DNA from: Myxococcota bacterium
Lineage (GTDB): Bacteria; Myxococcota_A; UBA9160; UBA6930
Length of the DNA: 64,000 bases
Direction: 5' to 3'
Assembly (NCBI GenBank): GCA_965223705.1
Contig: OZ245015.1
Coordinates: forward strand, 4,343,206 to 4,407,205
Positions 1-64,000 of this stretch are shown here, one piece after another. The translations under genes were made by a program, and so were the position numbers. How positions within the stretch are numbered: the first letter of the stretch is position 1; each line of letters begins with the position of its first letter. Below the pieces are notes generated by a model. That model did not search any database and had not been told where the DNA came from. It saw nothing but the letters and a program-made list of their open reading frames with translations.

Positions 1-800
1 AAGAGCGCCATCGCAAGCACATGACCCAACTCCTCGAGCGTTGGCGACGCGACAACTTGGCGATCCTGTCGGAAGCCGCAGGCGAATTCGCGAACGCCCT
101 GTGGGCATCCGCGTGCGACCGCGAGACCGTCGGCGAAGCCGTCCTCTCTCGCGTCGCCCGCAAGCGGGCGGCGGAAGAGCTCGCCCGACGCCTCGACGCG
201 AGAACCCGCGCCTCACTCGATCGATTGATCGCGTTGTACGGACTCGAAGGCGAAGCCGCGACGTGGGCGCGCGGGGCCTTCGCCGATGTCAAAGTGCCCG
301 GCGACAAGCCCGACCCGCGAAAGATTTCGGTGCTGGGCGGCATGGCTGGGGGAGCACTCGGCGGACTCATCGCCGACATCGCTCACGGTGGACTCACGTT
401 CGGCGGGGGAACCGTCGCGGGCGCGATTCTCGGTGGCCTCGGCCTCGGCGGATTGGCCTGGGCCTACGAACAGCTCACGGGACAGTCCGGGGAGCCGGTG
501 GTTGCGTGGTCGCCCGCGTTTATCGAACGACTCGTACGCGACGGGCTGCTGCGCTACCTCGCGGTGGCCCACTTCGGGCGCGGTGCCGGGGCCTTCCGCG
601 ATCGAGTCACCCCGGCGGCTTGGGCGCCGCGGGTCGAGCAACTGCTCGAGCGCAATGGGCGCGCCTTCGCAAAATTGGTCAAAAACGCGAAGCCCGAAGC
701 GCGCGGAGAAACACCGAGCGCGCTGGTTGCGCAATATGAGCAGTCTTTAAAAGGCCTGCTCGCGGATCTCTACCCTGGGTCGGAACGACTGCTTCGCTAG
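1..800 (+). CDS. DUF3482-like membrane-associated protein, C-terminal part (5' end outside the window)
   Basis: Track ORF 21..800. The frame stays open back to nt 3, so the gene is probably truncated by the window edge. A Gly-zipper segment [39 protein letters not shown] is followed by [11 protein letters not shown]...HFGRGAG, which resembles the C-terminal half of GTPase/DUF3482 proteins. The family is recalled from memory. Confidence 0.5.
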
Positions 801-1438
801 GCGTCGTCCGGGAACGGGACGCCCGTACCACCGATCCCGCAATAGCCCATGGGGTTCTTGTCGAGATATTGCTGGTGGTAGTCCTCAGCGTAGTAGAACG
901 GACCGGCGGGCTCGATTTCGGTCGTGATCGACGGGCCGCCCGCTTGGGAGATCGCTTTTTGGTACATCTCGCGCGTCTCGAGAGCCGCTTCGCGTTGCGC
1001 GTCGTTCAAGGTGTAGATCGCGGAGCGGTACTGAGTTCCGACGTCGTTTCCCTGACGCATTCCCTGGGTCGGATCGTGCGCCTCCCAGAACACCTTGAGT
1101 AGCGCCCGGTAGCTCACGATCGCGGGATCGAAGACCACCAGCACGACTTCGTTGTGCCCAGTGAGCCCGCTACAGACTTCTTCATACGTCGCGTTCGGCG
1201 TGTGGCCGCCCGCATAGCCGACTGCGGTGCTGTAGACGCCGGGCACCTGCCAGAATTTGCGTTCGACGCCCCAAAAGCAGCCGGCTCCGAAAATCGCCTG
1301 TTCGAGACCCTCGGGAAACGGCCCTTTGAGCGGGTGCCCCGAAACCGTGTGCTGGGGCGGAACGGGCATCGCTGTATCGCGTCCCGGTAGGGCCTCATCC
1401 GGAGCGGGAACCTCGAGCTTTTTCTGAAAGAGCGCCAT
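797..1438 (-). CDS. msrA: peptide-methionine (S)-S-oxide reductase
   Basis: Track ORF 797..1576. The active-site block GAGCFWGVE and the C-terminal YHQQYL are MsrA hallmarks. I moved the start to the ATG at 1438 ([10 protein letters not shown]) because the 46 upstream codons are Arg/Ser-rich filler. Confidence 0.9.
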
Positions 1439-1481
1439 CGCGTACCTCCGCGAGACAGTGTACCGGTGTCTGGCCCGGGTT

Positions 1482-2312
1482 TCAGGCGGGGGCCGGAAGG
1501 CCTTCGAGGAACTCGCGCAGGATGCCCCCCACTTCGTCGCGGTGGCTTCGCAGAGGGAAGTGCCCCGCACCCTCAACGACGTGCAGGACGGCGCCGGGAA
1601 TAACCGACGCGACCTGGCGGGACATCGCTTCTGTGGGGAAGTGGTCCTCCGCGCCGGAAACGATGAGTGCCGGGCAGCGGATCTTTGCGCAGTCGTCCAC
1701 CCAATCGGACCGGGAGTACGTCTCGTCGAGGACCGCGAGAAGCGTCTCGACCGTGTGATCTCGCAGGCCGTGAATCGCGCGCGCGAGCCGATCCGAGTCG
1801 GCGGCGAGTCGATCGGCCACTTGGTCGTTCATTCGGAGACGCACGTTTTCGATGTAGAACGCCCCGAACTCGCCCGCTTCCACGAGCGGGCGGTGCGCTT
1901 TCCACCACGCGACGTCTTCCGGCGTGGGCCCGAACGGCGGGCCGCTGATCGAAATCAGCGCGCGCACGCGCTCCGGGTAGTGGGAGGCGACATAGAGCGA
2001 GAGCGCACCCCCCATCGACGGACCGCCGAAAATCGCGCGCTCGATCCCCAAGGTGTCGATCCACGCCATGAGGTCCCGCGCTTTGCAGGCATACGTATTT
2101 TCTTCGCGCTTCGGCGACTTTTCGGAAAGCCCGTGACCCCGCGCGTCGGGATGGAGCACGCGGTAGGTCGCCCACAAAGGCTCGAGGTCGGCCACGACGT
2201 TCCGCGATTCTTCGACCGACCCCGGGTGGATCCACACCACCGCGGGCCCGGTCGGATTACCGCGGGCGAGCCAGTGGACGCGCGCGCCGTGATGGAGGAT
2301 GCACTCGGGCAT
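1482..2312 (-). CDS. alpha/beta-fold hydrolase
   Basis: 276 aa with the nucleophile elbow GGPSMGG (GxSxG). Length and motif order are typical of the alpha/beta hydrolase fold. Confidence 0.8.
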
Positions 2313-2318
2313 GGGGCG

Positions 2319-3548
2319 CTAGGCGACGTGCGCTTCCCGCTCGATCAATTCGCGCTGCACGTCGGTGATGTAGTCGCGAACAGTCGGAGCCGCGTCTCGC
2401 TGGCGCGCGAGCTGCATCTGAAACGCGAGCTGGCTCCCGGTTCGAAACATCATCTCGGCGCTGATCAGGTAGAACTCGAACATTCGGCAGAAGCGCTCGT
2501 CGTACATCTCCGCGATCGTTTTTCGATTCGCCTCGAAACGGTCGTGCCAGTTGCGGACCGTATCCGCGTAGTGAACGCGCAAGAACTCGAGATCCGTCAC
2601 CCACAAACTGTGCTGCTCGACCGACGCGAACACTTCCGATAGCGCCGGCGAGTAGGCTCCGGGGAAGATGTACTTACGGAGCCACGGACTCGCCGTTCCG
2701 GGCGGGCTCATGTGACCGATTGAATGGAGGACGGCGACGCCGTCGTCGACCATCAGCTCGTTGATCTTGTCGAAGAACTCTCCGTAGTGCGCGACGCCGA
2801 CGTGCTCGAACATGCCCACGGAAACGATGCGGTCGAAGCGTTCCGAGACCTCGCGGTAATCCTTGAGTTCGAACCGCACGCGCCCCAGGAGACCCGACGC
2901 CTCCGCCCGCTGGCACGCGAGCTCGTGCTGTTCTTTCGAGAGCGTCACGCCGAGGACTTCTACCGGAACGACTTCAGCGAGATAGAGGGCGAGCCCTCCC
3001 CAGCCGCAACCGATGTCGAGAACGCGCTGCCCCGGCTTCAAGCCGAGCTTTGCGGCGAGGAGCCGGCACTTGTTTCGCTGTGCCTCTTCGAGGGTATCGC
3101 TGGGATTTCTGAAATAGCCGCAGGAGTAGAACATCCCGTCGTCGAGAAACAAGCGATAGAAATCGTTTCCCAGGTCGTAGTGGTGCGCGACGTTCCGCTG
3201 CGCCTTGCCGATCGGATTCGCCTGTTGAAACCGCTTCAACCCCCGGGAAATGCGACGCAGGAAGCTCTGCATTGGATACGAACCCAAGTTCAGTCGGTTC
3301 GTCGAGAACAGGGTCAAAAAATCGCGAAGGCTCGATTCCGGAAAGGTCAGGCGCCCGTCCATGAACGCTTCGCCGGCGTGAAGCTCCGGGTTGAGGAAGA
3401 GCTTCCAGTAGAGACTCGGGTCGGAGAGGCGCATCGTCACGTCGAGCCCCGGCTCGCCAGCGAAGACGTGGGAGCGGCCCGCTGCGTCGATCACCGTCAG
3501 TCGACCCACTCGAACGAACGACTGCAACATGTGGGAAAGCGGGAACAT
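2319..3548 (-). CDS. cyclopropane-fatty-acyl-phospholipid synthase family SAM-dependent methyltransferase
   Basis: 409 aa with SAM motif I VLDIGCGWGGLALYLA. The flanking blocks AHYDLGNDFY and FEHVG are typical of the CFA/mycolic-acid cyclopropane synthase family. Confidence 0.85.
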   Translation of the reverse strand: MFPLSHMLQSFVRVGRLTVIDAAGRSHVFAGEPGLDVTMRLSDPSLYWKLFLNPELHAGEAFMDGRLTFPESSLRDFLTLFSTNRLNLGSYPMQSFLRRISRGLKRFQQANPIGKAQRNVAHHYDLGNDFYRLFLDDGMFYSCGYFRNPSDTLEEAQRNKCRLLAAKLGLKPGQRVLDIGCGWGGLALYLAEVVPVEVLGVTLSKEQHELACQRAEASGLLGRVRFELKDYREVSERFDRIVSVGMFEHVGVAHYGEFFDKINELMVDDGVAVLHSIGHMSPPGTASPWLRKYIFPGAYSPALSEVFASVEQHSLWVTDLEFLRVHYADTVRNWHDRFEANRKTIAEMYDERFCRMFEFYLISAEMMFRTGSQLAFQMQLARQRDAAPTVRDYITDVQRELIEREAHVA

Positions 3549-3556
3549 AGAGGCTC

Positions 3557-4834
3557 CTAGCGCGCGGGTTCTCCGGGAATGGTTTCGCGCTGCAACACGT
3601 CGTCGGTTTCCATCGCTGCGATTTCCGCCTCGTCGTAGCCGAGCATGCCGGACAACACATCGCGATTGTGCTCGCCGAGGTAGGGGGCTTCGAGATCGAG
3701 CGACTCCGGGAAGTCCGAAAAGCGCAGCGGATTCCCCGGCACGTGGAAATCGGGCAGCCCGCGGTCGGAAATCGTTCGAATCGTTCCCCGCGCGCGGTGG
3801 TGCGGATGCTCCATCGCCTCTTTCACGGTGAGGACCGGACCCACCGGGATCCGGCCTTCCATCAGGGCGTCCATCGCTGCGTCGTCGCTCTCCATGCCCC
3901 GAATCCAGGTTTCGACGATCTCTACGAGCGCGTCGACGTTCTCGACGCGCTTGCCGTTATCGACGAAGCGCGGATCCTGGATGATGTCTTCGCGCCCGAT
4001 GACTTTGCAGAACTGCGGCCACTGGTGCTCGAGCGCGACGATGAACATGTAGCGCTCTCGTCCTCGGAAGATGCCGGTGGGTGCCAACGCGAAATGGTGC
4101 CGACCGTTCCGCGTCGGATTCATCGCGCCTTCGGACAGGCTGACGACCTGGGTGGTGATGTCGTGGTGGTGGAAGTAGCAATCGAGGAGCGAGATATCCA
4201 AGTACTGGCCTTTTCCGCTCTTCTCGCGGTGCAGCAGTGCGGCGTTGATCGCCCCGAAGGCGTGAGCTCCGGTCAGGGTGTCACCCAGACTGAACATCGG
4301 ATAAGACGGCGCCCCGCCCTTCTCGCCGATCAGTTCCGTGATCCCGGCGAATGCCTGGGCGATCGGGTCGTAGCCCACCATCTTCGCAAGTGGCCCGGTC
4401 TGACCGAACGTCGTGATCGAGCACATCACCGCGCGTGGATTGATCTCGTGGACGACATCCCAGCCGAGTCCGAGGCGCGCAATCGCGCCCACGGAAAAAT
4501 TCTCGATCACCACGTCCGCTTTCGCGACCAGCTTTTTCGCAGCTTCGAGAGCGCGCGGGTCGCGGAGATCGAGACACACGCTCTTCTTGCCTCGGTTCTG
4601 CTGCACGAAGTACCCGCTGCGCCCGTCCTTTACGAAAGGCAGCCCGCGAGCGCCATCGCCGGTAGGCGCCGCCTCGACCTTGATCACGTCGGCGCCCAGC
4701 TCGGCAAAGAGTCGGGTGCAGGCCGGCCCCGCGAGGAAATGAGTGAAATCGAGCACGGTGTAGCCGCTGAGTAGATGCGCCACGAGACCTCCTGCAGCCC
4801 GAGCCGGGAAAACCGGCTGGTACGGGGCAATCAC
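3557..4834 (-). CDS. family III CoA-transferase (CaiB/BaiF type)
   Basis: The N-terminal signature VLDFTHFLAGPACTRLFAELGADVIKVE and the 425-aa length fit the family. The exact start codon is uncertain. Confidence 0.85.
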   Translation of the reverse strand: MIAPYQPVFPARAAGGLVAHLLSGYTVLDFTHFLAGPACTRLFAELGADVIKVEAAPTGDGARGLPFVKDGRSGYFVQQNRGKKSVCLDLRDPRALEAAKKLVAKADVVIENFSVGAIARLGLGWDVVHEINPRAVMCSITTFGQTGPLAKMVGYDPIAQAFAGITELIGEKGGAPSYPMFSLGDTLTGAHAFGAINAALLHREKSGKGQYLDISLLDCYFHHHDITTQVVSLSEGAMNPTRNGRHHFALAPTGIFRGRERYMFIVALEHQWPQFCKVIGREDIIQDPRFVDNGKRVENVDALVEIVETWIRGMESDDAAMDALMEGRIPVGPVLTVKEAMEHPHHRARGTIRTISDRGLPDFHVPGNPLRFSDFPESLDLEAPYLGEHNRDVLSGMLGYDEAEIAAMETDDVLQRETIPGEPAR

Positions 4835-4881
4835 TCGGTGCAGAATAGGCGACTTTCGACGAACGCCTGGAGGAAACCTCA

Positions 4882-5652
4882 GTGCAAACCGGCCCCCGAC
4901 TGGCGGGCAAGAATATCCTCGTCACCGGCGGAGCCAGTGGGATCGGGAGAGCGGCCTCGCTCAGGCTGGGTGTCGAAGGCGCCCGGGTGTGCGTCGCGGA
5001 TATCGCTTCCGAAGGCGTTCGCGCTGTAGCCGACGAGATCGAGTCCGCGGGCGGCCAGGCCGAGCCGCTCACGCTCGACGTGACCGACGGAGGCGCCGTC
5101 GCGGCCGCGATCGCGAATTTTGCGAGCCGGAACGGGAGACTCGACGGCGCGTTCAACAACGCGGGCATCGAGGGTCCCGCGCTCCGGACGCTCGAGTACC
5201 CCGACGATGCGTGGGATCGCGTCCTCGACGTCAACTTGAAGGGCGTGTGGTGGTGCATGAAGGCCGAGCTCTCCCAAATGATGTCCCAGGGCGGAGGCGG
5301 CTCGATCGTCAACACTGCATCGGTCGCCGGCATTCGGGGGTTCCCGGGAGCTTCGGCCTATGTCGCTTCGAAGCACGGGGTCGTCGGTCTCACGCGCTCC
5401 GCCGCCGTGGAATACGCCCGCCACGGAATCCGCGTGAACGCCATCTGCCCGGGCTTTATCAAGACGCCCATGGCGGACCGTGTGGGAGAGGCCGGACGGG
5501 TGAACCCCGACGCCATGGGAGGCCTCGCACCCATTGGGCGGATGGGAGAGGCACGCGAAATCGGCGACGCCGCGAGTTGGCTGCTCTCCGACGAGGCGGG
5601 CTTCACAACCGGCGTGGCACTCGAAGTCGACGGGGGATACGCCGCTCGCTAA
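4882..5652 (+). CDS. SDR family oxidoreductase (classical)
   Basis: Carries TGGASGIG, NNAG and the catalytic YVASK (YxxxK). GTG start. Confidence 0.9.
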   Translation: MQTGPRLAGKNILVTGGASGIGRAASLRLGVEGARVCVADIASEGVRAVADEIESAGGQAEPLTLDVTDGGAVAAAIANFASRNGRLDGAFNNAGIEGPALRTLEYPDDAWDRVLDVNLKGVWWCMKAELSQMMSQGGGGSIVNTASVAGIRGFPGASAYVASKHGVVGLTRSAAVEYARHGIRVNAICPGFIKTPMADRVGEAGRVNPDAMGGLAPIGRMGEAREIGDAASWLLSDEAGFTTGVALEVDGGYAAR

Positions 5653-5664
5653 GCGGCAGTCGGT

Positions 5665-6672
5665 ATGCAACGTCGGATCGGCATCATGTTGTGGCCGTCC
5701 CCCGGGATCGACGCGGGCTTCTCCCGCGCGCTCTGGTGTGAGCAGGAAGGATTCGACGACGTCTGGTTCCCCGACGGCGAGGGAATGCAGGACGCGCTGA
5801 CCCTTGCTGCCGGGGTCGCTTCTCGAACCGCTCGTATCCGTTTGTGTACGGGGATCGTCCCCGTCTACAACCGCCCCCCCGCTGTCTTGGCGACTTCAGC
5901 GCTCGCGCTGTCTCACCTCGCTCCCGGTCGGTTCGTCCTTGGGATTGGATCCTCGACGCACGCGATGATCGAGAACTGGTACGGCCGGTCTTTCGAGAAG
6001 CCTTTGGCCAACGTTCGCGAAACGACGCAGCTCTTGCGCCGCCTGTTCGCGGGCGAGAAAACGGATTTTCAAGGCGAGGTCCTTCGCAGTCGGGGTTTCC
6101 GGTTGAAGGAGCGCCCGGGCGGCGAGATTCCGATTCATATCGCCGCCATGGGGCCCAAGATGCTTCGCCTCGCCGGCGAAGTGGGAGACGGTGTCGTGTT
6201 GAACGACATGACCCCCGACGACCGTATTCCCGCAGCGCTCGAACAGATCGACGAAGGCGCGAAGCGAAGCGGACGTCGGGTCGAAGACCTCGAAATCTCG
6301 ATCCGGCGTGCCACCCTCGTCACCGACGATGAGAACGACGCTCGAGAGATGTTCCGGAGCCAGTTCACCTTTTATGCGTCAACTCCGGTGTACCAACGGC
6401 AAATGATCGAGCTCGGCTACGCATCGGCGATCGATGAGATTCGGCTCGGCTACGCGAACCGCGATCGGGGGCGCAGCCTCCGCGCCGTCGACGATGCCAT
6501 GGTCGAACGGTTCTACGTTTTCGGTGATGGCGAAGCCTGTCGCCGGCGGGTCCGCGCGAGTTTCGACGCCGGGATCGACACGGTGTTCGTGAGCCCTCAG
6601 GCGCGTTGTAGCGACCACTTCGATGCCACGTGCCGAGCGTTTGCGCCGACCGTCTTTGCCACCGGATCGTGA
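5665..6672 (+). CDS. LLM-class flavin-dependent oxidoreductase
   Basis: 335 aa. The blocks FDDVWFPD...RIRLCTGIVPVYNRPPAVLA...GRFVLGIGSS are typical of the luciferase-like monooxygenase fold. Confidence 0.8.
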   Translation: MQRRIGIMLWPSPGIDAGFSRALWCEQEGFDDVWFPDGEGMQDALTLAAGVASRTARIRLCTGIVPVYNRPPAVLATSALALSHLAPGRFVLGIGSSTHAMIENWYGRSFEKPLANVRETTQLLRRLFAGEKTDFQGEVLRSRGFRLKERPGGEIPIHIAAMGPKMLRLAGEVGDGVVLNDMTPDDRIPAALEQIDEGAKRSGRRVEDLEISIRRATLVTDDENDAREMFRSQFTFYASTPVYQRQMIELGYASAIDEIRLGYANRDRGRSLRAVDDAMVERFYVFGDGEACRRRVRASFDAGIDTVFVSPQARCSDHFDATCRAFAPTVFATGS

Positions 6673-6681
6673 GGAAAATCG

Positions 6682-7701
6682 ATGCCGCGCCAATCGCGAA
6701 AGCTTCGCTTCGGTCTCTGGTACGCGTTTCGCAACCCCGAAGCCTGGAGACGTCCCTTCCCAGAAATCTATGCCGAGGTCTTCGAGCAAATCGAGTGGGC
6801 GGAGCACCGCGGCTTCGACGACGTCTGGTTGACCGAGCACCATTTTTGCGAGGACGGACACGCGCCCTCGATCCTTCCTCTCGCCGCAGCCGTCGCGGCG
6901 CGGACGAAACGCATCCGGATCGGTACGGGCGTTCTGCTGCTCCCGCTCCACAATCCCGTCCGCGTCGCCGAAGATGGCGCGACCATCGACATCATTTCGA
7001 ACGGTCGGTTCGAGTTGGGCGTCGGAGTCGGCTACCGGCCGCAAGAATTCCCCGCTCTCGGCGCAAGACGCGAGGAGCGTGCGACGCGAACCGACGAAGG
7101 GCTCGAGATCATTCGTCGGCTCTGGGCCGGTGAAACGCTTTCCTTCTCCGGCCGGCATCACCAGTTCGAGAACGTGAAGCTCGAGCCGATGCCTGTACAG
7201 GAGCCGCCGCCGATCTGGGTCGGCGGGTTTGCGCCCGCATCGGTGCGACGCGCAGCGCGTTTGGGAGATGGCTACCTCGGCACGGCCGACGACGGGACGC
7301 TCACCGCCCTCTACCGTGAGGAACTGGCAAAAGCGGGCAAAGACCCCTCGGCCGCGCGCATCGCCGGGGGGCACTTTTGGCTCATCGCTTCTCGCGACCC
7401 GGAAAAAACCTGGGCCGAGCTCGCACCCCACGTCCTCTATCAGATGCAGGTCTACAACCGCTGGCTCGAGGACGCGGGCCAGGCGCTTTTCCCGGAGATG
7501 TCCGATGTCGAGGCGCTTCGCGCCACGGGACTGCTCAAGGTCCTGACACCGGCCGAGGTCGTCCGGGAAATCCGGACTTACCTCGAGATTTGCCCACTCG
7601 AGAGGTATTACAGCTGGACGATTCCGCCGGGCGTACCCGCCGAGGCGATGACGCCGTATCTCGAGCTTTTTGCGGCAGAGGTGATTCCCCACTTCCAGTG
7701 A
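6682..7701 (+). CDS. LLM-class flavin-dependent oxidoreductase
   Basis: 339 aa. The blocks FDDVWLTEHHF...RIRIGTGVLLLPLHNPVRVAED...GRFELGVGVGY are typical of the fold. It lies 9 nt after the preceding LLM gene. Confidence 0.8.
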   Translation: MPRQSRKLRFGLWYAFRNPEAWRRPFPEIYAEVFEQIEWAEHRGFDDVWLTEHHFCEDGHAPSILPLAAAVAARTKRIRIGTGVLLLPLHNPVRVAEDGATIDIISNGRFELGVGVGYRPQEFPALGARREERATRTDEGLEIIRRLWAGETLSFSGRHHQFENVKLEPMPVQEPPPIWVGGFAPASVRRAARLGDGYLGTADDGTLTALYREELAKAGKDPSAARIAGGHFWLIASRDPEKTWAELAPHVLYQMQVYNRWLEDAGQALFPEMSDVEALRATGLLKVLTPAEVVREIRTYLEICPLERYYSWTIPPGVPAEAMTPYLELFAAEVIPHFQ

Positions 7702-7725
7702 GAGAAGACGCAACTTGCGGGTCCG

Positions 7726-9852
7726 TTGCCGGCCAGCGAGCCCTTAATCTCGACCCGCAAGCCGGCCGATAGAACGAAGGTGTCTTCCTCGAATCAGCCG
7801 CCGCTGGTGCTCGTGGCCCTCGCCCAGGGTCCGCGTGAAGTCGCTTGCCAGGAACTGATCCGGCGCGGCTGCTACGCGGAGCCCGTCCTCACCGAGCACC
7901 TCCCGGAACTCACCCGCGAGCTGGGAAGTTGTTGTGTTCTCATCGATTTCGATACTGCGATTGATTCACTGCCCCACCGACTTTTAAACCGCGCGAACGA
8001 CCCGGTACCGATGTTGATCTTCGCGCGCGATGTCGGAGTCGCCGCTCCGCTTGCCCAGGCCGACCCGCAGTACGTCGACGTCATCGCGAGACCTTGCGAT
8101 TGGGATGACGTCGCGCTGCGGGTTGCGCGACTTCTCGAGACCTGCGCCGGCTGGAACGCGTTGCAGCGCTCTCAGCGCGTCGCCCGCATGGGAAGTTGGA
8201 AGTGGGACTACGAATCGGATGAGATGCAGTGGTCGGACGAGACGTTCCGCGTGCTCGGTCTAGAACCCGGAAGCTTCATCCCGAGCGGACAAACGCTTCT
8301 CTCCCGTGTGCACGCGGACGATCGCACGACGGTCCAGGACAAAATGCGTTGGTCGGCAAAGACCGGAAAAGGGTTCTCCCTCGAGCATCGGGTGTCACGA
8401 CCCGACGGGGAGACCGTTCGGGTGCGACACGAGGGCGAAGTCTCGGACGTCGACGGGGTGCTGATCGGAACGATCCAAGACGTCACGAGTCAGGTCGAGT
8501 CCATTCAGTCTATCCAGCAGCTCGCCAACCTGGACAGCCTCACCGGCTTGGCGAATCGCCGCTACTTCCTCGAACGGCTCGATCAGGCGATCTTGGAAGC
8601 GCAACGAACGGGGCAGCTCGGCGCGCTCCTTTACTTGGATCTCGATCAGTTCAAGCGCATCAACGACAGCCTCGGCCACCGCGCCGGCGATGTCCTGTTG
8701 CGGACCGTCGCGGAGCGGATCATCCGACAAGTCCGCGAGCACGACGACGTCGGTCGCCTGGGGCAACTCGAGAGCGGGCTGCATTCGATCTCCCGATTGG
8801 GTGGCGACGAGTTCACCGTGTTTCTTCCGAACGTCACGCGCCGAGGCGACGTCGAACGCATTGCAAAGCGCCTGCTGCAATCGCTCGGGCGCCCCATCGA
8901 AATCGATCACCGCGAGGTCCTCGTCACCGTGAGCATCGGAATCGCGATGTTCCCATCGCACGCCGAAGACGCGGAGACCCTCCTGCAACACGCCGATAGC
9001 GCGATGTACTTCGCGAAGGACCGCGGGCGCAACAACTACCAGTTCTACGACGACTCCATGGGAACCGAAGCGCTTCGGGGCCTGCTCCTCGAGTCGAATT
9101 TGCGGCGCGCCCTTCCGGAAGGCGCGCTCTCGGTGGCGTATCAGCCCCGGATCCGCGTGAGCGACGGAACCGTGTGCGGAGCCGAAGCGCTCATGCGGTG
9201 GAACGACAGCGAGCTCGGGAAAATCGCCGCGAGCGAGTTTATTCCCGTCGCCGAAGAGTCCGGGCTGATCGTGCCGCTCGGCAGTTGGATCTTCGAAACG
9301 GTCTGCGAGGAGAAGAGTCGGCTCAATGCCGACGGTGCACCGCCGATCCCGCTATCGGTGAACGTCTCTCCTGCCCAGTTCGTGCGAGACGACGTCGAGT
9401 CGATGGTCACCCACGGTCTCCGGCATCACAACATCGAGCCCTCCCAGATCGAAATCGAGATCACCGAGAGCCTCCTCATGCAGCAGGATCAGAGCGTCGC
9501 GAACGCACTTCACACCCTGCGATCGATCGGAGTCCGGATCGCGCTCGACGATTTCGGCACGGGCTACTCCTCGCTTTCCTACCTGACGCAGTTTCCGATC
9601 GACACGCTCAAGATCGACCGTTGCCTCGTCCGCGATGTCCACAGCGACCCCAATTCTCGCGGCATCCTTCGAGCGCTCATCGAGATGGGACACAGCCTCG
9701 GTATGGTGGTCGTAGCCGAAGGCGTCGACTGTATGGAGCAGTACGAGATCTTGAAGAAACTCGGGTGCGATGAGGCCCAGGGGTTTCTGTTTAGCCAAGC
9801 CGTTCCGATCAACGACTTCAGACACCTGCTGCACCACCGCTTCGACGACTAG
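7726..9852 (+). CDS. PAS-GGDEF-EAL c-di-GMP signalling protein with N-terminal receiver-like domain
   Basis: Carries RLGGDEFTVFL (GGDEF), GAEALMRW (EAL) and DDFGTGYSSL. A PAS-like block WKWDYESDEMQWSDETFRVLG is present. The N-terminal ~140 aa resemble a receiver domain. Confidence 0.85.
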   Translation: MPASEPLISTRKPADRTKVSSSNQPPLVLVALAQGPREVACQELIRRGCYAEPVLTEHLPELTRELGSCCVLIDFDTAIDSLPHRLLNRANDPVPMLIFARDVGVAAPLAQADPQYVDVIARPCDWDDVALRVARLLETCAGWNALQRSQRVARMGSWKWDYESDEMQWSDETFRVLGLEPGSFIPSGQTLLSRVHADDRTTVQDKMRWSAKTGKGFSLEHRVSRPDGETVRVRHEGEVSDVDGVLIGTIQDVTSQVESIQSIQQLANLDSLTGLANRRYFLERLDQAILEAQRTGQLGALLYLDLDQFKRINDSLGHRAGDVLLRTVAERIIRQVREHDDVGRLGQLESGLHSISRLGGDEFTVFLPNVTRRGDVERIAKRLLQSLGRPIEIDHREVLVTVSIGIAMFPSHAEDAETLLQHADSAMYFAKDRGRNNYQFYDDSMGTEALRGLLLESNLRRALPEGALSVAYQPRIRVSDGTVCGAEALMRWNDSELGKIAASEFIPVAEESGLIVPLGSWIFETVCEEKSRLNADGAPPIPLSVNVSPAQFVRDDVESMVTHGLRHHNIEPSQIEIEITESLLMQQDQSVANALHTLRSIGVRIALDDFGTGYSSLSYLTQFPIDTLKIDRCLVRDVHSDPNSRGILRALIEMGHSLGMVVVAEGVDCMEQYEILKKLGCDEAQGFLFSQAVPINDFRHLLHHRFDD

Positions 9853-10682
9853 CTGCTGACGATCGGAGACAATCGATCGAGCTGTTGCGTATCCGCATCG
9901 ATGCGGAATTGCCAATCGCTGGCGCCGTCGATCGGCGTATCGGTGCGACAGCGCACGACCGCGGCGATGCGTTTGACGGAAAACGGCGGGACGTAACCGA
10001 GACGCAGTTCGATGAACCGGAAGCCGTCGGGCGGCGCGAGCGTGGCGCACTTGGTGCCGTCCCGGGAATACACCTCGAGCCTCGCCTCGCAGGTTTCCTC
10101 GGTCAGCAACACCGCCAACGTTCCGGTAGATGGGCAAACCTGGGTTTGCTCGACGGGCCCGCCGCACAAGACGGGACGCCCACCCCAATGAACCAGGGGT
10201 TTGTCCGGCTCAAAGGACACCGCCTCCCGAGCCATGGCGACCCGGGGTGCACCATTCTCTTCGTCGGCAAAATCCGCGAGGATCTCCTGCACCCGCGACT
10301 CGACGAAATGGACGAGTTCGCGAGCGTCGGGGGGCGGTTCGACCCGCTCGTCCGTGGGTTCAGCGAATTCTGCCGGACGATCCGAGCGGGCGAAGAAGAG
10401 CAGACCGAGACCCAGCACGCCTCCGGTGAGGAGTGCGAGCGGCAGGGTTTTCTCTGCGACGGCGGGGGCGAAACGCGCCAGCATGCCCGCGGAGGCCCAA
10501 ACGGCGCACAGAGCGAAGGCCACGATGGCGACCAGGGTCGTCCAGGGAACTGCGCCGGTCTCGCTGGCCTCTTGCCGCCGATCGACGTCCCCGAGGGCCC
10601 GGTCGCCAGGCGTCGTTTGAGCGTAGGTCGACGGGGCTCGATGGGACGCGAGTGGTCGTTGGCAGTGGGTGCAGCGGTCCAC
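9849..10682 (-). CDS. hypothetical membrane protein
   Basis: 277 aa. It has an N-terminal CTHC motif, two predicted TM segments (WTTLVAIVAFALCAVWASAG and LPLALLTGGVLGLGLLFFA) and a C-terminal soluble domain with protein-like composition. I recognise no family. Confidence 0.5.
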   Translation of the reverse strand: MDRCTHCQRPLASHRAPSTYAQTTPGDRALGDVDRRQEASETGAVPWTTLVAIVAFALCAVWASAGMLARFAPAVAEKTLPLALLTGGVLGLGLLFFARSDRPAEFAEPTDERVEPPPDARELVHFVESRVQEILADFADEENGAPRVAMAREAVSFEPDKPLVHWGGRPVLCGGPVEQTQVCPSTGTLAVLLTEETCEARLEVYSRDGTKCATLAPPDGFRFIELRLGYVPPFSVKRIAAVVRCRTDTPIDGASDWQFRIDADTQQLDRLSPIVSS

Positions 10683-10774
10683 GTCTCTGGATTCCTTCGC
10701 GGATCACATCGGCGGGCCAGAAGATCGACGTTAGGCGTGTCGTGAGCGTTAGACTGAGGGGCAGCGGAGGACCC

Positions 10775-12004
10775 ATGACGAACCAGAGCCAGCCGAAGCG
10801 AATCCTCGAAGGTGTTCGCGTACTAGACATGACCCAGTATCTCGCGGGAGCCGGCGTCACCCGGATGATGGCGGAGCTGGGCGCGGACATCACGAAAGTC
10901 GAGATTGCGCCGGTCGGCGATCCGGGGCGGCTCCTGCCCGTCGTCAAGACCGAGCGCAGCGGCTTTTTCGTCCAACACAATCGCGGCAAGAACAGCTTGT
11001 GTCTCGACTGGAGCAAGCCCGAGGCCCTCGAAATCATTCGAGAGTTGGCGGCGGAGTCGGATATTTTCTGCGAGAACTTCGGGCGCGGCGACATCCTCGA
11101 ACGGAGAGGCCTCGACTACGCGTCGCTCAAGGCGATCAAGCCCGATCTCATCTACCTCTCGGTTTCCGTCTTCGGCCGTAAGAGCCCCTGGTCGCAGAAA
11201 CCCGGTTACGACTACGTCGCCCAAGCGGCGTCGGGGATCATGCACATGGCGGGCGAGCCCGACCGCCCGCCCGCCATGGTCTGGAGCGCGTTGGGTGACA
11301 CCAACGCCGCCGTACACGGCTTCGGTTCCTTGGGCTACGCGTTGTTCCATCGCGAACGAACCGGCGAAGGACAGTACATCGATCTCGCGATGACGGATTG
11401 CCTGTTCCACTTCCACGAGGGCGCGCTCGAAGCACACCATCTGACGGACGGCCAGTTCGTCCCGAAACGATTCGGCGCGCACCACCAATTGGTGTTCCCG
11501 GCGGGCACGTTCAAGAGCCCCGACGGCTACATCGTGCTCCTCGCGCTCGACCTCCAATGGGAGAACGTGTGCAACTGCCTAGGGCGCCCGGACCTCATGA
11601 CCGATCCGCGGAGCAAGACCATGGAAGCGCGCGCCGAGCACCGCTTTGAGTTGGTCGAGATCATCGAGTCGTGGATGGCGACTTTCGACAACGACGAGGC
11701 GATCCTCGAGGAGCTCGAAAAGCATCGCGTTCCGGCGGCGCCGGTGCTTGCGCCGACCGACGCGTTGGACCATCCGCATTTCAAGGCTCGCGATATGGTG
11801 CGCTGGGTGAAGGACCCGATCCTCGGTGAGATCCCGATCCCGGGGTTCCCGTGGAAGTTCAGTTCGCAGCCGACGCTACCGGACATCACGGCGCCCCTCC
11901 TCGGAGAACACAACGGGCAGGTCCTCCGTGACCGGCTGGGCTACGACGAGGCGAAGATCGCCTCTCTCGCCGACTCGGGCGTCCTGCACAGCAAAGACGC
12001 GTGA
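10775..12004 (+). CDS. family III CoA-transferase (CaiB/BaiF type)
   Basis: Track ORF 10433..12004. I moved the start to the ATG at 10775 (MTNQSQPKRILEGVRVLDMTQYLAGAGVTRMMAELGADITKVE), which is preceded by GGAGGA. Confidence 0.85.
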   Translation: MTNQSQPKRILEGVRVLDMTQYLAGAGVTRMMAELGADITKVEIAPVGDPGRLLPVVKTERSGFFVQHNRGKNSLCLDWSKPEALEIIRELAAESDIFCENFGRGDILERRGLDYASLKAIKPDLIYLSVSVFGRKSPWSQKPGYDYVAQAASGIMHMAGEPDRPPAMVWSALGDTNAAVHGFGSLGYALFHRERTGEGQYIDLAMTDCLFHFHEGALEAHHLTDGQFVPKRFGAHHQLVFPAGTFKSPDGYIVLLALDLQWENVCNCLGRPDLMTDPRSKTMEARAEHRFELVEIIESWMATFDNDEAILEELEKHRVPAAPVLAPTDALDHPHFKARDMVRWVKDPILGEIPIPGFPWKFSSQPTLPDITAPLLGEHNGQVLRDRLGYDEAKIASLADSGVLHSKDA

Positions 12005-12034
12005 TTCGAGAGCACGCGACGTAACCGGCGGGCG

Positions 12035-12583
12035 ATGGAGCGAGCGGCGCCCGGCGGACTTCTCTTCCTCATCGTGTTCGGCGCCGCGGTTCAAGCCGAC
12101 GGCAGCCCGAGTGGCGTCTTGCGCCGACGGGTCGCTGGAGCGGCGCGCGCGGGGGCAGTGAACCCCGACGCGCGCTTCATCGTCACCGGCGGCGTCGGTC
12201 GGCACGAGCCCGCGGAAGCCCTTGTCATGGCCGAGCTGCTCCGCACGAACGGCGTGCCCGACAACTGCATCCTGGTCGAACCCGAGAGCCGCGACACACT
12301 GGAATCCGCGATCCGCTGCGCCGACCTCGTCGCGCGACACTGGATCCCGGGGAGTCGGGTGCTGTCGTGTTCGAGCCCGTACCACAACGTTCGCTGCGCC
12401 GTGCTCTTGCGCGCACTCGGGATTCCGGCCGAGCGTGCGCCCATGCCGAGCGATCGGCCCCACGTGAGCGCCAGGAAACTCGCCTATCAGCTGTTACGAG
12501 AATGCGCGGCGTTGCCCTGGGACGCAGCCCTCGTGTTCGGCATGCGGCTCGCCGGTCGCGCCCGGCGACACGATCTCCACTAG
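12035..12583 (+). CDS. YdcF/DUF218 family protein
   Basis: Carries the blocks FIVTGGVG, SRDTLESA and SSPYHNVR, in the order characteristic of DUF218 (ElyC/SanA/YdcF). Confidence 0.65.
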   Translation: MERAAPGGLLFLIVFGAAVQADGSPSGVLRRRVAGAARAGAVNPDARFIVTGGVGRHEPAEALVMAELLRTNGVPDNCILVEPESRDTLESAIRCADLVARHWIPGSRVLSCSSPYHNVRCAVLLRALGIPAERAPMPSDRPHVSARKLAYQLLRECAALPWDAALVFGMRLAGRARRHDLH

Positions 12584-13671
12584 TCGAACGTGAGCACCGT
12601 CCGAGTCACCTCGCCCGCCTCCATCGCTCGGAACGCTTCGCCTACGCGATCGAGGGGCTCGTGCCGCGTCACCATCGAATCGAGATCGAGACGACCCTGG
12701 CGGTACAATTCGAGGTAGCGCGGCGCATCCATCGTGAACCGATTCGATCCCATCATGCACCCGATGATGCGCTTCTCGAGAAAGAAGTGCCCCGCGTTGA
12801 CCGACACGTGCTCCCCCACCGGAATGGCACCGACGAGAATCGCCGTGCCGTGGGGAGCCAAGCAATAAAATGCCTGCTCGAGCAGCTTCGGCACGCCGAC
12901 GGCTTCAAAGGCAAACTCGGCACCGCCACCCGTCATCTTCTTGATGAGCTTCACCGGATCGCCGGAAGACGGGTTGATCGTATCCGTCGCCCCGAACTTC
13001 TTCGCGCTCTCGAGTTTCTCGTCGAGAAGATCGACCGCGATGATCTGCCTCGCACCGGCGATCTTGGCGCCCTGGATGACGGAGATCCCGACGCCGCCCG
13101 CACCGAATACGACGACCGAAGAGCCGGGGGTCACCTTCGCAGTATTGAGCGCCGCACCCACACCGGTGGTGACGGCACAACCGACGAGCGCCGCCCGATC
13201 GAGCGGAATGTCTTTGTCGATCTTCACCACCGCGCGGTTGTGCAACAACATCGCTTCGGAGAACGCCGCGAGATCCGCGAACTGGTGAATCGTCTCGTCA
13301 CCCTGGCGGATGCGGGGCGTGTCGCCCTCTCCGCGTTGGCAAGCGCCGCGATCGATGCACAAGTGGGGACGCCCCTGGACGCACTGCGTGCAGCCGCCGC
13401 AGAAGAGCGAGGTGCACGCGATCACGTGGTCGCCAGGGGCGACGTTGCGCACGCGCTCGCCGACCGCCTGCACGACGCCCGCGGGCTCGTGGCCGAAGAT
13501 CGCGGGACGCGGGGACGGGATCGCTCCGTGTAAGGCGTGAAGATCGCTATGACACACGCCGCAGGCGGCGGTCTTGACCAACACCTCGTCGGGACCGGGC
13601 TCCGCGAGCTCGACGTCTTCGATGGTTAGGGGTTGGTGTTTTTCGCGATAGACCGCGGCCTTGACCTGCAT
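12580..13671 (-). CDS. zinc-dependent alcohol dehydrogenase
   Basis: Carries GVCHSDLH, GHEPAGVV, the structural-zinc cluster CGGCTQCVQGRPHLC and the Rossmann motif VFGAGGVG. Confidence 0.9.
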   Translation of the reverse strand: MQVKAAVYREKHQPLTIEDVELAEPGPDEVLVKTAACGVCHSDLHALHGAIPSPRPAIFGHEPAGVVQAVGERVRNVAPGDHVIACTSLFCGGCTQCVQGRPHLCIDRGACQRGEGDTPRIRQGDETIHQFADLAAFSEAMLLHNRAVVKIDKDIPLDRAALVGCAVTTGVGAALNTAKVTPGSSVVVFGAGGVGISVIQGAKIAGARQIIAVDLLDEKLESAKKFGATDTINPSSGDPVKLIKKMTGGGAEFAFEAVGVPKLLEQAFYCLAPHGTAILVGAIPVGEHVSVNAGHFFLEKRIIGCMMGSNRFTMDAPRYLELYRQGRLDLDSMVTRHEPLDRVGEAFRAMEAGEVTRTVLTFD

Positions 13672-13778
13672 GGTGCCTCCAACCGCCGACGGGGCGGCCT
13701 TCGTATTCTACGCCGCCGGAAGCCGCGACGGCTAGAGGCACCCGAAAAAGATGGGGGGCCGAGGAGCCTTGATCGGCG

Positions 13779-14036
13779 TCAGTTGCCCGCTTTGATCGCG
13801 TTGCCCTGCTTGTCTTTGAAGTTGCCGATCGCGATCATGATGAAATCCACCATCGCCCAGATACCGAGACCGCCGAAGGTCAAGAGCTGAAGCAGCCCCG
13901 TCCCGATCTTTCCGACGTAGAATCGGTGAATGCCGAAAGCGCCCAAGAAAAAGCACAGCAGCAGCGCGGGAACGAAACCCTTCTCGCTGACTCCCATCTC
14001 CATTGTCGAATCAGCCGTCGTCACACTTGCACTCAT
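13779..14036 (-). CDS. TM2 domain-containing protein
   Basis: 85 aa. The block FLGAFGIHRFYVGKIGTGLLQLLTFGGLGIWAMVDFIMI matches the TM2 two-helix pattern. Confidence 0.7.
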   Translation of the reverse strand: MSASVTTADSTMEMGVSEKGFVPALLLCFFLGAFGIHRFYVGKIGTGLLQLLTFGGLGIWAMVDFIMIAIGNFKDKQGNAIKAGN

Positions 14037-14380
14037 GCGTTTTCACTCCTCATCGTGGGGGAAGGGGCGGCGCGCAAACGCTGTCCCGGGTAAGCGACCA
14101 GGCGCCCCTGGCCATCTCGAAAGCTTCCGGTCAGCAGCTCGTAGGTCACCCACAGCGCGTGGATGCCGTCGATCGCGAGAAACGTCGCTCCGAGGATCGT
14201 CTCCCCGACGGCGAAGCACCCGATCCAACCGATCGTGAGACCGAGATCGAGCAACCCCAGTCCGTAACGCCCCAGGTAGAAATGCTGGGCGCCGCAGAAA
14301 CCGAACAGCGCGGAAATGATCACCGCAGTTCCGTAGTTCTTCGGCGAAATTCTGGGATCTCGGTCGCGAACCGCTTCCAT
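14033..14380 (-). CDS. TM2 domain-containing protein
   Basis: 115 aa with LFGFCGAQHFYLGRYGLGLLDLGLTIGWIG. It overlaps the downstream TM2 gene by 4 nt. Confidence 0.7.
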   Translation of the reverse strand: MEAVRDRDPRISPKNYGTAVIISALFGFCGAQHFYLGRYGLGLLDLGLTIGWIGCFAVGETILGATFLAIDGIHALWVTYELLTGSFRDGQGRLVAYPGQRLRAAPSPTMRSENA

Positions 14381-14548
14381 AGTGAATGGCTTATCGACCC
14401 GTGCGTCGCCGCGGCTGAACTCGAAATGAAATGCTGATTTGCAACCTGCCTACGGTGTGCGGGTCACCTTCCGGCCCGTGCCCACAAACTGCGCCCCGGG
14501 CTCACACGGCTGTGGATTCGTACCTGGCCGAAGGCCTAAGCTCCCAGG

Positions 14549-17137
14549 ATGCCCGGGCCCTCGCGAAAGCCCTCGCGAAAGTTATGGAAGGGCTTAGGCC
14601 TCCTCCTCGCGATTCTCGTTTTAGGGTTTCTCGCCGCGATTCCCCTGGTCGTCCGGCACTACGCTTCCGCCGAGTATGTCGAAGGCCGTCTCTCCGACCT
14701 GTTGGGTCGCCAGGTGACCGTTGCGCGTGTGGGCCTGAGCTTCCGACCGGACTTGCGGGTGCGTGCCCAAGGCATCGTGCTCGAGCCCGACTTACACGTG
14801 CGCGCCGTCGAACTCGCCCTGAAACCTGTTCCGCTCCTTTCCGGACGCTTGGAAGCGCGCCGCGTGATCTTCGAAGGCGTGCGCGCGGAGCTTCCCCTCG
14901 ACGACGGAACGGACCGCCCCGAGGTGCAGCTTCGAGCCTGGCGGCTCACCCCGCTGTTCGAGTTGCCCGCTCTTTCGTTCGAGGACAGCGAGTTCACGCT
15001 TGCGAGCACAGAACGCCCGAACGTCATGATTCATTTCGACGTTCTGTCCCTCGACCCCGTACGGCCGAATCTTCCCGCCGGCTTGAGCGCACGCGGTGAA
15101 TTGCGAACCTCCGATTCCGCGAGCCCGTTTGAGGTCGAAGCACAGCTCGACTCGATCGGCGCGGAAGAGCCGCTGGGTTCGCAGCGCGGGGCTTTCTCCC
15201 TTGCGCTGCGAAACTTTCATGCGACGGAGCTGAAAGCACATTTTGCCGACGTTCTCGGTCGCGATTGGCGGGCGGATCCAATCGATCTCAGTGTCGAGGG
15301 CCGCTACGAAAACGGTTCGCTGCCCGATACGGAACTGTCGCTTCGACTCGCTAAAGGATCGATCCGCAGCGGTGCGGCGCGGATCGATGGGCCGGGTACT
15401 CTTCGCGCGACGGTCTCCTGGGACGGCGCCGAGGCGAAGTTTCGGGACGTCGTGCTGCAGACTGCCGGAGTGCGCTTCCGCGATCACCGCTTTCGATCGG
15501 TGCGAACTCGAATCGATTGGGACGGCACTTGGCTCGACATCGGCAATTTTTCCGCCGACGCCTACGTCGGGAGCCTCGGCCTCACCGGCTCGGACTACCG
15601 CATCGGACGCTGGGCGCGTCCCCTAAAGCTCGAGGTCAAGAACGTCGACGCGCTCGAGATGGACGGCCGCATCCGTTTTTCGCAGGCGACGGAAAAAGGC
15701 GGCATCCCGAGCGTCGAAGAAGCGGACGTGCGAGGGCTCACTCTTCGCGACGTTCGCGGAGAACTCGATGCCGGGAGCGGCGCGCTGCTGCCCGCGCGAG
15801 TCGATCGCGTTACCTGGGAATCGCCCGCAGAAGGCGAAAAACGCGTTCTACAGCTCGAGGGCTCCGTCGACGACGGCAACCTCCGTTTCGATGCTCGGGT
15901 CGAAGCGGCCGGCCCGGGCCAAGAGCCCGTCTACGACGTCGTCCTCGACGTCGACGCAATGGACCCGAGCCGCGTTCGCCTGGTCTGGGAGGACTTCGTC
16001 GACGCGGGAGTCGTCGAGACGCGTGTCGCCGGGAAGATCCACATCTTCGAATCACCCGCGGACGGCTTTGTATGCGACATCGACCTCCGACAACACGACG
16101 GCATCACCGAGGTCTTTGGGATCCGGCTCGAGGAAGCGGCCCGTTTTTCCGGTCGTCTCGTGAAGCGACGAGACGGCCCCATGGAACTCACGGACGCCAA
16201 AGCGCGCTCCGAGCGCGTTCACTTCGAAGGGTACGAAGGAGACGAGGCCAGTGCGGCCTTTCGATGGGACCCGTCGGGTTTGACCTTCGACCGGTTGACG
16301 TTCAAGGCCTACGGGGGCGCGTGGGATCTCGCCGGTACGACGACCCTCGACGCGTCGCCGCACATTCGAGCGACCGGCTTTTTTGAAGATGTTCGCATCG
16401 AAGCACTGCGGGCGTCCGACGGCGCGGGCGGCTCTGCGATGCGGTTGGGCGCGCGCGGCGACATCGAGTTGGTGTGGCACCCGAAACAGCGCACGTTCGA
16501 AACCCTCTCCGGTCGCGGAGACGTAACGGTTGCCGACGGCGCAACGCCGGGGCAGAAACTCCTGGCCGCGGTCGCCGGCGGTCTTTTGAAAGCGCTACCG
16601 GTCGTGGGCCGCGCGAGAACAATGGTGGACCCGGAAACAGAGAATCCCATCCATCACGGACGCGGTTCGTACGAGGTGCGGAACGGGCGCCTCCAGTTTG
16701 ACGCCGTCGAGCTCGCCACCGGCGACTACGATCTCGTAGGCACGGGCTCCCTCGCACCGAGCGGCGATCTGGAATTCCGGGGCGATCTGACACTGACGCG
16801 CGCCGGGGTCAGCAAGACCACACAACGGCTGACGGCGCCGGTCCCGTTCAAAGAGGCTTTTCGGTTGCCGGCCGTACCCGTCCAGCTCGAGGGATCGCTC
16901 TACGATTGGGACTCGATTCGCGCGCGAGCGGATATGAAAGCGGTCCCGGTGGCGACCTTGCGCGGCATTGTCGGCCTACCGGCGCGCGCCGGTTCGATCG
17001 TCCGAGACGCGGGAAAAGCCGCGCGACGCATGGGAGAAGCTGCCGCAGGCGTCGTCACAGGGGGCGGAGCTGCCCCCGAGGGCAACCCCAAAACGGAAGA
17101 GCCCGCTTCGGGTGATCCCGAGGCAGACAAGCAGTAG
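14549..17137 (+). CDS. AsmA family protein
   Basis: 862 aa. An N-terminal TM anchor (LGLLLAILVLGFLAAIPLVV) is followed by an AsmA-like start (LSDLLGRQVTVARVGLSFRPDLRVRAQGIVL) and a long beta-rich repetitive body. Confidence 0.6.
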   Translation: MPGPSRKPSRKLWKGLGLLLAILVLGFLAAIPLVVRHYASAEYVEGRLSDLLGRQVTVARVGLSFRPDLRVRAQGIVLEPDLHVRAVELALKPVPLLSGRLEARRVIFEGVRAELPLDDGTDRPEVQLRAWRLTPLFELPALSFEDSEFTLASTERPNVMIHFDVLSLDPVRPNLPAGLSARGELRTSDSASPFEVEAQLDSIGAEEPLGSQRGAFSLALRNFHATELKAHFADVLGRDWRADPIDLSVEGRYENGSLPDTELSLRLAKGSIRSGAARIDGPGTLRATVSWDGAEAKFRDVVLQTAGVRFRDHRFRSVRTRIDWDGTWLDIGNFSADAYVGSLGLTGSDYRIGRWARPLKLEVKNVDALEMDGRIRFSQATEKGGIPSVEEADVRGLTLRDVRGELDAGSGALLPARVDRVTWESPAEGEKRVLQLEGSVDDGNLRFDARVEAAGPGQEPVYDVVLDVDAMDPSRVRLVWEDFVDAGVVETRVAGKIHIFESPADGFVCDIDLRQHDGITEVFGIRLEEAARFSGRLVKRRDGPMELTDAKARSERVHFEGYEGDEASAAFRWDPSGLTFDRLTFKAYGGAWDLAGTTTLDASPHIRATGFFEDVRIEALRASDGAGGSAMRLGARGDIELVWHPKQRTFETLSGRGDVTVADGATPGQKLLAAVAGGLLKALPVVGRARTMVDPETENPIHHGRGSYEVRNGRLQFDAVELATGDYDLVGTGSLAPSGDLEFRGDLTLTRAGVSKTTQRLTAPVPFKEAFRLPAVPVQLEGSLYDWDSIRARADMKAVPVATLRGIVGLPARAGSIVRDAGKAARRMGEAAAGVVTGGGAAPEGNPKTEEPASGDPEADKQ

Positions 17138-17201
17138 GATAATGGGCGGAGGCATGCGGAAGGGCGGGATCCCCACTCGCGCCGATTCGCGGAGAACCCT
17201 C

Positions 17202-17609
17202 ATGAAAGCTGTTGCGAGCACCCTTGCTGTCCTTCTCCTCACGGCGATCGCCACCCCGACCTGGGCAGGCGGGTACCGACACCACTGGGGCCACCACCAT
17301 CATCATCGCCACCACTACCACGACTACGGCGCGGTCCTGGGCGCCGTCGGCGCGGGCATCCTCATCTACACGATGGGCCGGATTCACGGAAACCACGCCC
17401 GCGATCGGAGTGAGGCGAGCGTCTCTCCCGTCGCTTACCCCGCGGACGGCCAGAGCCTGCACGAGCAAGATCGAGATCGTTACGAATGCCACCGATGGGC
17501 CGTCGACGAGTCCGGGTTCGACCCGACGCGGAGCCGGCGCGGCGACGCCGACACGTACCACCGGGCAATGACGGCCTGCCTCGAAGCACGCGGCTACGTC
17601 GTACGCTGA
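17202..17609 (+). CDS. secreted/membrane histidine-rich protein
   Basis: Track ORF 16968..17609. I moved the start to the ATG at 17202 (MKAVASTLAVLLLTAIATPTWA signal peptide). It has a His tract GGYRHHWGHHHHHRHHYHDY, a glycine-zipper helix GAVLGAVGAGILIY and a C-terminal Cys pair (ECHRW...TACLEARGY). Confidence 0.55.
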   Translation: MKAVASTLAVLLLTAIATPTWAGGYRHHWGHHHHHRHHYHDYGAVLGAVGAGILIYTMGRIHGNHARDRSEASVSPVAYPADGQSLHEQDRDRYECHRWAVDESGFDPTRSRRGDADTYHRAMTACLEARGYVVR

Positions 17610-17617
17610 CGAAAAAA

Positions 17618-17664
17618 GGGCCGAGGTATAGTTCCTCCACCGTTCGGTGAAGGAGAAGCGGCCC
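17618..17664 (+). promoter_or_regulatory. nested hairpin covering the acyl-CoA dehydrogenase Shine-Dalgarno, flanked by an A6 and a T5 run
   Basis: The outer stem is GGGCCG (17618-17623) / CGGCCC (17659-17664). The inner stem is CCTCCACC (17634-17641) / GGTGAAGG (17646-17653) with one mismatch and a GTTC loop. The inner stem pairs the SD GAAGGAG. A6 lies at 17612-17617 and CTTTTT follows the ATG. Folded by eye only. Confidence 0.3.
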
Positions 17665-17666
17665 TC

Positions 17667-18827
17667 ATGCTTTTTGACCTGACCGATGAGCAACAGCTCA
17701 TCATCGATACCGTTCGCAAGTTCGTGGATGAGGAGGTCGCTCCGGTAGCCAGCGACCTCGACCACAAGGACGAGTATCCCCACGCACTCGTCGATCGGGT
17801 CAAAGAACTCGGCCTGTTCGGGACGACCATTCCCGAGGAATACGGCGGGATCGGCCTCAACTACCTGACCTACGCCATGATTTGCGAGGAGCTCGCTCGC
17901 GGCTGGATCTCCATGCCGGGCTTGATCAACTCGCACCTCATGATGGCCTACATCGTTCGCATGTTCGGAACCGAAGCACAGAAGCGCCACTGGCTGCCGC
18001 GGTTCGCGAGCGGCGAAGCGCGTGGCGGACTCGCTCTATCGGAATCCGACGCGGGGACCGATGTGCAGGCGATTCGCACGACGGCGCGCCGCGACGGCGA
18101 CGAGTACGTGATCAACGGCTCCAAGATGTGGATCACGAATGCCCGCTACGGCAACTCATTCGCTCTGTTGGCGAAGACCGACACGACCGCCGAAAAGGCC
18201 TATCAGGGCATGAGCATGTTCATCATCGAGAAAGGTGGGCCGGGCTTTACCGTGAGCCGCGATATTCCGAAGCTCGGCTACAAGGGCATCAAGACGTGCG
18301 AGCTCACGTTCGAAGACTTTCGCGTGCCGGCCGCGAACCTGGTCGGCGAGAAGGAAGGTGCCGGCTTCAAGTACGTGATGAGCGCCCTCGAAACCGGTCG
18401 CATCAACGTCGCTGCGCGCGGCGTCGGAGTCGTTCGCGCGTGCTTCGAAGCGTCGATCCGCTACGCGCAACACCGCAAGACCTTTGGCAAACCCATCGGC
18501 GAGCATCAGCTGATCCAGGAAAAGTTGGCCGACATGGCGACGAACCTCGAAGCCGCCAGACTCCTCACGTACAGCGCCGCCCGCGCCAAGGATCAGGGCG
18601 CGCGGGTGGACCTCGAAGCCGGCATGGCGAAGCTCTTCGCGAGTGAGGCGGCGATGAGCGCCGCACTCGAAGCGATGCGATTGCACGGCGGCGTCGGGTA
18701 TACGCTCGAGTTTCCCATCGAGCGCTATTTCCGAGACGCTCCGCTCCTCATCATCGGAGAGGGCACGAACGAGATCCAAAAAACCGTGATCGCGCGCCAG
18801 CTCCTCAAGAAGCACGCCGTATCGTGA
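17667..18827 (+). CDS. acyl-CoA dehydrogenase
   Basis: 386 aa. The N-terminal LTDEQQLIIDTVRKFVDEEVAP, the block GGLALSESDAGTD and the C-terminal IGEGTNEIQ (catalytic Glu region) fit the family. Confidence 0.9.
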   Translation: MLFDLTDEQQLIIDTVRKFVDEEVAPVASDLDHKDEYPHALVDRVKELGLFGTTIPEEYGGIGLNYLTYAMICEELARGWISMPGLINSHLMMAYIVRMFGTEAQKRHWLPRFASGEARGGLALSESDAGTDVQAIRTTARRDGDEYVINGSKMWITNARYGNSFALLAKTDTTAEKAYQGMSMFIIEKGGPGFTVSRDIPKLGYKGIKTCELTFEDFRVPAANLVGEKEGAGFKYVMSALETGRINVAARGVGVVRACFEASIRYAQHRKTFGKPIGEHQLIQEKLADMATNLEAARLLTYSAARAKDQGARVDLEAGMAKLFASEAAMSAALEAMRLHGGVGYTLEFPIERYFRDAPLLIIGEGTNEIQKTVIARQLLKKHAVS

Positions 18828-20035
18828 ACCCTCCGGCGCCGCTGCCGCTAGCGGGCGTGCGGATCCTGGCTCTCTCGTCTTTCGGGGCCGGCCCGTGGGC
18901 CACGATGCTTCTGGCCGATCTCGGGGCCGATGTCATCAAAATCGAAGACCGAAAGCGCGGCGGCGATACGTCGCGCAGCGTGCCACCGCTTTGGGAAGAC
19001 CAGGACGGCGACTCGCTGTACTTCCAGGCGATGAACCGCAACAAGCGATCGCTCTCCCTCGATATTCGAACCGAACGCGGACGCGAGATCTTCGAGAAGC
19101 TCGTCGCGGTTTCCGACGCCGTCTACAACAACTTGCGCGGCGACCAGCCGGAAAAACTCCGGCTTCGCTACGCGGATCTCGCATCGATCAATCCGAAAAT
19201 CGTGTGTGCTAGCTGCTCGGGTTACGGAACCGAGACATCGCGCGCGGCGGAGCCCGGCTACGACTTCGTCGTTCAATCCGTGACGGGCTACATGTCGCTC
19301 ACGGGTGAGCCCGACGGTCCGCCCGCGCGCGCGGGTGTTTCGGTGATCGATTTCGGCGGGGGCACGCTCTCCATCGTCGGCCTCCTTGCGGGGCTGGTTC
19401 GTGCGCGGGAGACCGGTCGCGGCGGCGACGTCGAAACGTCGCTCTACGAGGGCGCGCTGTCGATGCTCAACTACTTGGCGGCCTGGAACCTCAACCTGGG
19501 TATCAATCCAAACCGCTTGTCGCGTTCCGCCCACCAGAGCATCGTGCCCGTCCAGACCTTCCCGACCGCGGACGGCTGGATCTTCGTGATGTGCATGAAG
19601 GACAAGTTTTTCGACGCGCTGTGCGACAAACTCGGTCTCCCTGAGCTGCCCACAGATCCGAAGTTCGAAACCCTCGCGCAACGCTTCGAGCATCAGCAAG
19701 AGCTCTTGCCCCAGCTCGAAGCCGTCCTCAAAACACGATCGACCGATCAGTGGCTCGCGACGTTGCGGCCCGAAGTGCCGTGCGCGCCCGTCAATGATCT
19801 AGCTTCGGCGCTCCGCGATCCGCTGATCGAAGAACTCGATGCGATCTGGGAAGTCGAGCACCCCGAACGCGGGACGCTGCGCGAGATCGCCTGCCCGGTT
19901 CGACTGGCTGACACGGAGCCGCTTCCCCGGCGCGCAGCGCCGGGGCTCGGCGAACATTCCGAAGAGATCCTACGCGGTCTGGTCGGTCTTTCGGCTGACG
20001 AGATTCGCGCGCTACGCGACGACGACGTCGTCTAA
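18824..20035 (+). CDS. family III CoA-transferase (CaiB/BaiF type)
   Basis: The GTG start overlaps the ACAD stop by 4 nt. Signature: LAGVRILALSSFGAGPWATMLLADLGADVIKIED. Confidence 0.85.
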   Translation: MNPPAPLPLAGVRILALSSFGAGPWATMLLADLGADVIKIEDRKRGGDTSRSVPPLWEDQDGDSLYFQAMNRNKRSLSLDIRTERGREIFEKLVAVSDAVYNNLRGDQPEKLRLRYADLASINPKIVCASCSGYGTETSRAAEPGYDFVVQSVTGYMSLTGEPDGPPARAGVSVIDFGGGTLSIVGLLAGLVRARETGRGGDVETSLYEGALSMLNYLAAWNLNLGINPNRLSRSAHQSIVPVQTFPTADGWIFVMCMKDKFFDALCDKLGLPELPTDPKFETLAQRFEHQQELLPQLEAVLKTRSTDQWLATLRPEVPCAPVNDLASALRDPLIEELDAIWEVEHPERGTLREIACPVRLADTEPLPRRAAPGLGEHSEEILRGLVGLSADEIRALRDDDVV

Positions 20036-21399
20036 CCGCCGCCGGCACGCGACAGCGTGTCGTCGAGCGCTTGGCCGACGCGCGACACGATTTCGTCGAT
20101 CTCGAAATCCTGAACGATCAGGGGCGGCGCGATGACGAGGCTTCGCCCCGCCGGCCGGGTGACCACCCCTTTGGCCAACAGCGACTCGTACGCGAGTTCC
20201 ATGAGGGCGTCCGCATCGTCGTTGATGATCTCATCGTTTGCGTCCCGTCGTAGGAAATCGACACACGCGCCGAGCCCGACATTGCGCACGTCACCCACCA
20301 GCGGGTGATCCGAAAACTGCCCGAGGCCTTCTCCCAACCTCTCTCCCATGCGTCGCGCGTGTTCGACGAGATTGTCGCGCTCGATGATCTCGATCACCTT
20401 GAGGGCCGCGGCGGCGCCGACGGGATGGGCGGCGAACGTCGCCGCGTGCGCCAACGTGCCCACTTTTTCGGACCCGGAATCCAGCGCCGCGTAGAGATCT
20501 TCGCCGAGCACGAACGCCGAAAGCGGGAAATACCCGGACGTTACGCCTTTGGCGATCGTCATGTGATCGGGGTTCAGGCCCAATGTCTCGGTGCCGAAGA
20601 GGTTCCCAGTTCGCCCGAAGCCCGTGACGACCTCGTCGATCAGAAGGTCGGCACCGTGCTCCTTGAGGACGCCCTGAAGCGCGGGAAAGTATTCGCGCGG
20701 CGGTACTTTGAATCCCGACGAAAAGCTGATCGGCTCGGCGATCATCGCCGCGATGCTTCCCTCGGGTTCCCGCTCGATCAGCTCCCGCAACTCCGCCGCG
20801 CGACGGGTTGCGAAGTCCGCGCCGGTTTCGCCGGGCGCGCGCTCGCCGTGATAGTCAGCTTGGCCGACGTGACGAAAGCCTTCGAGGGGGAGACCGAATT
20901 CTTCGTGGTGCCCCCCGGTGACACTCGCGGAAGCCAGGGTGCCGCCGTGGTAGCTGCCGTGGCGACCGATGATGGTCTTTCGTCCGGGCTCGCCTCGCGC
21001 TACCGCGCCGAACCGCATGAGCTTGATGGCGTAGTCGATGGCCTCGGAGCCGGAGACCGCGAACACGACGTGCGCGTTGTGCACCGGAACGATCTCCACC
21101 AATTTTTCGGCCAACTCGAGCGACGTCCTACTCGTCCGGTTCATTCCACACACGAAGAACGGCAGTTCCCGGTACTGGGCCGCGATGGCGTCGATCAATT
21201 CTTCGTTCTGGTAACCGAGTGCTGAGACATAGAACGACGAGGTCGCTTCGATGTATTCCCGCCCCTCCGTATCGTATACATAGATGCCTTTCCCGCTCTC
21301 GATCACGCGGGTGATCGCGCTCGTATTCTCCGAAACGCGTTGGAAGCCGATCAGCAGCGGAAGGCGCTCGTCATCCAACATCGGTTGAGGTGTGGCCAC
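20032..21399 (-). CDS. class-III (omega-type) pyridoxal-phosphate aminotransferase
   Basis: 455 aa with SGSEAIDYAIKL and DEVVTGFGRTG, which are blocks of the aspartate aminotransferase family, class III. Confidence 0.85.
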   Translation of the reverse strand: MATPQPMLDDERLPLLIGFQRVSENTSAITRVIESGKGIYVYDTEGREYIEATSSFYVSALGYQNEELIDAIAAQYRELPFFVCGMNRTSRTSLELAEKLVEIVPVHNAHVVFAVSGSEAIDYAIKLMRFGAVARGEPGRKTIIGRHGSYHGGTLASASVTGGHHEEFGLPLEGFRHVGQADYHGERAPGETGADFATRRAAELRELIEREPEGSIAAMIAEPISFSSGFKVPPREYFPALQGVLKEHGADLLIDEVVTGFGRTGNLFGTETLGLNPDHMTIAKGVTSGYFPLSAFVLGEDLYAALDSGSEKVGTLAHAATFAAHPVGAAAALKVIEIIERDNLVEHARRMGERLGEGLGQFSDHPLVGDVRNVGLGACVDFLRRDANDEIINDDADALMELAYESLLAKGVVTRPAGRSLVIAPPLIVQDFEIDEIVSRVGQALDDTLSRAGGG

Positions 21400-21409
21400 G
21401 GAGTCTCCT

Positions 21410-23212
21410 TCAGCGCGCGCTCTCGAGCGACGCGCGCCTTCGTTTCGTTGCAGACTGATCGACCGAAAGCGTCTCGTCTGCGATAGAGCCCGAGAACTCG
21501 ACCCCGTAGACCTCGTTCGCTTGATCGATCGAAACGTAGCTTTCGATCACGTCTTCGAGCACGGCGGCGGGATCGCGCTCGAGCGGATCCCCGTAGCCAC
21601 CACCCGCGACTTCGAGTCCCGACAACCACTGGTGCTTTCGCAGTTCGATCTGTCCGACGCTCGGCGCCTCCGAGCGATTGCCGTGTTCGTCGACAACAAA
21701 CATCCGACCCACGTTGCCGTCGCCACCGCCTCGGACACCGCGCGGCGGATTGACTTGGCCGTCGGCGGCGAATACGACCGTCATCGGGTGGTGACTCGGT
21801 CCGTACGTGAGCTGCACGCCCGGCGCACCGCGGTGCGTGCCGGGGCCGCACGCGTCTTGCGTCAGGCGGATTTCTCTAAAGTGGATCGGATAACTCAGCT
21901 CGTTGATTTCGACGCTGTCGCGGTACATCAAGCCGGCGACCACTGGAATACCGTACGTGATCCAGCCATCCGAGTCCGGTGAACCCGGTCCGCCGTTGTT
22001 CCCGATGATGAGTTGGTTCACGTACGGATGATCGTCGTGACGCGCGTCCTTTCCCGAGATCACGCTGAAGCCTGCCCCCATGCCGATCCCGCCCTCGGCG
22101 AGGCCGTGGCCGGGGCCGAGATCGGCGAGTGCCGCTTGCACGTTGTTCAGCAAGCGCTCCGAAATGTTCGTGGTCGCGACCGAGCAGCTGTGCGGAAACT
22201 CAGGGATTCCGATCGCTGCACCTTCGCGCAACTTCATTCGAATGCACCGATAGGAACCGCCGTTGCGCGGGATATCGGATGGCAGACAGTTGTAGACCCC
22301 CGCCACCGAGTTGCTGATCGAGCACGCGTGGGACAGATTGAGCCCGTTCTCCATGTTGTCGATGTTCGAAGTCAGATCGATCTCGATCACGCCCTCTTTC
22401 GGGTCGACCACGAGCCTGACGCGAACGGGGATGCCATCGGGAAGTAGCGGCGGCATCGGGTCGTGAAAGCTCTCGCGCGAAATCTCGGCTCCCGGAAGGT
22501 CGGCAATCGCCTGGCGCATACGCACTTCACTGTAGTCGAACCACTCTTTGATGAACTGCTTGATCGTCGCCTTCCCGTACTTGCGAAAGATGTCGTGGAT
22601 CCGCTTTTCACCGGTTCGTGCGGACCCGAGCATCGACAGAAAATCACCGTGCCAATAGTCGGGCACGCGGATCCGCCGCTGACACATCCGGATGATGTCA
22701 TCGATCATCTCGTAGTCGCGCTGTACGCGGACCGCCGGGAAGATCAACGCCCCTTCTTCATAGACGTCTTTCGCCGCGGCGTGATAGGTCGTCGGAAGAC
22801 TGTTACCGATGTCCGCTTGGTGAGCCTTTGCGCAAACGTTGAACAGATGTTCGCCTTCCCAGAACACAGGAACGATGATCGTGTGGTCCGCGGGATGGGA
22901 GTTCCCCGCGTAGGGGTCGTTGTGTAGATAGGCGTCGCCCGGAGCGATGTCGTCGTGAAACTCACACATGGCGGCGCTCTGAAGGTTCAAGCCGTAGGTG
23001 TGCGCCGGCAAGCCCTCGGCCGTGGCAAAGAGCTCGTTGTCTCCCGTTGTGATTCCACAGGAAAAATCGCGCGCGCTGTTGATCACCGCGGAACGGCCGG
23101 TGCGGAGCATGGTGTTCGTCATTTCGCGCACGACACCGTCGAAACGGTTCGCCAACACGGCGAGCAACATCGGAGAGAGCGCCTCGGTACCTACCTTGAG
23201 ATCACCGTCCAT
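21410..23212 (-). CDS. hydantoinase B/oxoprolinase family protein (HyuB-type subunit)
   Basis: 600 aa. The N-terminus LLAVLANRFDGVVREMTNTMLRTGRSAVINSARDFSCGI is characteristic of the family. Confidence 0.85.
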   Translation of the reverse strand: MDGDLKVGTEALSPMLLAVLANRFDGVVREMTNTMLRTGRSAVINSARDFSCGITTGDNELFATAEGLPAHTYGLNLQSAAMCEFHDDIAPGDAYLHNDPYAGNSHPADHTIIVPVFWEGEHLFNVCAKAHQADIGNSLPTTYHAAAKDVYEEGALIFPAVRVQRDYEMIDDIIRMCQRRIRVPDYWHGDFLSMLGSARTGEKRIHDIFRKYGKATIKQFIKEWFDYSEVRMRQAIADLPGAEISRESFHDPMPPLLPDGIPVRVRLVVDPKEGVIEIDLTSNIDNMENGLNLSHACSISNSVAGVYNCLPSDIPRNGGSYRCIRMKLREGAAIGIPEFPHSCSVATTNISERLLNNVQAALADLGPGHGLAEGGIGMGAGFSVISGKDARHDDHPYVNQLIIGNNGGPGSPDSDGWITYGIPVVAGLMYRDSVEINELSYPIHFREIRLTQDACGPGTHRGAPGVQLTYGPSHHPMTVVFAADGQVNPPRGVRGGGDGNVGRMFVVDEHGNRSEAPSVGQIELRKHQWLSGLEVAGGGYGDPLERDPAAVLEDVIESYVSIDQANEVYGVEFSGSIADETLSVDQSATKRRRASLESAR

Positions 23213-23227
23213 GTCGGTCCTCCGCGA

Positions 23228-25321
23228 CTACCCCTGGTCCCACGAAATCACGTAGCTTCCGGCGGCGCTCAGTTGCGCCCGGGCACCGGGAGGTAAAACA
23301 ATCGTCGTCGTCGCTTCCTCGACGATCGCCGGCCCGTCGATGACATCGCCGAGTTTGACGGAATCGCCTCTCAGGATTGCTGTAGGCCGGGTTTCATCCA
23401 GATCGAACATCGCGTCACGCACGCCTAGAGACCCTCCGACGACTTCTTGACCGTCCGCTCGGTGACTCGACTGCGGCAGATGAACCGCGAGGCGTCCCGT
23501 CCAGTTCAGGAACTCGATCGGAGAGTTGCGATCCTCGACACTGAAGATGCGGCGGTGGTTCGCATGAAACGCCTCGATCAGCTCGTCGACTTGTCGATCG
23601 GAGTCGAGCCGGTTTCCCCGGAGCGTCACGGGGATATCCCACACCTGCGCCGCGTAGTGTGCATCGACGCGATACTCGATCGAGTGATCGGTAAAACCGC
23701 GCGAGGAGAGCTGCTTCGCGAAACCCGTAAGCTCTTCCTCAATCGCCTGCAGCCCCGCGTTGACCGCGTCGCGATCGAAGTGGTCCGATCGCGTCGGCAC
23801 CGTGGTCGTCGCTTCGGTCTGAATGTCGGAGAATTGCATGCCACAGGCGGACAACACACTCGCCGTCCGCGGAATAATGACGTTGCGACACTTGAGCTCT
23901 CGCGCGATGGGCATGATCCCGAGGCCTGCAGCACCCCCGCCGGCGACGACGACCGTTTCGGCTGGATCGATCCCTTCGCTGACGGTGATGTCTTTGATCG
24001 CGTTGATCATCGTTTCGTTCGACACGGCGAAGACGGAGTAGGCCGCAGCGGAGACGCTGATTCCGAGCGGTTCGGCGATCGTCGCGAGCGCTGCTTTCGC
24101 CGCCGCTAAATCGAGTTTCATACGACCACCGAGAAAGTAGTCGGGATCGATATAGCCGAGCACCAACGCCGCGTCGGTGACCGTCGGATCTTTACCGCCC
24201 ATGCCGTAGCAAGCCGGGCCGGGGTTCGCGCCCGCGCTCTCGGGCCCCACCTTGAGGAGCCCAGCAGAGTCGAGCCAGGCGATCGAGCCGCCGCCAGCAC
24301 CGACGCTGCGAGCGTCTACGGCCGGAATGCCCAACATGTGGCCGGTGAAACGCTCGCCCAACCAGGTTTCCTGGGTGATTGTGATGTTGCCGTCTCGCAC
24401 CAGGCTGACATCAAACGTGGTGCCGCCCGTGTCGACGACGAGCACCGATTCGGCCTTGCCCTCGAGCTCCGCATAGCGCCGACCCGCCACCGGACCCATG
24501 GCCGGCCCGGAGCGAACCGTATGGATGGGTTTTGCGACGACGCTTTCGACGTCGAGACAACCGCCGATGGTCGTGCTGACCAGGATTTCGCCCGCGTAGC
24601 CTTCCGCGCGCAGATCTTCTCGCAAATCGTTCAAGTGCGACTGCATGAGCGGCTTGATCGAAGCATCGATGGCGACGGACGACGCGCGCCGGTATTCGCG
24701 CAAGATCGGATTGAGCTGATGGCTCAAGGTGAACGCCACACCCGGGAGCTCCGACGCGATCAGTTCGCCGAGGCGGATCTCGTGCGCGGGATTGGCCGTC
24801 GCCCAGAGGAGCGAGACCGCGCACGCTTCAAAGCCTCGCTCCCGGATCTCCGCCAACACGCCTCGCGCCTGCCGTTCGTCGAGCGGGGTGTAGACGTCGC
24901 CTTGTGCGTCCATTCGTTCGTCGATTTCGAACGTGTAGCGACGCGGGACATAGGGCTTCGGGAACGGCTTCGAGAAATCGTGCGGGTCGAACTTGCCGCC
25001 CTCGCGGAGGACCAGCACATCGGGAAATCCAGCCGTCGTGAGAAAGGCCGTCTTGGCGACGTTCCCGGTGACGATCGCGTTGGTTGCGCGTGTCGTTCCG
25101 TAGACGAAGAGCTCGGCGTTGGCCAGCACATCGGCGAGTGACAAGCCGAGCTCCCCTGCCGCGGTTTCAAGGGCGGCCTTCAGCCCATTGAAGATGCGAT
25201 CGCGGGTGGTTAGGGCCTTCCCGATGGTGAAGCGACCGCTCGCGTCGGCGATCACCACGTCGGTGAACGTGCCGCCCGTGTCGACGCTGATCCGCCAGCC
25301 AACGGATGATTGTTGATCCAT
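23228..25321 (-). CDS. hydantoinase/oxoprolinase family protein (HyuA-type subunit)
   Basis: 697 aa. The N-terminus ISVDTGGTFTDVV and a second VVDTGGTTFDVSL actin-like ATPase motif fit the family. Confidence 0.85.
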   Translation of the reverse strand: MDQQSSVGWRISVDTGGTFTDVVIADASGRFTIGKALTTRDRIFNGLKAALETAAGELGLSLADVLANAELFVYGTTRATNAIVTGNVAKTAFLTTAGFPDVLVLREGGKFDPHDFSKPFPKPYVPRRYTFEIDERMDAQGDVYTPLDERQARGVLAEIRERGFEACAVSLLWATANPAHEIRLGELIASELPGVAFTLSHQLNPILREYRRASSVAIDASIKPLMQSHLNDLREDLRAEGYAGEILVSTTIGGCLDVESVVAKPIHTVRSGPAMGPVAGRRYAELEGKAESVLVVDTGGTTFDVSLVRDGNITITQETWLGERFTGHMLGIPAVDARSVGAGGGSIAWLDSAGLLKVGPESAGANPGPACYGMGGKDPTVTDAALVLGYIDPDYFLGGRMKLDLAAAKAALATIAEPLGISVSAAAYSVFAVSNETMINAIKDITVSEGIDPAETVVVAGGGAAGLGIMPIARELKCRNVIIPRTASVLSACGMQFSDIQTEATTTVPTRSDHFDRDAVNAGLQAIEEELTGFAKQLSSRGFTDHSIEYRVDAHYAAQVWDIPVTLRGNRLDSDRQVDELIEAFHANHRRIFSVEDRNSPIEFLNWTGRLAVHLPQSSHRADGQEVVGGSLGVRDAMFDLDETRPTAILRGDSVKLGDVIDGPAIVEEATTTIVLPPGARAQLSAAGSYVISWDQG

Positions 25322-25367
25322 GGGCTACCTCGAGGGCCCATTACAGCACAATTTTCTGGGCCCTGAT

Positions 25368-26426
25368 CTAAGCGCCGACCTCGGGATAGTGCGTCGCCAT
25401 ATTCTCGGGGTAGCTGCGGGCGAAGTAGTTCCAGAGTTGCTCGCCGTAGACCGCGGGCCGATGGCGCGATTGCATGTCCCCGACGCCGGCCTCGTTTTCC
25501 TCTTTTCGCGCCATGAAGCCCGCTCCGGCGTGTCGCGGACTCGCCGCCACCGCTCGGGCGAACTCTTCCGAGAGCGGCAGCGGCGAAAGCGGCGTGTCGA
25601 GAGACGGCCCGTGGAAGTAGCCGGCCGAATAGCGCGTTTCCGTCGTAATCACCCGATGGGGCGTCGCGACGAAGTAATTGCCCGTCATTCCCTGCAGCAT
25701 TTCACCGAGGTTGATCACCAGCCCGTCGGGGACGGTCTGAACGGGTACCCAGCTCCCGTCGCTCGACTCGATCTGAAGCCCCGGAGTCGGACCGGGCGCG
25801 AGGATGGTGAGAAAACCCGTGTCGTGGTGCGCGTTGACGCCGGCTCCGCCGGCGGGAGTCGCCGGGTAGCGAATGAGTTTCGTAAGCGACATCGACTCGC
25901 CTTCGAAAAGATCGTTCAAATAGCCTTCGTCGAGGCCCAGCCCGAGCGAAAAGATCGCCATGAGTTCTCGCGCCAGCGCGTCGCATCGGGAGAACCAGGC
26001 CTCGACGTGCGCCTGAAAGCCCGGAAGCACGTCATCCGGCAGCCACTGATTCGGGCCGAGCAAACGGAGATACGAAGGCGTCACATCGGGCGGGCGCGCG
26101 GGATTCTCTGTCCAGAGGTCGACCTGCTCTCGGATATCGGGGCGCCCGTTCGTGTATTCGGCCCCGAGGTCTTCCCAGCCCCGAAAGTGTCGCGAGTACC
26201 GCTTGTCGATCCGCGCCTTTTGCTCTCGGGGAAGCGCGAACAAGCGCTTCATCAGATCGAAGGTCTCCGCGAGAAACTCCCGGGAAATGCCGTGATTCGT
26301 GACGATGAGAAAGCCCACGTGGTGGCAGATCTCGCGGACTTCGTCCGCGAGATTCGCCCGGTCGGCGGGAACTCCCCGCCAGCGGCTGAGATCCACCACC
26401 GGAACCTTTGCTGCGTCCTCTGCCAT
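25368..26426 (-). CDS. 2-oxoglutarate/Fe(II)-dependent oxygenase (isopenicillin-N-synthase family)
   Basis: Track ORF 25368..26558. I moved the start to the ATG at 26426 (MAEDAAKVPVVDLS). It carries the HxD...H facial triad (NAHHDTG, ATPHRV) and RYSAGYF (RxS). Confidence 0.8.
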   Translation of the reverse strand: MAEDAAKVPVVDLSRWRGVPADRANLADEVREICHHVGFLIVTNHGISREFLAETFDLMKRLFALPREQKARIDKRYSRHFRGWEDLGAEYTNGRPDIREQVDLWTENPARPPDVTPSYLRLLGPNQWLPDDVLPGFQAHVEAWFSRCDALARELMAIFSLGLGLDEGYLNDLFEGESMSLTKLIRYPATPAGGAGVNAHHDTGFLTILAPGPTPGLQIESSDGSWVPVQTVPDGLVINLGEMLQGMTGNYFVATPHRVITTETRYSAGYFHGPSLDTPLSPLPLSEEFARAVAASPRHAGAGFMARKEENEAGVGDMQSRHRPAVYGEQLWNYFARSYPENMATHYPEVGA

Positions 26427-26475
26427 GCGTCTTAGTCTAGTCGAAGAAGGATCGCCGGGCGGCCCCGTGCTCCCG

Positions 26476-27630
26476 TTAGCGCTGCCGTTGTGCTTCCTCC
26501 GCACCGCGCAGCGATATCCGTACCCGCTCGGGGTTGATATCGACGATGGACAGGTCATTGGGCTTCTTCACATCGTCCACGGACACCGAGAAGGTCCTTC
26601 GACCGAGTCTCGCGAGGTAGGCGTCGATCTCGACGGAGACGCCGTCCTGTTCCGTGAGCAGAAAATCGCGCCGCTGCCCCCGCAGCTTCACTTCGAGCGT
26701 GCCGGGCTGCACCGACTCGAGGACGAGATCGTCGGGGAGATTGTTGATGCGAACCGAGGCGGTGACCGTCGCTTCGTGAAGATCTGAGCCGAACACAAAG
26801 AGAACCCACAACGCGACCGATCCGGCGATCGCGAACAGCGCGTCTCTCCGGCCGTACCACCAGGGCGCGGCCTCGTCGGACTCATCGTCGTCGGCCCCGC
26901 GAAGCTCCAGTGCGAGATCTTCGGGGCGGGACAACACGCGCAGCTGACCACCGCGTGCCACCGATACCGTCCCGCGTTCCTCAGAAACCGCGATGCAGAT
27001 CGCGTCGCAACGTTCGGAGAGCCCCAGAGCGGCTGCGTGTCGTGTGCCGCCCGCGCCGAGCTCTGCGTGATTCCCGGAAAGCGGCAGGTGGATTGCGAAG
27101 CGCTCGACGACGTCTCCGCGAATCAGCACCGCGCCGTCGTGCCCCGGCGAGCTCGCATCGAAGATCGACAGCAGCAAGGGCTCGCTGAGCCGGCCCGCAA
27201 GACGCACCCCGCCTTCGAGGTAGCGGTCGAGCGTCTCCTCCCCGGGAAGAACGATCAGGGCTCCCGTACGCGTGGACGCAAGGCGCGCGACCGTCCTCAC
27301 GAGTGAATCGTGAGCCTCGTCGTCGACGGGCGCCTGAGTCTGCCCGGGGCGGAACCTGCCGAGTTGTTCAAACACCCGCCGCAAGTCGTCTTGAAAGACC
27401 ACGACGAGTATCAAGACGAGCACCGCGAAAAACGCCCGGAGAATCGAAGCCGTGACTTCGAGCTCCAACCTCGTCGCGAAGAAGTAGATCGCTCCGAGGA
27501 CCGCGAGCCCGACGACAGCCGCCCGGGCGTGCGTCGCCCGCATGTAGCGGATCAGTAGCCAGCCGAGCGCCGCAACGATCGCGATGTCGAGGACGTCGAG
27601 CCAACCAGGTATGGGGAACCAAACAGGCAT
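26476..27630 (-). CDS. cdaA: diadenylate cyclase CdaA fused to a C-terminal TM segment plus YbbR-like (CdaR-type) domain
   Basis: Track ORF 26476..28149. I moved the start to the ATG at 27630 (MPVWFPIPGW). It has three N-terminal TM helices and the DAC motifs SPGHDGAV and GTRHAAA (the RHR position reads RHA). A TM segment LFAIAGSVALWVLFVF then precedes one YbbR-like repeat (VTASVRINNLPDDLVLESVQPGTLEVKLRG...IVDINPERVRISL). Confidence 0.8.
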   Translation of the reverse strand: MPVWFPIPGWLDVLDIAIVAALGWLLIRYMRATHARAAVVGLAVLGAIYFFATRLELEVTASILRAFFAVLVLILVVVFQDDLRRVFEQLGRFRPGQTQAPVDDEAHDSLVRTVARLASTRTGALIVLPGEETLDRYLEGGVRLAGRLSEPLLLSIFDASSPGHDGAVLIRGDVVERFAIHLPLSGNHAELGAGGTRHAAALGLSERCDAICIAVSEERGTVSVARGGQLRVLSRPEDLALELRGADDDESDEAAPWWYGRRDALFAIAGSVALWVLFVFGSDLHEATVTASVRINNLPDDLVLESVQPGTLEVKLRGQRRDFLLTEQDGVSVEIDAYLARLGRRTFSVSVDDVKKPNDLSIVDINPERVRISLRGAEEAQRQR

Positions 27631-27653
27631 AGAATCAATCGCCGGATTCGGTG

Positions 27654-28958
27654 CTAGATCTTCGACATCAGCAGAGTCGCTATACCGAGGAAACTGAAGA
27701 AGCCCACCACGTCGGTCACGGTCGTCAAGATGATAGACGAAGATTGGGCCGGGTCCTGGCGCAGTGCAGTGAGAACCATCGGGATCACCGCACCGGACAA
27801 GCCCGCCAACGTCATCGACAACACCATCGAGAGCCCGATGACGAGACCGAGGCCCCATGATTGGCTCCAGAAATAGACGGCTACCGAGGTGGTCAACGCG
27901 ACGGCCACCCCGTTTCCCGCGCCGGCGAGCATTTCCTTCGCGGAGACTTTGAGCCAGTGCCGTGTGCGGACCTCCCGCAAGGCCAATCCCCGCATCGTCA
28001 CGGCAAGCGCCTGTGCACCCGTATTTCCAGATTGGCCGGCCACGACGGGAAGGAGGACTGCAAGCGCTGTCACAGTCGCGATGGTCTCTTCGAAGAGACC
28101 GACCACCGTCGCGGCGAGAAAGGCGGTGAGTAAGTTGACTTGCAGCCAAGGCAAGCGTTTCCGAATCGCGAACAGCGGCGAAGAGAGGGCACGCTCTTGG
28201 TCGCTGGCGCCGACCATGGTGATCGCACTGGCCAGTGCCCGCTCTTGGGCTGCCTGTACGAGCTCTTGTTGGCGCAGCACCCCCATGAGACGACCGTCGA
28301 TGTCGACGACCGGAAGGCTGCCGACGCGCTGCGCTTCGAAGGTTTGAACGATCTCATCGCGGGAAGCTACGACGGGCACGCTGACCGGCGTGCCTCTCAC
28401 CAGACTGTCGAGCCTCACGCCATCCTCGGCCAGTACGATCGATTCCAGGGGAACGGATCCCTGAAGCACACCGTCGGCGTTGACAACGAAGACATCTTGA
28501 TCGCGACGGCTTCGAAAAGTCTTCAACCGTTTCACCACATCCTGTGTGGAGGCATCCGGTCGGAAGCTCGTCGCCCGCGGATCCATCAGGGAGCCGGCGG
28601 TTTCGGGCGGGTACTCGAGTAGCGCACGCAGCTCCTCGGCCAGATCGTGATCGAGGACCTCGAGGCAGCGTTCCAGCTCATCGGGGTTGAGTCGCGCGAG
28701 CATCGCGGCCGCTCGGTTCTGGCTCAACGCCGAAAGAACCTCGCGCCGACCGGTTTCCGAGAGGCTTGCGACAATCCGGGAGGCGCGGTCCGGAGTCAGT
28801 CGCCCGATCACAGGCAGCATGACCGCCGCGCCGAGGGTCTCGAGAAAGGCGGCAGATTCGGCATCGTCGCCCGTTTCGATCAGCCGGGCCGTGGCGTCCG
28901 GCTCGGCGATCGCGAGGAGCGAGGCCAACGCGCGATCCGCGTTCTCCGAATCAGGCAC
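27654..28958 (-). CDS. mgtE: magnesium transporter MgtE
   Basis: Track ORF 27654..29228. It has an MgtE_N region, a CBS pair and a five-helix MgtE membrane domain (LLPVVAGQSGNTGAQALAVTMRGLAL, ILTTVTDVVGFFSFLG). I propose the GTG at 28958 as the start; it is preceded by GGAGAAGGGGA. The ATG of MLPVIG is an alternative start. Confidence 0.85.
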   Translation of the reverse strand: MPDSENADRALASLLAIAEPDATARLIETGDDAESAAFLETLGAAVMLPVIGRLTPDRASRIVASLSETGRREVLSALSQNRAAAMLARLNPDELERCLEVLDHDLAEELRALLEYPPETAGSLMDPRATSFRPDASTQDVVKRLKTFRSRRDQDVFVVNADGVLQGSVPLESIVLAEDGVRLDSLVRGTPVSVPVVASRDEIVQTFEAQRVGSLPVVDIDGRLMGVLRQQELVQAAQERALASAITMVGASDQERALSSPLFAIRKRLPWLQVNLLTAFLAATVVGLFEETIATVTALAVLLPVVAGQSGNTGAQALAVTMRGLALREVRTRHWLKVSAKEMLAGAGNGVAVALTTSVAVYFWSQSWGLGLVIGLSMVLSMTLAGLSGAVIPMVLTALRQDPAQSSSIILTTVTDVVGFFSFLGIATLLMSKI

Positions 28959-29781
28959 TTCGGTCCCCTTCTCCAGCCGAGCCGGCAAATGCGTCGAGCA
29001 ACCCGCGAGCTCCTGCGGAAATGATCTCGCCGATGGCCGCGCCCGCGTCGGCGTCCTTGCCGCGCCGTGCGAGGAGCGACGCTTCGAGGTCGCGAAGCGT
29101 TCGGTAGCGAATCGCCCCCAAGTATTCTCCGCCCACGTCGACGACCGGCAGAGCGTGCACGTCCCTCCAACCGGGATGCGCCACGACGGCCGCCCGGTCG
29201 GCGGTTGCAGCGATTCGGTGCGGAGCATTCACCATGAGCTCGGCGATTGGCGTGTCCGGATCGGCGAGAAACAGCTCCCGCAAGTTGAGCGCACCGACCA
29301 GGCGCTGCTCTTGATCGACGATGTAGAGGTTGTACCGAGTGGCCTTGGGGTCTTCTCGAACTCTTGCGAGGGCCTCTCCCGCCGTCAAGCCGTGTGCCAA
29401 CGCGAGAACATTGGGATCGAGAAGCGCTCCCGCGGTTCCCTCGCGAAATCGCAAGAGCCCGCGGACGTCTCGTTCGGTCTTGCGCGGGAGAAGGCGCAGC
29501 AGCTCGTCGCGTCGCCCGTCGGACATGCGACGAAGCAAGCGTGCGCAAAGCTCGATGGGAAGCTGCTTGAGCAAGCCCGCCACTTGCTCCGCCCGGAGTT
29601 CCGCAAGTGCCGCCGTCGCGTGATGAGGAGACAGTCGGCGCAAAATACCGATCGCACTCTCGGGCTCGAGGCGAGCCAGGATTTCGGTGGTCTCGCCGGG
29701 AGAGAGCCGTTCGAGTGCGAGGGTGGCACGCTCCGGGAAGGTGTTGAGCAATTGATCCGCCAGGCGTCGCGTGAGCGTCAT
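28951..29781 (-). CDS. soluble MgtE_N + CBS-pair protein (MgtE cytoplasmic-domain paralogue, no membrane domain)
   Basis: Track ORF 28951..29841. I moved the start to the ATG at 29781 (MTLTRRLADQLL). The helical repeat region LSPGETTEILARLEPESAIGILRRLSPHHATAALAEL is followed by a CBS pair (NLYIVDQEQRLVGALNLRELF and ALPVVDVGGEYLGAIRYRTL). The protein ends without any TM helix. Confidence 0.7.
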   Translation of the reverse strand: MTLTRRLADQLLNTFPERATLALERLSPGETTEILARLEPESAIGILRRLSPHHATAALAELRAEQVAGLLKQLPIELCARLLRRMSDGRRDELLRLLPRKTERDVRGLLRFREGTAGALLDPNVLALAHGLTAGEALARVREDPKATRYNLYIVDQEQRLVGALNLRELFLADPDTPIAELMVNAPHRIAATADRAAVVAHPGWRDVHALPVVDVGGEYLGAIRYRTLRDLEASLLARRGKDADAGAAIGEIISAGARGLLDAFAGSAGEGDRSA

Positions 29782-29792
29782 GACCCCTCTCC

Positions 29793-30623
29793 TCAGCGCA
29801 AAACGACCCGCTCGAGAAGGTGAGCGTTCGGCACACTCCACACCTCGTCGTCGCTGCGCACCAAGGTATCGACGGCCCCGACCCTCTCGACCAGCCCGCG
29901 GCGGCCATCGATCTCGACGGCCGTGTTTTCGGGAAACGATTGCTTCATGAAATGACCCGCGAGGATATGCGTAATGAGTGGCCTCGCACCGAGAGCGAAC
30001 GCGAGTCCGACGGCAAGGCCCGCTGCCCCCACCATGACCGTGAGCGGAAGAACGAAGACCTCGACCGCAATGCCGAGCTGCTCGGCGGCGATCGCGAGCA
30101 TCAATCCGACCACCGCGATCTGCGCCATGAACCCGAGTCGCGGTGCGGAGAGCAAACCCGCGGCCGCGGCGCCCGAGCTCACCAAAGTCGCGACGAATCG
30201 CCCGAGGACGAGCCCGCCCAGGCCGATCAGCGCCGCGCCGATCACGTTGGGGATGAAGGCGATCAGCCGATCGATCGTGGTGGTCACCGCCTTGAGGCCG
30301 AGCGTTTCAACCGCCGACAACAAGAATGTAAGCATCACGAGCCAGAACAGCAGACGAGCGACGATCTCCGAGAAACTGAGGTTCAGCCCGGCGCGATCCA
30401 GAAGATCGGCGATCTTGAGACGCGCCGCGGCGCGGTCGAGCCCGAGGGCGCGCAGGCCGCGACCCGCCACCATCTCGAGTCCGCTCGAAACGAGCCACCC
30501 CAACGCGAAGATCAGCACGGCCCCGACGAGGTTGGGAAGAAAGGCCGCCACGTTTCCGCCGAGCTCAGAAAACACATGGACAAGAACCTCGCGCAGCGCG
30601 TCGAGGTTGAACAGTTCGCTCAT
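29793..30623 (-). CDS. mechanosensitive-channel-like membrane protein (conserved TM-helix repeats plus MscS-type beta domain)
   Basis: 276 aa. The TM-helix module repeats (NLVGAVLIFALGWLVSSGLE and NVIGAALIGLGGLVLGRFVA). The C-terminal AVEIDGRRGLVERVGAVDTLVRSDDEVWSVPNAHLL resembles the MscS beta domain. Confidence 0.55.
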   Translation of the reverse strand: MSELFNLDALREVLVHVFSELGGNVAAFLPNLVGAVLIFALGWLVSSGLEMVAGRGLRALGLDRAAARLKIADLLDRAGLNLSFSEIVARLLFWLVMLTFLLSAVETLGLKAVTTTIDRLIAFIPNVIGAALIGLGGLVLGRFVATLVSSGAAAAGLLSAPRLGFMAQIAVVGLMLAIAAEQLGIAVEVFVLPLTVMVGAAGLAVGLAFALGARPLITHILAGHFMKQSFPENTAVEIDGRRGLVERVGAVDTLVRSDDEVWSVPNAHLLERVVLR

Positions 30624-30667
30624 CGTCTCTCTCCTTGTTTCAGGAAACTTTGGGGCTCGGTGTCGGC

Positions 30668-31690
30668 TCAGGTGAGCTCTGTCTCATCGGTCAACTCCTC
30701 GTGAAAGCTCTCGACCGAATCCGCGACCCGCTCCGGCACGTCGAAGAACGCGACGTGAAAGAGAGCGTCCCCCTCGTTGACGAGGGGAAGCTCTGTCCGA
30801 CCGATCACGACACCCGCGTGCGTCGCCTTGACGATGACTTCTTCCGCGCCCAACGGGTCCGCGATGACTCCGAGCTGATCCCCGGGTTCGACTGCGGCGC
30901 CCAACTTCAAGCGCTCGCGCAGGATCCCGCTGTCCGGCGCGCGAACCCACTTACTGGCCTGCGCGACGAACGGCCGCCCGACGCCCTTGCTCCGCGGCGG
31001 CTTGACCATGCCCAGGGCGCCCATCACGCGCAGGGTGCCGTAGGCGCCCGCTTGGATGGGGGCTTCGTCAAAGCGGAGCGCTTCTCCCCCTTCATAGAGG
31101 AGCATGGGAATGCCCCGGTCGACCACCGCTTGTCGCAACGAGCTGTCGCGGAGGGTCGCGTTCACGACGACGGGAACTCCAAAAGTCCTGGCCAGACGCT
31201 CCGTCTCGGCATCGTCCAAACTGGCTCGAATTTGCGGCAAGTTCGAGCGGTGCACGGCCGCCGTGTGGAGATCGATCCCATGCGTCGATCCTTCCACCAC
31301 TTCGGAGAGAAACAAGTGCGCGAGTCGAGACGCGAGCGATCCCTGAGGCGATCCCGGAAACGAGCGGTTCAGATCTCTCCGATCGGGCAAATAGCGGGTC
31401 AATCCGACGAAGCCGTAGAGGTTCACGATCGGAACCGCGATGAGCGTACCGCGCAAGGCACGGAGGCTCCGATGGGCGAGGACGCGACGAATGATCTCGA
31501 CGCCGGCGATTTCGTCACCGTGCACCGCGGCGCACACGAACAAACGGGGACCCGGCTCCCGACCGCACACCACTTCTACCGGGAGCGCGACTTGGTTCCC
31601 GCTCACCCGTTTCGCGAGGGGTATTTGAATCCGTTTCCGCTCGCCGGGCCCGATTCGCTCGCCGGCGAGAAGAACCTCGGGATCAGGCAC
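30668..31690 (-). CDS. succinylglutamate desuccinylase/aspartoacylase (AstE/AspA, M14-like) family deacylase
   Basis: 340 aa with the zinc-site block FVCAAVHGDEIAG. The length and N-terminal pattern (GERKRIQIPLAK) match the members of this family usually found next to rimK. GTG start at 31690. Confidence 0.75.
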   Translation of the reverse strand: MPDPEVLLAGERIGPGERKRIQIPLAKRVSGNQVALPVEVVCGREPGPRLFVCAAVHGDEIAGVEIIRRVLAHRSLRALRGTLIAVPIVNLYGFVGLTRYLPDRRDLNRSFPGSPQGSLASRLAHLFLSEVVEGSTHGIDLHTAAVHRSNLPQIRASLDDAETERLARTFGVPVVVNATLRDSSLRQAVVDRGIPMLLYEGGEALRFDEAPIQAGAYGTLRVMGALGMVKPPRSKGVGRPFVAQASKWVRAPDSGILRERLKLGAAVEPGDQLGVIADPLGAEEVIVKATHAGVVIGRTELPLVNEGDALFHVAFFDVPERVADSVESFHEELTDETELT

Positions 31691-32147
31691 GTCGTGCCCT
31701 TCCCCTCTTTGCTTTCTTTTTCGGAGCCTGAACCATCCGGCGGCTCGGGTCGATCAGGAAGGGCCCCGACAGCGCGGTCCGTCCCAGGAGCATGCGGTGG
31801 ATCATCTTCCCGCGATTGACCAGGCTGAGATCGACGTCGCGCTCGACGGGCCCGAGTCTGATCCGCGTTCGAACGAAATAACGAGTCTCGGTTTCTCCGT
31901 TGCTCGAACGGACGCGTGAACGCCTCAGAACGCGTGCGGTCACGTGCACACGTCGATCTCGTCGCTCTCGATGGAGGACAACGTCGAATCGAATCCGCCC
32001 GCGCGGAAGCTCGACCACGTTTTCGACGTGGAGGGCGCTTGAGCGGGCGCCGGTATCCACCTTTGCGCGGAGCTTCTTGATGTTCCAATCGGGCAGGTCG
32101 ACGTACTCGGTCCACCCAATGAGGACGGGCTCGTCGTCCGATCTCAT
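31683..32147 (-). CDS. retropepsin-like aspartic endopeptidase (COG4067, formerly 'ATP-dependent zinc protease'; RimB-like)
   Basis: Track ORF 31683..32387. I moved the start to the ATG at 32147, which overlaps the rimK stop (ATGA). Signature: IGWTEYVDLPDWNIKKLRAKVDTGARSSALHV with a D-T-G motif. Confidence 0.75.
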   Translation of the reverse strand: MRSDDEPVLIGWTEYVDLPDWNIKKLRAKVDTGARSSALHVENVVELPRGRIRFDVVLHRERRDRRVHVTARVLRRSRVRSSNGETETRYFVRTRIRLGPVERDVDLSLVNRGKMIHRMLLGRTALSGPFLIDPSRRMVQAPKKKAKRGRARRA

Positions 32148-33382
32148 TCGCTGGGCACCGGATCCGACGACTCGCGAGCGTTCGGCGCCTTTCGCTTGCG
32201 TACCTTCCGACGGGGCTTGGGCGCGAGCCCGCGTAGAGTGAGCATCTTCCCGAAGCAGAACAGGGTGTCCCCGGCCAGGATCTCGCGGTCGTTTCGCGGG
32301 TTCGGAATCGAGACACTGCCTCGCTGGATCGTCAGGATCACCACGTCGAGACCGCGCAGGCCGGATCCTTTGACGGTTTTCCCGCACAGGTCCGAGCGCG
32401 GATCCACGGGGATCTCCATAACGCCGTACCCGCTCTGTAGTGTGAGGCGCTGGCGAATGTCGATGTCGGGGAACAGGACTTCTTGCTCGATCAGGGAAAT
32501 GATCTCACCGGCCACGTCGATTCCCGTCGCCGTTTCGATCCCCTCCAGACCGGGGGACGAGTTGACTTCCATCAACATCGGACCGTCGTTGCCTTCGAGG
32601 AGATCGACGCCCGCAACGCGGAGCCCCATGACCTGCGCTGCGTTGACCGCCACGCGCTCGTATTCCTCGTCCAGGGTGACGACCTCGGCAGAACCACCGC
32701 GGTGGATGTTGCTGCGGAACTCATCGCCTTGCGCCTGGCGGCGCATCGCCGCGACGACACGAGAGCCCACGACGAAGGCGCGGATATCCCGACCTTTGCT
32801 CTCCTTGACGAATCGCTGCAGCAAGACGCTCATCTTCGCGGGCCCCGAGAGGGTTTCGATGATGGCCTCTGCCACTTTCGTCGAATCCGCGAGGATCACC
32901 CCGACACCTTGGGTGCCCTCGAGAAGCTTGATCACCACGGGCGGCCCGCCCATACGCTCGATGCCCGGGAGGATCTCCGAGGTGTGCCGAACGAAGAGTG
33001 TCGTAGGAAGGCCGATCTTGTGGCGACTCAAGGCCTGGAGTGCGCGAAGCTTGTCGCGAGAAACCGTGATCGCGTGAGAGGGGTTCACGCAGAAGACGCC
33101 CATTTGTTCGAACTGGCGGACGACGGCGGTCCCGAACGCCGTGATCGAAGCGCCGATTCGAGGGATCACCGCGTCGTATTGCGAGAGCCTCTTGTTCTTG
33201 AAGTAGAGGTGCGGGCGACTGGTCTCCACTTCGATCGTGAAGGAGAGCGGGTTGAGTACCTTCGCCTCGTGCCCCCGTTGGGTCGCCGCCTCTTTGAGGC
33301 GACGCGTGCTGTAGAGACGCGGCCCACGTGAAAGGATCGCGATCTTGAGAGAGTCGGCCTCTTCTCTCGCAGCCATAACCAC
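32144..33382 (-). CDS. rimK: RimK-type ATP-grasp alpha-L-glutamate ligase with C-terminal RCK_C (TrkA_C) domain and basic tail
   Basis: Residues 1-300 align along their whole length with E. coli RimK as I recall it (KIAILSR, AVIPRIG, VVIKLLEGTQGVGV, DIRAFVVG, FRSNIHRGG, MEVNSSPGLEGIE). Residues ~312-386 (GYGVMEIPVDPRSDLCGKTVKGSGLRGLDVVILTIQRGSVSIPNPRNDREILAGDTLFCFGK) match the TrkA_C/RCK_C pattern. The tail is KPRRKVRKRKAP. Confidence 0.9.
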   Translation of the reverse strand: MVMAAREEADSLKIAILSRGPRLYSTRRLKEAATQRGHEAKVLNPLSFTIEVETSRPHLYFKNKRLSQYDAVIPRIGASITAFGTAVVRQFEQMGVFCVNPSHAITVSRDKLRALQALSRHKIGLPTTLFVRHTSEILPGIERMGGPPVVIKLLEGTQGVGVILADSTKVAEAIIETLSGPAKMSVLLQRFVKESKGRDIRAFVVGSRVVAAMRRQAQGDEFRSNIHRGGSAEVVTLDEEYERVAVNAAQVMGLRVAGVDLLEGNDGPMLMEVNSSPGLEGIETATGIDVAGEIISLIEQEVLFPDIDIRQRLTLQSGYGVMEIPVDPRSDLCGKTVKGSGLRGLDVVILTIQRGSVSIPNPRNDREILAGDTLFCFGKMLTLRGLAPKPRRKVRKRKAPNARESSDPVPSE

Positions 33383-33390
33383 CCCACCGT

Positions 33391-33422
33391 GAAGAGCACG
33401 AGCACCGTCTTGCTCGCTCTTC
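33391..33422. promoter_or_regulatory. imperfect 12-bp inverted repeat in the rimK / CNNM divergent intergenic region
   Basis: The element reads GAAGAGC-AC-GAGCA ccgtct TGCTC-GCTCTTC (7+5 bp with a 2-nt bulge) and starts 9 nt upstream of the rimK GTG. It could be an operator or a 5'-UTR hairpin. Confidence 0.3.
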
Positions 33423-33526
33423 GTGTCATATACCAGGTTTCCGACGGGATGGGAAAGGGATGACGGTCCGCCCAGGCGTCTCAGAGCTTGTATTGTCTCG
33501 CGACGAGGCGAATGGAGACTCGCAAG

Positions 33527-34591
33527 ATGGACAGAGAAACGCTCACGTGGGCCGGAATCGCGCTGTGTCTCGTTCAGTCCGGAATGTTTTCGGGACTGAA
33601 TCTGGCGCTTCTGGGTCTCAGCCGTCTTCAGTTGCAGGTCGAGGCAGAGTCGGGAGATCCTGCGGCGTCCCGAGTCCTGGCTCTCCGTCAGGATTCGAAC
33701 TTCCTACTCACGACGGTGCTCTGGGGCAACGTGAGTGTGAACTGTCTACTGACCCTCCTGTCGGACTCGGTCCTCTTCGGCGTCGCTGCCTTCGCGTTTT
33801 CGACCTTCGGCATTACGATCGTCGGAGAGATTCTTCCCCAGGCGTATTTCTCGCGAAACGCCATGCGCGTCGGTGCGGCGCTGACGCCCTTCGTCCGCTT
33901 CTATCAGTGGGTTCTCTTTCCAGTCGCAAAACCCACCGCTCTCCTGCTCGACGCGTGGCTCGGCGAGGAGGAAATCTCCTACTTTCGCGAGCGCGAACTC
34001 CGCGAGGTGATCCGTCAACATATGTTGGCGGAGGACGCCGACCTCGAAAGCCACGAGGGTCTGGGTGCCCTCAACTTCCTCGTGATGGATGACCTCCCGA
34101 TCGGTCAAGAGGGAGAGGCCGTCGATCCGGCTAGCGTCATCTCGCTCCCTGTCGCCGTGGACTTGCCGGTCTTCCCTTCGATCCGTCGGGACGCGGAAGA
34201 CCCCTTCTTGAAGAGGGTCGAACAAAGCGGCCACAAATGGATCGTCATCACGGATACCGAAGAACAGCCCCGCCTCGTACTGGACGCGGATGCTTTTCTG
34301 CGCGAGGCCCTGTTCGGTACGGGTGAGCTCGATCCGTACTCGTTTTGCCATCGACCCATCGTCGTCGACAACGCGCGCGTCCCCCTCGGTGTCGCGATCC
34401 GACGACTCCATGTCGAGCCGGAGCACAAAGAAGACGACGTTATCGACCAGGATCTGATTCTCGTCTGGGCCGATACGCGTCGAATCGTCACGGGAGCGGA
34501 TTTACTCGGGCGCCTCTTACGCGGGATCGTCCGCAAGCGTCGAGCGTCGCAGGCACAACGGGCACCCGTGCTGGCCGCCCCGTCCGAGTAG
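33527..34591 (+). CDS. CNNM/DUF21 transmembrane-domain protein (CorB/CNNM-type Mg2+/Co2+ transport family)
   Basis: Track ORF 33488..34591. The start is probably MDRETLTW (33527) or METRK (33512). The DUF21 pattern is SGMFSGLNLALLGLSRLQLQV...GEILPQAYFSRNA...FPVAKPTALLLD. The C-terminal region looks like a degenerate CBS pair and there is no CorC_HlyC domain. Confidence 0.7.
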   Translation: MDRETLTWAGIALCLVQSGMFSGLNLALLGLSRLQLQVEAESGDPAASRVLALRQDSNFLLTTVLWGNVSVNCLLTLLSDSVLFGVAAFAFSTFGITIVGEILPQAYFSRNAMRVGAALTPFVRFYQWVLFPVAKPTALLLDAWLGEEEISYFRERELREVIRQHMLAEDADLESHEGLGALNFLVMDDLPIGQEGEAVDPASVISLPVAVDLPVFPSIRRDAEDPFLKRVEQSGHKWIVITDTEEQPRLVLDADAFLREALFGTGELDPYSFCHRPIVVDNARVPLGVAIRRLHVEPEHKEDDVIDQDLILVWADTRRIVTGADLLGRLLRGIVRKRRASQAQRAPVLAAPSE

Positions 34592-34604
34592 GCCCGCAGA
34601 CCCG

Positions 34605-35480
34605 TCAGAGGTACATCCCGACGCCTTCCCCCGGCTTCGTCGGAGGCGGCGCCTCGGCGCTACGCCCGGCGAGCATCTCTTCGTGGGTCACGCCGCCGAA
34701 CATCTGCTTCAAGCGATCGTCCCATGTGTCGGCTGTCGAAGCGACCATCTCGATCGCGAAGCGGAGCTCTTCTTCCCTGAATTCAGAGCCGAGAATGCTC
34801 TCGTCAAACCAGATCGAGCGATTCTCGGGATCGAGTGCAAAACGGCCGAACATCAGTCCGAAGTTGAGTCTCGCGAGGAAGAGACCGAGCTCGGGCGTGA
34901 CGACGACACCGACATTGGTAATCGCGAAGACGCGAATCACCACGCGCCCATTCGGCATGGCGCGGGGAGCGACCATGAGGTGGACCCCGGCCATGGGAAC
35001 GACGTAGTCGCCATCGTTGTCCTTGTCCGGTCGTCGCCCGAGGATCTCCGCAACGACGCTTTCGATCCGGACTCGCGCGAGGGCGAGCTTCTTCTTCGCT
35101 TCGTGCTCGAGTTTGCGGCTGCCGTGTGCGATGTCGAGTTTCAATTCGGGCTTTTCGCCAAAGACCTCCACCAGGAGTTGTGTCAGCTGATCCACCGCGG
35201 CTTCGGCCTCGGGCGCGGCTTTCGTCCAGGGGTTGGCCGCGTTGGCCGGATCCTCGGAACTGAATCCGCGCTCCCTCAGAGCACGCCGCACGTCCGCGTC
35301 GAGCTCGGGCACAGATCGAGGGCGCCCCGGCACCGAGACCTCGAGCCCGCCGTCCTCCCGGCGGTTGATCTCCGCGACATGAAGCGGACGCCCCGACGGG
35401 ACCACGGCGATGAAATCAAGCGGTTCGAGCGCCTCGACCTCGGCAATCAGAAAGGCTGTCGCGACGGAAGGATCGGCCAT
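34605..35480 (-). CDS. YbjN-like (type III secretion chaperone-like) domain protein
   Basis: 291 aa. The C-terminal half DGDYVVPMAGVHLMVAPRAMPNGRVVIRVFAITNVG...LARLNFGLMFGRFALDPENRSIWFDESI fits the YbjN/sensory-transduction-regulator fold pattern. Confidence 0.65.
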   Translation of the reverse strand: MADPSVATAFLIAEVEALEPLDFIAVVPSGRPLHVAEINRREDGGLEVSVPGRPRSVPELDADVRRALRERGFSSEDPANAANPWTKAAPEAEAAVDQLTQLLVEVFGEKPELKLDIAHGSRKLEHEAKKKLALARVRIESVVAEILGRRPDKDNDGDYVVPMAGVHLMVAPRAMPNGRVVIRVFAITNVGVVVTPELGLFLARLNFGLMFGRFALDPENRSIWFDESILGSEFREEELRFAIEMVASTADTWDDRLKQMFGGVTHEEMLAGRSAEAPPPTKPGEGVGMYL

Positions 35481-35492
35481 TTCGTTCTCTCC

Positions 35493-35732
35493 TCACGGGG
35501 TGCCGGTCGTGGGAGGCACCGGCAAAGGGTGGGCCTTTCGATGGCGGTGACCAACGGCCGCCAGCGCCCAGCCCACGCCGGCGCCGGCCAGGAAGACCCC
35601 GAGAACCAGGAGCGATCGAGACATCTCGACCTGCCAAAACAGGAACCGGACCTCGACCACTTCGACGTTCTGAGCCGTGAAGATCGCCAAAATCAGTGCC
35701 GCCGCCGCGGCGAGGCTCAACTTCCATCCCAT
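35493..35732 (-). CDS. LapA-family (DUF1049) small inner-membrane protein
   Basis: Track ORF 35493..36050. I moved the start to MGWKLSL. The 79-aa product has the pattern LILAIFTAQNVEVVEVRFLFWQVEMSRSLLVLGVFLAGAGVGW (QN..V.V.F..W motif, two TM helices). Confidence 0.55.
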   Translation of the reverse strand: MGWKLSLAAAAALILAIFTAQNVEVVEVRFLFWQVEMSRSLLVLGVFLAGAGVGWALAAVGHRHRKAHPLPVPPTTGTP

Positions 35733-35931
35733 ACGGGCTCCTCTGACGTCGATTGGTTTGCAACGCTTGTGCCGAAGTGAGCTTGTGGCAAACGACCTCG
35801 CCTTGGGGCTCGATGTACCCGTTACCTCGGTTTGCCACGGCTGCGAACAAAACGAGGGGCTCGCGTGTCCGCTACTCTGCACGATTCGTTCGGCGCGACG
35901 ACCCCGCTGAACGAACTTCCCCCGGGGCCCC

Positions 35932-37767
35932 ATGTTCCTTCGAGCGCGCGGTTTGGCAATCTTGATTGCGGTGCCGTTGTTCGCTGCGACCTCGATCACC
36001 GGGGCAGGTGCCGCGGAGGCACCGCCGATCCGCAATGTCCGAGAGATCATCTGGCGCGGGGCCGAAGCAGTACCCGTCGGTGAGCTCGAAGAAGCGATCT
36101 TGACGACCCGAGCGAGCCGCCTTCCGTGGGTGGAATCGCGCCCTTTCGAAGAGGACGTCCTCGACGGGGACGTCCATCGTCTCCGGAGCCACTACCGTCA
36201 GCAGGGATTCTACGAGGCCGAGATCGGCGCCACCGTGGAAGCGGTGGGAAAAAGCCGGGTTCGCGTCGTCTTCGACATCGAGGAAGGTGAACCCGTCAAC
36301 CTCACAACCTTTGATTTCTCCGTCTCCGAAGTGATTCCGGAGTTGTCCGAAACCTCCCTGCGAGAAGGGCTAGCCCTCAAGGTCGGCGAGATCTTCAGCG
36401 TCGCGCGCTACCGCAAGAGCCGAGATCGCATTCTCAACCGGCTGGCCGACGTGGGATATCCGGCTGCGCGCGTTCAGGGCGGGGCGGATGTCACGCTCGA
36501 AAACCGCGAAGCCGTGGTGCGTTGGTTGGTGCACCCGGGGCGCCGGGTCCATCTCGGCGATTTTTCTGTCGAGGGACTCGAGCGAGTCGAACGCGAGCTC
36601 CTCCTGCGGGAGTTGCCACTCCGAGAGGGCGAGCTCTATTCGCGTAAGCGGATCCGAGACGCCCAGCGCGCCTTGTACGACCTCGGTCTGTTCGCCTCCG
36701 TAGCGATCGAAGCGCGGAGCCCCGGGAAAGGCGGGACGAACAACGCTTCGTGGCCGGTCGAGATACGCGTCAAGGAGCGCGAACCGCGCTCCATCCGTTT
36801 CGGCTTGGGCTACGGAACCGACGATCGCCTCCGCGCGCGCGGGGAGTGGCAACATCGAAACTTCCTCGGCGGCCGTCGCTCTCTTGCGCTCGAGGGAAAG
36901 GTCTCGTCTCTCATCCAAGGCTTCGAAGCCACCTTCGTCCAACCCCGCTTCATCGATTGGGACACGGACCTGACCCTCGATCTCCAGTTCGCCCAAGAGA
37001 CGACGCCGGCCTTCGACAGCGAGGGGGTTGCCCTGGGCTGGTCGGTCGAGCGGCCGATTTTCGAGAAAGTGACTGTCCGCGGCGGCCAGCGTTTCGAGCT
37101 TCAGAAGGTGACGGAAATCGAAGCTGACGATCCACTCGTCTCCGGCGATGAGGACGAGTCGTTTCGTTTGAGCGTGCTGCAGTTCGGTTTGCGCCGGGTA
37201 GACGTCGATTCCGTGGTCGATCCTCGTCGGGGCACCTGGCTCGACCTCACGCTCGAGCCGTCGCTCAAAGCTTTGGGCTCGGAAGTCGACTACGTGCGGT
37301 CCGTCCTGGACGTTCGGGGTTACACGCCCGTCGGCCCCATGGTCCTGGCAGCCCGCATGCGGCTCGGCGCCCTCGAACCGCTGCGCGACGACGGCGCTGG
37401 CGCGGTCCCCGTCTTCAAGCGCTTTTTCTCCGGCGGCAGTGCGTCCGTGCGTGGCTTCGATCTAGACCGTCTCGGCCCCCTCGACGACAACGAAGATCCT
37501 ATCGGCGGTCTGACCGTCGCAGAGGTCGGGGTTGAGCTGCGTTTCCCTCTGTGGAAACAACTCGGCGGTGTGTTGTTCACCGACGCCGGCCAAGTGAACC
37601 GTCGCTCCTTCCACCTGGGCGGTAGCGAGTTCTTCTACTCGACGGGTGTCGGCTTCCGCTACGCGACGCCGATCGGTCCTCTCCGCGTCGACCTCGCCCA
37701 GATCCTCAACCCGCCCTCGGGTATCCAGCCCTTCCGCATCCATTTCTCGATCGGACACGCGTTTTGA
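35932..37767 (+). CDS. tamA: Omp85-family outer-membrane protein, TamA-like (POTRA domains plus beta-barrel)
   Basis: 611 aa with a signal peptide (AILIAVPLFAATSITGAGA). POTRA-like repeats (VVFDIEEGEPVNL) and a C-terminal surface-antigen barrel ending FSIGHAF are present. It overlaps tamB by 4 nt. Confidence 0.75.
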   Translation: MFLRARGLAILIAVPLFAATSITGAGAAEAPPIRNVREIIWRGAEAVPVGELEEAILTTRASRLPWVESRPFEEDVLDGDVHRLRSHYRQQGFYEAEIGATVEAVGKSRVRVVFDIEEGEPVNLTTFDFSVSEVIPELSETSLREGLALKVGEIFSVARYRKSRDRILNRLADVGYPAARVQGGADVTLENREAVVRWLVHPGRRVHLGDFSVEGLERVERELLLRELPLREGELYSRKRIRDAQRALYDLGLFASVAIEARSPGKGGTNNASWPVEIRVKEREPRSIRFGLGYGTDDRLRARGEWQHRNFLGGRRSLALEGKVSSLIQGFEATFVQPRFIDWDTDLTLDLQFAQETTPAFDSEGVALGWSVERPIFEKVTVRGGQRFELQKVTEIEADDPLVSGDEDESFRLSVLQFGLRRVDVDSVVDPRRGTWLDLTLEPSLKALGSEVDYVRSVLDVRGYTPVGPMVLAARMRLGALEPLRDDGAGAVPVFKRFFSGGSASVRGFDLDRLGPLDDNEDPIGGLTVAEVGVELRFPLWKQLGGVLFTDAGQVNRRSFHLGGSEFFYSTGVGFRYATPIGPLRVDLAQILNPPSGIQPFRIHFSIGHAF

Positions 37768-40700
37768 AACGAGCGTTGCGTCTCATCGGCTGGTCGGCGC
37801 TGGGTTTGCTCTTGATCGCATCCGGCGTCCTCGGCGCCGTTGTAGGCGTCGCTCATGGCTGGCAGCGGGACCGACTGCGCGGCTTCGTCGAAGCGCGCCT
37901 GACGGATGCCCTCGGAGAACCGGTGCGGTTCGACGCGCTCGAGGGGGTGCTCTACCGAGAGATCGGCGTGACAGGACTCGAAATCGGTCCCGCCGACGCA
38001 CGTATCGCCGCCGTCTCACGCGCACGTCTTCGATGGAACGCGTCCGCTCTTCTTCAAGGCCGCGTCGAAGTGTCCGAACTGATCATCGAGGAACCCCGGG
38101 GACGACTGGGCGGCGGCGAGTCTTTCTTGGACGGAGGCGACGATGAACCGGAGGCGGGTGGGGAGCCTCCTTTCGCGTTGCACATCGAGACAGCGACGAT
38201 CCGTGGCGGGCAACTCGAGTGGGCCCCGGACGCCGACCGTCGCGTCCTGGTTCGCGGCGACTTGGCGATTCGCGATCTGTCGGTCGACGCCGATGGATTC
38301 GCCGCAACCGGAGTAGACGCCGAGGGCACTGTCGAAGATCGCGCTCGCCGCCGGGTCGCTTTTTCAGTTCGGGGCGCATGGCAGCACGACGCCTGGCGGC
38401 TCGACGAATTTCAGGCGCACGGCGCGGGCTTGGCGGCGTCGGGCCAGGGCCGAGGAGACACCCTCGTCGTGGAACAGCTTCACGTCGCGATGGACGTGAC
38501 TTCGCTCGGAGAGCTCCTCGAGCTGGCAGGCGTTTCCGCGGACGTTTCGATCGGTTCCCTCAAAACCTCTCTCAACCTCGGCGGACCTTGGTCCGCGTTG
38601 GGCGGCGCTGTCACCCTCCGCGCCGACGATATCGCCGCGGGTGGCAGGCGCTGGGAATCGTTACGCCTCGAGGCCAAGAGTTCGGGGCCCTCTCGCTTCA
38701 TCTTCGACGAACTGAGCTTGCGCGGCGGTCCACTCGCGGGGACGGTCGCGCCCGGCGCGACGGCACGGTTCGACGAGACGCGCATCGCCCTCGAGGGATT
38801 CGATCTCTCGTTCGACGGCGGCGGCAAGTTGCTGCTGCGCGAGCTCGCGTTCCCGAGATCGGCCGCGACACCGGACGCTCTGATCGCGCACCCCGGCTTT
38901 GGCGGAGACCTACGCGCGGAGCGTTTGCGCCTAGAAGCTTTCGCGCAACTTCTCCCGCTGGACGGAATCGATCTCGCCGGCGTCCTGACCGCGGATCTCC
39001 GGTTCCGAGGAAACGCGTCGGGCTTCCTCGCTGCCGGCGTCGCCGGACTCGAGGACGGAGCGTTCGCCGCGCCGACTGCCCGGGCGCAGAAGGTGTCTGC
39101 CGAGGTTCGTTTCGGCGAGGCGTTGGGCCCCCTCGCCGGGCGGCTCCGCGCGTCGCTCGGGGGCATCGAGAGCGACGGCGCACCACTCGGCGAGATGGTG
39201 TTCGACGTCGCATTCGACGAGCGGGCCCGCTTCGAGGTATCGGACCTCCGCTGGAAGACAGACGCGATAAGCGTCGCCGCTGAACCCGGGAGCCGGTTCA
39301 ATCTCACGGGAGATCATGTCGTACTCGACACCCTGACGCTGCACTCCGGAAGCCAGCGACTCGTCGCGCGGGGGCGTCTCAGCCAACAACGTTTCTCCGA
39401 CCTCGTCATCGAGCTCCGCCGTCTGGATCTGCCCTGGCTGCGGGACCTGATGGCGGGTTTTGATCTTGCACTCGAGGATGAAACCCTCGCGGGAACGCTC
39501 ACGGGAAAGGTCCACCTGAACGGACCCCTCACCGACCCCTCGGTCCGCGGCGAACTTCAGGGCGATCGGGTCGTGCTCTCGGGAGTCGCTTTCGACAGGG
39601 TCGATGCCACGGCGGTGTCCGTGGCAGAGACGGTTGAACTCGAAACCGCTTGGATGGTTGACGGGCGTCGGGCCCTGGAACTCGCCGTCCACACGTCTCG
39701 CGCCGATCTTCGTCGCGACCCTTCGAGCCTCTTGGCCTTCCCCGCGACGCGCGTTGACGTCGTCTCGAGCGAGTTCGATCTCGCTTCCGTGCAAGCCTTC
39801 GCCCCGGCTTCTGTCGAGGCGATCGGAGGTCGCCTCACGGTCGACGTCTCGTTGCGCGGAGGAGATCCCCCCACGGTCATCCGCGGCACTTTTGCGTTGG
39901 AGGACGGCTCGCTCAAGCTAGCCGGGGTCGAACAAGCGGCGGCGCCGATCGCGTTGTCGGGCACCGCCAACGTGCGTGGCATCGTTGTCGAGAAGCTCGC
40001 GATCGGACCGGAAGGTGCCCGCTTACAGGGACACCTCGGGTTGGGTTGGCCCGGCACCGAGTCCGACGCACTCTCGGGAGAGCTCCGCTTGGCGGGCTAC
40101 ACCTTGCGCTGGCCCGGCATCGCGAAGGGAAAGCTCGAAGGTGTCCTGTCGCTTTCGGGCCGGGTGCGGGCGCCCGTTGCAGCGGGGAACCTCGTGCTCT
40201 CGGAGGTCGCCATCCGTCTCCCGGAGACCGGCGCCGCGGAATTGAAGGAGATCCGTGTGCGGAGTGGCAGCCCGGACGACACCGCGCTGTCCTATCGCGA
40301 GGAGGAGGAAGCGTCACCACTTGACCCGGTGGCCCTCGATCTCGACGTTGAACTCAAAGCCAACTCGTGGGTGCGCGGCCGGGGGGTCGAGGCCGAGATC
40401 AAGGGCAATGTCGATGTCAAGAAGCGACCGGGCGGGGAGTTCACCTACGCAGGCGTCCTACAGACCGTGCGGGGCACCTATGAGATCTACGGTCGCCGTT
40501 TCCAGATCCAGAAAGCGCAAGCGCGGCTCGACGGCGGGAGTGAATTGGACCCGATCTTGAACGTCCGAGCGCTGCACCGAGTTCGCGCGATGCGAATCTT
40601 CGCTCTCCTCGAAGGTCGACTATCGGATCCCCGACTTCGCTTTGAAAGCGAGCCCAACCTGACCGAAACGGACATCGCTTCGTACTTGATCTTCGGCCGA

Positions 40701-41051
40701 CCGTCGTCCGAAGCCGGCGCGCGAGATCAGGCTGTCCTGCAGAACGCCGCAGCGCAAATTGGTGCCGGGCTCGCGGGAAACGAACTCGAGCGGGTTCTGG
40801 GTCGACGGCTTCCGATTGACCTCATCGATTTGCGTTTTGAAGACGGCGAGGATCAAGACAAGGAGCTCGCGGTAGGAGTCGGAAAGTACGTCGGTGAGCG
40901 CACGTTCCTTCGCTATGACCGGCGCTTCGGTCGCGAGCCGGTCGATGAGATTCGCGCTGAGTATCGACTCACGCCGCGCTGGAGTGTCGAGAGCTCCGCA
41001 GCGAGCGATGGCGAAGCCAGTGCAGATATTCTCTTTCACCTCGATTACTGA
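37764..41051 (+). CDS. tamB: translocation and assembly module protein TamB (AsmA-like family, DUF490 C-terminus)
   Basis: 1095 aa. It has an N-terminal anchor (LIGWSALGLLLIASGVLGAVVGV), a long beta-rich body and a C-terminal block YVGERTFLRYDRRFG...EYRLTPRWSVES...ADILFHLDY typical of DUF490. TTG start. Confidence 0.75.
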   Translation: MKRALRLIGWSALGLLLIASGVLGAVVGVAHGWQRDRLRGFVEARLTDALGEPVRFDALEGVLYREIGVTGLEIGPADARIAAVSRARLRWNASALLQGRVEVSELIIEEPRGRLGGGESFLDGGDDEPEAGGEPPFALHIETATIRGGQLEWAPDADRRVLVRGDLAIRDLSVDADGFAATGVDAEGTVEDRARRRVAFSVRGAWQHDAWRLDEFQAHGAGLAASGQGRGDTLVVEQLHVAMDVTSLGELLELAGVSADVSIGSLKTSLNLGGPWSALGGAVTLRADDIAAGGRRWESLRLEAKSSGPSRFIFDELSLRGGPLAGTVAPGATARFDETRIALEGFDLSFDGGGKLLLRELAFPRSAATPDALIAHPGFGGDLRAERLRLEAFAQLLPLDGIDLAGVLTADLRFRGNASGFLAAGVAGLEDGAFAAPTARAQKVSAEVRFGEALGPLAGRLRASLGGIESDGAPLGEMVFDVAFDERARFEVSDLRWKTDAISVAAEPGSRFNLTGDHVVLDTLTLHSGSQRLVARGRLSQQRFSDLVIELRRLDLPWLRDLMAGFDLALEDETLAGTLTGKVHLNGPLTDPSVRGELQGDRVVLSGVAFDRVDATAVSVAETVELETAWMVDGRRALELAVHTSRADLRRDPSSLLAFPATRVDVVSSEFDLASVQAFAPASVEAIGGRLTVDVSLRGGDPPTVIRGTFALEDGSLKLAGVEQAAAPIALSGTANVRGIVVEKLAIGPEGARLQGHLGLGWPGTESDALSGELRLAGYTLRWPGIAKGKLEGVLSLSGRVRAPVAAGNLVLSEVAIRLPETGAAELKEIRVRSGSPDDTALSYREEEEASPLDPVALDLDVELKANSWVRGRGVEAEIKGNVDVKKRPGGEFTYAGVLQTVRGTYEIYGRRFQIQKAQARLDGGSELDPILNVRALHRVRAMRIFALLEGRLSDPRLRFESEPNLTETDIASYLIFGRPSSEAGARDQAVLQNAAAQIGAGLAGNELERVLGRRLPIDLIDLRFEDGEDQDKELAVGVGKYVGERTFLRYDRRFGREPVDEIRAEYRLTPRWSVESSAASDGEASADILFHLDY

Positions 41052-41066
41052 AGGAAGCCACGATCC

Positions 41067-42356
41067 ATGCGAGCGCGCGATCGTTTCCGGCTGTTGACCA
41101 GCGGCGTTGTGATGCTACTCGCTGCGGTGACTCGCGGTGAAGTCGATTATCCGATCGACGACGCCTACCTCGCCACGGTCATCGGAACGCCGCGCGACGC
41201 TCAAGCTTCCGTGCCCACGAAGGTCCCGCTCGAGGTTCACTCGATCGTGCGTTTCCCCGCTCGGACAGTGCCCCGGGTGTTCTGGGCGAAAGGTCTTCGT
41301 GTCGGTGCATCAAAGCAAGAAGGCCCGGCGCCGCTGGCGTTTGTCGTGGCCGGGACCGGGGGAAACTGGCGCGACAGGAAGGTGAGTTTTCTTCGGCAGG
41401 CGCTCTACGGAGCGGGATTTCACGTCGTGGCCTTGCCATCGCCGATGCACGATTCCTTCGTCACCGCGGCCTCCGAGAGCAGTACCCCCGGCTGGCCCCC
41501 CGCGGATGCCGAGGATTTGGTCGCGACGATGGAACTCGCCCGAGGCGAGATCGAAAAGGATGTTCCCGTTCTCGGAACTGTACTGGTCGGCTACAGCCTC
41601 GGCGCAACGCAGACGGCTTTTGTGGCTGCTCTCGACGCCCGCGAGAAACGATTGGGCCTCGAGCGGGCGTATCTCATCAACCCCTCGGTACGACTCTTTT
41701 CCTCTGCCGTCGTGATCGACGGTCTCTTCGACCGCGCCTTCCCCGACGGCGAGGAGAGCGTGAGCGCGCTTGTCGCGCAGGGTCTGCGCGAAGTGGCGGC
41801 CTATATCCACGGCCCGGCACGGCGCGGTCACCTGGGCTCCGAGTTCGTCCTGGCAGGTGTCGCCGAGGCGGCTGCGCCCGGTGAAATCCGTGGGGCCATT
41901 GCGGCCGCTTTTCGTCTCATGGCGGCCAACCTGAGTTTTTCGGTTGACCTCGTTACCGCGAAAGGTCGGATCGTTCCTCCGGACAACCGTTTGACCGTGG
42001 GAACGCCGCTCGCACCGTATTTCTCCGAATCGCTTACTTGGTCGTTCACGCGCTATCTCGACGAGGTTCTCGTTCCCTATTGGCGGGCGAAGGACGGCCT
42101 TTCGCGGGACGACCTCATTCACGGGGCCGGGCTGTTGCCGCTTCGGAGTTGGCTCGAGCAGGCGGACCACGTGGCGGTCACAACGAACGAGGACGACTGG
42201 ATTCTCGAAACCGAAGACCTCGCCTTCTTGAGGGAAACGTTCAAAGATCGGATCACCGTCCGAGCCAACGGCGGTCACTGTGGGAACCTGACGTACGCTC
42301 CCCTCATTGCGGAGATGCTTCGTTTCGTTTCAGAACCGTGGGCAGAGCGCCGGTGA
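41067..42356 (+). CDS. exported alpha/beta-hydrolase-like protein (lipase/esterase-type GxSxG)
   Basis: 429 aa with an N-terminal signal-like segment (LLTSGVVMLLAAVTRG) and the nucleophile elbow VGYSLGAT. It sits 15 nt after tamB and overlaps mlaA by 4 nt. Confidence 0.55.
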   Translation: MRARDRFRLLTSGVVMLLAAVTRGEVDYPIDDAYLATVIGTPRDAQASVPTKVPLEVHSIVRFPARTVPRVFWAKGLRVGASKQEGPAPLAFVVAGTGGNWRDRKVSFLRQALYGAGFHVVALPSPMHDSFVTAASESSTPGWPPADAEDLVATMELARGEIEKDVPVLGTVLVGYSLGATQTAFVAALDAREKRLGLERAYLINPSVRLFSSAVVIDGLFDRAFPDGEESVSALVAQGLREVAAYIHGPARRGHLGSEFVLAGVAEAAAPGEIRGAIAAAFRLMAANLSFSVDLVTAKGRIVPPDNRLTVGTPLAPYFSESLTWSFTRYLDEVLVPYWRAKDGLSRDDLIHGAGLLPLRSWLEQADHVAVTTNEDDWILETEDLAFLRETFKDRITVRANGGHCGNLTYAPLIAEMLRFVSEPWAERR

Positions 42357-43048
42357 GTCGTCGAAGGCGCGCACTTTGGCTGGTCGCTTTCTTCTGGGCG
42401 ACGCTCGGAGCGGCGGCCGAGGCAAGCCCGTCGGCGAGGCGGCCTCTCGCGAAGTGGGATCCCATCGAGCCGGCGAACCGCCGGATCTACCACTTCAACG
42501 TGTGGCTCGATCGTCGGATCCTGCTACCCGCGCTCGATATCTACCAGCGAGTTCCGCAGCCGCCGCGTACCGGCGTGAAGAATTTCTTCGCCAACTTGGA
42601 AGAGCTACCGACCTTGGTCAACAGCCTGTTGCAAGGTTCTCCTGAGAAAGTTGCGACGACGGCAGCCCGGTTTGCGGTGAACTCCACCGTCGGGGTTGGC
42701 GGACTCTTTGATGTCGCGACGCGCCTCGGCCTGCGCCGCTACTCCGAGGACTTGGGTCAAACACTGGGTCGCTACGGATTCGGCGCGGGACCGTACTTGG
42801 TACTGCCCCTTTTTGGCCCATCTAGTTTGCGAGACAGTTTCGGTCTGGTGGGAGACAGAAGCCTCCGCTGGTTGGTCGGCGTGGTCACGGTCGATGACCT
42901 GAATACGGCTTTCTCGGTTTCATCCCCTCTCGAGGCGGTTTCACGTCGAGACAGCACCGACTTCCGCTATGCGGAACTCGGCCCATTCGAATACGAGCTC
43001 GTTCGCTACACATTTCTTGAATATCGCGCGGCGCTCGTCGGGGAGTAG
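42353..43048 (+). CDS. mlaA: MlaA/VacJ family outer-membrane lipoprotein
   Basis: Track ORF 42038..43048. I moved the start to the GTG at 42353 (VSRRRRALWLVAFFWATLGAAA). The blocks DPIEPANRRIYHFN, VKNFFANLEE, NSTVGVGGLFDVA and GPYLVLPLFGPSSLRD are MlaA hallmarks. Confidence 0.8.
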   Translation: MSRRRRALWLVAFFWATLGAAAEASPSARRPLAKWDPIEPANRRIYHFNVWLDRRILLPALDIYQRVPQPPRTGVKNFFANLEELPTLVNSLLQGSPEKVATTAARFAVNSTVGVGGLFDVATRLGLRRYSEDLGQTLGRYGFGAGPYLVLPLFGPSSLRDSFGLVGDRSLRWLVGVVTVDDLNTAFSVSSPLEAVSRRDSTDFRYAELGPFEYELVRYTFLEYRAALVGE

Positions 43049-43161
43049 CCGCCGGCGAGTCAAATTGTCTCAACGTGAGGCGCGGCGGCGCAAGTCCGAT
43101 CCGTGAAACGACCTCGAGCGGTCGCCGTGTTTTGGCACTTGTCTTGCGTTTTCTGCGGCGC

Positions 43162-44544
43162 ATGGCGAGACCGCATCCCCTCGAACTGATTCGTCTCACG
43201 TCGCTCCGTCGACTGAGCGGGTCACTCGAGCATTTGGTCGAAACCCACCTCTGGGCTCGGGTCCTTGTCGGCCTCGTCTGTGGGATCGTCGTGGGCGTCC
43301 TGTTGGGACCGACGACGGGCTTCGTTCCATCCTCGGTGGCTGTTCCCCTCGCGAGCTGGATCGCGCTTCCCGGCGCGCTCTTTCTCGCCTTGGTCCAGAT
43401 GATCGTCGTGCCGCTCGTGTTTTCGTCCGTCGTCCGTGGGTTGGCAGCCGGCGAGAACGTCGAACAGCTTCGGGAACTCGGCGTCACCGGAGGTGCCTTC
43501 TTCGTCGTCACGACAGTCGTCGCTACGGCGCTAGGACTGGGGTTGGCGCTGCTGATTCGCCCGGGTGACTTTCTCGACGCCGCGCAGGTGCGTGCCGCCA
43601 TGACGGCGGAGGTCGCGCTCCCGTCGGAAGTGCCGACACCGCCTGGAATCAACCAGCTCCCGGACGTCGTCGTCGATCTCCTTCCCACGAACCCACTCGC
43701 CTCGATGGTCGGCGGCGAAATGCTGCAGGTGATTCTCTTCGCCGTCGTCGTCGGCGTCGCTCTCGTCAACCTCGTCCCGGAAAAGTCGGCTCCGCTTTTC
43801 GACCTCCTCGGCTCTCTTCAAGAGGTTTGCATGAAGGTCGTCGCCTGGGCGATGCGGCTGGCTCCCCTTGCGGTGTTCGGACTCGTCGCACGGTTGACCT
43901 CCACCGTGGGCATCGAGGTGTTGGGCGGAATGGCCGTGTATGTCTTGACCGTCTTGCTGGGCCTCGCGCTGATGATGGGGCTGTTCGTCGCCGTGTCGGC
44001 GTTGATCGGAGGGATGGGACCGAAGGCATTCCTCTCGGCGACGCGCGAGGTCGTTCTGCTCGCGTTCTCGACCTCGAGTTCTGCCGCGGTCATGCCGCTT
44101 TCGATCCAAACCGCGGAAGAAAAGCTCGGTGTCCGCGCTTCGATCGGCCGTTTTCTCATCCCGCTTGGCGCGACCGTCAATATGAATGGCACGGCCCTCT
44201 ATCAGGGAGTCGCGACCGTCTTCCTGGCGCAAGTCTTCGATGTATCGCTCGGTATCTTTGGACTGCTGCTCGTGGTCGTCACCGCCGTCTCTGCTTCGAT
44301 CGGATCACCTGCCACACCGGGGGCTGGAATCGTGATCCTTGCGATGGTCCTCGAGGGCGCGGGAATCCCCACCGCAGGCCTGGCACTGGTCCTGGGCGTC
44401 GACCGAATCCTCGACATGAGTCGAACGGCCGTGAATGTGACGGGGGACCTCGCAGCTTGTCTCGTCGTACAGAGGTGGACCCAAGACGAGAAGCCAAAAG
44501 CGGAAGGCCACTCAAACCAGCGGGTTGAGATCCTCGGCCCCTAG
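43162..44544 (+). CDS. dicarboxylate/amino acid:cation symporter (DAACS, GltP/DctA family)
   Basis: Track ORF 43075..44544. I moved the start to MARPHPLE (43162). Family blocks: FSTSSSAAVMPL, NMNGTALYQGVATVFLAQ, IGSPATPGAG and DRILDMSRTAVNVTGD. Confidence 0.85.
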   Translation: MARPHPLELIRLTSLRRLSGSLEHLVETHLWARVLVGLVCGIVVGVLLGPTTGFVPSSVAVPLASWIALPGALFLALVQMIVVPLVFSSVVRGLAAGENVEQLRELGVTGGAFFVVTTVVATALGLGLALLIRPGDFLDAAQVRAAMTAEVALPSEVPTPPGINQLPDVVVDLLPTNPLASMVGGEMLQVILFAVVVGVALVNLVPEKSAPLFDLLGSLQEVCMKVVAWAMRLAPLAVFGLVARLTSTVGIEVLGGMAVYVLTVLLGLALMMGLFVAVSALIGGMGPKAFLSATREVVLLAFSTSSSAAVMPLSIQTAEEKLGVRASIGRFLIPLGATVNMNGTALYQGVATVFLAQVFDVSLGIFGLLLVVVTAVSASIGSPATPGAGIVILAMVLEGAGIPTAGLALVLGVDRILDMSRTAVNVTGDLAACLVVQRWTQDEKPKAEGHSNQRVEILGP

Positions 44545-44686
44545 GAGCGCCCGCCGGCTGGCTTCGACGACCGGTTGTATGCGCGCAACGGCCGCGGGCA
44601 ACTCCTCGCGCTGCCGAATGCGATCTTCCCTGGCCACCGCCAAATTCATATCTCCTCATCGGGTCCGCGCGATCGAAGGAGCTCCC

Positions 44687-44763
44687 TGGCGCCCCGGGCA
44701 GGACTCGAACCTGCGACCCGCTGCTTAGAAGGCAGCCGCTCTATCCAGCTGAGCTACCGGGGC
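44687..44763 (-). tRNA. tRNA-Arg (anticodon TCT)
   Basis: I folded the cloverleaf by hand: acceptor GCCCCGG/CCGGGGC, D stem GCTC/GAGC, anticodon stem GCTGC/GCAGC, loop CTTCTAA, T stem GCAGG/CCTGC with TTCGAGT. CCA is encoded. The ends may be off by 1 nt. Confidence 0.9.
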
Positions 44764-44786
44764 ATACCGAGAGGCTAGCCGAATCG

Positions 44787-44901
44787 GGGTTTGACACGTC
44801 CCGGCGAAGGGCAGAGCCTGGGTTTGACACGTCCCGGTGAAGGGCAGAGCCTGGGTTTGACACGTCCCGGTGAAGGGCAGAGCCTGGGTTTGACACGTCC
44901 G
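44787..44901. repeat. 33-bp direct tandem repeat, about 3.5 copies, each carrying TTGACA
   Basis: The unit GGGTTTGACACGTCCCGG(C/T)GAAGGGCAGAGCCT occupies 44787-44819, 44820-44852 and 44853-44885. A partial fourth copy (44886-44901) then diverges. TTGACA hexamers lie at 44791, 44824, 44857 and 44890. Confidence 0.95.
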
Positions 44902-44917
44902 CGTCCTCGGGTAGTGT
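44890..44917 (+). promoter_or_regulatory. candidate sigma70-type promoter of tRNA-His
   Basis: TTGACA (44890-44895), a 16-nt spacer and TAGTGT (44912-44917). The tRNA starts 16 nt further downstream, at 44933. Confidence 0.45.
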
Positions 44918-44932
44918 CGATTGCCTCTGTGC

Positions 44933-45010
44933 GGTGGGTGTAGCTCAGTTGGTTAGAGCGCCAGATTGTGGTTCTGGAAGTCGGGGGTTCGAATCCCCTC
45001 ATCCACCCCA
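44933..45010 (+). tRNA. tRNA-His (anticodon GTG) with encoded G-1
   Basis: G-1 plus acceptor GTGGGTG/CATCCAC, D stem GCTC/GAGC, anticodon stem CCAGA/TCTGG, loop TTGTGGT, T arm GGGGG TTCGAAT CCCCT, discriminator C, CCA encoded. Confidence 0.9.
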
Positions 45011-45027
45011 CGGAGAGGCCGCACCGC

Positions 45028-47073
45028 TCACTCGACGCGACGTACCGCGGCCGCCTTCGCCACCATCTCGAGCAGCTCACTCGGCCGGAAGGGCTTGGGT
45101 AGGTAGCTGCAAGCGGGGATCGGCGTGGCGTCAGCTCCGCCGAGACGGTCCGGGTAGCCGGAGACCAGGACGACGGGCACGTCGGGTTGTTCCGCACGCA
45201 GGCGCCGCGTGAGTTCCACTCCGTTCATGCGCGGCATCACGATGTCGCTCACCAGCAGATCGATCGGTCCGACTTCGGCGAGACGCTCGAGCGCCTCGAC
45301 GCCGTCGCTCGCCTCGACGACGCGATAGCCCGCCGTGCGCAGCGCTTCGCCCGCGAGTTCGCGCACTCGGGTCTCGTCCTCGACCAGGAGAATCGTGAGT
45401 GTCGACACCGGCGAAGCGCGCGTCGGTACGCTTTCCGCCGGGGTCGACTGGGGTACCCGGTAGGGGAAATCGATCTCGAACGCGGTGCCGGCGCCCGGTG
45501 CGCTCTCCACCGTAATTTCCCCGCTCATCTGCCGCACAATGCCGAACACCGCGAACAAGCCGAGCCCACTTCCAGCGCCGGGGTCCTTGGTCGTGAAGAA
45601 CGGGTCGAAGGTTCGGCGCCTCACTTCTTCGTCCATCCCGACTCCGTCATCGCGGATTGTCAGAGTGACGCGCGGAGAGCTGGGGACGGCGGTCGCTCCG
45701 CGTCGGATACGCACGTCGATCTCGACCCGCCCGCCGTTCGGCATCGCGTCCCGGGCATTGAAGATCAGATTGAGGATGAGTTGCTCGATCTGGCCGTGGT
45801 CTCCGAGGATCCAGGCCGCTTCGTCGGGAACCGAGATCGCGACCTCGTTCTCACCGCCCATCAAACGCCGGAGCACATTCGACATGTCGAGCACTTCGCG
45901 GCCGAGGTCGATGGCCTGGGGATGCCCGACATGCTGTGCGCGAAACGCCAACATTTGCCGGATCAGCGTGCTCGCTCGCTCGGTGGCGGTCTGAATCTCC
46001 GCGGCTGCCCTTCGGGTCGACCCGACCTCGACGTCTCGGGTCCGCAACAGCTCGGCGTAGCCCGAAATCACGGTGAGGACGTTGTTGAAGTCATGAGCGA
46101 CTCCGGCCGCCAGCGTGCCAACCGCTTCCATCTTTTGGGAGTGCAGCAGTCGGTCGTGAAGGCGGCGAACTTCCGTGATGTCTTCGAGAGAGCCTGCGAT
46201 CCGAATGACTTCGCCGCGCTCGTCGCAAACCGGGAAGCTCCGAACGCGCACCACCTTCTCGCTGTCTGACGACGAGCAGATACGACACTCGAAATCTCGC
46301 GACGCCTCTGCGAGCGGGTCTGCAATGCTTCGCTCGACCGACGCGCGATCGTCGGGATGGACTTTTTCAATGAAGCGTTCCGCCCGGTAGTCCGCTTCCG
46401 ACGCGGTAATTCCCACAATCTGTTCGAGGGTGCGGTTCGCGTAGAGAAGCTTCTCGCCCGTGCCATCGGCGAGAAAAATTCCCGTGCTGAGATGGTCTGC
46501 GAGCTCGCGAAGCCGAGCATCATTCTCCTCGCGAAGCCGGCTCGCTTGGTTGCGTTCCGCGATGTCCTCGAAGACCGCCTGCCCGCCGACCAGTCGACCC
46601 CTCTTTCCGAGAGTCGGGGCGAGGTGCACCCGCATCTCTACGGGACGCCCCCAATACGTGGTCCACGCCGCCTCGAAACTCACGGGCCTGAGTTCTCTGC
46701 GCACGTAAAGAAGCGCTTCCCTCGCCGCCGGCTGCGAGAAAAGTTTCGAATCCTGGATGCCGACGCGAAGCGCGGCGCTGGCGCCCGGTGCGCCCATCAT
46801 CTCGAGCAGTGCGGGGTTCGCGTAGCAGGGGCGCAGCTCCTCATCGCAAAGTGCTACGCCGAGGGGCATCGCGTCGAGAACCTGGGGATCGACGAGTCCT
46901 CGGGTCGGACGGCTGTTGCTTCTGGAGGCGGCCACGACCGAAATCGCCGCCGCCGCGACAGCGGAGAAACTGAGCCAGAAAGCGCCCGCGACCGCCGCGA
47001 CAACGGCGGTCACGGCCAGCCCCGCAGCGGCTGCGCCGAACGGCCATCGACCGTACTGGTGGTGTTTCTCCAC
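45028..47073 (-). CDS. hybrid sensor histidine kinase/response regulator (TM, PAS x2, HisKA, HATPase_c, REC)
   Basis: Track ORF 45028..47271. H-box AHDFNNVLTVISGYAELL, N-box NLIFNARDAM, G-boxes DDGVGMD and GSGLGL, and REC with LLVSDIVMPRMNG. I propose the GTG at 47073 (VEKHHQYGRWPFG) just before the TM segment as the start, because a longer version would overlap the divergent XRE gene. Confidence 0.8.
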   Translation of the reverse strand: MEKHHQYGRWPFGAAAAGLAVTAVVAAVAGAFWLSFSAVAAAAISVVAASRSNSRPTRGLVDPQVLDAMPLGVALCDEELRPCYANPALLEMMGAPGASAALRVGIQDSKLFSQPAAREALLYVRRELRPVSFEAAWTTYWGRPVEMRVHLAPTLGKRGRLVGGQAVFEDIAERNQASRLREENDARLRELADHLSTGIFLADGTGEKLLYANRTLEQIVGITASEADYRAERFIEKVHPDDRASVERSIADPLAEASRDFECRICSSSDSEKVVRVRSFPVCDERGEVIRIAGSLEDITEVRRLHDRLLHSQKMEAVGTLAAGVAHDFNNVLTVISGYAELLRTRDVEVGSTRRAAAEIQTATERASTLIRQMLAFRAQHVGHPQAIDLGREVLDMSNVLRRLMGGENEVAISVPDEAAWILGDHGQIEQLILNLIFNARDAMPNGGRVEIDVRIRRGATAVPSSPRVTLTIRDDGVGMDEEVRRRTFDPFFTTKDPGAGSGLGLFAVFGIVRQMSGEITVESAPGAGTAFEIDFPYRVPQSTPAESVPTRASPVSTLTILLVEDETRVRELAGEALRTAGYRVVEASDGVEALERLAEVGPIDLLVSDIVMPRMNGVELTRRLRAEQPDVPVVLVSGYPDRLGGADATPIPACSYLPKPFRPSELLEMVAKAAAVRRVE

Positions 47074-47208
47074 GGCCCCCCCGCGTCGACGGGAGCATAG
47101 TGGTCGGTGATTCCGCCGGGTAGCGCCCCCCGGGGAAAAGAAATACTTCAGGAACCGAAATCCGGCGTCCGGCGCTACACTTCGCCGTCGAGTTGCAGGA
47201 GCCCCCAA

Positions 47209-47451
47209 GTGAATCGAATCCGCGCCGCACGGGAAGCCCGAGGCTGGAGCCAAGACCATTTGGCGCACCAAGCCGGTGTCGCGTCACGGACCATCCACTC
47301 GATCGAAAAGGGAAAGAACTGCCGCCAGGCGACCAAGCGGAAGATTCTCGCGGCGCTGGGCGTCGCCTGGGAGTTGCGAGACGAATACTTCCCCCGCCCG
47401 GTTCGCGTCGCCCCCCCGAGCGCTTCCGAGCGCACGGCGCGCTCGGCCTAA
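47209..47451 (+). CDS. XRE-family helix-turn-helix transcriptional regulator
   Basis: Track ORF 47107..47451. I moved the start to the GTG at 47209. The HTH_3 pattern is IRAAREARGWSQDHLAHQAGVASRTIHSIEKGKN. Confidence 0.7.
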   Translation: MNRIRAAREARGWSQDHLAHQAGVASRTIHSIEKGKNCRQATKRKILAALGVAWELRDEYFPRPVRVAPPSASERTARSA

Positions 47452-47501
47452 GCGCTCCGCTGGCGACGACGGTCCGCCTCGGGTATCACCGCCCTACTCG
47501 C

Positions 47502-47578
47502 GCGCCGGTAGCTCAGCTGGATAGAGCATCAGGCTTCGAACCTGAGGGTCGGGGGTTCGAATCCCTCCCGGCGTGCCA
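47502..47578 (+). tRNA. tRNA-Arg (anticodon TCG)
   Basis: Acceptor GCGCCGG/CCGGCGT (one G-T pair), D stem GCTC/GAGC, anticodon stem TCAGG/CCTGA, loop CTTCGAA, T arm GGGGG TTCGAAT CCCTC. CCA is encoded. Confidence 0.85.
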
Positions 47579-47607
47579 CGCAGATCCCACGTGACAACGA
47601 ACCCCCC

Positions 47608-48428
47608 TCACCGGAGGACCGATTTCTGGGTCCCGGCGCCCTTTGCGGCTTGCTTCCAAAAATCGAGCGAGCCGTGCTCGAGGAGCTCGCGACCGCACTC
47701 GGCGAGGGCTTCGTACGCGGCGAGGTAGAAGCCACTACCCACGGAAACCCGCGCGACTCCGAGGGCTGCGAGCTCTGGCACCTTCGGCGTGTTGGGAAGC
47801 ACGAGGACATTGAGCGGCGCCCCCGCTTCGCCCGCCGCTCGCTCGATTTCGGCCGGATCCGAGAGACCCGGCGCATACACGACGTCGGCGCCGGCCTTCG
47901 CGTACGCAACCAATCGGGTCAGCGTGTCATCGAAGGACGTGCGCCCGTGCAGGTAGTTCTCGGTCCGGGCGGTCAAGATGATCCGGTGCTCGGCGTCCCG
48001 GGCCGTCGCCGCGGCGGCGGCAATGCGCTCCACCGCGAGATCGATCGGGTATCTCCAATCGGGTCGTCGGCTCGACCGGAATAGTCCTCGACCGAGCAAC
48101 CGGCGAGGCCGGTCGCTGCAGCGAGGCGGACGTTCGCAGCCACTTCCTCCGGCGCGTCGGCGAAGCCATTCTCGAAATCCGCGTTGACAGGCAACGGTGT
48201 CGCCTCCACCAGCTCCGCCGCGTGGGCGAGCACTTCGTCGCGGCTCAAGCCGTAGTCCGAACGGCCGAGGCTACCCGCGTAGCCCGCGCTGGTGGTCGCA
48301 AGAGCCCGATACCCGAGCGATGCCAAGAGTTTGGCACTTCCAGGATCCCAAGGATTCGGCATGAGTAGCGGATCGCCTGGGCGATGAAGTTCGAGAAAAG
48401 CCGCCGCGCGGTTCTTCGCTTCGGTCAT
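47608..48428 (-). pseudogene. isocitrate lyase/PEP mutase superfamily gene (2-methylisocitrate-lyase-like) split by a frameshift near 48050-48058
   Basis: ORF 47973..48428 encodes the N-terminal half (PNPWDPGSAKLLASLGYRALATTSAGYA...VNADFENGFA...GCSVEDYSGRADDP). ORF 47608..48099, in another frame, continues the family (YPIDLAVERIAAAA...IILTARTENYL...AYAKAGADVVYAPG). The homologous text switches frame between codons at 48057 and 48051. Confidence 0.7.
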
Positions 48429-50509
48429 GGGTTGAGCTTCTCGGATGCGTCCTTCTCGTCGTGATCGGGGGCCGGGGATCCGGCCGTTCCATCGAGCAGC
48501 GCGCGGATTCGCTGCGCCAGCTCCGAGGCGGTAAATGGCTTTGCCAAGAACCCGGTGTCCGGACGGTCGATTGAGGTAGGCCAGAGAGCCTCTCCGTCGT
48601 GCCCCGAAACGAACAACACCGGGAGGTCATTCCGGATATCGCGAACCGCCGACGCCAGCTGAGGGCCCGACATCGCAGGGAGGGCGACGTCGGTGAGCAG
48701 AAGATCCACCGCGTCGGGCGCGTCGCTGAAGGATTCGAGAGCCGGCTCCGCGGCGTCTTCAAAAAGCGACTTGTATCCCAAGTCGGCCAGACGCTGGACC
48801 AGGAGATCGCGAACGGTGCGATCGTCTTCCACGAGCAAGATCGTCTCGCCGGAACCGCGCGGGACCGCGGTATCCACCGCTCGGACGACCGAGGTAGCGG
48901 CGTCGAGCTGCCTGGGAAGGTAAACCTCGACGACGGTGCCCTCGCCCTTTGCCGTTCGAAGCGCGACCGCCCCGTGGCTCTGCTCGACGATTCCGTACAC
49001 CGACGCCAAGCCGAGACCGTTCCCACCCCGGTCGCGCTTGGTCGTGAAGAAGGGTTCGAAAGCTCGGGCTTTCGTAGTCTCGTCCATCCCGATTCCGTCG
49101 TCGGCGACCTCAAGGCAGACGTAGTCCCCAGGCGGGATCCCCAGACTGGCTCCCCGATCCGCGTCCACCGGTGCATTGCGACAAGACAGATGAATCGAGC
49201 CGCCGGATTGGGTGGCGTCGCGGGCGTTGGCAACGAGGTTCAAGACAATTTGTTCGAGCTGACTGATATCGACCTCGATGGTTCCGAGCTCGTCTTCTGG
49301 CTGGGTGATGGTCAGGCGGCGGTTCCCGAGCGCCGCCAGCATCGACTCGCGTTCGGCGAGAAACACGTCGAGGCGTACCGGGGTGAGTTCTCGCGACTGC
49401 TGCTGTCCGAACTCGAGGAGGCGATTGGTGAGATCCCGAGCGCTATCTACCGCACGCCGAATCTCGGCACTCGCCCGGGGATTCATCGGCGCCTCGGCGT
49501 AGCTGCCGATCACGGTCAGGAGGTTGTTGAAATCGTGGGCCATGCCCCCGGCGAGCGTCCCCAAGCTCTTGAGGCGCTGGGCGTCGATCAGCTGATTGCG
49601 CTCGTTCTTCTCGCGCGTAATGTCGCGCAGCCCGACCGCCCGCCGGAATCCGCCGCTCGCACTCTCGTAGGCCCGAAACAAATTCGCTTCGACCCAAACC
49701 CAGTGGCCATTGCGATGGCGAATGCGAAATTCGGTGCGCGCGCTGTCCTCCGCTTCGTAGGCCGCGCGAACGAGGCGCCCGATAGAGGGAAGATCGTCCG
49801 GGTGCAGGAACTCGCGGGCTCGCCAGTTACGCTGGGCGAGTTCCTCGGGCGCGTAACCCGCCAGCTCACCGACGTTGGGGCTCGAGTGGGTCATCGCGTC
49901 CAACGGATCGCCCCGGGTGGCTTTGAACTCGAGAATGTGAAGCGGACCCTCGGCAATGCTCTGGAACCGCTTTCGGTGGTCCGCCAGTGCTTCGCGCTCG
50001 GCGAGCATAAACGTCTCGGCCGCGAGGAGAGCGATGCATTGGCACCCGACGATCGCGATGGGAGCCAAGTGCTCCGCGACCGACAGGTTCGCCAACCCTT
50101 CAGATCCGGCGACGAGAGCGAGGGCGATCAGTGCCATGACGGTCCACCGAAGCACACCGCCCGGAGCCGACAGCAGGAGGGCCGCCACGGGAACCATCAC
50201 CAACACGTAAAGCGACGGCTGACCGGTGGCGACATTGTGACCGGTCACAATCACGGTAAATGCGGCCAGAAAGAGCGTCGTCGCGCGATCCAGCGGGAGG
50301 AACCAAAAGCAGACGACGAGCGGGACCAAGGCGAGCCGCATCAAGAAGCTGGGGAGAGCGTCTTCGGGCTGGACGATGAGCGGCGCGAGAAGCACGGAGC
50401 TCAAGACCCAGACGCCGAATGCCACGAACAGCGTCCGTGCGCGCCGCTGCTCATCGGGGTCGGCGGTCCGATGAGCCCGCGGCAGGAGGCGATCAATCCA
50501 GGCGACCAT
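48425..50509 (-). CDS. hybrid sensor histidine kinase/response regulator (polytopic N-terminal membrane domain, PAS, HisKA, HATPase_c, REC)
   Basis: 694 aa with about six N-terminal TM helices. H-box AHDFNNLLTVIGSYAE, N-box NLVANARDAT, G-boxes DDGIGMD and GNGLGL, and REC with DLLLTDVALPAMSG. Confidence 0.85.
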   Translation of the reverse strand: MVAWIDRLLPRAHRTADPDEQRRARTLFVAFGVWVLSSVLLAPLIVQPEDALPSFLMRLALVPLVVCFWFLPLDRATTLFLAAFTVIVTGHNVATGQPSLYVLVMVPVAALLLSAPGGVLRWTVMALIALALVAGSEGLANLSVAEHLAPIAIVGCQCIALLAAETFMLAEREALADHRKRFQSIAEGPLHILEFKATRGDPLDAMTHSSPNVGELAGYAPEELAQRNWRAREFLHPDDLPSIGRLVRAAYEAEDSARTEFRIRHRNGHWVWVEANLFRAYESASGGFRRAVGLRDITREKNERNQLIDAQRLKSLGTLAGGMAHDFNNLLTVIGSYAEAPMNPRASAEIRRAVDSARDLTNRLLEFGQQQSRELTPVRLDVFLAERESMLAALGNRRLTITQPEDELGTIEVDISQLEQIVLNLVANARDATQSGGSIHLSCRNAPVDADRGASLGIPPGDYVCLEVADDGIGMDETTKARAFEPFFTTKRDRGGNGLGLASVYGIVEQSHGAVALRTAKGEGTVVEVYLPRQLDAATSVVRAVDTAVPRGSGETILLVEDDRTVRDLLVQRLADLGYKSLFEDAAEPALESFSDAPDAVDLLLTDVALPAMSGPQLASAVRDIRNDLPVLFVSGHDGEALWPTSIDRPDTGFLAKPFTASELAQRIRALLDGTAGSPAPDHDEKDASEKLNP

Positions 50510-50513
50510 ACCG

Positions 50514-51359
50514 TTAGATTAGCTCGTCGCCGTGGCTGCCCGCGGTGCCGCGAAAGACACCCCGTGCGGGCAGGGCGAGGATCTCGAAGGTATTCAAGGA
50601 GCGACCAATGCCGGGAAGTCCCGTATCGATGCGAGAGACCGACGTGCTCTCGCCGAAAGAGCCAAGCCAGCGGTCCCAGATCGAGAAAATGGTGCCGTAG
50701 TTCGTATTCAGCAGCAGATTCTCACGGCTGTGGTGCCGACGGTGAAGCGCGGGCGTCACAATCATACGCGAGAGAATCCGTTCGAGCCTTGCGGGCAGGT
50801 TGATGTTTCCATGCTCCCAAAGGTTGGCCAGGCCGAAGAGCAACTCGAAGGCCAAGATTCCTGAAACGGGAGCGCCGAGGGCCGCGACGGCAAAGAGGCG
50901 CAGAGGAAGCGCAAGCAAGAGCTCGCCTGGGTGGAAGCGAAGGGCCGTCGTGACGGTGTAAGCCGGGTCCGAATGGTGCGCTTGGTGAAAGCGCCACAAC
51001 AACGTCACTTGGTGGTTGGCCCGATGCCAGGCGTACGAAACAAAGTCGATGCCGACGATTGTGACCACTACCCCGAGCCAGGAAGGCGCGGCGCCTTGAT
51101 TGAGGAGACCGAAGCCCGCACGGCTTGCCCAGTCTGACGCGGCGCAGGCGCATCCCGCGCAAACGGCTCCAAGAATGATCGTGTTAAGGGCCCCCAATCC
51201 ACCGTTTGCTCGCCAGCTGCCGAGGAGCACGCGGTGCGGTCGCATGTGTTGCAAGCCCACTGCCGACGCAAATGCGAACCCGAGACCAATCGACTTCGCG
51301 ATCTGGTACTCCGCCTCGGTCATAGGCGGCTTAGGGTACTCGATTTCGTGTAGGATCAA
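50514..51359 (-). CDS. sterol desaturase / fatty-acid hydroxylase superfamily membrane di-iron enzyme
   Basis: 281 aa with three His boxes (HRANH, HQAHH, HRRHH) in the canonical order between TM segments. Confidence 0.8.
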   Translation of the reverse strand: MILHEIEYPKPPMTEAEYQIAKSIGLGFAFASAVGLQHMRPHRVLLGSWRANGGLGALNTIILGAVCAGCACAASDWASRAGFGLLNQGAAPSWLGVVVTIVGIDFVSYAWHRANHQVTLLWRFHQAHHSDPAYTVTTALRFHPGELLLALPLRLFAVAALGAPVSGILAFELLFGLANLWEHGNINLPARLERILSRMIVTPALHRRHHSRENLLLNTNYGTIFSIWDRWLGSFGESTSVSRIDTGLPGIGRSLNTFEILALPARGVFRGTAGSHGDELI

Positions 51360-51367
51360 TCAGCCGG

Positions 51368-53023
51368 CTAGCAGCACCCCGAGGAGCACGATGCCGCGCT
51401 CGGTCGGTACGAGCGCTCGGACACTCCGGAAGAGCCGCCCAACTCGCTCGCCGTCGGAGCGCTTGCTGTCGCAGTGCTCGCGCGCTTTCCGTGGCCCGCC
51501 GTCTCGACGCCTCGCGTCGCGATGTGGAAGTCACTGTCGCCGACCGAAAAGTCGATTTCGATAGCGTCATCGCCTACCGAACGCCAACGGGGGTAGGGTT
51601 CATCCTCACAGAAAACCCGAACGTTACGAGCCGACGCCAGCTGAGTCACGCGGAACGAGGAATCGCTTCCGCGTTTTGAAGGCGTCGCCGCATACGTGGT
51701 CACGTGAAGCTCGCCAGTCTCGTGTTCGTTCCACGCGCGAGAAATACCGACGGTCGGATAGTCGACTCCCTCGAGCGTGGGCTCCTGGAACCGACGCGCA
51801 TGGTCTGGATTGTTGAAGACCCGCCGCCAGGAGCCCGGTTCGCCCGCTTCACTGAGCATCAGAAGAGAAGCGAGCTGTCCGCGGGGCCAGTCTTCTCCCG
51901 TTCCGAACCAGTACCCGAAGCGGGAATTGTCCTCCCCGAACTGACGCGGTTCCGAAATTCGATCGATGCACTCGGCCAAGCGTTTCTCAGTGGTGTCGTC
52001 GCCCACTTCTCGTGCGACAAGATGGCCGATTACCAGCAAGCGCGGGTCGAGCGATGCGAGCACCGGCTTGGCCGGATCACTCCAACCCACCAAGCGCGCG
52101 CCTTCTCGGTACAGAAACTCACCGAACTCCGGGTGTTGCGGCAACACGTAGGGTGTGATCAGCAAAGCGGCGAGCCCGGAGGCCTGCCCTGGGAACTGGC
52201 AGAGAACTTCTTCGAGGGGGTCGTAGTAGAGCGGAAAAGAAGCGAGCCCACCCTTCGAATCGAGCTTCAGGTAATGCGCCTTTGCGAACTCGACCCAATC
52301 GTCGTAGACACCGTGGAAAGCATTGCCCGAAACCTGATCGTAGAGTTTGAGACCCAACCCGGCCGACGAGACACAGGCGGGCCAGATCTTCGTGTTCTCG
52401 CAGTGCGGCCCCTGCGGTCGATCCTTCCACTGCGCGTTCAAGAACTCGGCGATCCGATAGTGCGTCCACTCGAAGGTCTGCTCGCGATAACCGGCGACCC
52501 GAAACGGCGCTTCCCATTTTTCATCGCCCGCGACGTAGCGGTAGATCGACAACAGCAGGTTGAACCAACCGCGAAAGAACAGGTTTCCGTCGGAGCCGAT
52601 GGGGTCGGGCTGAAGCCCCCACGGTTCGACGCCGTTGCCCGTCCAGCCGGGCGGGTCGTACCGGCCCTGCAAGTGCGGGGGTAGGTACGCCAACCACTCC
52701 GGCGGGTAGTCGGCTTGATGCGGGTCGTGACCGATCAACGTGAGCCAATCAACGGCGGCCCAGAAACTCGTGTGCCGGCCGACCAGCTCGTCGGCGATTC
52801 GGGTGTACACCTCGCGCCACGCGGGCGTTCGATCGGCGAGGACGGGAAGGATGTAGCTCGTCTCCGCGAGATCGAAGCGCGGGAAGCTGCACATCGGCGC
52901 CGTGCTCGTCTGATCCCACCAAGGATGAGGCGAACCCTCGGTCGACCAATCGTCTTCCGTTGTCGCTTTGTCCCATAGAAAGCGGAGCCAGCCCTGAACG
53001 CGAGGCGCGATCGCTTCGACCAT
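51368..53023 (-). CDS. linalool dehydratase/isomerase-like (alpha/alpha)6-barrel domain protein with C-terminal extension
   Basis: Track ORF 51368..53101. I moved the start to the ATG at 53023 (MVEAIAPRV), a 1-nt overlap with the upstream stop. The core resembles Castellaniella Ldi as I recall it: DPIGSDGNLFFRGWFNLLLSIYRYVAGDEKWE and CENTKIWPACVSSAGLGLKLYD (a C-x8-C pair). The family call is from memory and needs an HMM check. Confidence 0.55.
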   Translation of the reverse strand: MVEAIAPRVQGWLRFLWDKATTEDDWSTEGSPHPWWDQTSTAPMCSFPRFDLAETSYILPVLADRTPAWREVYTRIADELVGRHTSFWAAVDWLTLIGHDPHQADYPPEWLAYLPPHLQGRYDPPGWTGNGVEPWGLQPDPIGSDGNLFFRGWFNLLLSIYRYVAGDEKWEAPFRVAGYREQTFEWTHYRIAEFLNAQWKDRPQGPHCENTKIWPACVSSAGLGLKLYDQVSGNAFHGVYDDWVEFAKAHYLKLDSKGGLASFPLYYDPLEEVLCQFPGQASGLAALLITPYVLPQHPEFGEFLYREGARLVGWSDPAKPVLASLDPRLLVIGHLVAREVGDDTTEKRLAECIDRISEPRQFGEDNSRFGYWFGTGEDWPRGQLASLLMLSEAGEPGSWRRVFNNPDHARRFQEPTLEGVDYPTVGISRAWNEHETGELHVTTYAATPSKRGSDSSFRVTQLASARNVRVFCEDEPYPRWRSVGDDAIEIDFSVGDSDFHIATRGVETAGHGKRASTATASAPTASELGGSSGVSERSYRPSAASCSSGCC

Positions 53024-53583
53024 CAATACTCCGGTGCCCGCTGACCCGCGGCGACCCGAATCAACAAGAGCTTCGCTCGTTGCCGAGCCGCCGCCGACCA
53101 ATTCGGATCGAGATCCGCCGCTGCCGCTTCTCGCGTGATCGACCGCGCAGCTTCGATGTCGTCACGCGGCCGGACGTACGCGCCGGGAAAGCGATCCGGC
53201 TGCCGACGAAGCCGGGCCAACGGATTGGCCGCATCGATTCTCCCGAGGAACCACACGAAGAGCATCAGGTTGCCGTCGAGCCGGGCTGCTTTTCGCGACA
53301 TCCCGTCGAGCAAGCGCTCGATGCCCTTCGAGGAGAGAAGAACCGCGAGCGCGTCGGAAGACGTTTTGAACCAGAGCCGCAAATCGGAATCGGAAGCGGC
53401 CCCCGACTCCGACACCATGGCCCGCGACACACTGCGGAACTGGCGAGCCACGCCGTCGTCTGTCTCGATCGTCACAGTCCGATCGGCGGAGAGCGCCGCG
53501 CGAAACGCGGGGCGGCTGCGACTCGCGTGCGTCAACAGCGCCCCGAGGGCGAAGAGCAGCGATCTGAGGACGAGACGGGCCAT
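53023..53583 (-). CDS. SCP2-like (sterol/lipid carrier) domain protein
   Basis: 186 aa. The pattern RTVTIETDDGVARQF...SDSDLRLWFKTSSDALAVLLSSKGIERLLDGMSRKAARLDGNLMLFVWFLGRI resembles an SCP2 fold (a target stretch followed by G-x-L-x-x-G-D/N). Confidence is moderate only. Confidence 0.45.
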   Translation of the reverse strand: MARLVLRSLLFALGALLTHASRSRPAFRAALSADRTVTIETDDGVARQFRSVSRAMVSESGAASDSDLRLWFKTSSDALAVLLSSKGIERLLDGMSRKAARLDGNLMLFVWFLGRIDAANPLARLRRQPDRFPGAYVRPRDDIEAARSITREAAAADLDPNWSAAARQRAKLLLIRVAAGQRAPEY

Positions 53584-53616
53584 ACCGTATGTTGACAGAG
53601 GCGCCGTCGGTGCGCC

Positions 53617-54399
53617 TCACCCCATCAACCCGGGGTTCGCGCCACCGTCGATGGTGATGTTGGCGCCGTGGATAAAAGCGGCTCGAGGCGAAGCGAGAAA
53701 CAGGGCGAGATCCGCCACTTCTTTCGGTTCGCCCGCGCGCCCGAGTGGTGTCATATTGCGGAGCGTTTCTTCGCGTGAGCCCCCGCCCGGCGCCAACGTG
53801 TCGAGAAACAGCAGAAGCCGCTCGGTCAAGATCGGCCCGGGATTGATCCCCACCACGCGGACCGACGCTTCTGCCCCCTCGTCCGCCAGCGCTTTCGTAA
53901 AGTGATTGAGGGCAGCGTTCGCGGCGCCTCCCACCATGTACCCGGCAACCGGCCGCAATCCGCCGGTTCCGATCACATTCACGATCACGCCCCCTCCCTG
54001 TGTCTTCATGATGGGGAGCACGGCTCGCGCCATCCGCATGTAGCCGAAGAACTTGAGCGTCCAATCTTCGAGCCACGCTTCATCGGTAATCTCGAGAAAG
54101 CTTCCAGGTCGTGCGCTGCCGGCGTTGTTAATCAGAATGTCGATGCTACCGAAGCGGTCCCGAACGCTTTCGGCGACCCGGAGAATGTCGGCACCTTGTG
54201 TGAGATCCGCCGCGATACCCAACATGTTGTCGCGACCGCGGCCCGGTGCAGCGGCGATCGTTTCGTCGATCCCCTCCTGCCCGCGGGCGCAAATCGCGAC
54301 CGACGCGCCTTCTTCGACGAATCCCCATGCCGTAGCGCGTCCTATTCCTTGACTCCCGCCGGTGACGAGCACCACTTTGCCTTCGAGACCGAGTTGCAT
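53617..54399 (-). CDS. SDR-fold NAD(P)-binding protein with non-canonical active-site positions
   Basis: Track ORF 53617..54426. I moved the start to the ATG at 54399 (MQLGLEGKVVLVTGGSQGIG), which is preceded by TAGGAGGA. NNAG is present. By manual alignment to the SDR at 4882..5652, the Ser/Tyr/Lys positions read Gly/Gly/Asn (NVIGTGG...GGAANAAL). Confidence 0.75.
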   Translation of the reverse strand: MQLGLEGKVVLVTGGSQGIGRATAWGFVEEGASVAICARGQEGIDETIAAAPGRGRDNMLGIAADLTQGADILRVAESVRDRFGSIDILINNAGSARPGSFLEITDEAWLEDWTLKFFGYMRMARAVLPIMKTQGGGVIVNVIGTGGLRPVAGYMVGGAANAALNHFTKALADEGAEASVRVVGINPGPILTERLLLFLDTLAPGGGSREETLRNMTPLGRAGEPKEVADLALFLASPRAAFIHGANITIDGGANPGLMG

Positions 54400-54465
54400 A
54401 CGTCCTCCTAAACGCTCGCGCCCCACCGCGCGCTATGCTTTAACGCAGCGACCAGGGAGATCACA

Positions 54466-54978
54466 ATGCCGCTCCGATTCGCCGAAGGCGACGTTTTTCC
54501 CGAATTCGAACTCGAGGATCACCGAGGTCAAAAGATCACGTGCGATTCCCTGATGGATGGCAAGCCGACGATCCTCGTTTTCTTCCGCGGCCCTTGGTGA
54601 CCCAAGTGACAGGTCCAACTGCAGGAACTGGTCGAGTTCCACCGTCGCACCGCTGTCGCCTACTGCCAAATCGCCGCTATCTCGGTCGATCCGCCCCGAG
54701 TTTTAGAAGCGTTTCGCGCCGGCCTGGGCGCGCCTTTCACGTTCCTGTCGGATCAAGAGCTCACGCTTACCGACGCCCTCGGGATTCGCGAAACCACGGA
54801 TCAACGCCACGGGCCTCTGCCCGTCCCGATGACCTTTGCCCTGCTGCCAGACCGACAAATTCATCGGGTCTTCAACGGTTGGTATTTCGTCGGGCGCCCG
54901 ACTCCTGAGGAACTCCGCCAGACGATTCGTCAGCTGGTGGATGCAACGGTTTCTGATCTGGATTTTCGAGGCGACTAG
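54466..54978 (+). CDS. PRX-like/AhpC-TSA 'redoxin' thioredoxin-fold protein with both redox-motif cysteines encoded by TGA (candidate selenoprotein, W-U-P-K-U)
   Basis: This gene is not in the ORF track. The ATG at 54466 follows GGGAGA (54454-54459). The 170-codon frame ends in TAG at 54976-54978 and is interrupted only by TGA at 54598-54600 and 54607-54609. Translation: ...GKPTILVFFRGPW*PK*QVQLQELVEFHRRTAVAYCQIAAISVDPPRVLEAFRAGLGAPFTFLSDQELTLTDALGI.... This matches the (F/Y)(F/Y)RGxWCPxC...S.D....F......F..LsD pattern of PRX-like redoxins. Confidence 0.65.
54606..54659 (+). promoter_or_regulatory. candidate bacterial SECIS-like stem-loop immediately 3' of the two in-frame UGA codons
   Basis: The basal helix is GUGACAG (54606-54612, including the second UGA) / CUGUCGC (54653-54659). 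The apical hairpin is GGAACU (54624-54629), loop GGUCG, AGUUCC (54635-54640). The apical loop lies 20 nt after UGA-2 and 29 nt after UGA-1. Folded by eye. Confidence 0.4.
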
Positions 54979-55010
54979 TTCGCCCGTTCCGAACGCAACG
55001 AGGAGCTCTC

Positions 55011-55427
55011 ATGGCGAATCGATCGATGACGGGGAGATGTCTATGCGGCGCTGTGACGTTCTCAGCCGAAGACGTCGAGCCGCATATTCACGCGTGCCAC
55101 TGTGGCATGTGCCGACGCTGGTCCGGCGGTCCGGGCATGGCCGTCTCGGTGGGTTCGATCTCCTTCACCGGCGCAGACGAGCTCAGAACCTACGACTCGT
55201 CGGAATGGGCGGAGCGCGGATTCTGCGGCGTGTGTGGCAGCAACCTCTTCTACAGGCTGAAAGAACAGGATCGGTACGTGGTTTGGAACGGCGCGCTGGA
55301 TGATCCGACAGACTTTGAGCTCACCGGCGAGATCTACATCGATGAAAAACCGAGCTCCTACGATTTCGCCGGAGACCACCCGCGTCTCACCGGGCAAGAA
55401 TTCTTGAAATCGGTGGGCATGGCCTGA
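55011..55427 (+). CDS. GFA (glutathione-dependent formaldehyde-activating enzyme/CENP-V) family protein
   Basis: 138 aa with the zinc-binding Cys pattern CLCGAV...CHCGMCRRWSG...FCGVCGSNLF. The SD is GAGGAG. Confidence 0.85.
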   Translation: MANRSMTGRCLCGAVTFSAEDVEPHIHACHCGMCRRWSGGPGMAVSVGSISFTGADELRTYDSSEWAERGFCGVCGSNLFYRLKEQDRYVVWNGALDDPTDFELTGEIYIDEKPSSYDFAGDHPRLTGQEFLKSVGMA

Positions 55428-55475
55428 CTCGACGCTGGTAGCACCCAGTAGCAGACTCCGAGTACCTTCCTCGCC

Positions 55476-57776
55476 ATGAAAAGCAGCGCCCTCGTCACGC
55501 ACTGGGGTCCGTTCGTCGTGGAAGCCGACGGAGACCGCGTCGTCTCGGTCCGCGGGCACGCTTCGGATCCCGACCCGTCGCCGATCGGTCAGTCTCTTCA
55601 ACAAGCGACGGATTGCCGCGTCGAACGGCCGTCGATCCGACGCTCTTGGCTCGAAGACGGGCCCGGCGCGCGCACGGAACTACGCGGACGCGAGCCCTTT
55701 GTCGAGGTCAGCTGGAACGAGGCACTCGATCTCGTCGCGGGCGAGCTCGCGAGAGTTCGCGACGTCTACGGCCATACGTCGATCTACGGGGGGTCCTACG
55801 GCTGGTCGTCCGCGGGCCGCTTCCACATGTCCTCGGGCCAGATCACGCGTTTCTTCCGCATGTTCGGTGGCTGCACCGATGCGTGGGGGACGTACTCTTC
55901 GTCCGCCGCGTCGGGGATCATTCCGTATGTCTTGGGGATCTCGTACCTGCAGGGCGTCGCCCAGCAGAGCTCGTGGTCGACGATTGCGGAGCACACGGAT
56001 CTCTTCGTGAGCTTCGGTGGATTGCGACTCACGAACACGCACGTGACGTACGGTGGCCAGGGACCCCATCACACGCGTGAATGGCTCATGCGTGCGCGCG
56101 ATTCCGGTGTTTCGTTTCTCAACATCGGCCCGTTGCGGGACGATTTCGAGCCCGACCTCGGCGCGCGGTGGGTCCATCCGATCCCCGGCACGGACGTCGC
56201 ACTCATGGCGGCGCTTATTCACGCGTTGGTCGACGAGGGTCTCGCCGACCGCGCGTTTCTTCTCCGCCATTGCGTCGGCTGGGAACGTCTCGAGGCCTAC
56301 ATCCTGGGCACAACCGATGGAACGGCGAAAACCGCCGAATGGGCAGCAGCGATTACGGGGCTCGAAGCCGACGCGATTCGCGAGCTCGCACACGAAATGG
56401 CGAGCCGTCGGACGCTGATCAACCTCACCCTCGCCGTGCAGCGACAGGACCACGGGGAACAGAGCTATTGGATGGGCATCGCACTGGCCGCGGCTCTCGG
56501 CCAGGTCGGGCTCTCGGGCGGTGGGGTTGCGTTCACTTTCGGCGCCGCTGGCAATGTCGGAGCGGGTCAGACCCGCGCACGCGTGCCGGGGCTCCCGGTG
56601 CCCAAACCGGTTCCCGACATGACGACGATTTCGGTATCGCGCGTGGCGGAACTTCTGGAAGCGAATGGTGAGACCTTCCGCTGGAACGGTCGAGAAGACG
56701 TCTACCCGGACACCCGCCTCGTGTACTGGTGCGGCGGAAACGTGTTCCATCACCACCAAGATCTGAACCGCCTCCTTCGAGCGTGGCAACGCCCCGAGAC
56801 GATCGTCGTTCACGAACCGTTCTGGACGCCCACCGCGAAACGCGCCGACGTCGTCTTCCCTGCGACGACGCCGCTCGAGCGCAGTGACCTCGGAGGTGGC
56901 GAAACCTTGCTGGCGCTGTCGCAACCCGTGCTCGAGCCGTATGGCGAAGCGCGTGACGACTACGCGATTTTTCACGGCCTCGCCGACCGGCTGGGTTTCG
57001 GAGAAACGTTCTCCGAAGGGCGGACCGCCGAAGAGTGGGTACGCCACCTCTACGAAGAATTTCGCAGCAACAACGAAGCCGCTCCGCCTCTCGAGCTGGC
57101 GCGCGAACAAGGCACGTTGCAGCACCGACATATGGCGCGGATGGGGGAGCCCTCACAGACCTTCCTCTCCGCCTTCCGCGCCGACCCGATCGCGAACCCG
57201 CTCCCCACGCCGTCGGGTCGGATCGAGCTCTATTCCGAGACGATCGCCGGCTTCGGTTACGCCGATTGTCCCGGGCACCCCATCTGGCTTGAACCCTACG
57301 AACGGTTGGGTACGCCCGCCGCGGAACGTTTCCCGCTCCACCTGATCTCCAACCAACCAGCCGGGAGGTTGCACGGCCAGTACGACCACGGCGAGGTCAG
57401 CCAAGCGACGAAGGTCGCGGGCCGCGAGCCATGCCGCCTCCACCCGGATGACGCCGGTGCCCGCGGCATTCGAGACGGCGACGTCGTTCGTCTGTGGAAC
57501 GACCGCGGCGCCTGCCTTGCCGGAGCGGTGCTGTCCGATGCTTTGATGCCAGGCGTTGTGCAGCTCAGTACCGGCGCGTGGTTTGACCCCGATGAGACAG
57601 GGCTTTGCAAACACGGAAACCCCAACGTTCTGACGCGCGACAAGGGCACCTCAAAGCTTTCTGAAGGCCCGAGCGCGCACACGTGCCTTGTGGAGGTCGA
57701 GCGTTTCGACGGCGACGTCCCGGCTGTGACGGCGTTCGATCCGCCCGCGTTTGCGAAGCGTTCCGCCCGACCGTGA
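55476..57776 (+). CDS. molybdopterin-dependent S-/N-oxide reductase, BisC/TorZ-like (cytoplasmic: no Tat signal, no N-terminal Fe-S Cys cluster)
   Basis: 766 aa. The N-terminus THWGPFVVEADGDRVVSVRGH resembles the BisC start, and the YSSSAASGI region (catalytic Ser) is present. Size and blocks fit the DMSO reductase family. Confidence 0.8.
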   Translation: MKSSALVTHWGPFVVEADGDRVVSVRGHASDPDPSPIGQSLQQATDCRVERPSIRRSWLEDGPGARTELRGREPFVEVSWNEALDLVAGELARVRDVYGHTSIYGGSYGWSSAGRFHMSSGQITRFFRMFGGCTDAWGTYSSSAASGIIPYVLGISYLQGVAQQSSWSTIAEHTDLFVSFGGLRLTNTHVTYGGQGPHHTREWLMRARDSGVSFLNIGPLRDDFEPDLGARWVHPIPGTDVALMAALIHALVDEGLADRAFLLRHCVGWERLEAYILGTTDGTAKTAEWAAAITGLEADAIRELAHEMASRRTLINLTLAVQRQDHGEQSYWMGIALAAALGQVGLSGGGVAFTFGAAGNVGAGQTRARVPGLPVPKPVPDMTTISVSRVAELLEANGETFRWNGREDVYPDTRLVYWCGGNVFHHHQDLNRLLRAWQRPETIVVHEPFWTPTAKRADVVFPATTPLERSDLGGGETLLALSQPVLEPYGEARDDYAIFHGLADRLGFGETFSEGRTAEEWVRHLYEEFRSNNEAAPPLELAREQGTLQHRHMARMGEPSQTFLSAFRADPIANPLPTPSGRIELYSETIAGFGYADCPGHPIWLEPYERLGTPAAERFPLHLISNQPAGRLHGQYDHGEVSQATKVAGREPCRLHPDDAGARGIRDGDVVRLWNDRGACLAGAVLSDALMPGVVQLSTGAWFDPDETGLCKHGNPNVLTRDKGTSKLSEGPSAHTCLVEVERFDGDVPAVTAFDPPAFAKRSARP

Positions 57777-58855
57777 CACGCGTCGTCGGATTCTTTTCGA
57801 AGCTGCTGCTGCTGGCCTTTTCGCTGGCCGTCGCCCTCGGCGCCACCGAGCTTCTTCTCCGAGCGGCGTGGCGTGGCTACTACGACAAGAACGTGCCCAT
57901 CCCCCGTTTCGAGCCGCACGAAACGCGCGGCTACGAGAACGCCCGAGATGCGGAATACCGCCAAGGGAAACCCGAATGGGTGATGCACGTGCGCACGAAT
58001 TCACTGGGGTTCCGCGGTGGAGAGCCGCGAGACGAGAAGCTACGCATCCTCGCCGTGGGCGACTCGTTTACTTTTGGCTACGGCGTCTCCGAAGACGAGA
58101 CATGGACCACGCTTCTCGACAGGGCGCACGAGGAGGTCGAGGTCATCAACGCGGGCGTACCGGGTTACGGGACGGCGCACGAGCTGCTTCTTCTCGAAGA
58201 GCACGGTCCCACGCTCCGCCCGGACATTGTTCTTCTCGCGTTCTTTTGGAACGACGTTCTCGACAGCTACCACGCAGAGATTCCGCGCTTCCGGACGGAA
58301 GGGGGGGAGCTCATTCGAGAAGTGCCCGCGCCCGACGCGGTAGCGAGCAAGCTCAGAACACGTCGCAGCAAGGAGCGTCTCCTCGCGAGGAGTTACGCGT
58401 ATCGCTTCTTTTCCGACCGCGCGAAAATCGCGCGCTTTCGATTGCGTCAGTGGTTTGGAATGGGCGATATCCACTCGTTCGGTACCGATCGCAAGGTCTT
58501 CGAGGAAGCCTGGGCGCTACAGGAAGCGCTGCTTCGAGCGTTCGCCTCCGCTTCCCGCGAGATCGGGGCGAAGCTTCTACTGATCGTCATCCCCGACCAG
58601 GTTCAAGTACACACGGAGTGGCGCGTCGCCGGCGCCGGTGGGCTCGATCTCGACATCCAAGATCGCCTGGGAGAGATCGCGTCAAGCCTCGAGATCGAAA
58701 CGCTCGATCTACTTCCCGGGCTCAACGCCGCACGAGGCGATTCACCGCTCTATTTTCGCCAGGATCGACACTTGACAGCGTTGGGAAATCGCATCGTGGC
58801 GGAGCTGGTTCGCTCTCGACTCGAAGACGAGGCCTGGTGGCCGGTGTCTCGTTAA
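57773..58855 (+). CDS. SGNH/GDSL-type hydrolase with N-terminal membrane anchor
   Basis: Track ORF 57683..58855. I moved the start to the GTG at 57773, which overlaps the upstream TGA. Block I is ILAVGDSFTFG, block II is NAGVPGYGT, and the C-terminal QDRHLT supplies DxxH. Confidence 0.75.
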   Translation: MTRVVGFFSKLLLLAFSLAVALGATELLLRAAWRGYYDKNVPIPRFEPHETRGYENARDAEYRQGKPEWVMHVRTNSLGFRGGEPRDEKLRILAVGDSFTFGYGVSEDETWTTLLDRAHEEVEVINAGVPGYGTAHELLLLEEHGPTLRPDIVLLAFFWNDVLDSYHAEIPRFRTEGGELIREVPAPDAVASKLRTRRSKERLLARSYAYRFFSDRAKIARFRLRQWFGMGDIHSFGTDRKVFEEAWALQEALLRAFASASREIGAKLLLIVIPDQVQVHTEWRVAGAGGLDLDIQDRLGEIASSLEIETLDLLPGLNAARGDSPLYFRQDRHLTALGNRIVAELVRSRLEDEAWWPVSR

Positions 58856-58888
58856 CGCTCCCGAATTTCCGTACCCGAGCCGGCGGTG

Positions 58889-58907
58889 AAAAAGAGCGCC
58901 GACGCTC
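58889..58907 (-). terminator. small candidate intrinsic terminator after the BVMO gene
   Basis: On the minus strand, GAGCG-TCGG-CGCTC is followed by TTTTT and starts 3 nt after the TAG stop (58910-58912). The stem is only 5 bp. Confidence 0.35.
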
Positions 58908-58909
58908 GA

Positions 58910-60379
58910 CTAATCGAGGGGTTTGGTTTCGAACGCGTCGTCATCGGACGCCGTCGTGGCTTCGGTAAACGCATCCATCGAATCCGGCCACTGCGTTACG
59001 AGTCGTCCGGAAGAGCCGGCTCGATAGTAGAAGTCATTACCGCAGTCGAACTGCCAGACGTCGATGGCGTTGATGTCCGCCTGCAGTTTTTCGTTGAAAG
59101 CCGCGAGAAACTCCGGCCGGAGATCCATCCAGGCCAGCCGTTCGTTCTCCAAGCGCTCGAGCTTGCGAACGATGTATTCGCACTGCCTCTCGAGCATGAA
59201 CAGAATGCAGCCCTGATTGGTATTCGGCCCGTAGAGCATGAACAGGTTCGGGAAACCCGACGTCGTCATCCCCAGATAGGCTTGGGGGCCGTCGTTCCAA
59301 GCTTCGCGAAGGGGTTGGCCACCGCGGCCCGTCACGTCAAGCGCTTGCAAGTAGGTCGTCGTCTCGAAGCCCGTCGAGTAGATGATCACGTCGACGTCGC
59401 GACTTTCATCACCCTCGACCGTCTCGATGCCCGTCGGGGTGATGCGCTGGATCTTGTCGGTCAGAAGCTCGACGTTGTCTCGATTGAACACGGGGTAGTA
59501 GAGGTCGGAGAAAAGCGGGCGCTTACAGCCGAACGGATGATCCGGGGTGAGCTTGCGACGAACTTCGGGATCGCGCACTTCTTGTAGCCGCTCCATTCCC
59601 GCGGCTTCGATCTCGCCCAACGTCTTCTTGTCCTTGAACGTGGCCAGCGTGTTCCACACATCGTAAATCTGCTGCCTGCTCTCTTGCAGCGCGTCGGGAT
59701 CGGCGCGGAACTTCTCGAGCTCCTCTTCCGTGTAGGGCGTGTTCGGCTTGGGAACGACCCAGTTGGCCGTCCGTTGGTACAAGTGAAGTTGGCCGACGTC
59801 CTTGGCGATTTCGGGGACAAACTGGATCGCGCTTGCGGCAATACCGATCACGCCGACGCGCTTGCCGCGCAGATCGACGTCGTGGTTCCAACGCGCGGAA
59901 TGAAACCATTCGCCGCGAAAATCCTCGATCCCCGGGATGTCGGGCATCACGAGGTTGTTGAACATTCCGAGGGCACTTACAGCGATGCGAGATTCGTAGC
60001 GGTCGCCGCTCTCGGTGGTCACCGTCCAGCGCGCTTGTTCGTCGCTCCACGAAGCCGCCTGCACACGTGTTTCAAAGCGGATGTGGTCACGGATTCCGTA
60101 CTTGTCGGCGATGTGATTCAGGTACGCGAGAATCTCCTCCTGGCCTGAGAACGGCCGCGACCAGTTGGGATTCGGCTCGAAAGAAAACGAATACAGGTGG
60201 GACTGCACGTCGCACTCGGCACCCGGATACCGGTTCCAGAACCACGTTCCACCGACGCCGGTGCCTTTCTCCAAAATGACGAAATCGTCGATACCGGCTT
60301 TCTTGAGCTGCACCCCCATACAAAGGCCGGCCGATCCGGCTCCGATGATGACGACGTGGTGGGCGTGCTTCTGTGTCAT
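58910..60379 (-). CDS. type I Baeyer-Villiger / flavin-containing monooxygenase
   Basis: 489 aa. The FAD site is VVIIGAGSAG, GGTWFWNRYPG is present, the BVMO fingerprint is FRGEWFHSARW (FxGxxxHxxxW), and the second dinucleotide site is VGVIGIAASA. Confidence 0.85.
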   Translation of the reverse strand: MTQKHAHHVVIIGAGSAGLCMGVQLKKAGIDDFVILEKGTGVGGTWFWNRYPGAECDVQSHLYSFSFEPNPNWSRPFSGQEEILAYLNHIADKYGIRDHIRFETRVQAASWSDEQARWTVTTESGDRYESRIAVSALGMFNNLVMPDIPGIEDFRGEWFHSARWNHDVDLRGKRVGVIGIAASAIQFVPEIAKDVGQLHLYQRTANWVVPKPNTPYTEEELEKFRADPDALQESRQQIYDVWNTLATFKDKKTLGEIEAAGMERLQEVRDPEVRRKLTPDHPFGCKRPLFSDLYYPVFNRDNVELLTDKIQRITPTGIETVEGDESRDVDVIIYSTGFETTTYLQALDVTGRGGQPLREAWNDGPQAYLGMTTSGFPNLFMLYGPNTNQGCILFMLERQCEYIVRKLERLENERLAWMDLRPEFLAAFNEKLQADINAIDVWQFDCGNDFYYRAGSSGRLVTQWPDSMDAFTEATTASDDDAFETKPLD

Positions 60380-60490
60380 GATGATCTCCTCGCTCGACGG
60401 CCGTCTAGCCTATCAGATCCGTCCTCGCGGGGCTGAAACCGGAGAGCGAAGTCGGGCATAAGGTCCCCAGACGTTCGCCGGAACGAGCCG

Positions 60491-61300
60491 ATGGAACGAA
60501 CCAAAGAGCTCCCGTTAACCGCACACACCGGATTTTGGCTGACCTTGGCCGTCGCCGCGGCTGGGGCGGCGGTCATCTGGTCGATGTGGGAGTCGCTCAC
60601 GCTACTCCTGGCGCGCGTCGAGTTCGCGCTCGCTTCTACGGTCCCCGAACACTGGATCGGCAATGCGGCTTGGTACAGCCTCCCCGTGTTGGGCTTCTTC
60701 GCGGGGCTGCTCGCGAGTATCTCCCCCTGCATTCTTCCCCTCGTGCCGCTCAACGCGGCATTTATCGGAGCCGCAGAAGCGACGGGACTGCGGGCGGTGC
60801 TGATCTCCGCGCGGTTCGTGCTGGGCGCGGCTCTCGCGCTGGCGATCCTCGGGCTTTTGACCGACCTCGCGGGGACGCTCCTGGTCGAGCAACGCGGCTT
60901 CGTTCTCCTCGCGGCGGGACTCGCGCTGCTCCTCTTTGCAGCGGCTCTGCTCGAGCTCGTGTCCTTGCCTTTCTCCGGGGCCTCCCTGTTCGCCGATCGT
61001 CCACTCGGCCCGGTCGCGGCCGGTGCGGCATTCGCCCTGGTGACGACGCCGTGTGCCAGCCCACTTCTCGGAGGTCTCTTGACCGCGGCTGCGGCGAGCG
61101 GCGCTGCGGGGCTGACCTCGCTTGCGATGCTCTCCTTTGCCGTGGGCTACACCGCGCTGGTGTTCGTCGCTGGAGTATTCGGTGGGCAAGCCATCGAACG
61201 GTTGCGCCGTCGGTCGTACGTCGGCGCGCGCGCCTTGGGAGCCGCCGTGCTCGGCTTCACGGGCCTGGCCTTCCTCGTTTCCGGGATTCGTTGGTTCTAA
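60491..61300 (+). CDS. CcdA/DsbD-family thiol:disulfide electron-transfer membrane protein
   Basis: 269 aa and polytopic. The two conserved Cys-containing helices are LASISPCILPLVPL and LVTTPCASPLLGG. Confidence 0.75.
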   Translation: MERTKELPLTAHTGFWLTLAVAAAGAAVIWSMWESLTLLLARVEFALASTVPEHWIGNAAWYSLPVLGFFAGLLASISPCILPLVPLNAAFIGAAEATGLRAVLISARFVLGAALALAILGLLTDLAGTLLVEQRGFVLLAAGLALLLFAAALLELVSLPFSGASLFADRPLGPVAAGAAFALVTTPCASPLLGGLLTAAAASGAAGLTSLAMLSFAVGYTALVFVAGVFGGQAIERLRRRSYVGARALGAAVLGFTGLAFLVSGIRWF

Positions 61301-61312
61301 GGACGGGGCGCT

Positions 61313-61459
61313 ATGAAGTCATTCGAATCGCTTTTTCTCATGAGCCTCTTCCTCCTTTTGCTGATCTCGTCGAGCGCACAGGCCGTCGACCCGGTCTACT
61401 CCAACTGGCGCGGTCCGGCCATCACCGGCGCCGACCCGGTCGCCTACTCCACCGAAGGG
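61313..61459 (+). pseudogene. 5' remnant of a YHS-domain periplasmic protein gene (signal peptide plus first ~25 mature residues)
   Basis: MKSFESLFLMSLFLLLLISSSAQA-VDPVYSNWRGPAITGADPVAYSTEG matches the start of the YHS-domain family (consensus recalled as ...AIKGYDPVAYFTEGKAV...). After ~61459 no frame continues the family (no W.FAS or YAPQYGG blocks), and the rest of the track ORF (to 61690) is antisense to the next gene. The segment looks AT-richer than its surroundings. Confidence 0.35.
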
Positions 61460-61518
61460 GAAAGCCGCAGACATTCCCGGTCACATCAACAAAGCGGATC
61501 GGAACTGGTCCGCGAACC

Positions 61519-62262
61519 TCAGAGGGGATTGAACCGAGCGTGCATCCAGTTCGCTCGTCGCGGCGTGAATCGACACTGGACGTCTCGCACCGCGAGTGCG
61601 ATCCGTGCGAGCAGCCGATCTCGGACCGTCGGTGCTCTCGGACGGGTCACTGCCTCGCCGCAGGCGGTACACGGCTCGTCCTGCTCGTAGGTCCCGTAGG
61701 GATTCCCGGCCCGCTCCATCAGCCACGCCGACAAAGCGTTGGTTCCCAACTCGGATTTGCCGACGAAAGCGACCTCCGACGCCCGCATCGACCCGAAAAG
61801 ATCGCGCAGACGCGCCTCATCAAAGCTATTCACGTGGCCCCAAGGTGGGTTTGTCGCTCCACAAGCGGCGCAGGTGGTGCAACCGTGGCGGATATCCTGA
61901 CGAAACGGAACGCCGACCAGTAGTTCTCCACGCGTCACGCGCGCCAATTCGCTGCAGGCGTCGTAAAGACCGGGCTCGGGAACGTGTTCGAGCACCTCAG
62001 CGCACAGGACGAAGTCGAATGTCCGGTCGGGGAACGTCAGGTTTGTGACATCGCCCGCGACACAGCGGATCTTATCGCCGTCGATCTCGGGCTCTACGAG
62101 ATCAAGCGCCCACACTTCTTCGAAGCGCTCTGCCAGAATCTTGGCGAAAAAACCATCCCGCGCCCCGACGTCGAGAGCGACGCGGCCGGTGGGAAAACGT
62201 TCCGATAGGTGCGCTGCTCGCTCGCGCTCGGTCGCTGATGCCCGGTACTTGTCGGCGTCCAT
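61519..62262 (-). CDS. class I SAM-dependent methyltransferase with C-terminal CxxC...CxxC zinc-ribbon-like segment
   Basis: Track ORF 61519..62448. I moved the start to MDADKYRAS (62262). Motif I is VALDVGARDGFF, followed by FDFVLCAEVLEHV, then CTTCAAC and CTAC pairs. Confidence 0.75.
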   Translation of the reverse strand: MDADKYRASATERERAAHLSERFPTGRVALDVGARDGFFAKILAERFEEVWALDLVEPEIDGDKIRCVAGDVTNLTFPDRTFDFVLCAEVLEHVPEPGLYDACSELARVTRGELLVGVPFRQDIRHGCTTCAACGATNPPWGHVNSFDEARLRDLFGSMRASEVAFVGKSELGTNALSAWLMERAGNPYGTYEQDEPCTACGEAVTRPRAPTVRDRLLARIALAVRDVQCRFTPRRANWMHARFNPL

Positions 62263-62338
62263 AGCAGTCCTACACCTGTGATAGCTTCCGGGCTCGCCTG
62301 AGCCAACCTCCAAAGTTTTTCTCGGAGACACCATCAAA

Positions 62339-63865
62339 GTGGCAGCGGCACGTAGCGGGCACGCCTGGCAAACCGCGAAGAACATTGTTTCGAGCTGGGG
62401 CGCCATGTTCGCCGTTGCCATGATCAGCTTCTTCCTGTCTCCGTTCATTGTGCACCGCCTGGGAAACGAAGCTTACGGTGTCTGGATTCTTCTCTACTCA
62501 ATCGTCGGCTACTTGGGGTTGCTCGACCTCGGCGTTCGCAGCGCGGTCACGAAATACCTCGCCACGTTGTACGCGACCGAGCAGCACGAGGAGGCGAACC
62601 ACATCGCTTCGGCGGCCTTGGCGCTCTTCGCCGCGGCCGGTTTCTTCGCCGTCCTTTCGACGTTCGCGCTCGCCCAGGTCGGCCTCGGGTGGTTTGACGT
62701 CTCACCTGAGCTCCTAGGCGCCGCCCGCCTCGTGCTTCAGCTGGGTGGCTTGACCGTGGCGAGCGCGATCATCGGCGGTGTGTTCGGTGGCATTGTCGTC
62801 GCCCGTCAACGCCTCGATCTGCTGAACCTCGTGAGCCTGATCCATGAGATTGTTCGCGCGGCTGCCATCGTCTTCGCGCTCTCCGATGGAGGCGGCATCG
62901 TCGCGCTCGCCGTCATCCAGCTCCTGACCTCTCTCTCGCTGGGATTGGTGACGTTCGCCCTGAGCCGACGGGTCTATCCCGAAGTGAAACCATGGCGTTT
63001 CCAGTTTCGTCGCGACCACCTTCAAACGGTGTTGTCCTTCGGCTTTTTCGCGACGCTGCTCCACGCTTCGACGATGATCGTGAACTACACCGACTCCCTC
63101 GTAATCGGCGCGTTCCTGCCCATCAGTATGATCACGTTCTTCGCGATCAGCGCGAACCTCGTCGAACAAGCGCGCAACCTGTCGGCCGGTATCTCGCGAT
63201 CCGTGTCGCCGGTCGCGAGTGCCCTCGACGTCGAACGAGATCGCTCTCGTGTGGGACAGGTGCTTCTCTCGGGAGCTCGCCTCTCGAGCCTCGTCTGCTT
63301 TCCGATCGTCGTGACGTTTCTATTGCGTGGCCACTCGTTCATCGGACTGTGGATGGGGGAGGAATTCGCGAAACCGGCGGGCGATGTGCTGTTCGTCCTC
63401 GCCCTGGGGCTGTGGGTGTATGCGGGCTTCCACGTCTGTGTCGCCATCATCATCGGGATCGATGAGCACCGGGGGTTGGTGCCGGCGTTCATCGCCGAGG
63501 CAATCTGTAACGCGGTGCTGAGCATTTTGCTGGTCGAGCACTACGGCCTGCTCGGGGTCGCTTTCGGGACCCTGATACCTCGCGCGGTGATGTCTTTAGC
63601 GTTCGGCCCGCTGTACACCCGCCGCGTCGTCGGCGTTCCCGTTCGTCGCTATCTGGGCGACGTCGTGCTTCGGCCCACACTCTCGATGGCGTTCTTCGCG
63701 GCGGCCACGTGGGCGACCGAGCGATACTTCCCGGCGGCGAACCTCGCCGTCTACTTCGCGCAAGTCGCCGTCGCCTGCCCACTCGCGCTCGTGGGCGCCT
63801 GGGCGATGTGCTTGACGGCCGAAGAGCGCGCCCAATTGCGCGGGCTCGTCCGACGCAGCGCCTAG
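62339..63865 (+). CDS. MOP-superfamily oligosaccharide/polysaccharide flippase (Wzx-like)
   Basis: 508 aa with roughly 12-14 TM helices. The N-terminal pattern FFLSPFIVHRLGNEAYGVWILLYSIVGYLGLLDLG is typical of polysaccharide biosynthesis flippases. Confidence 0.7.
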   Translation: MAAARSGHAWQTAKNIVSSWGAMFAVAMISFFLSPFIVHRLGNEAYGVWILLYSIVGYLGLLDLGVRSAVTKYLATLYATEQHEEANHIASAALALFAAAGFFAVLSTFALAQVGLGWFDVSPELLGAARLVLQLGGLTVASAIIGGVFGGIVVARQRLDLLNLVSLIHEIVRAAAIVFALSDGGGIVALAVIQLLTSLSLGLVTFALSRRVYPEVKPWRFQFRRDHLQTVLSFGFFATLLHASTMIVNYTDSLVIGAFLPISMITFFAISANLVEQARNLSAGISRSVSPVASALDVERDRSRVGQVLLSGARLSSLVCFPIVVTFLLRGHSFIGLWMGEEFAKPAGDVLFVLALGLWVYAGFHVCVAIIIGIDEHRGLVPAFIAEAICNAVLSILLVEHYGLLGVAFGTLIPRAVMSLAFGPLYTRRVVGVPVRRYLGDVVLRPTLSMAFFAAATWATERYFPAANLAVYFAQVAVACPLALVGAWAMCLTAEERAQLRGLVRRSA

Positions 63866-64000
63866 CGGGACAGCGCGAAAGCGATCACGGTGTCCCCCTG
63901 CGGAGAACCCAGGTAGGGGTGGCCCGAAGCGGCGACGGCGACGAACTGGCGTCCTTCGATGGCGTAGCTCACCGGCGGAGCGTGGATTCCGGCCCCGCAC
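63862..64000 (-). CDS. PQQ-dependent dehydrogenase (quinoprotein), extreme C-terminus only (rest outside the window)
   Basis: This is not in the ORF track because no start lies in the window. The minus-strand frame from 63999 reads CGAGIHAPPVSYAIEGRQFVAVAASGHPYLGSPQGDTVIAFALSR-stop (TAG = CTA at 63862-63864). That matches the last propeller blade/tail pattern of PQQ alcohol and glucose dehydrogenases (P.tY...G.QYVav..G......G d.v.aFaL). Confidence 0.55.
   Translation of the reverse strand, partial: CGAGIHAPPVSYAIEGRQFVAVAASGHPYLGSPQGDTVIAFALSR

What the first reader, a model, noticed from the sequence alone, without database searches (positions are those of the whole stretch)
26476..33382. 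One transcription unit joins a c-di-AMP cyclase to RCK_C- and CBS-domain proteins, Mg2+ and mechanosensitive channels, and a RimK glutamate-ligase/peptidase set
Seen in sequence: seven minus-strand genes have almost no intergenic space. They are rimK+RCK_C (33382-32144), a retropepsin-like protease (32147-31683, ATGA overlap) and an AstE-like deacylase (31690-30668, 8-nt overlap). After a 44-nt gap comes an MscS-like channel (30623-29793), and after an 11-nt gap a soluble MgtE_N+CBS protein (29781-28951). These are followed by mgtE (28958-27654, 8-nt overlap) and, after a 23-nt gap, the cdaA-ybbR fusion (27630-26476). A CNNM-type Mg2+/Co2+ transporter gene is divergently adjacent (33527-34591). 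Established knowledge: CdaA-type DAC enzymes synthesise c-di-AMP, the second messenger that governs K+, osmolyte and turgor homeostasis. Known c-di-AMP receptor modules include RCK_C/TrkA_C domains (KtrA/KtrC, CpaA) and CBS pairs (OpuCA, CbpB/DarB class). RimK polymerises L-glutamate, and glutamate is the main K+/Mg2+ counter-anion. Inference: the cyclase is co-expressed with a ready-made set of candidate receptors (one RCK_C, two or three CBS pairs) and with a mechanosensitive channel. This suggests a c-di-AMP-controlled module that couples cation flux to synthesis and trimming of glutamate polymers, acting as a counter-ion or osmolyte buffer. I know of no described system that links RimK-type ligases to c-di-AMP.
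Basis: partly seen in the sequence, partly recalled or inferred. Interest (0 to 1): 0.75.

Follow-up and report, generated by a model that had tools for sequence, protein, structure and literature searches.

The report
c-di-AMP cyclase in magnesium-transport/RimK gene cluster
In an uncultivated Myxococcota-like bacterium, the enzyme that makes the signalling molecule c-di-AMP is encoded next to magnesium channels, a small stretch-activated channel and a glutamate-polymerising RimK system, and relatives repeat this grouping in many gene orders, which points to a real link between c-di-AMP, magnesium balance and polyglutamate that has not been tested by experiment.

Summary
Seven tightly packed minus-strand genes (33382..26476) encode RimK fused to an RCK_C domain, a RimB-like retropepsin, an AstE-like deacylase, a truncated MscS homologue, a soluble MgtE_N+CBS protein, MgtE, and a CdaA fused to a YbbR-like domain. 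A CNNM gene lies divergently upstream.

The exact seven-gene string was found nowhere else, but its parts recur around cdaA. Of 80 species-representative loci of this CdaA clade, 25 carry a Mg2+-transporter homologue (MgtE, CorA or CNNM-CBS-CorC) within 10 kb, and 15 of these lie within 500 nt. In the closest clade the figure is 16 of 19. In two relatives rimK-rimB-astE-cdaA form one overlapping operon, and at least five more keep the triad near cdaA.

The Mg2+ link extends known biology, because B. subtilis MgtE binds c-di-AMP. The RimK link is new as gene context. However, none of 120 RimK-RCK_C homologues has the canonical c-di-AMP signature, and the domain is closer in sequence to MthK and TM1088 than to KtrA. 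The cyclase also has RHA in place of the RHR motif. A single transcript and c-di-AMP control of RimK both remain unproven.

Verdict: a new variant of known systems, of moderate to high interest.

The parts
32144..33382 (-). rimK fused to a C-terminal RCK_C (TrkA_C) domain and a Lys/Arg-rich tail; the likely true start is the ATG at 33376
   Evidence: Pfam Rimk_N, RimK and TrkA_C. The NCBIfam equivalog for S6--L-glutamate ligase scores 337.2 against a cutoff of 331. All 120 best homologues carry PF02080. The RCK_C fold is confirmed. The c-di-AMP signature is absent.
31683..32147 (-). RimB-like retropepsin aspartic peptidase (DTG motif in KVDTGARS), with an ATGA overlap with rimK
   Evidence: PF05618 scores 85.8 bits. 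The best NCBIfam match is RimB at 99 bits, below the equivalog cutoff of 200. The gene is conserved next to RimK in many loci.
30668..31690 (-). AstE/aspartoacylase-family zinc deacylase or carboxypeptidase-like enzyme (HGDE, DLNR and DLH motifs visible)
   Evidence: PF24827 scores 122 bits. NCBIfam gives only weak matches. It is conserved as the third member of the RimK/RimB triad.
29793..30623 (-). Truncated MscS-family channel homologue, 276 aa, with no C-terminal alpha/beta domain
   Evidence: Only PF05552 is detected, in two stretches. Most of the family's best 120 homologues are exactly 276 aa. The AF2 model has pLDDT 82.8. The top Foldseek hits in the PDB are all MscS, YnaI, MSL1 or MscK.
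28951..29781 (-). Soluble paralogue of the MgtE cytoplasmic sensor (MgtE_N plus a CBS pair, no membrane domain)
   Evidence: Pfam. It is 24% identical to the MgtE N-terminal part over 225 aa, E 5e-14. It is conserved directly upstream of mgtE in L012, L013, L057, L037, L050, L081 and L086.
27654..28958 (-). MgtE Mg2+ channel (MgtE_N + CBS + MgtE)
   Evidence: Pfam. NCBIfam mgtE scores 222 bits against a cutoff of 232.75.
26476..27630 (-). CdaA-type diadenylate cyclase with a fourth transmembrane helix and an extracytoplasmic YbbR/CdaR-like domain; DGA motif intact, RHR motif replaced by RHA
   Evidence: Pfam CdaA_N, DAC and YbbR. Alignment to solved CdaA structures. Family alignment A1. The profile of the C-terminal domain hits Lmo2119 at E 0.021 and a YbbR family protein at E 0.037.
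33527..34591 (+). Divergent CNNM (DUF21) membrane protein with no detectable CBS or CorC domains
   Evidence: PF01595 scores 119.8 bits. NCBIfam matches are weak. Homologues at 70-74% identity lie near cdaA in L010 and L087.

Best explanation
The region is a local, unusually compact version of a conserved cation-homeostasis gene neighbourhood, mainly concerned with Mg2+, that surrounds the CdaA-YbbR diadenylate cyclase in one lineage of uncultivated Myxococcota-like bacteria. It is built from three modules that occur separately or in other orders in relatives:
(i) rimK(RCK_C)-rimB-astE-like, a system that adds and removes alpha-linked glutamates;
(ii) a truncated MscS-like channel, a soluble MgtE_N/CBS paralogue and the MgtE channel;
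(iii) cdaA fused to a CdaR-like YbbR domain.

The most likely working model has four steps.
1. The membrane cyclase reports envelope or osmotic state through its extracytoplasmic YbbR domain and makes c-di-AMP (inferred).
2. c-di-AMP acts on the CBS-bearing Mg2+ transport proteins encoded beside it: MgtE, the soluble MgtE_N/CBS protein and, in relatives, CNNM-CBS-CorC. This is inferred from B. subtilis MgtE binding c-di-AMP and from the gene linkage shown here.
3. The RimK module adjusts ribosomal protein S6 glutamylation and/or free poly-alpha-glutamate under the same ionic conditions (inferred).
4. Whether RimK is controlled by c-di-AMP through its RCK_C domain, or by another ligand such as a cation, is unresolved. 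The sequence evidence leans against a KtrA-type c-di-AMP site.
For: Gene content and spacing are shown.

Linkage of cdaA to Mg2+ transporters:
- 25 of 80 species-representative CdaA loci have an MgtE, CorA or CNNM homologue within 10 kb.
- 15 of these lie within 500 nt, spread over 11 of 44 CdaA clusters at 70% identity.
- 16 of 19 loci with CdaA at least 57% identical to the window's have such a gene.
- CNNM-CBS-CorC lies directly upstream on the same strand in L003, L007, L009, L027, L028 and L036.
- mgtE_N/CBS-mgtE-cdaA are colinear in L012, L013 and L057.

Linkage of cdaA to the RimK triad:
- rimK-rimB-astE-cdaA overlap or abut in L084 and L088.
- The triad lies within 10 kb of cdaA in L001, L005, L028, L070, L081 and L087.
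- An Rlo-like set (ATP-grasp, 7TM-transglutaminase, AstE-like) lies near cdaA in L086.

Literature:
- c-di-AMP binds B. subtilis MgtE, and c-di-AMP and Mg2+ levels move together during osmoadaptation (PMC8844918, PMC10636490).
- RimK and RimB make and trim poly-alpha-glutamate on RpsF and as free polymer (PMC11957791).
- The related Rlo peptidases are needed for hypo-osmotic tolerance (PMC11957051).
Against: - The exact seven-gene order was found in none of 168 related loci.
- 55 of 80 CdaA loci show no Mg2+ gene within 10 kb, and only 4 of 80 show the RimK triad.
- Seen from the RimK side, only 1 of 80 metagenomic RimK-RCK_C loci had cdaA nearby, although many of those contigs are short.
- The cyclase has RHA instead of RHR, invariant across the 31-sequence alignment. 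An RHR-to-AAA mutant of a DisA-type enzyme is inactive (PMC3328451), so activity is not certain.
- S. aureus MgtE does not bind c-di-AMP (PMC11686323), so CBS-domain binding cannot be assumed.
- The background frequency of Mg2+ genes was estimated, not measured in the same genomes.
Confidence: 0.55

Rival explanations
1. c-di-AMP made by CdaA binds the RCK_C tail of RimK, as well as the CBS proteins. It switches synthesis and trimming of poly-glutamate, which serves as a K+/Mg2+ counter-ion or osmolyte buffer, and all seven genes are expressed from one transcript.
For: - rimK-rimB-astE-cdaA form overlapping operons in L084 and L088.
- Every cdaA-linked RimK checked by Pfam carries TrkA_C.
- RCK_C domains are established c-di-AMP receptors (PMC7132281, PMC8517857).
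- The modelled domain superposes on c-di-AMP-bound KhtT and BusR RCK_C about as well as on MthK, with TM 0.62-0.69.
- c-di-AMP is tied to glutamate and counter-ion pools in Firmicutes (PMC7857571, PMC8092236).
Against: - The signature (I/L)(I/L)X2DX1RX5N(I/L)(I/L), and a relaxed form of it, are absent from all 120 RimK-RCK_C homologues.
- A profile search ranks TM1088B (1.4e-5) and MthK (2e-4) far above KtrA 4XTT (0.11) and KtrC (0.62).
- The RimK-RCK_C triad is widespread without cdaA nearby.
- Relatives place a divergent sigma-54 activator gene between astE and cdaA.
- There is no evidence here for free poly-glutamate acting as an osmolyte.
Confidence: 0.2
2. RimK acts as a ribosomal S6 glutamate ligase whose RCK_C domain senses a cation or another small ligand directly. 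It sits among Mg2+ transport genes because ribosome function depends on Mg2+. c-di-AMP regulates only the transporters, and cdaA and rimK share a neighbourhood without direct signalling between them.
For: - The RimK part passes the NCBIfam equivalog cutoff for S6--L-glutamate ligase.
- The nearest solved relatives of the RCK_C domain are the cation-gated MthK and the TM1088 TrkA ring.
- In L084, L087, L088 and L005 the triad is flanked by CorA, CNNM or MgtE genes.
- The link between Mg2+ and translation is described in PMC8844918.
Against: - rpsF and its C-terminus were not examined.
- Overlapping rimK-rimB-astE-cdaA operons argue for more than shared location.
- No ligand can be assigned from sequence.
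Confidence: 0.15
3. The grouping is a chance juxtaposition. Three unrelated modules were packed co-directionally in a compact genome, with no shared function or regulation.
For: - The co-directional, tightly spaced string continues into unrelated metabolic genes (2OG oxygenase, hydantoinase A and B, aminotransferase) that are not conserved near cdaA.
- The exact order is unique to this genome.
- Most CdaA loci lack these neighbours.
Against: - The same gene families recur next to cdaA in at least eight different arrangements and on both strands.
- 15 of 25 Mg2+ transporter hits lie within 500 nt of cdaA rather than being spread over the 10-kb flanks.
Confidence: 0.08

Closest known systems
c-di-AMP control of K+/osmolyte/Mg2+ transport in Firmicutes (B. 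subtilis CdaA with KtrA/C, CpaA, KhtT, OpuCA, MgtE)
   Same: A CdaA-type membrane cyclase. MgtE, with its CBS pair, is a reported c-di-AMP-binding protein, and c-di-AMP tracks Mg2+ re-import after osmotic shock (PMC8844918, PMC10636490).
   Different: In Firmicutes the link is biochemical, not genomic: cdaA sits in a cdaA-cdaR-glmM operon. Here the CdaR-like YbbR domain is fused to CdaA, no glmM is adjacent, and the neighbours are MgtE, CorA and CNNM genes. The RHR motif reads RHA. No K+ transporter is present in the cluster.
Pseudomonas RimABK system
   Same: A RimK alpha-L-glutamate ligase is co-encoded and translationally coupled with a RimB-type retropepsin that removes glutamates. There is a precedent for cyclic-dinucleotide control of RimK (PMC4741518, PMC7343187, PMC11957791).
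   Different: There is no RimA (EAL) gene in the cluster. RimK carries an extra RCK_C domain and a basic tail. A third enzyme, AstE-like, is conserved. The adjacent cyclase makes c-di-AMP, not c-di-GMP.
Rlo system of P. aeruginosa (RloA retropepsin, RloB 7TM-transglutaminase, RloC ATP-grasp)
   Same: A retropepsin acting on polyglutamate is paired with an ATP-grasp enzyme, and the phenotype is osmotic-stress tolerance (PMC11957051). An Rlo-like set lies near cdaA in relative L086.
   Different: The window encodes the cytosolic Rim type, not the secreted Rlo type, and it has no transglutaminase gene.
MscS small-conductance mechanosensitive channel
   Same: The pore-helix and beta-domain region match at fold level, and the protein has the PF05552 helices.
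   Different: The protein has 276 aa, ends after the beta domain and lacks the C-terminal alpha/beta vestibule domain. It has no PF00924 hit. Channel activity is untested.

Membership tests
CdaA-type diadenylate cyclase | N-terminal three-helix CdaA_N membrane domain followed by a DAC domain | tested here: met
   PF19293 scores 36.5 bits and PF02457 scores 113.6 bits. The protein aligns with full-length CdaA 9G69 over residues 11-230. NCBIfam CdaA scores 169.9 bits, just under the equivalog cutoff of 188.8.
CdaA-type diadenylate cyclase | DGA active-site motif | tested here: met
   H164-D165-G166-A167 are invariant in 31 sequences and align to HDGA of solved CdaA.
CdaA-type diadenylate cyclase | RHR active-site motif | tested here: inconclusive
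   R197 and H198 are present, but the third residue is Ala199, invariant across the alignment. The papers read here report only the triple RHR-to-AAA mutant as inactive (PMC3328451). The effect of the single change is unknown.
CdaR/YbbR regulator domain (fused) | YbbR-like beta domain outside the membrane | tested here: inconclusive
   PF07949 scores 24.8 bits against a cutoff of 22.3, covering only 31 residues. The profile of the C-terminal domain hits Lmo2119 (the cdaR gene product of L. monocytogenes, identification from my own knowledge) at E 0.021 and a YbbR family protein (2L3U) at E 0.037. A hydrophobic helix (ALFAIAGSVALWVLFVFG) precedes the domain.
RimK (ribosomal protein S6--L-glutamate ligase) | RimK pre-ATP-grasp and ATP-grasp domains at equivalog level | tested here: met
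   PF18030 scores 134.5 bits and PF08443 scores 193.6 bits. NF007764 scores 337.2 bits against a cutoff of 331.
RimK (ribosomal protein S6--L-glutamate ligase) | An S6 substrate with an acceptor C-terminal Glu-Glu | not tested
   rpsF was not found or sought in the window.
RimABK module | RimB retropepsin co-encoded with RimK, with a catalytic Asp | tested here: met
   PF05618 scores 85.8 bits. RimB is the best NCBIfam match, at 99 bits, below the equivalog cutoff. A DTG motif is present in the sequence. The gene has an ATGA overlap with rimK.
RimABK module | RimA EAL phosphodiesterase in the operon and c-di-GMP binding by RimK | tested here: not met
   There is no EAL gene in the cluster. The only EAL protein in the window is a PAS-GGDEF-EAL protein about 17 kb away, at 7726-9852. 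c-di-GMP binding cannot be tested here.
c-di-AMP-binding RCK_C domains (KtrA, KtrC, CpaA, CpeA type) | Signature (I/L)(I/L)X2DX1RX5N(I/L)(I/L) (PMC7132281) | tested here: not met
   0 of 120 RimK-RCK_C homologues match the strict or the relaxed pattern. KtrA 4XTT is reached only at E 0.11, against 1.4e-5 for TM1088B. BusR shows that the pocket can deviate from the signature (PMC8517857), so binding is not excluded.
c-di-AMP-binding RCK_C domains (KtrA, KtrC, CpaA, CpeA type) | RCK_C fold | tested here: met
   PF02080 scores 33.9 bits. The model (pLDDT 69.6) matches PH0236, MthK, BusR and KhtT RCK_C with TM 0.62-0.69.
MgtE Mg2+ channel | MgtE_N + CBS pair + MgtE membrane domain | tested here: met
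   All three Pfam domains are present. TIGR00400 scores 222 bits against a cutoff of 232.75.
MgtE Mg2+ channel | c-di-AMP binding by the CBS pair | not testable with these tools
   B. subtilis MgtE is reported to bind c-di-AMP, but S. aureus MgtE is not (PMC8844918, PMC11686323). No sequence signature is known.
MscS family | Pore helix TM3 plus beta domain (PF00924) | tested here: inconclusive
   There is no PF00924 hit and no PDB sequence hit. All 28 Foldseek PDB matches at E<=0.001 are MscS-family channels, with about 22% identity over about 160 columns but TM-scores of only 0.26-0.33.
MscS family | C-terminal alpha/beta vestibule domain | tested here: not met
   The protein ends about 40 residues after the pore helix. 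The model shows only four short strands and one helix there.

The most novel reading that the evidence does not exclude
In this lineage c-di-AMP directly controls a RimK-RCK_C/RimB/AstE glutamylation cycle together with Mg2+ channels. Ribosomal S6 glutamylation or a poly-alpha-glutamate pool would then be tuned to Mg2+ and osmotic state by the same messenger. This would be a new class of c-di-AMP effector, an ATP-grasp ligase, and a non-canonical RCK_C binding mode.
Probability: 0.2. Interest if true: 0.8.

Novelty: new variant of a known kind. Interest (0 to 1): 0.6.

Why it matters
How c-di-AMP relates to Mg2+ is an acknowledged open point. The effect on B. subtilis MgtE is listed as '?' in a recent review (PMC10636490), and regulation of MpfA/CNNM exporters is described as still to be determined (PMC8844918).

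A lineage in which the cyclase gene is linked to MgtE, CorA and CNNM-CBS-CorC genes gives independent, non-Firmicute evidence that this coupling is under selection. It also offers a defined set of proteins to test.

The recurrent linkage to a RimK-RCK_C/RimB/AstE triad would, if functional, connect the essential osmotic messenger to ribosome modification or polyglutamate metabolism. It would also parallel the c-di-GMP control of RimK in Pseudomonas.

Tried and rejected
- An exact look-up of the window's CdaA found no contig on record.
- The first genome-contig scan, with the single protein, found nothing. The alignment-based scan worked.
- Sigma-70 promoter and terminator scans and a sigma-54 promoter pattern were at chance level, so operon structure could not be addressed.
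- An Rfam scan found no c-di-AMP (ydaO) or Mg2+ (M-box) riboswitch in the window, only three tRNAs.
- A phmmer search of the MscS-like protein against the PDB gave nothing. Structure prediction was needed instead.
- I considered that the RimK fusion might glutamylate its own C-terminus, because several homologues end in Glu. Only 33 of 120 do, so I dropped the idea.
- I modelled the RCK_C tail hoping the nearest structures would discriminate between ligands. They do not: cation-gated MthK and c-di-AMP-bound KhtT and BusR match about equally well.
- The 25-26% 'RimK-like' hits near cdaA in L037 turned out to be two GshB-like ATP-grasp proteins plus a MATCAP-family peptidase, not RimK.

Full report
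**1. Observation**

- an ATGA overlap between rimK and the protease gene;
- an 8-nt overlap into the AstE-like gene;
- a 44-nt gap with an AAGGAG ribosome-binding site before the MscS-like gene;
- an 11-nt gap before the MgtE_N/CBS gene;
- an 8-nt overlap into mgtE;
- a 23-nt gap before cdaA.

Pfam confirms every domain call:
- Rimk_N + RimK + TrkA_C;
- PF05618 retropepsin-like peptidase;
- AstE_AspA_cat;
- MS_channel_1st_1;
- MgtE_N + CBS;
- MgtE_N + CBS + MgtE;
- CdaA_N + DAC + a marginal YbbR hit;
- CNNM for the divergent gene.

NCBIfam places the ligase part of the first protein above the equivalog cutoff for ribosomal protein S6--L-glutamate ligase (337.2 against 331). It names RimB as the best match for the peptidase.

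**2. Corrections to the observation**

- rimK probably starts at the ATG at 33376. The database copy is 410 aa.
- The 'MscS-like' protein has only the PF05552 helices and no sequence match to any solved structure. An AlphaFold model built on 32 homologues has pLDDT 82.8. All 28 of its Foldseek PDB matches at E<=0.001 are MscS-family channels: MscS, YnaI, MSL1 and MscK. The protein stops soon after the beta domain, so it is a truncated MscS homologue. Most of the best 120 homologues are exactly 276 aa.
- The window's CNNM protein shows no CBS or CorC domain.
- The YbbR assignment is weak but consistent. A profile of the C-terminal domain finds Lmo2119 and a 'YbbR family protein' as its two best solved relatives, at E 0.02-0.04. 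Lmo2119 is the L. monocytogenes cdaR product (identification from my own knowledge).
- The co-directional string continues past cdaA into genes for a 2OG-Fe(II) oxygenase, hydantoinase A and B and an aminotransferase, with equally short gaps. These genes are never found near cdaA in relatives. Close spacing by itself therefore says little in this genome.
- Promoter, terminator, sigma-54 and riboswitch scans were uninformative.

**3. The cyclase**

The protein aligns with solved CdaA enzymes, including a full-length membrane CdaA. The DGA motif and the GTRH and VSEE.G blocks are intact.

The RHR motif is R-H-A, and this is invariant in the 31 aligned homologues. The papers I read establish DGA and RHR as the active-site motifs (PMC8573169) and show that an RHR-to-AAA DisA-type mutant is dead (PMC3328451). 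They do not test the single change. Strong conservation of the rest of the site argues for a working enzyme, but this is inference.

**4. Is the arrangement conserved?**

The window's own genome has no close relative in the collections. The best non-self identities are CdaA 65%, RimK 86% and MscS-like 73%.

I fetched 80 species-representative loci of this CdaA-YbbR clade with 10-kb flanks. I also fetched eight loci from the large protein collection, with gene calls and Pfam annotation. I searched all of them with the window's proteins and with CorA, CNNM-CBS-CorC, large MscS and other neighbours taken from annotated loci.

The exact seven-gene order occurs nowhere else. The parts recur in several arrangements:
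- (a) rimK-rimB-astE-cdaA, contiguous and overlapping, in L084 (4-, 11- and 1-nt overlaps) and in L088. A large MscS with CorA (L084), or CorA, MgtE and a Na/Ca exchanger (L088), lie divergently upstream.
- (b) CorA-CNNM-rimK-rimB-astE, then a divergent sigma-54-type activator gene, then cdaA, in L087 and L005.
- (c) mgtE and mgtE_N/CBS on one strand, then the MscS-like gene, a small ORF and cdaA on the other, followed by a convergent astE-rimB-rimK, in L081.
- (d) the MscS-like gene divergent from mgtE_N/CBS-mgtE-cdaA, in L012, L013 and L057.
- (e) CNNM-CBS-CorC directly upstream of cdaA on the same strand, in L003, L007, L009, L027, L028 and L036.
- (f) rimK-astE, rimB, cdaA, mgtE and a Na/Ca exchanger, in L070.
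- (g) mgtC, then mgtE-mgtE_N/CBS-MscS-like, CNNM-CBS-CorC, the activator, cdaA, a second mgtE and an Rlo-like ATP-grasp/7TM-transglutaminase/AstE-like set, in L086.

**5. Numbers**

- 25 of the 80 representative loci carry a Mg2+-transporter homologue within 10 kb of cdaA.
- In 15 of these the nearest one lies within 500 nt, and in 14 within 250 nt.
- The 15 adjacent cases fall in 11 of 44 CdaA clusters at 70% identity.
- Among loci whose CdaA is at least 57% identical to the window's, 16 of 19 have such a gene.
- The RimK-RCK_C triad lies within 10 kb in 4 of 80 representative loci.
- For a handful of Mg2+ transporter genes in a genome of about 5 Mb, a 20-kb window should contain one in only a few percent of cases, and an immediate neighbour should be one in well under 1%. 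This background is my estimate, not a measurement.
- The concentration of hits right next to cdaA, rather than spread across the flanks, is an internal argument against chance.
- Seen from the other side, 80 metagenomic loci anchored on RimK-RCK_C show that the RimK/RimB/AstE triad is widespread in several gene orders. cdaA appears near it in only one locus, and MgtE in four. Many of those contigs are short.
- The cdaA link is therefore a feature of one clade, not of RimK-RCK_C systems in general.

**6. The proposed receptors**

MgtE: c-di-AMP binding to B. subtilis MgtE is published, with the effect still unknown (PMC10636490, PMC8844918). S. aureus MgtE does not bind (PMC11686323). Regulation of CNNM/MpfA exporters is an explicitly open question (PMC8844918).

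Soluble MgtE_N/CBS protein: it is a paralogue of the MgtE cytoplasmic sensor, 24% identical over 225 residues. It is conserved directly upstream of mgtE in at least seven other loci, which suggests a regulatory partner of the channel.

RimK's RCK_C domain:
- The fusion is a large and very conserved family. All 120 best hits carry PF02080, at 75-86% identity.
- None of the 120 carries the published c-di-AMP signature (I/L)(I/L)X2DX1RX5N(I/L)(I/L) or a relaxed version of it (signature from PMC7132281).
- A family profile finds TM1088B (E 1.4e-5) and MthK (2e-4) well ahead of KtrA 4XTT (0.11) and KtrC (0.62).
- A model of the domain (pLDDT 69.6) confirms the fold but matches MthK, PH0236, BusR and KhtT about equally well.
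- BusR shows that the binding pocket can depart from the signature (PMC8517857).
- Binding is therefore not excluded, but nothing in the sequence supports it. The only evidence is gene context.

**7. What is known about the RimK part**

- RimK with the RimB retropepsin is an established pair. RimK adds, and RimB removes, alpha-linked glutamates on RpsF, and together they produce free poly-alpha-L-glutamate.
- In plant-associated pseudomonads an EAL protein (RimA) and c-di-GMP regulate RimK (PMC4741518, PMC7343187, PMC11957791, PMC10092738).
- The related Rlo system (retropepsin, 7TM-transglutaminase, ATP-grasp) is required for hypo-osmotic tolerance in P. aeruginosa, and RloA cleaves polyglutamate (PMC11957051).
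- No paper in the searched library connects RimK with c-di-AMP.
- c-di-AMP is linked to glutamate and counter-ion pools in Firmicutes (PMC7857571, PMC8092236).

**8. Interpretation**

The best-supported reading is that the window shows a compact local version of a conserved gene neighbourhood for Mg2+ and ion homeostasis, centred on the CdaA-YbbR cyclase and assembled from three separable modules.

- Shown: gene content, spacing, and recurrent linkage in many arrangements.
- Inferred: that the cyclase is active; that c-di-AMP acts on the adjacent CBS-bearing Mg2+ transport proteins; and that the RimK module responds to the same physiological state.
- Unresolved: whether RimK is a direct c-di-AMP effector, whether polyglutamate serves as a counter-ion buffer, and whether all seven genes share one mRNA.

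**9. Verdict**

It is strong for a c-di-AMP/Mg2+ genomic link and suggestive for RimK. It is unsupported for the RCK_C binding mechanism.
- It is a new variant of known systems rather than a new kind.
- It is worth follow-up because it turns an open question, how c-di-AMP relates to Mg2+ homeostasis and whether it reaches the translation apparatus, into a short list of binding and activity assays.

Noticed in passing
window 28951-29781 (-) with 27654-28958 (-); also L012, L013, L057, L037, L050, L081, L086: A free-standing paralogue of the MgtE cytoplasmic sensor (MgtE_N plus CBS pair, no membrane domain) is conserved immediately upstream of a full-length mgtE, often with the 276-aa MscS-like gene next to it. 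This looks like a conserved three-gene module whose function I have not seen described.
   Followed up: partly
window 29793-30623 (-): The MscS-like protein belongs to a family in which most of the best 120 homologues are exactly 276 aa. The family keeps the pore helix and part of the beta domain of MscS but lacks the whole C-terminal vestibule domain.
   Followed up: partly
window 26476-27630 (-), residues 197-199: All 31 aligned homologues of this CdaA-YbbR clade have R-H-A where other diadenylate cyclases have the RHR active-site motif.
   Followed up: partly
L005 8363-9760, L086 8328-9749, L087 8407-9813: A sigma-54-type enhancer-binding protein gene (with a receiver domain in L086) lies divergently just upstream of cdaA in three relatives. 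This suggests that cdaA has its own regulated promoter there. No such gene and no sigma-54 promoter motif is present in the window.
   Followed up: partly
L086 12904-18309; L037 4476-8707: Other pairs of an amino-acid ligase and a peptidase sit in the same neighbourhood in relatives. L086 has an Rlo-like ATP-grasp, a 7TM-transglutaminase and an AstE-like gene. L037 has two GshB-like ATP-grasp genes and a MATCAP-family peptidase next to MscS-like/mgtE_N-CBS/mgtE.
   Followed up: partly
window 32144-32240 (-), C-terminus of RimK: After the RCK_C domain the RimK fusion has a Lys/Arg-rich tail. In the 94 family members where the tail could be delimited it averages about 23 residues with about 8 K/R. 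It could bind RNA or polyglutamate. One third of homologues end in Glu.
   Followed up: partly
window 20032-26426 (-): Directly downstream of cdaA on the same strand, with gaps of about 50, 46, 15 and 10 nt, lie genes for a 2OG-Fe(II) oxygenase, hydantoinase/oxoprolinase A and B and a class-III aminotransferase. They are not conserved near cdaA in relatives.
   Followed up: partly
window 7726-9852 (+): A PAS-GGDEF-EAL protein (c-di-GMP turnover) is encoded about 17 kb from the cluster. No linkage to rimK is evident.
   Followed up: no
window 43075-44544 (+); L081 4278-5651: A sodium:dicarboxylate symporter family (SDF) transporter gene lies about 10 kb from the cluster in the window. An SDF gene sits inside the equivalent cluster in L081. 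This family includes glutamate/aspartate carriers (my own knowledge).
   Followed up: no
window 35932-41051 (+) and 34605-35480 (-): TamA-like (Omp85/POTRA) and TamB genes, and a YbjN/T3SS-chaperone-like gene, flank the CNNM gene. The YbjN-like gene also occurs near cdaA in L004.
   Followed up: no
window 44690-44763 (-), 44934-45007 (+), 47502-47575 (+): Three tRNA genes are the only Rfam matches in the window.
   Followed up: no

What the first reader, a model, noticed from the sequence alone, without database searches (positions are those of the whole stretch)
32225..32449. RimK ligase carries a C-terminal RCK_C (TrkA_C) ligand-binding domain and a poly-basic tail
Seen in sequence: after a full-length RimK core (about 300 aa, collinear with E. 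coli RimK) the protein continues for about 110 aa. The extension reads GYGVMEIPVDPRSDLCGKTVKGSGLRGLDVVILTIQRGSVSIPNPRNDREILAGDTLFCFGK and then KPRRKVRKRKAPNAR. Established knowledge: this pattern (G.tl.e..l......v.ai.R.g....P...t.l..gD.l...G) is the TrkA_C/RCK_C fold. That fold gates K+ transporters and, in KtrA/CpaA, is the c-di-AMP binding site. Inference: this is an ATP-grasp peptide ligase under direct small-ligand control (nucleotide, c-di-AMP or ion). The basic tail could tether it to ribosomes, RNA or poly-glutamate. I cannot tell how common this architecture is.
Basis: partly seen in the sequence, partly recalled or inferred. Interest (0 to 1): 0.6.

Follow-up and report, generated by a model that had tools for sequence, protein, structure and literature searches.

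The report
RimK glutamate ligase with RCK_C sensor tail
This gene encodes a normal RimK glutamate-adding enzyme that also carries a small ligand-sensing domain of the kind that gates potassium channels, plus a conserved positively charged motif; this build turns out to be widespread in bacteria but has never been studied.

Summary
The 412-aa product of window 32144..33382 (-) is a full RimK. It scores above NCBIfam's RimK equivalog cut-off and matches Pseudomonas RimK at E = 7e-98. Then come a conserved hinge, one TrkA_C/RCK_C domain (Pfam 33.9 bits against a cut-off of 27; Foldseek probability 1.00 to MthK, TrkA, KhtT and BusR RCK_C) and an Arg/Lys-rich motif.

It is not a one-off. All 120 best database homologs carry the domain. 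So do all 80 best species genomes found in a GTDB scan, spanning at least eight phyla and including cultured Microbacterium, Leifsonia, Knoellia, Microbulbifer, Rhodopirellula and Luteolibacter.

The gene is translationally coupled to a RimB-like poly-glutamate endopeptidase and an AstE/AspA-type zinc hydrolase. MscS channels and CorA, MgtE or CNNM transporters recur nearby.

Ligand control is plausible but untested. In this window a c-di-AMP synthase gene (cdaA) lies in the same gene string, and the KtrA Arg169 equivalent is present. Across the family, cdaA linkage (3/80) and that Arg (33/80) are not conserved.

No paper searched mentions RimK together with RCK or TrkA_C. Verdict: a real, uncharacterised variant of a known enzyme system, of moderate interest.

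The parts
32144..33382 (-). rimK-RCK_C gene, 412 aa from the GTG at 33382. The database homolog P0001 starts at the ATG at 33376 (410 aa).
   Evidence: ORF list; Pfam and NCBIfam; 100% identical to P0001.
33068..33349 (-). RimK pre-ATP-grasp domain (Rimk_N), residues 12-105.
   Evidence: PF18030, E = 1.7e-39.
32489..33058 (-). RimK ATP-grasp catalytic domain, residues 109-298.
   Evidence: PF08443, E = 3.3e-57; 7qyr RimK E = 7e-98 over residues 12-300.
32423..32488 (-). Conserved hinge between the ligase core and RCK_C, residues 299-320 (EQEVLFPDIDIRQRLTLQSGYG).
   Evidence: F, P, D, RQRL and GYGV are invariant or nearly invariant across phyla. AlphaFold pLDDT is below 50 for residues 304-315. 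The stretch aligns with the 'LIFPD' segment that precedes RCK_C in TrkA TM1088B.
32222..32422 (-). RCK_C / TrkA_C domain, residues 321-387 (Pfam hit 321-378).
   Evidence: PF02080 at 33.9 bits, cut-off 27; Foldseek probability 1.00 to RCK_C proteins; model pLDDT 93-97.
32174..32218 (-). Arg/Lys-rich motif, residues 389-403 (KPRRKVRKRKAPNAR).
   Evidence: Conserved in position and character. The mean is 7.5 K/R in 17 residues among the 120 close homologs. Of the 80 diverse fusions, 79 could be anchored on the xFGx motif, and 71 of those have at least 5 K/R in 20 residues, with the motif 'IPx(K/R)xRRRRxPKVxxLP'. Predicted disordered.
32147..32173 (-). Variable, mildly acidic C-terminal end, residues 404-412 (ESSDPVPSE).
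   Evidence: Mean net charge of the last 8 residues is -0.9 in close homologs, and the sequence is not conserved.
31683..32147 (-). rimB-like retropepsin-type aspartic endopeptidase gene, 154 aa. Its ATG overlaps the rimK stop codon (ATGA).
   Evidence: PF05618, E = 2.9e-24; NCBIfam RimB 95 bits, below the equivalog cut-off of 200. Overlap read directly from the sequence. Adjacent to the fusion in 54 of 80 loci and in 3 of 3 close relatives.
30668..31690 (-). AstE/AspA-family zinc hydrolase gene, 340 aa; candidate glutamate-releasing peptidase.
   Evidence: PF24827, E = 2.6e-35. Next to the fusion in 37 of 80 loci and in 3 of 3 close relatives.
29793..30623 (-). Membrane protein carrying the conserved TM helix of mechanosensitive channels (PF05552).
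   Evidence: MscS-family genes lie within about 7 kb of the fusion in 12 of 80 loci and in L081.
27654..29841 (-). Two Mg2+-transporter-related genes: an MgtE_N+CBS protein (28951..29841) and MgtE with a CBS domain (27654 to about 28950).
   Evidence: Pfam. The exact start codons were not determined.
26476..27640 (-). cdaA-type diadenylate cyclase (c-di-AMP synthase) gene with CdaA_N, DAC and a YbbR-like C-terminus. It is the last gene of this same-strand string that was examined in detail; a 2OG-Fe(II) oxygenase ORF (25368..26558) follows on the same strand. The start coordinate is approximate.
   Evidence: PF02457, E = 9.7e-33, and PF19293. Linked to the fusion only in L001, L002 and L017 among the 80 loci.
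33488..34591 (+). Divergently transcribed CNNM/CorC-type divalent-cation transporter gene.
   Evidence: PF01595, E = 1.5e-34.

Best explanation
The gene encodes a genuine RimK-type ATP-grasp alpha-L-glutamate ligase. [quoted passage not shown] Here it is extended by a conserved hinge, a single RCK_C (TrkA_C) domain and a conserved Arg/Lys-rich motif.

It belongs to a widespread but unstudied RimK subfamily. The gene normally sits in a translationally coupled trio with a RimB-like poly-glutamate endopeptidase and an AstE/AspA-type zinc hydrolase. Together these would form a glutamate add/remove cycle.

The most likely mechanism has three parts.
- RimK is a tetramer, so the tails are brought together. 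RCK_C domains work as dimers with a ligand pocket at their interface. Ligand binding would be passed through the conserved hinge to change ligase activity.
- This would supply the regulatory input that RimA and c-di-GMP supply in Pseudomonas.
- The basic motif would hold a polyanionic partner: the poly-glutamate product, the acidic S6 tail, or rRNA.

In this lineage c-di-AMP is the leading ligand candidate (my estimate about 0.25-0.3). In other lineages the ligand probably differs.

Shown here: domain identities, fold, conservation, gene linkage. Inferred: dimerisation, any ligand, the direction of the effect, and the partner of the basic motif.
For: Identity of the parts:
- RimK core above the equivalog cut-off, and 7qyr at E = 7e-98.
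- TrkA_C above the Pfam cut-off, with the RCK_C fold confirmed.

Selection on the whole extension:
- All 120 best homologs and all 80 best GTDB loci keep it.
- The hinge residues F/P/D/RQRL/GYGV and the RCK_C core residues are invariant or nearly so across phyla.
- The basic motif is conserved across phyla.

System context:
- ATGA overlap with the rimB-like gene.
- RimB-like neighbour in 54 of 80 loci, AstE-like neighbour in 37 of 80, and the trio in all three close relatives.

Precedents:
- RimK is a tetramer (PMC10092738).
- Pseudomonas RimK is directly stimulated by c-di-GMP, Kd about 1 uM, and by RimA and RimB (PMC7343187).
- RimB cleaves poly-glutamate tails and stimulates poly-glutamate synthesis (PMC11957791).
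- RCK_C dimers bind c-di-AMP at their interface in KtrA and BusR.

c-di-AMP hints in this window:
- The DAC gene is in the same gene string, together with two CBS-domain proteins.
- The Arg169 equivalent is present, and hydrophobic residues are kept at the positions of I163, I168, I176 and P191.
Against: - No binding or activity data exist for any member, and no paper in the library mentions the fusion.
- The residues that line the c-di-AMP pocket are largely fold-core residues, so their conservation does not discriminate between ligands.
- The discriminating Arg is kept in only 33 of 80 fusions: Trp in Microbacteriaceae, and Ser/Glu/Asp/Leu/Trp in gammaproteobacteria.
- cdaA linkage is restricted to one lineage (3 of 80 loci; 0 of 3 close relatives).
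- E. coli lacks the c-di-AMP pathway. From my own knowledge most gammaproteobacteria do too, yet several of them carry the fusion.
- The monomer model gives no confident contact between RCK_C and the core, because the hinge has pLDDT below 50. Allosteric coupling therefore has no structural support here.
Confidence: 0.5

Rival explanations
1. The RCK_C domain senses an inorganic ion or osmolyte (K+, Na+, Mg2+, Ca2+ or glutamate itself), not a nucleotide. This would tie glutamate polymerisation to ionic or osmotic state.
For: - Ion-handling genes recur around the fusion in several phyla. MscS-family channels occur in 12 of 80 loci and CorA in 9 of 80, often as adjacent MscS+CorA pairs. There are also Na/Ca exchangers.
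- L081 has the order MscS-CorA-MscS-rimK, with the last mscS end and the rimK start sharing a base.
- The Microbulbifer loci have rimK-RCK_C followed directly by mscS, with no rimB or astE.
- This window has an MscS-helix protein, MgtE and CNNM next to the operon.
- The top structural neighbours include the Ca2+-gated MthK RCK.
- rimK (K05844) was reported as more frequent in brackish than in marine genomes (PMC10219603).
Against: - From my own knowledge, the Ca2+ site of MthK and the nucleotide sites of KtrA/TrkA lie mainly in the RCK_N lobe, which is absent here.
- I know of no isolated RCK_C domain shown to bind an ion on its own.
- The neighbourhood association is partial, its enrichment was only roughly estimated, and the loci are phylogenetically non-independent.
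Confidence: 0.2
2. The RCK_C domain binds no ligand. It is an assembly or docking module. It might stabilise a higher-order RimK oligomer, or recruit RimB, the AstE-like hydrolase or the ribosome, with the basic motif doing the actual substrate binding.
For: - BusR RCK_C is a constitutive dimer even without ligand.
- The most conserved parts of the extension are the hinge and the basic motif, rather than any recognisable polar ligand-contact residue.
- The partner genes are translationally coupled, which suggests a complex.
- Pseudomonas RimK is known to interact with RimB and RimA.
Against: - The fusion also occurs without nearby rimB or astE: 26 of 80 loci lack a RimB-like neighbour within the stretch held.
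- Tail-less RimK already forms tetramers and works with RimB, so an extra assembly domain is not obviously needed.
- Every RCK_C domain with a known function acts in a regulatory role.
Confidence: 0.2
3. The extension is an artefact: an assembly chimera, a frameshift or a read-through joining rimK to an unrelated downstream trkA-like fragment.
For: None found.
Against: - The same continuous ORF occurs in more than 120 independent database clusters and in 80 species genomes from at least eight phyla, including complete chromosomes.
- The junction (hinge) is itself conserved.
- The downstream gene starts at the rimK stop codon.
Confidence: 0.01

Closest known systems
RimK of E. coli and Pseudomonas (ribosomal protein S6--L-glutamate ligase; PDB 4iwx, 5zct, 7qyr, 7qys)
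   Same: The same two-domain ATP-grasp core, collinear over residues 12-301 and scoring above NCBIfam's equivalog cut-off. Expected to share the tetrameric state and the glutamate-adding chemistry.
   Different: The solved RimK chains are 306-320 residues long as deposited (tags included) and end just after the core. This protein adds about 112 residues: hinge, RCK_C domain, basic motif and a variable end.
Pseudomonas RimABK system (RimK with the RimB protease, the RimA EAL protein and c-di-GMP)
   Same: rimK is co-transcribed with a retropepsin-like RimB-type protease. RimK activity is under second-messenger and protein control (PMC7343187, PMC11957791).
   Different: No RimA/EAL gene is among the genes of the string. 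The RimB-like protein scores below the RimB equivalog cut-off (95 against 200 bits). A fused RCK_C domain and an AstE/AspA-type hydrolase are present instead. Any messenger would bind a dedicated domain rather than the RimK core.
RimBK hybrid proteins (Flavobacteriales, Rhodobacterales; PMC11957791)
   Same: Another natural RimK fusion, which shows that RimK tolerates added domains and that the system evolves by domain shuffling.
   Different: That hybrid joins the protease to RimK. Here a sensor-type domain is fused at the C-terminus and the protease stays a separate gene.
c-di-AMP-binding RCK_C domains of KtrA/KtrC, CpaA, KhtT and BusR
   Same: The same fold: KhtT with c-di-AMP superposes at rmsd 1.6-2.1 A over 70-80 residues. 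Residues matching the hydrophobic pocket and Arg169 of S. aureus KtrA are present in this protein. A c-di-AMP synthase is encoded 4.5 kb downstream.
   Different: Those domains regulate K+ transporters or a transcription factor; this one is attached to an enzyme. The Arg is not conserved across the fusion family and no binding has been tested.
TTLL tubulin glutamylases with a cationic microtubule-binding domain (from my own knowledge, not checked here)
   Same: An ATP-grasp glutamate ligase that relies on a positively charged appendage to hold an acidic substrate surface. This is a working analogy for the Arg/Lys-rich motif.
   Different: Eukaryotic, different substrate, and no RCK_C domain. 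This is an analogy only, not homology of the appendage.

Membership tests
RimK family (S6--L-glutamate ligase; NCBIfam PRK10446 / TIGR00768) | Pre-ATP-grasp (Rimk_N) plus RimK ATP-grasp domains, with a score above the curated equivalog cut-off | tested here: met
   PF18030 E = 1.7e-39; PF08443 E = 3.3e-57. PRK10446 scores 337.2 bits against a cut-off of 331; TIGR00768 scores 258 against 143.
RimK family (S6--L-glutamate ligase; NCBIfam PRK10446 / TIGR00768) | ATP-dependent addition of alpha-linked glutamates to the S6 C-terminus, or poly-alpha-glutamate synthesis | not testable with these tools
   Needs an enzyme assay. rpsF is not in the window or in the loci held, so even the S6 C-terminus could not be inspected.
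RCK_C / TrkA_C domain (PF02080) | Profile HMM match above the gathering score | tested here: met
   33.9 bits against 27 at residues 321-378. All 67 fusions scanned from other phyla also match.
RCK_C / TrkA_C domain (PF02080) | RCK_C fold | tested here: met
   The tail model has pLDDT 93-97 over the domain. Foldseek probability is 1.00 to PH0236, MthK, TM1088, KhtT and BusR.
RCK/KTN regulators of K+ transport (TrkA, KtrA, MthK ring) | RCK_N (KTN, Rossmann) lobe preceding RCK_C, and association with a K+ channel or transporter | tested here: not met
   No TrkA_N domain; the N-terminal partner is an ATP-grasp ligase. No K+ transporter was identified among the neighbouring genes scanned. It is therefore not a K+-transport regulator, although it shares the C-lobe.
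c-di-AMP receptor RCK_C domains (KtrA, KtrC, CpaA, KhtT, BusR) | Pocket residues equivalent to S. aureus KtrA I163, I164, D167, I168, R169, A170, N175, I176, P191 | tested here: inconclusive
   By manual alignment to the 4xtt sequence the window has V, K, G, L, R, G, D, V, P. The gap placement is ambiguous. The Arg is invariant in the close clade but is kept in only 33 of 80 fusions.
c-di-AMP receptor RCK_C domains (KtrA, KtrC, CpaA, KhtT, BusR) | The organism makes c-di-AMP | tested here: met
   A CdaA_N+DAC gene lies at about 26476..27640 (-) in the same gene string. For the other lineages that carry the fusion this was not testable, because only about 20 kb per genome is held.
c-di-AMP receptor RCK_C domains (KtrA, KtrC, CpaA, KhtT, BusR) | Specific binding of c-di-AMP | not testable with these tools
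   Needs DRaCALA or ITC on the purified tail.
RimABK system (Pseudomonas) | A co-transcribed RimB retropepsin-like endopeptidase | tested here: met
   PF05618 E = 2.9e-24, with an ATGA overlap with rimK. It scores only 95 bits against the RimB equivalog cut-off of 200, so it is RimB-like rather than a certified ortholog.
RimABK system (Pseudomonas) | A co-transcribed RimA (EAL-domain) regulator and c-di-GMP input | tested here: not met
   None of the same-strand genes scanned from rimK through the 2OG-Fe(II) oxygenase ORF (32144 down to 25368), nor the divergent CNNM neighbour, has an EAL domain.

The most novel reading that the evidence does not exclude
The RimK-RCK_C / RimB-like / AstE-like trio may not be mainly a ribosome-modification system. 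It could be a regulated glutamate buffer for osmotic and ionic homeostasis.

Free glutamate is the main counter-ion of K+. The ligase would polymerise it into osmotically inert poly-alpha-glutamate when the RCK_C domain reports one state (c-di-AMP, K+ or a related signal). The endopeptidase and the zinc hydrolase would release it again when needed.

That would explain the recurrent linkage with MscS channels, CorA/MgtE/CNNM transporters and, in this lineage, the c-di-AMP synthase. It would also make this the first enzyme, rather than transporter or transcription factor, controlled through an RCK_C domain.
Probability: 0.1. Interest if true: 0.8.

Novelty: new variant of a known kind. Interest (0 to 1): 0.5.

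Why it matters
RimK is one of the few bacterial enzymes that remodels the ribosome after translation, and in Pseudomonas it reshapes the proteome under second-messenger control. This RimK subfamily is spread across at least eight phyla and has a dedicated sensor-type domain built in.

That points to a different and probably older or more general way of regulating glutamylation. It also gives a simple, testable handle: a 90-residue tail whose ligand can be screened.

If the ligand is c-di-AMP, the known reach of that messenger would extend from K+ and osmolyte transport to ribosome modification or poly-glutamate metabolism. If it is an ion, glutamate polymerisation would be linked directly to ionic state.

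The conserved AstE/AspA-type partner is also a candidate for the RimB-independent S6-tail trimming activity inferred in Pseudomonas (PMC7343187). Cultured carriers such as Microbacterium, Leifsonia, Knoellia, Microbulbifer, Rhodopirellula and Luteolibacter make experiments feasible.

Tried and rejected
- **Tail-only word-index search.** It returned only short metagenomic fragments and added nothing on distribution.
- **Exhaustive search with the tail against 50%-identity representatives.** It found 300 hits at E <= 1e-3 and 67 at E <= 1e-10. These were mostly fragments, plus a few full-length divergent fusions (P0178, P0181, P0244, confirmed). P0186 has the RimK domains and the tail similarity but no Pfam TrkA_C hit at E <= 0.001. 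Typical 220-aa KtrA/TrkA proteins followed. Clustering prevents a census.
- **Naming the source organism.** The only clue is that near homologs are labelled Myxococcota or Myxococcales.
- **cdaA linkage as a family-wide property.** Rejected: 3 of 80 loci and 0 of 3 close relatives.
- **The acidic C-terminal end as a conserved self-substrate or pseudo-substrate for glutamylation.** In close homologs the last residue is A (38 of 120; 26 end in 'DA') or E (33 of 120). In the diverse set it is not conserved (E 15, S 13, G 11, A 10 of 79). No support.
- **Automatic alignment to KtrA.** It put a gap exactly at Arg169, so I read the residue after the conserved 'GL' manually. The mapping is therefore tentative.
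- **Terminator and promoter scan of 25000-34000.** No signal above shuffled sequence.
- **rpsF.** It is in neither the window nor the loci, so the S6 C-terminus could not be checked.
- **Fold search of the full-length model against AFDB50.** The library was unavailable.
- **First literature query, 'RimK'+'TrkA'.** It matched only unrelated cancer papers.
Full report
**1. What is at the coordinates**

The finding's span 32225..32449 corresponds to residues 312-386.

Pfam assigns three domains:
- Rimk_N at 12-105 (E = 1.7e-39).
- RimK ATP-grasp at 109-298 (E = 3.3e-57).
- TrkA_C at 321-378 (E = 2.9e-8, 33.9 bits, gathering cut-off 27).

NCBIfam's RimK equivalog model PRK10446 scores 337.2 bits against a cut-off of 331 over residues 12-301. 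By sequence against the PDB, the core matches Pseudomonas RimK 7qyr at E = 7e-98 over residues 12-300, and also E. coli RimK 4iwx/5zct. The tail matches the RCK_C part of Thermotoga TrkA TM1088 (3l4b, 3jxo) at about 1e-4, and MthK only weakly (E about 0.07).

**2. Structure**

An AlphaFold model of the full protein was built from a 60-sequence alignment (mean pLDDT 75.5). It gives a confident ligase core and a confident small domain at 317-383. Confidence is low for the connector at 304-315 and for residues 393-405.

A model of the tail alone has mean pLDDT 80.4, with 93-97 over the domain. Its strand and helix order is that expected for RCK_C. Foldseek against the PDB returns only RCK_C-containing proteins at the top, all with probability 1.00:
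- the PhoU-TrkA_C protein PH0236;
- the MthK gating ring;
- TM1088 TrkA;
- KhtT in complex with c-di-AMP (rmsd 1.6-2.1 A over 70-80 residues);
- BusR.

The fold is therefore RCK_C. The fold alone does not reveal the ligand.

**3. How common it is**

- All 120 best hits in the 5.8-billion-protein collection are 75-86% identical and 375-419 aa long, and all carry PF02080. Those with names are labelled S6--L-glutamate ligase from Myxococcota or Myxococcales, and one from Hyphomicrobiaceae.
- An exhaustive HMMER pass with the tail alone found further full-length fusions only 36-41% identical in the tail: P0178, P0181, P0186 and P0244. Pfam confirmed RimK plus TrkA_C for P0178, P0181 and P0244. P0186 has the RimK domains but no TrkA_C hit at E <= 0.001.
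- I scanned one genome per GTDB species with an alignment of the junction plus tail. All 67 scanned individually hit both RimK and TrkA_C in Pfam.
- By record titles these loci come from Myxococcota/deltaproteobacteria, Bdellovibrionales, Planctomycetota, Verrucomicrobiota, Actinomycetota, Gammaproteobacteria, Gemmatimonadota, Acidobacteriota and MAGs labelled Spirochaetales. Named genera and families are:
  - Actinomycetota: Microbacterium, Leifsonia, Agromyces, Knoellia, Terracoccus, Serinicoccus and Acidimicrobiia.
  - Gammaproteobacteria: Microbulbifer, Aquisalimonas, Halieaceae, Kangiellaceae and Woeseiaceae.
  - Planctomycetota: Rhodopirellula, Pirellulaceae, Isosphaeraceae and Phycisphaerales.
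  - Verrucomicrobiota: Luteolibacter and Opitutaceae.

The architecture is widespread and is silently annotated as plain RimK. None of the three literature searches that targeted the combination of RimK or ATP-grasp with RCK, TrkA-C or c-di-AMP terms found a paper discussing it. The two most relevant RimK papers do not mention it either.

**4. Anatomy of the extension**

Across phyla the extension has four parts.

- **Hinge.** 'VxFPxxDxRQRLxxxxGYGVxE' has F, P, D, RQRL and GYGV invariant or nearly so. It is at least as conserved as the RCK_C core, even though AlphaFold is unsure of its conformation. It aligns with the 'LIFPD' segment that precedes RCK_C in TrkA TM1088B. The fusion therefore seems to have brought part of the RCK inter-lobe connector along with it.
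- **RCK_C domain.** Its conserved signatures are G-K-T, G-L, D-x-x-V-L-T-x-x-R, I-P-N-P and G-D-x-L-L-C-F-G.
- **Arg/Lys-rich motif.** It follows a short helix and a Pro. Here it reads 'LAPKPRRKVRKRKAP'. In Actinomycetota it is 'IPERRRRRAKVRKLP', and in Gammaproteobacteria and Planctomycetota 'VPAKTRRRRQPKVxxLP'. In the 120 close homologs the mean is 7.5 K/R in 17 residues. In the diverse set, 71 of 79 have at least 5 K/R in 20 residues.
- **Variable end.** It is mildly acidic and not conserved.

The basic stretch is thus a conserved motif and not a compositional accident, which argues for a specific binding role.

**5. Gene context**

The rimK stop codon overlaps the ATG of the next gene (ATGA at 32147-32144). 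That gene encodes a 154-aa retropepsin-like protease of the RimB type. It hits PF05618 at E = 2.9e-24, and scores 95 bits on NCBIfam RimB, below the equivalog cut-off of 200. Next comes an AstE/AspA-family zinc hydrolase, overlapping by a few bases (PF24827, E = 2.6e-35).

The same order, rimK-RCK_C then the rimB-like gene then the astE-like gene, with 4-base overlaps, is found in all three close relatives whose contigs I fetched (L081-L083). Among the 80 diverse loci, a RimB-like gene is nearby in 54 and an AstE-like gene in 37.

Published work shows the following:
- RimB cleaves poly-glutamate tails from S6 and stimulates poly-alpha-glutamate synthesis by RimK (PMC11957791).
- Pseudomonas RimK is stimulated by direct c-di-GMP binding (Kd about 1 uM), by RimA and by RimB (PMC7343187).
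- RimK is a tetramer (PMC10092738).

The core of what is here is therefore a known kind of system, a RimK/RimB glutamylation cycle. It has two unstudied additions: the fused RCK_C tail and the zinc hydrolase. It lacks RimA.

**6. The c-di-AMP question**

Downstream on the same strand, with gaps of about 50 bases or less, come four more genes:
- a membrane protein with the mechanosensitive-channel TM helix;
- an MgtE_N+CBS protein;
- MgtE;
- a CdaA-type diadenylate cyclase (CdaA_N plus DAC, E = 9.7e-33).

This organism therefore makes c-di-AMP, and its synthase may be co-transcribed with the RCK_C-bearing ligase and two CBS proteins.

The S. aureus KtrA residues that contact c-di-AMP are I163, I164, D167, I168, R169, A170, N175, I176 and P191. 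R169 and the isoleucines are the conserved ones (PMC7288161). I recovered the 4xtt sequence and aligned it by hand. The window protein has V, K, G, L, R, G, D, V, P at those positions. The Arg is invariant among the 60 close homologs (R341).

These points favour c-di-AMP in this lineage. Against generalising:
- cdaA is near the fusion in only 3 of the 80 loci (L001, L002, L017) and in none of L081-L083.
- The Arg is kept in only 33 of 80 fusions. It is Trp in 17, mainly Microbacteriaceae, and Ser/Glu/Asp/Leu/Trp in 11 of the 12 gammaproteobacterial ones; Kangiellaceae L029 keeps Arg.
- The hydrophobic pocket residues are also fold-core residues.
- E. coli lacks the pathway, and from my own knowledge most gammaproteobacteria do too.

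I rate c-di-AMP at about 0.25-0.3 for this protein and lower for the family as a whole.

**7. A second contextual theme**

I clustered all ORFs within about 7 kb of the fusion in the 80 loci. After the RimB-like and AstE-like genes, the next most recurrent neighbours are MscS-family mechanosensitive channels (12 loci) and CorA-type channels (9 loci). They often occur as an adjacent pair (L016, L040, L051, L066, L078, L079). Na/Ca exchangers occur in a few loci (Pfam confirmation).

- L081 has MscS-CorA-MscS immediately upstream, with the last mscS end and the rimK start sharing a base.
- The two Microbulbifer loci have rimK-RCK_C followed directly by mscS and have no rimB or astE.
- This window itself has the MscS-helix protein, MgtE and a divergent CNNM gene.

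CorA is usually present in one to a few copies per genome. A chance neighbour within 14 kb should therefore be well under 2%, against the 11% seen. This is a rough estimate from general knowledge, not a computed control, and the loci are not phylogenetically independent.

A metagenomic study also reported rimK (K05844) as more frequent in brackish than in marine genomes (PMC10219603). Together these observations hint that the subfamily is tied to ionic or osmotic homeostasis.

**8. Most likely mechanism, and what is inferred**

Shown here:
- a bona fide RimK core;
- a bona fide RCK_C domain;
- a conserved hinge and a conserved basic motif;
- coupling to a RimB-like protease and a zinc hydrolase.

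Inferred: the RimK tetramer pairs the RCK_C domains. The pair binds a small ligand at its interface, as in KtrA, KhtT and BusR. The hinge transmits this to the ATP-grasp domain and changes glutamate addition. The basic motif holds a polyanionic partner, which could be the poly-glutamate product, the acidic S6 tail or rRNA.

This would be the counterpart of the RimA/c-di-GMP input in Pseudomonas. Confidence is about 0.5 for ligand-dependent regulation in general. The rivals are an ion or osmolyte sensor (0.2), a ligand-free assembly or docking module (0.2) and an artefact (0.01, excluded by conservation).

**9. Novelty and verdict**

The parts are known, and the domain combination is visible in precomputed Pfam annotations. 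As far as the searchable literature shows, however, nobody has described or tested it. I file it as a new variant of a known kind: RimK systems with a built-in RCK_C sensor module.

Interest is moderate (0.5).
- It is not a surprise in kind, because RimK was already known to be regulated by a second messenger, and RCK_C is a promiscuous regulatory domain.
- It is widespread and experimentally tractable.
- It could connect c-di-AMP or ion sensing to ribosome modification or poly-glutamate metabolism.

The most novel reading not excluded is a regulated glutamate-polymer buffer for osmotic and ionic homeostasis (probability about 0.1).

Noticed in passing
window 26476..27640 (-), with 27654..29841 (-): A CdaA-type c-di-AMP synthase gene (CdaA_N, DAC and a YbbR-like end) lies in the same tightly packed same-strand gene string as rimK-RCK_C. 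It is preceded by MgtE and an MgtE_N+CBS protein. CBS domains are another known class of c-di-AMP receptor (my own knowledge).
   Followed up: yes
window 30668..31690 (-); also L081-L083 and 37 of L001-L080: An AstE/AspA-family zinc hydrolase is a conserved third partner of rimK and the rimB-like gene. It is not discussed in the RimABK papers I read. It is a candidate for the RimB-independent S6-tail degrading activity inferred in Pseudomonas (PMC7343187).
   Followed up: partly
L016, L040, L051, L066, L078, L079, L081; also L054 and L067: MscS-family channel and CorA genes, often as an adjacent pair, recur next to rimK-RCK_C in several phyla. In Microbulbifer the fusion gene is followed directly by mscS, with no rimB or astE.
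   Followed up: partly
window 32423..32488 (-), residues 299-320: The hinge 'VLFPxIDxRQRLTLxxGYG' is as conserved across phyla as the RCK_C core, yet AlphaFold gives it pLDDT below 50. It may only become ordered in the oligomer or when docked on the ligase.
   Followed up: partly
window 32144..32147: The rimK stop codon and the rimB-like start codon overlap as ATGA. The real rimB-like gene is therefore 31683..32147 (154 aa), not the 234-aa ORF listed mechanically.
   Followed up: yes
window 34605..35480 (-): A YbjN / TY-Chap family protein lies 1.2 kb upstream of rimK, beyond the CNNM gene. In E. coli, ybjN is the gene next to rimK (from memory, not checked).
   Followed up: no
window 21410..26558 (-): Hydantoinase/oxoprolinase A and B subunits and a 2OG-Fe(II) oxygenase follow cdaA on the same strand. 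Oxoprolinase yields glutamate, which may or may not be relevant.
   Followed up: no
window 35932..41051 (+): An Omp85/POTRA protein followed by a TamB-family protein, which looks like a TamA/TamB translocation-and-assembly pair.
   Followed up: no
L001, L002, L005: The closest GTDB relatives of this gene (57-74% identity in the junction-plus-tail query) are MAGs labelled 'uncultured Spirochaetales' or 'uncultured Spirochaetaceae'. Named protein homologs at about 80% identity are labelled Myxococcota. The MAG labels may be unreliable, and the window's own organism was not identified.
   Followed up: partly
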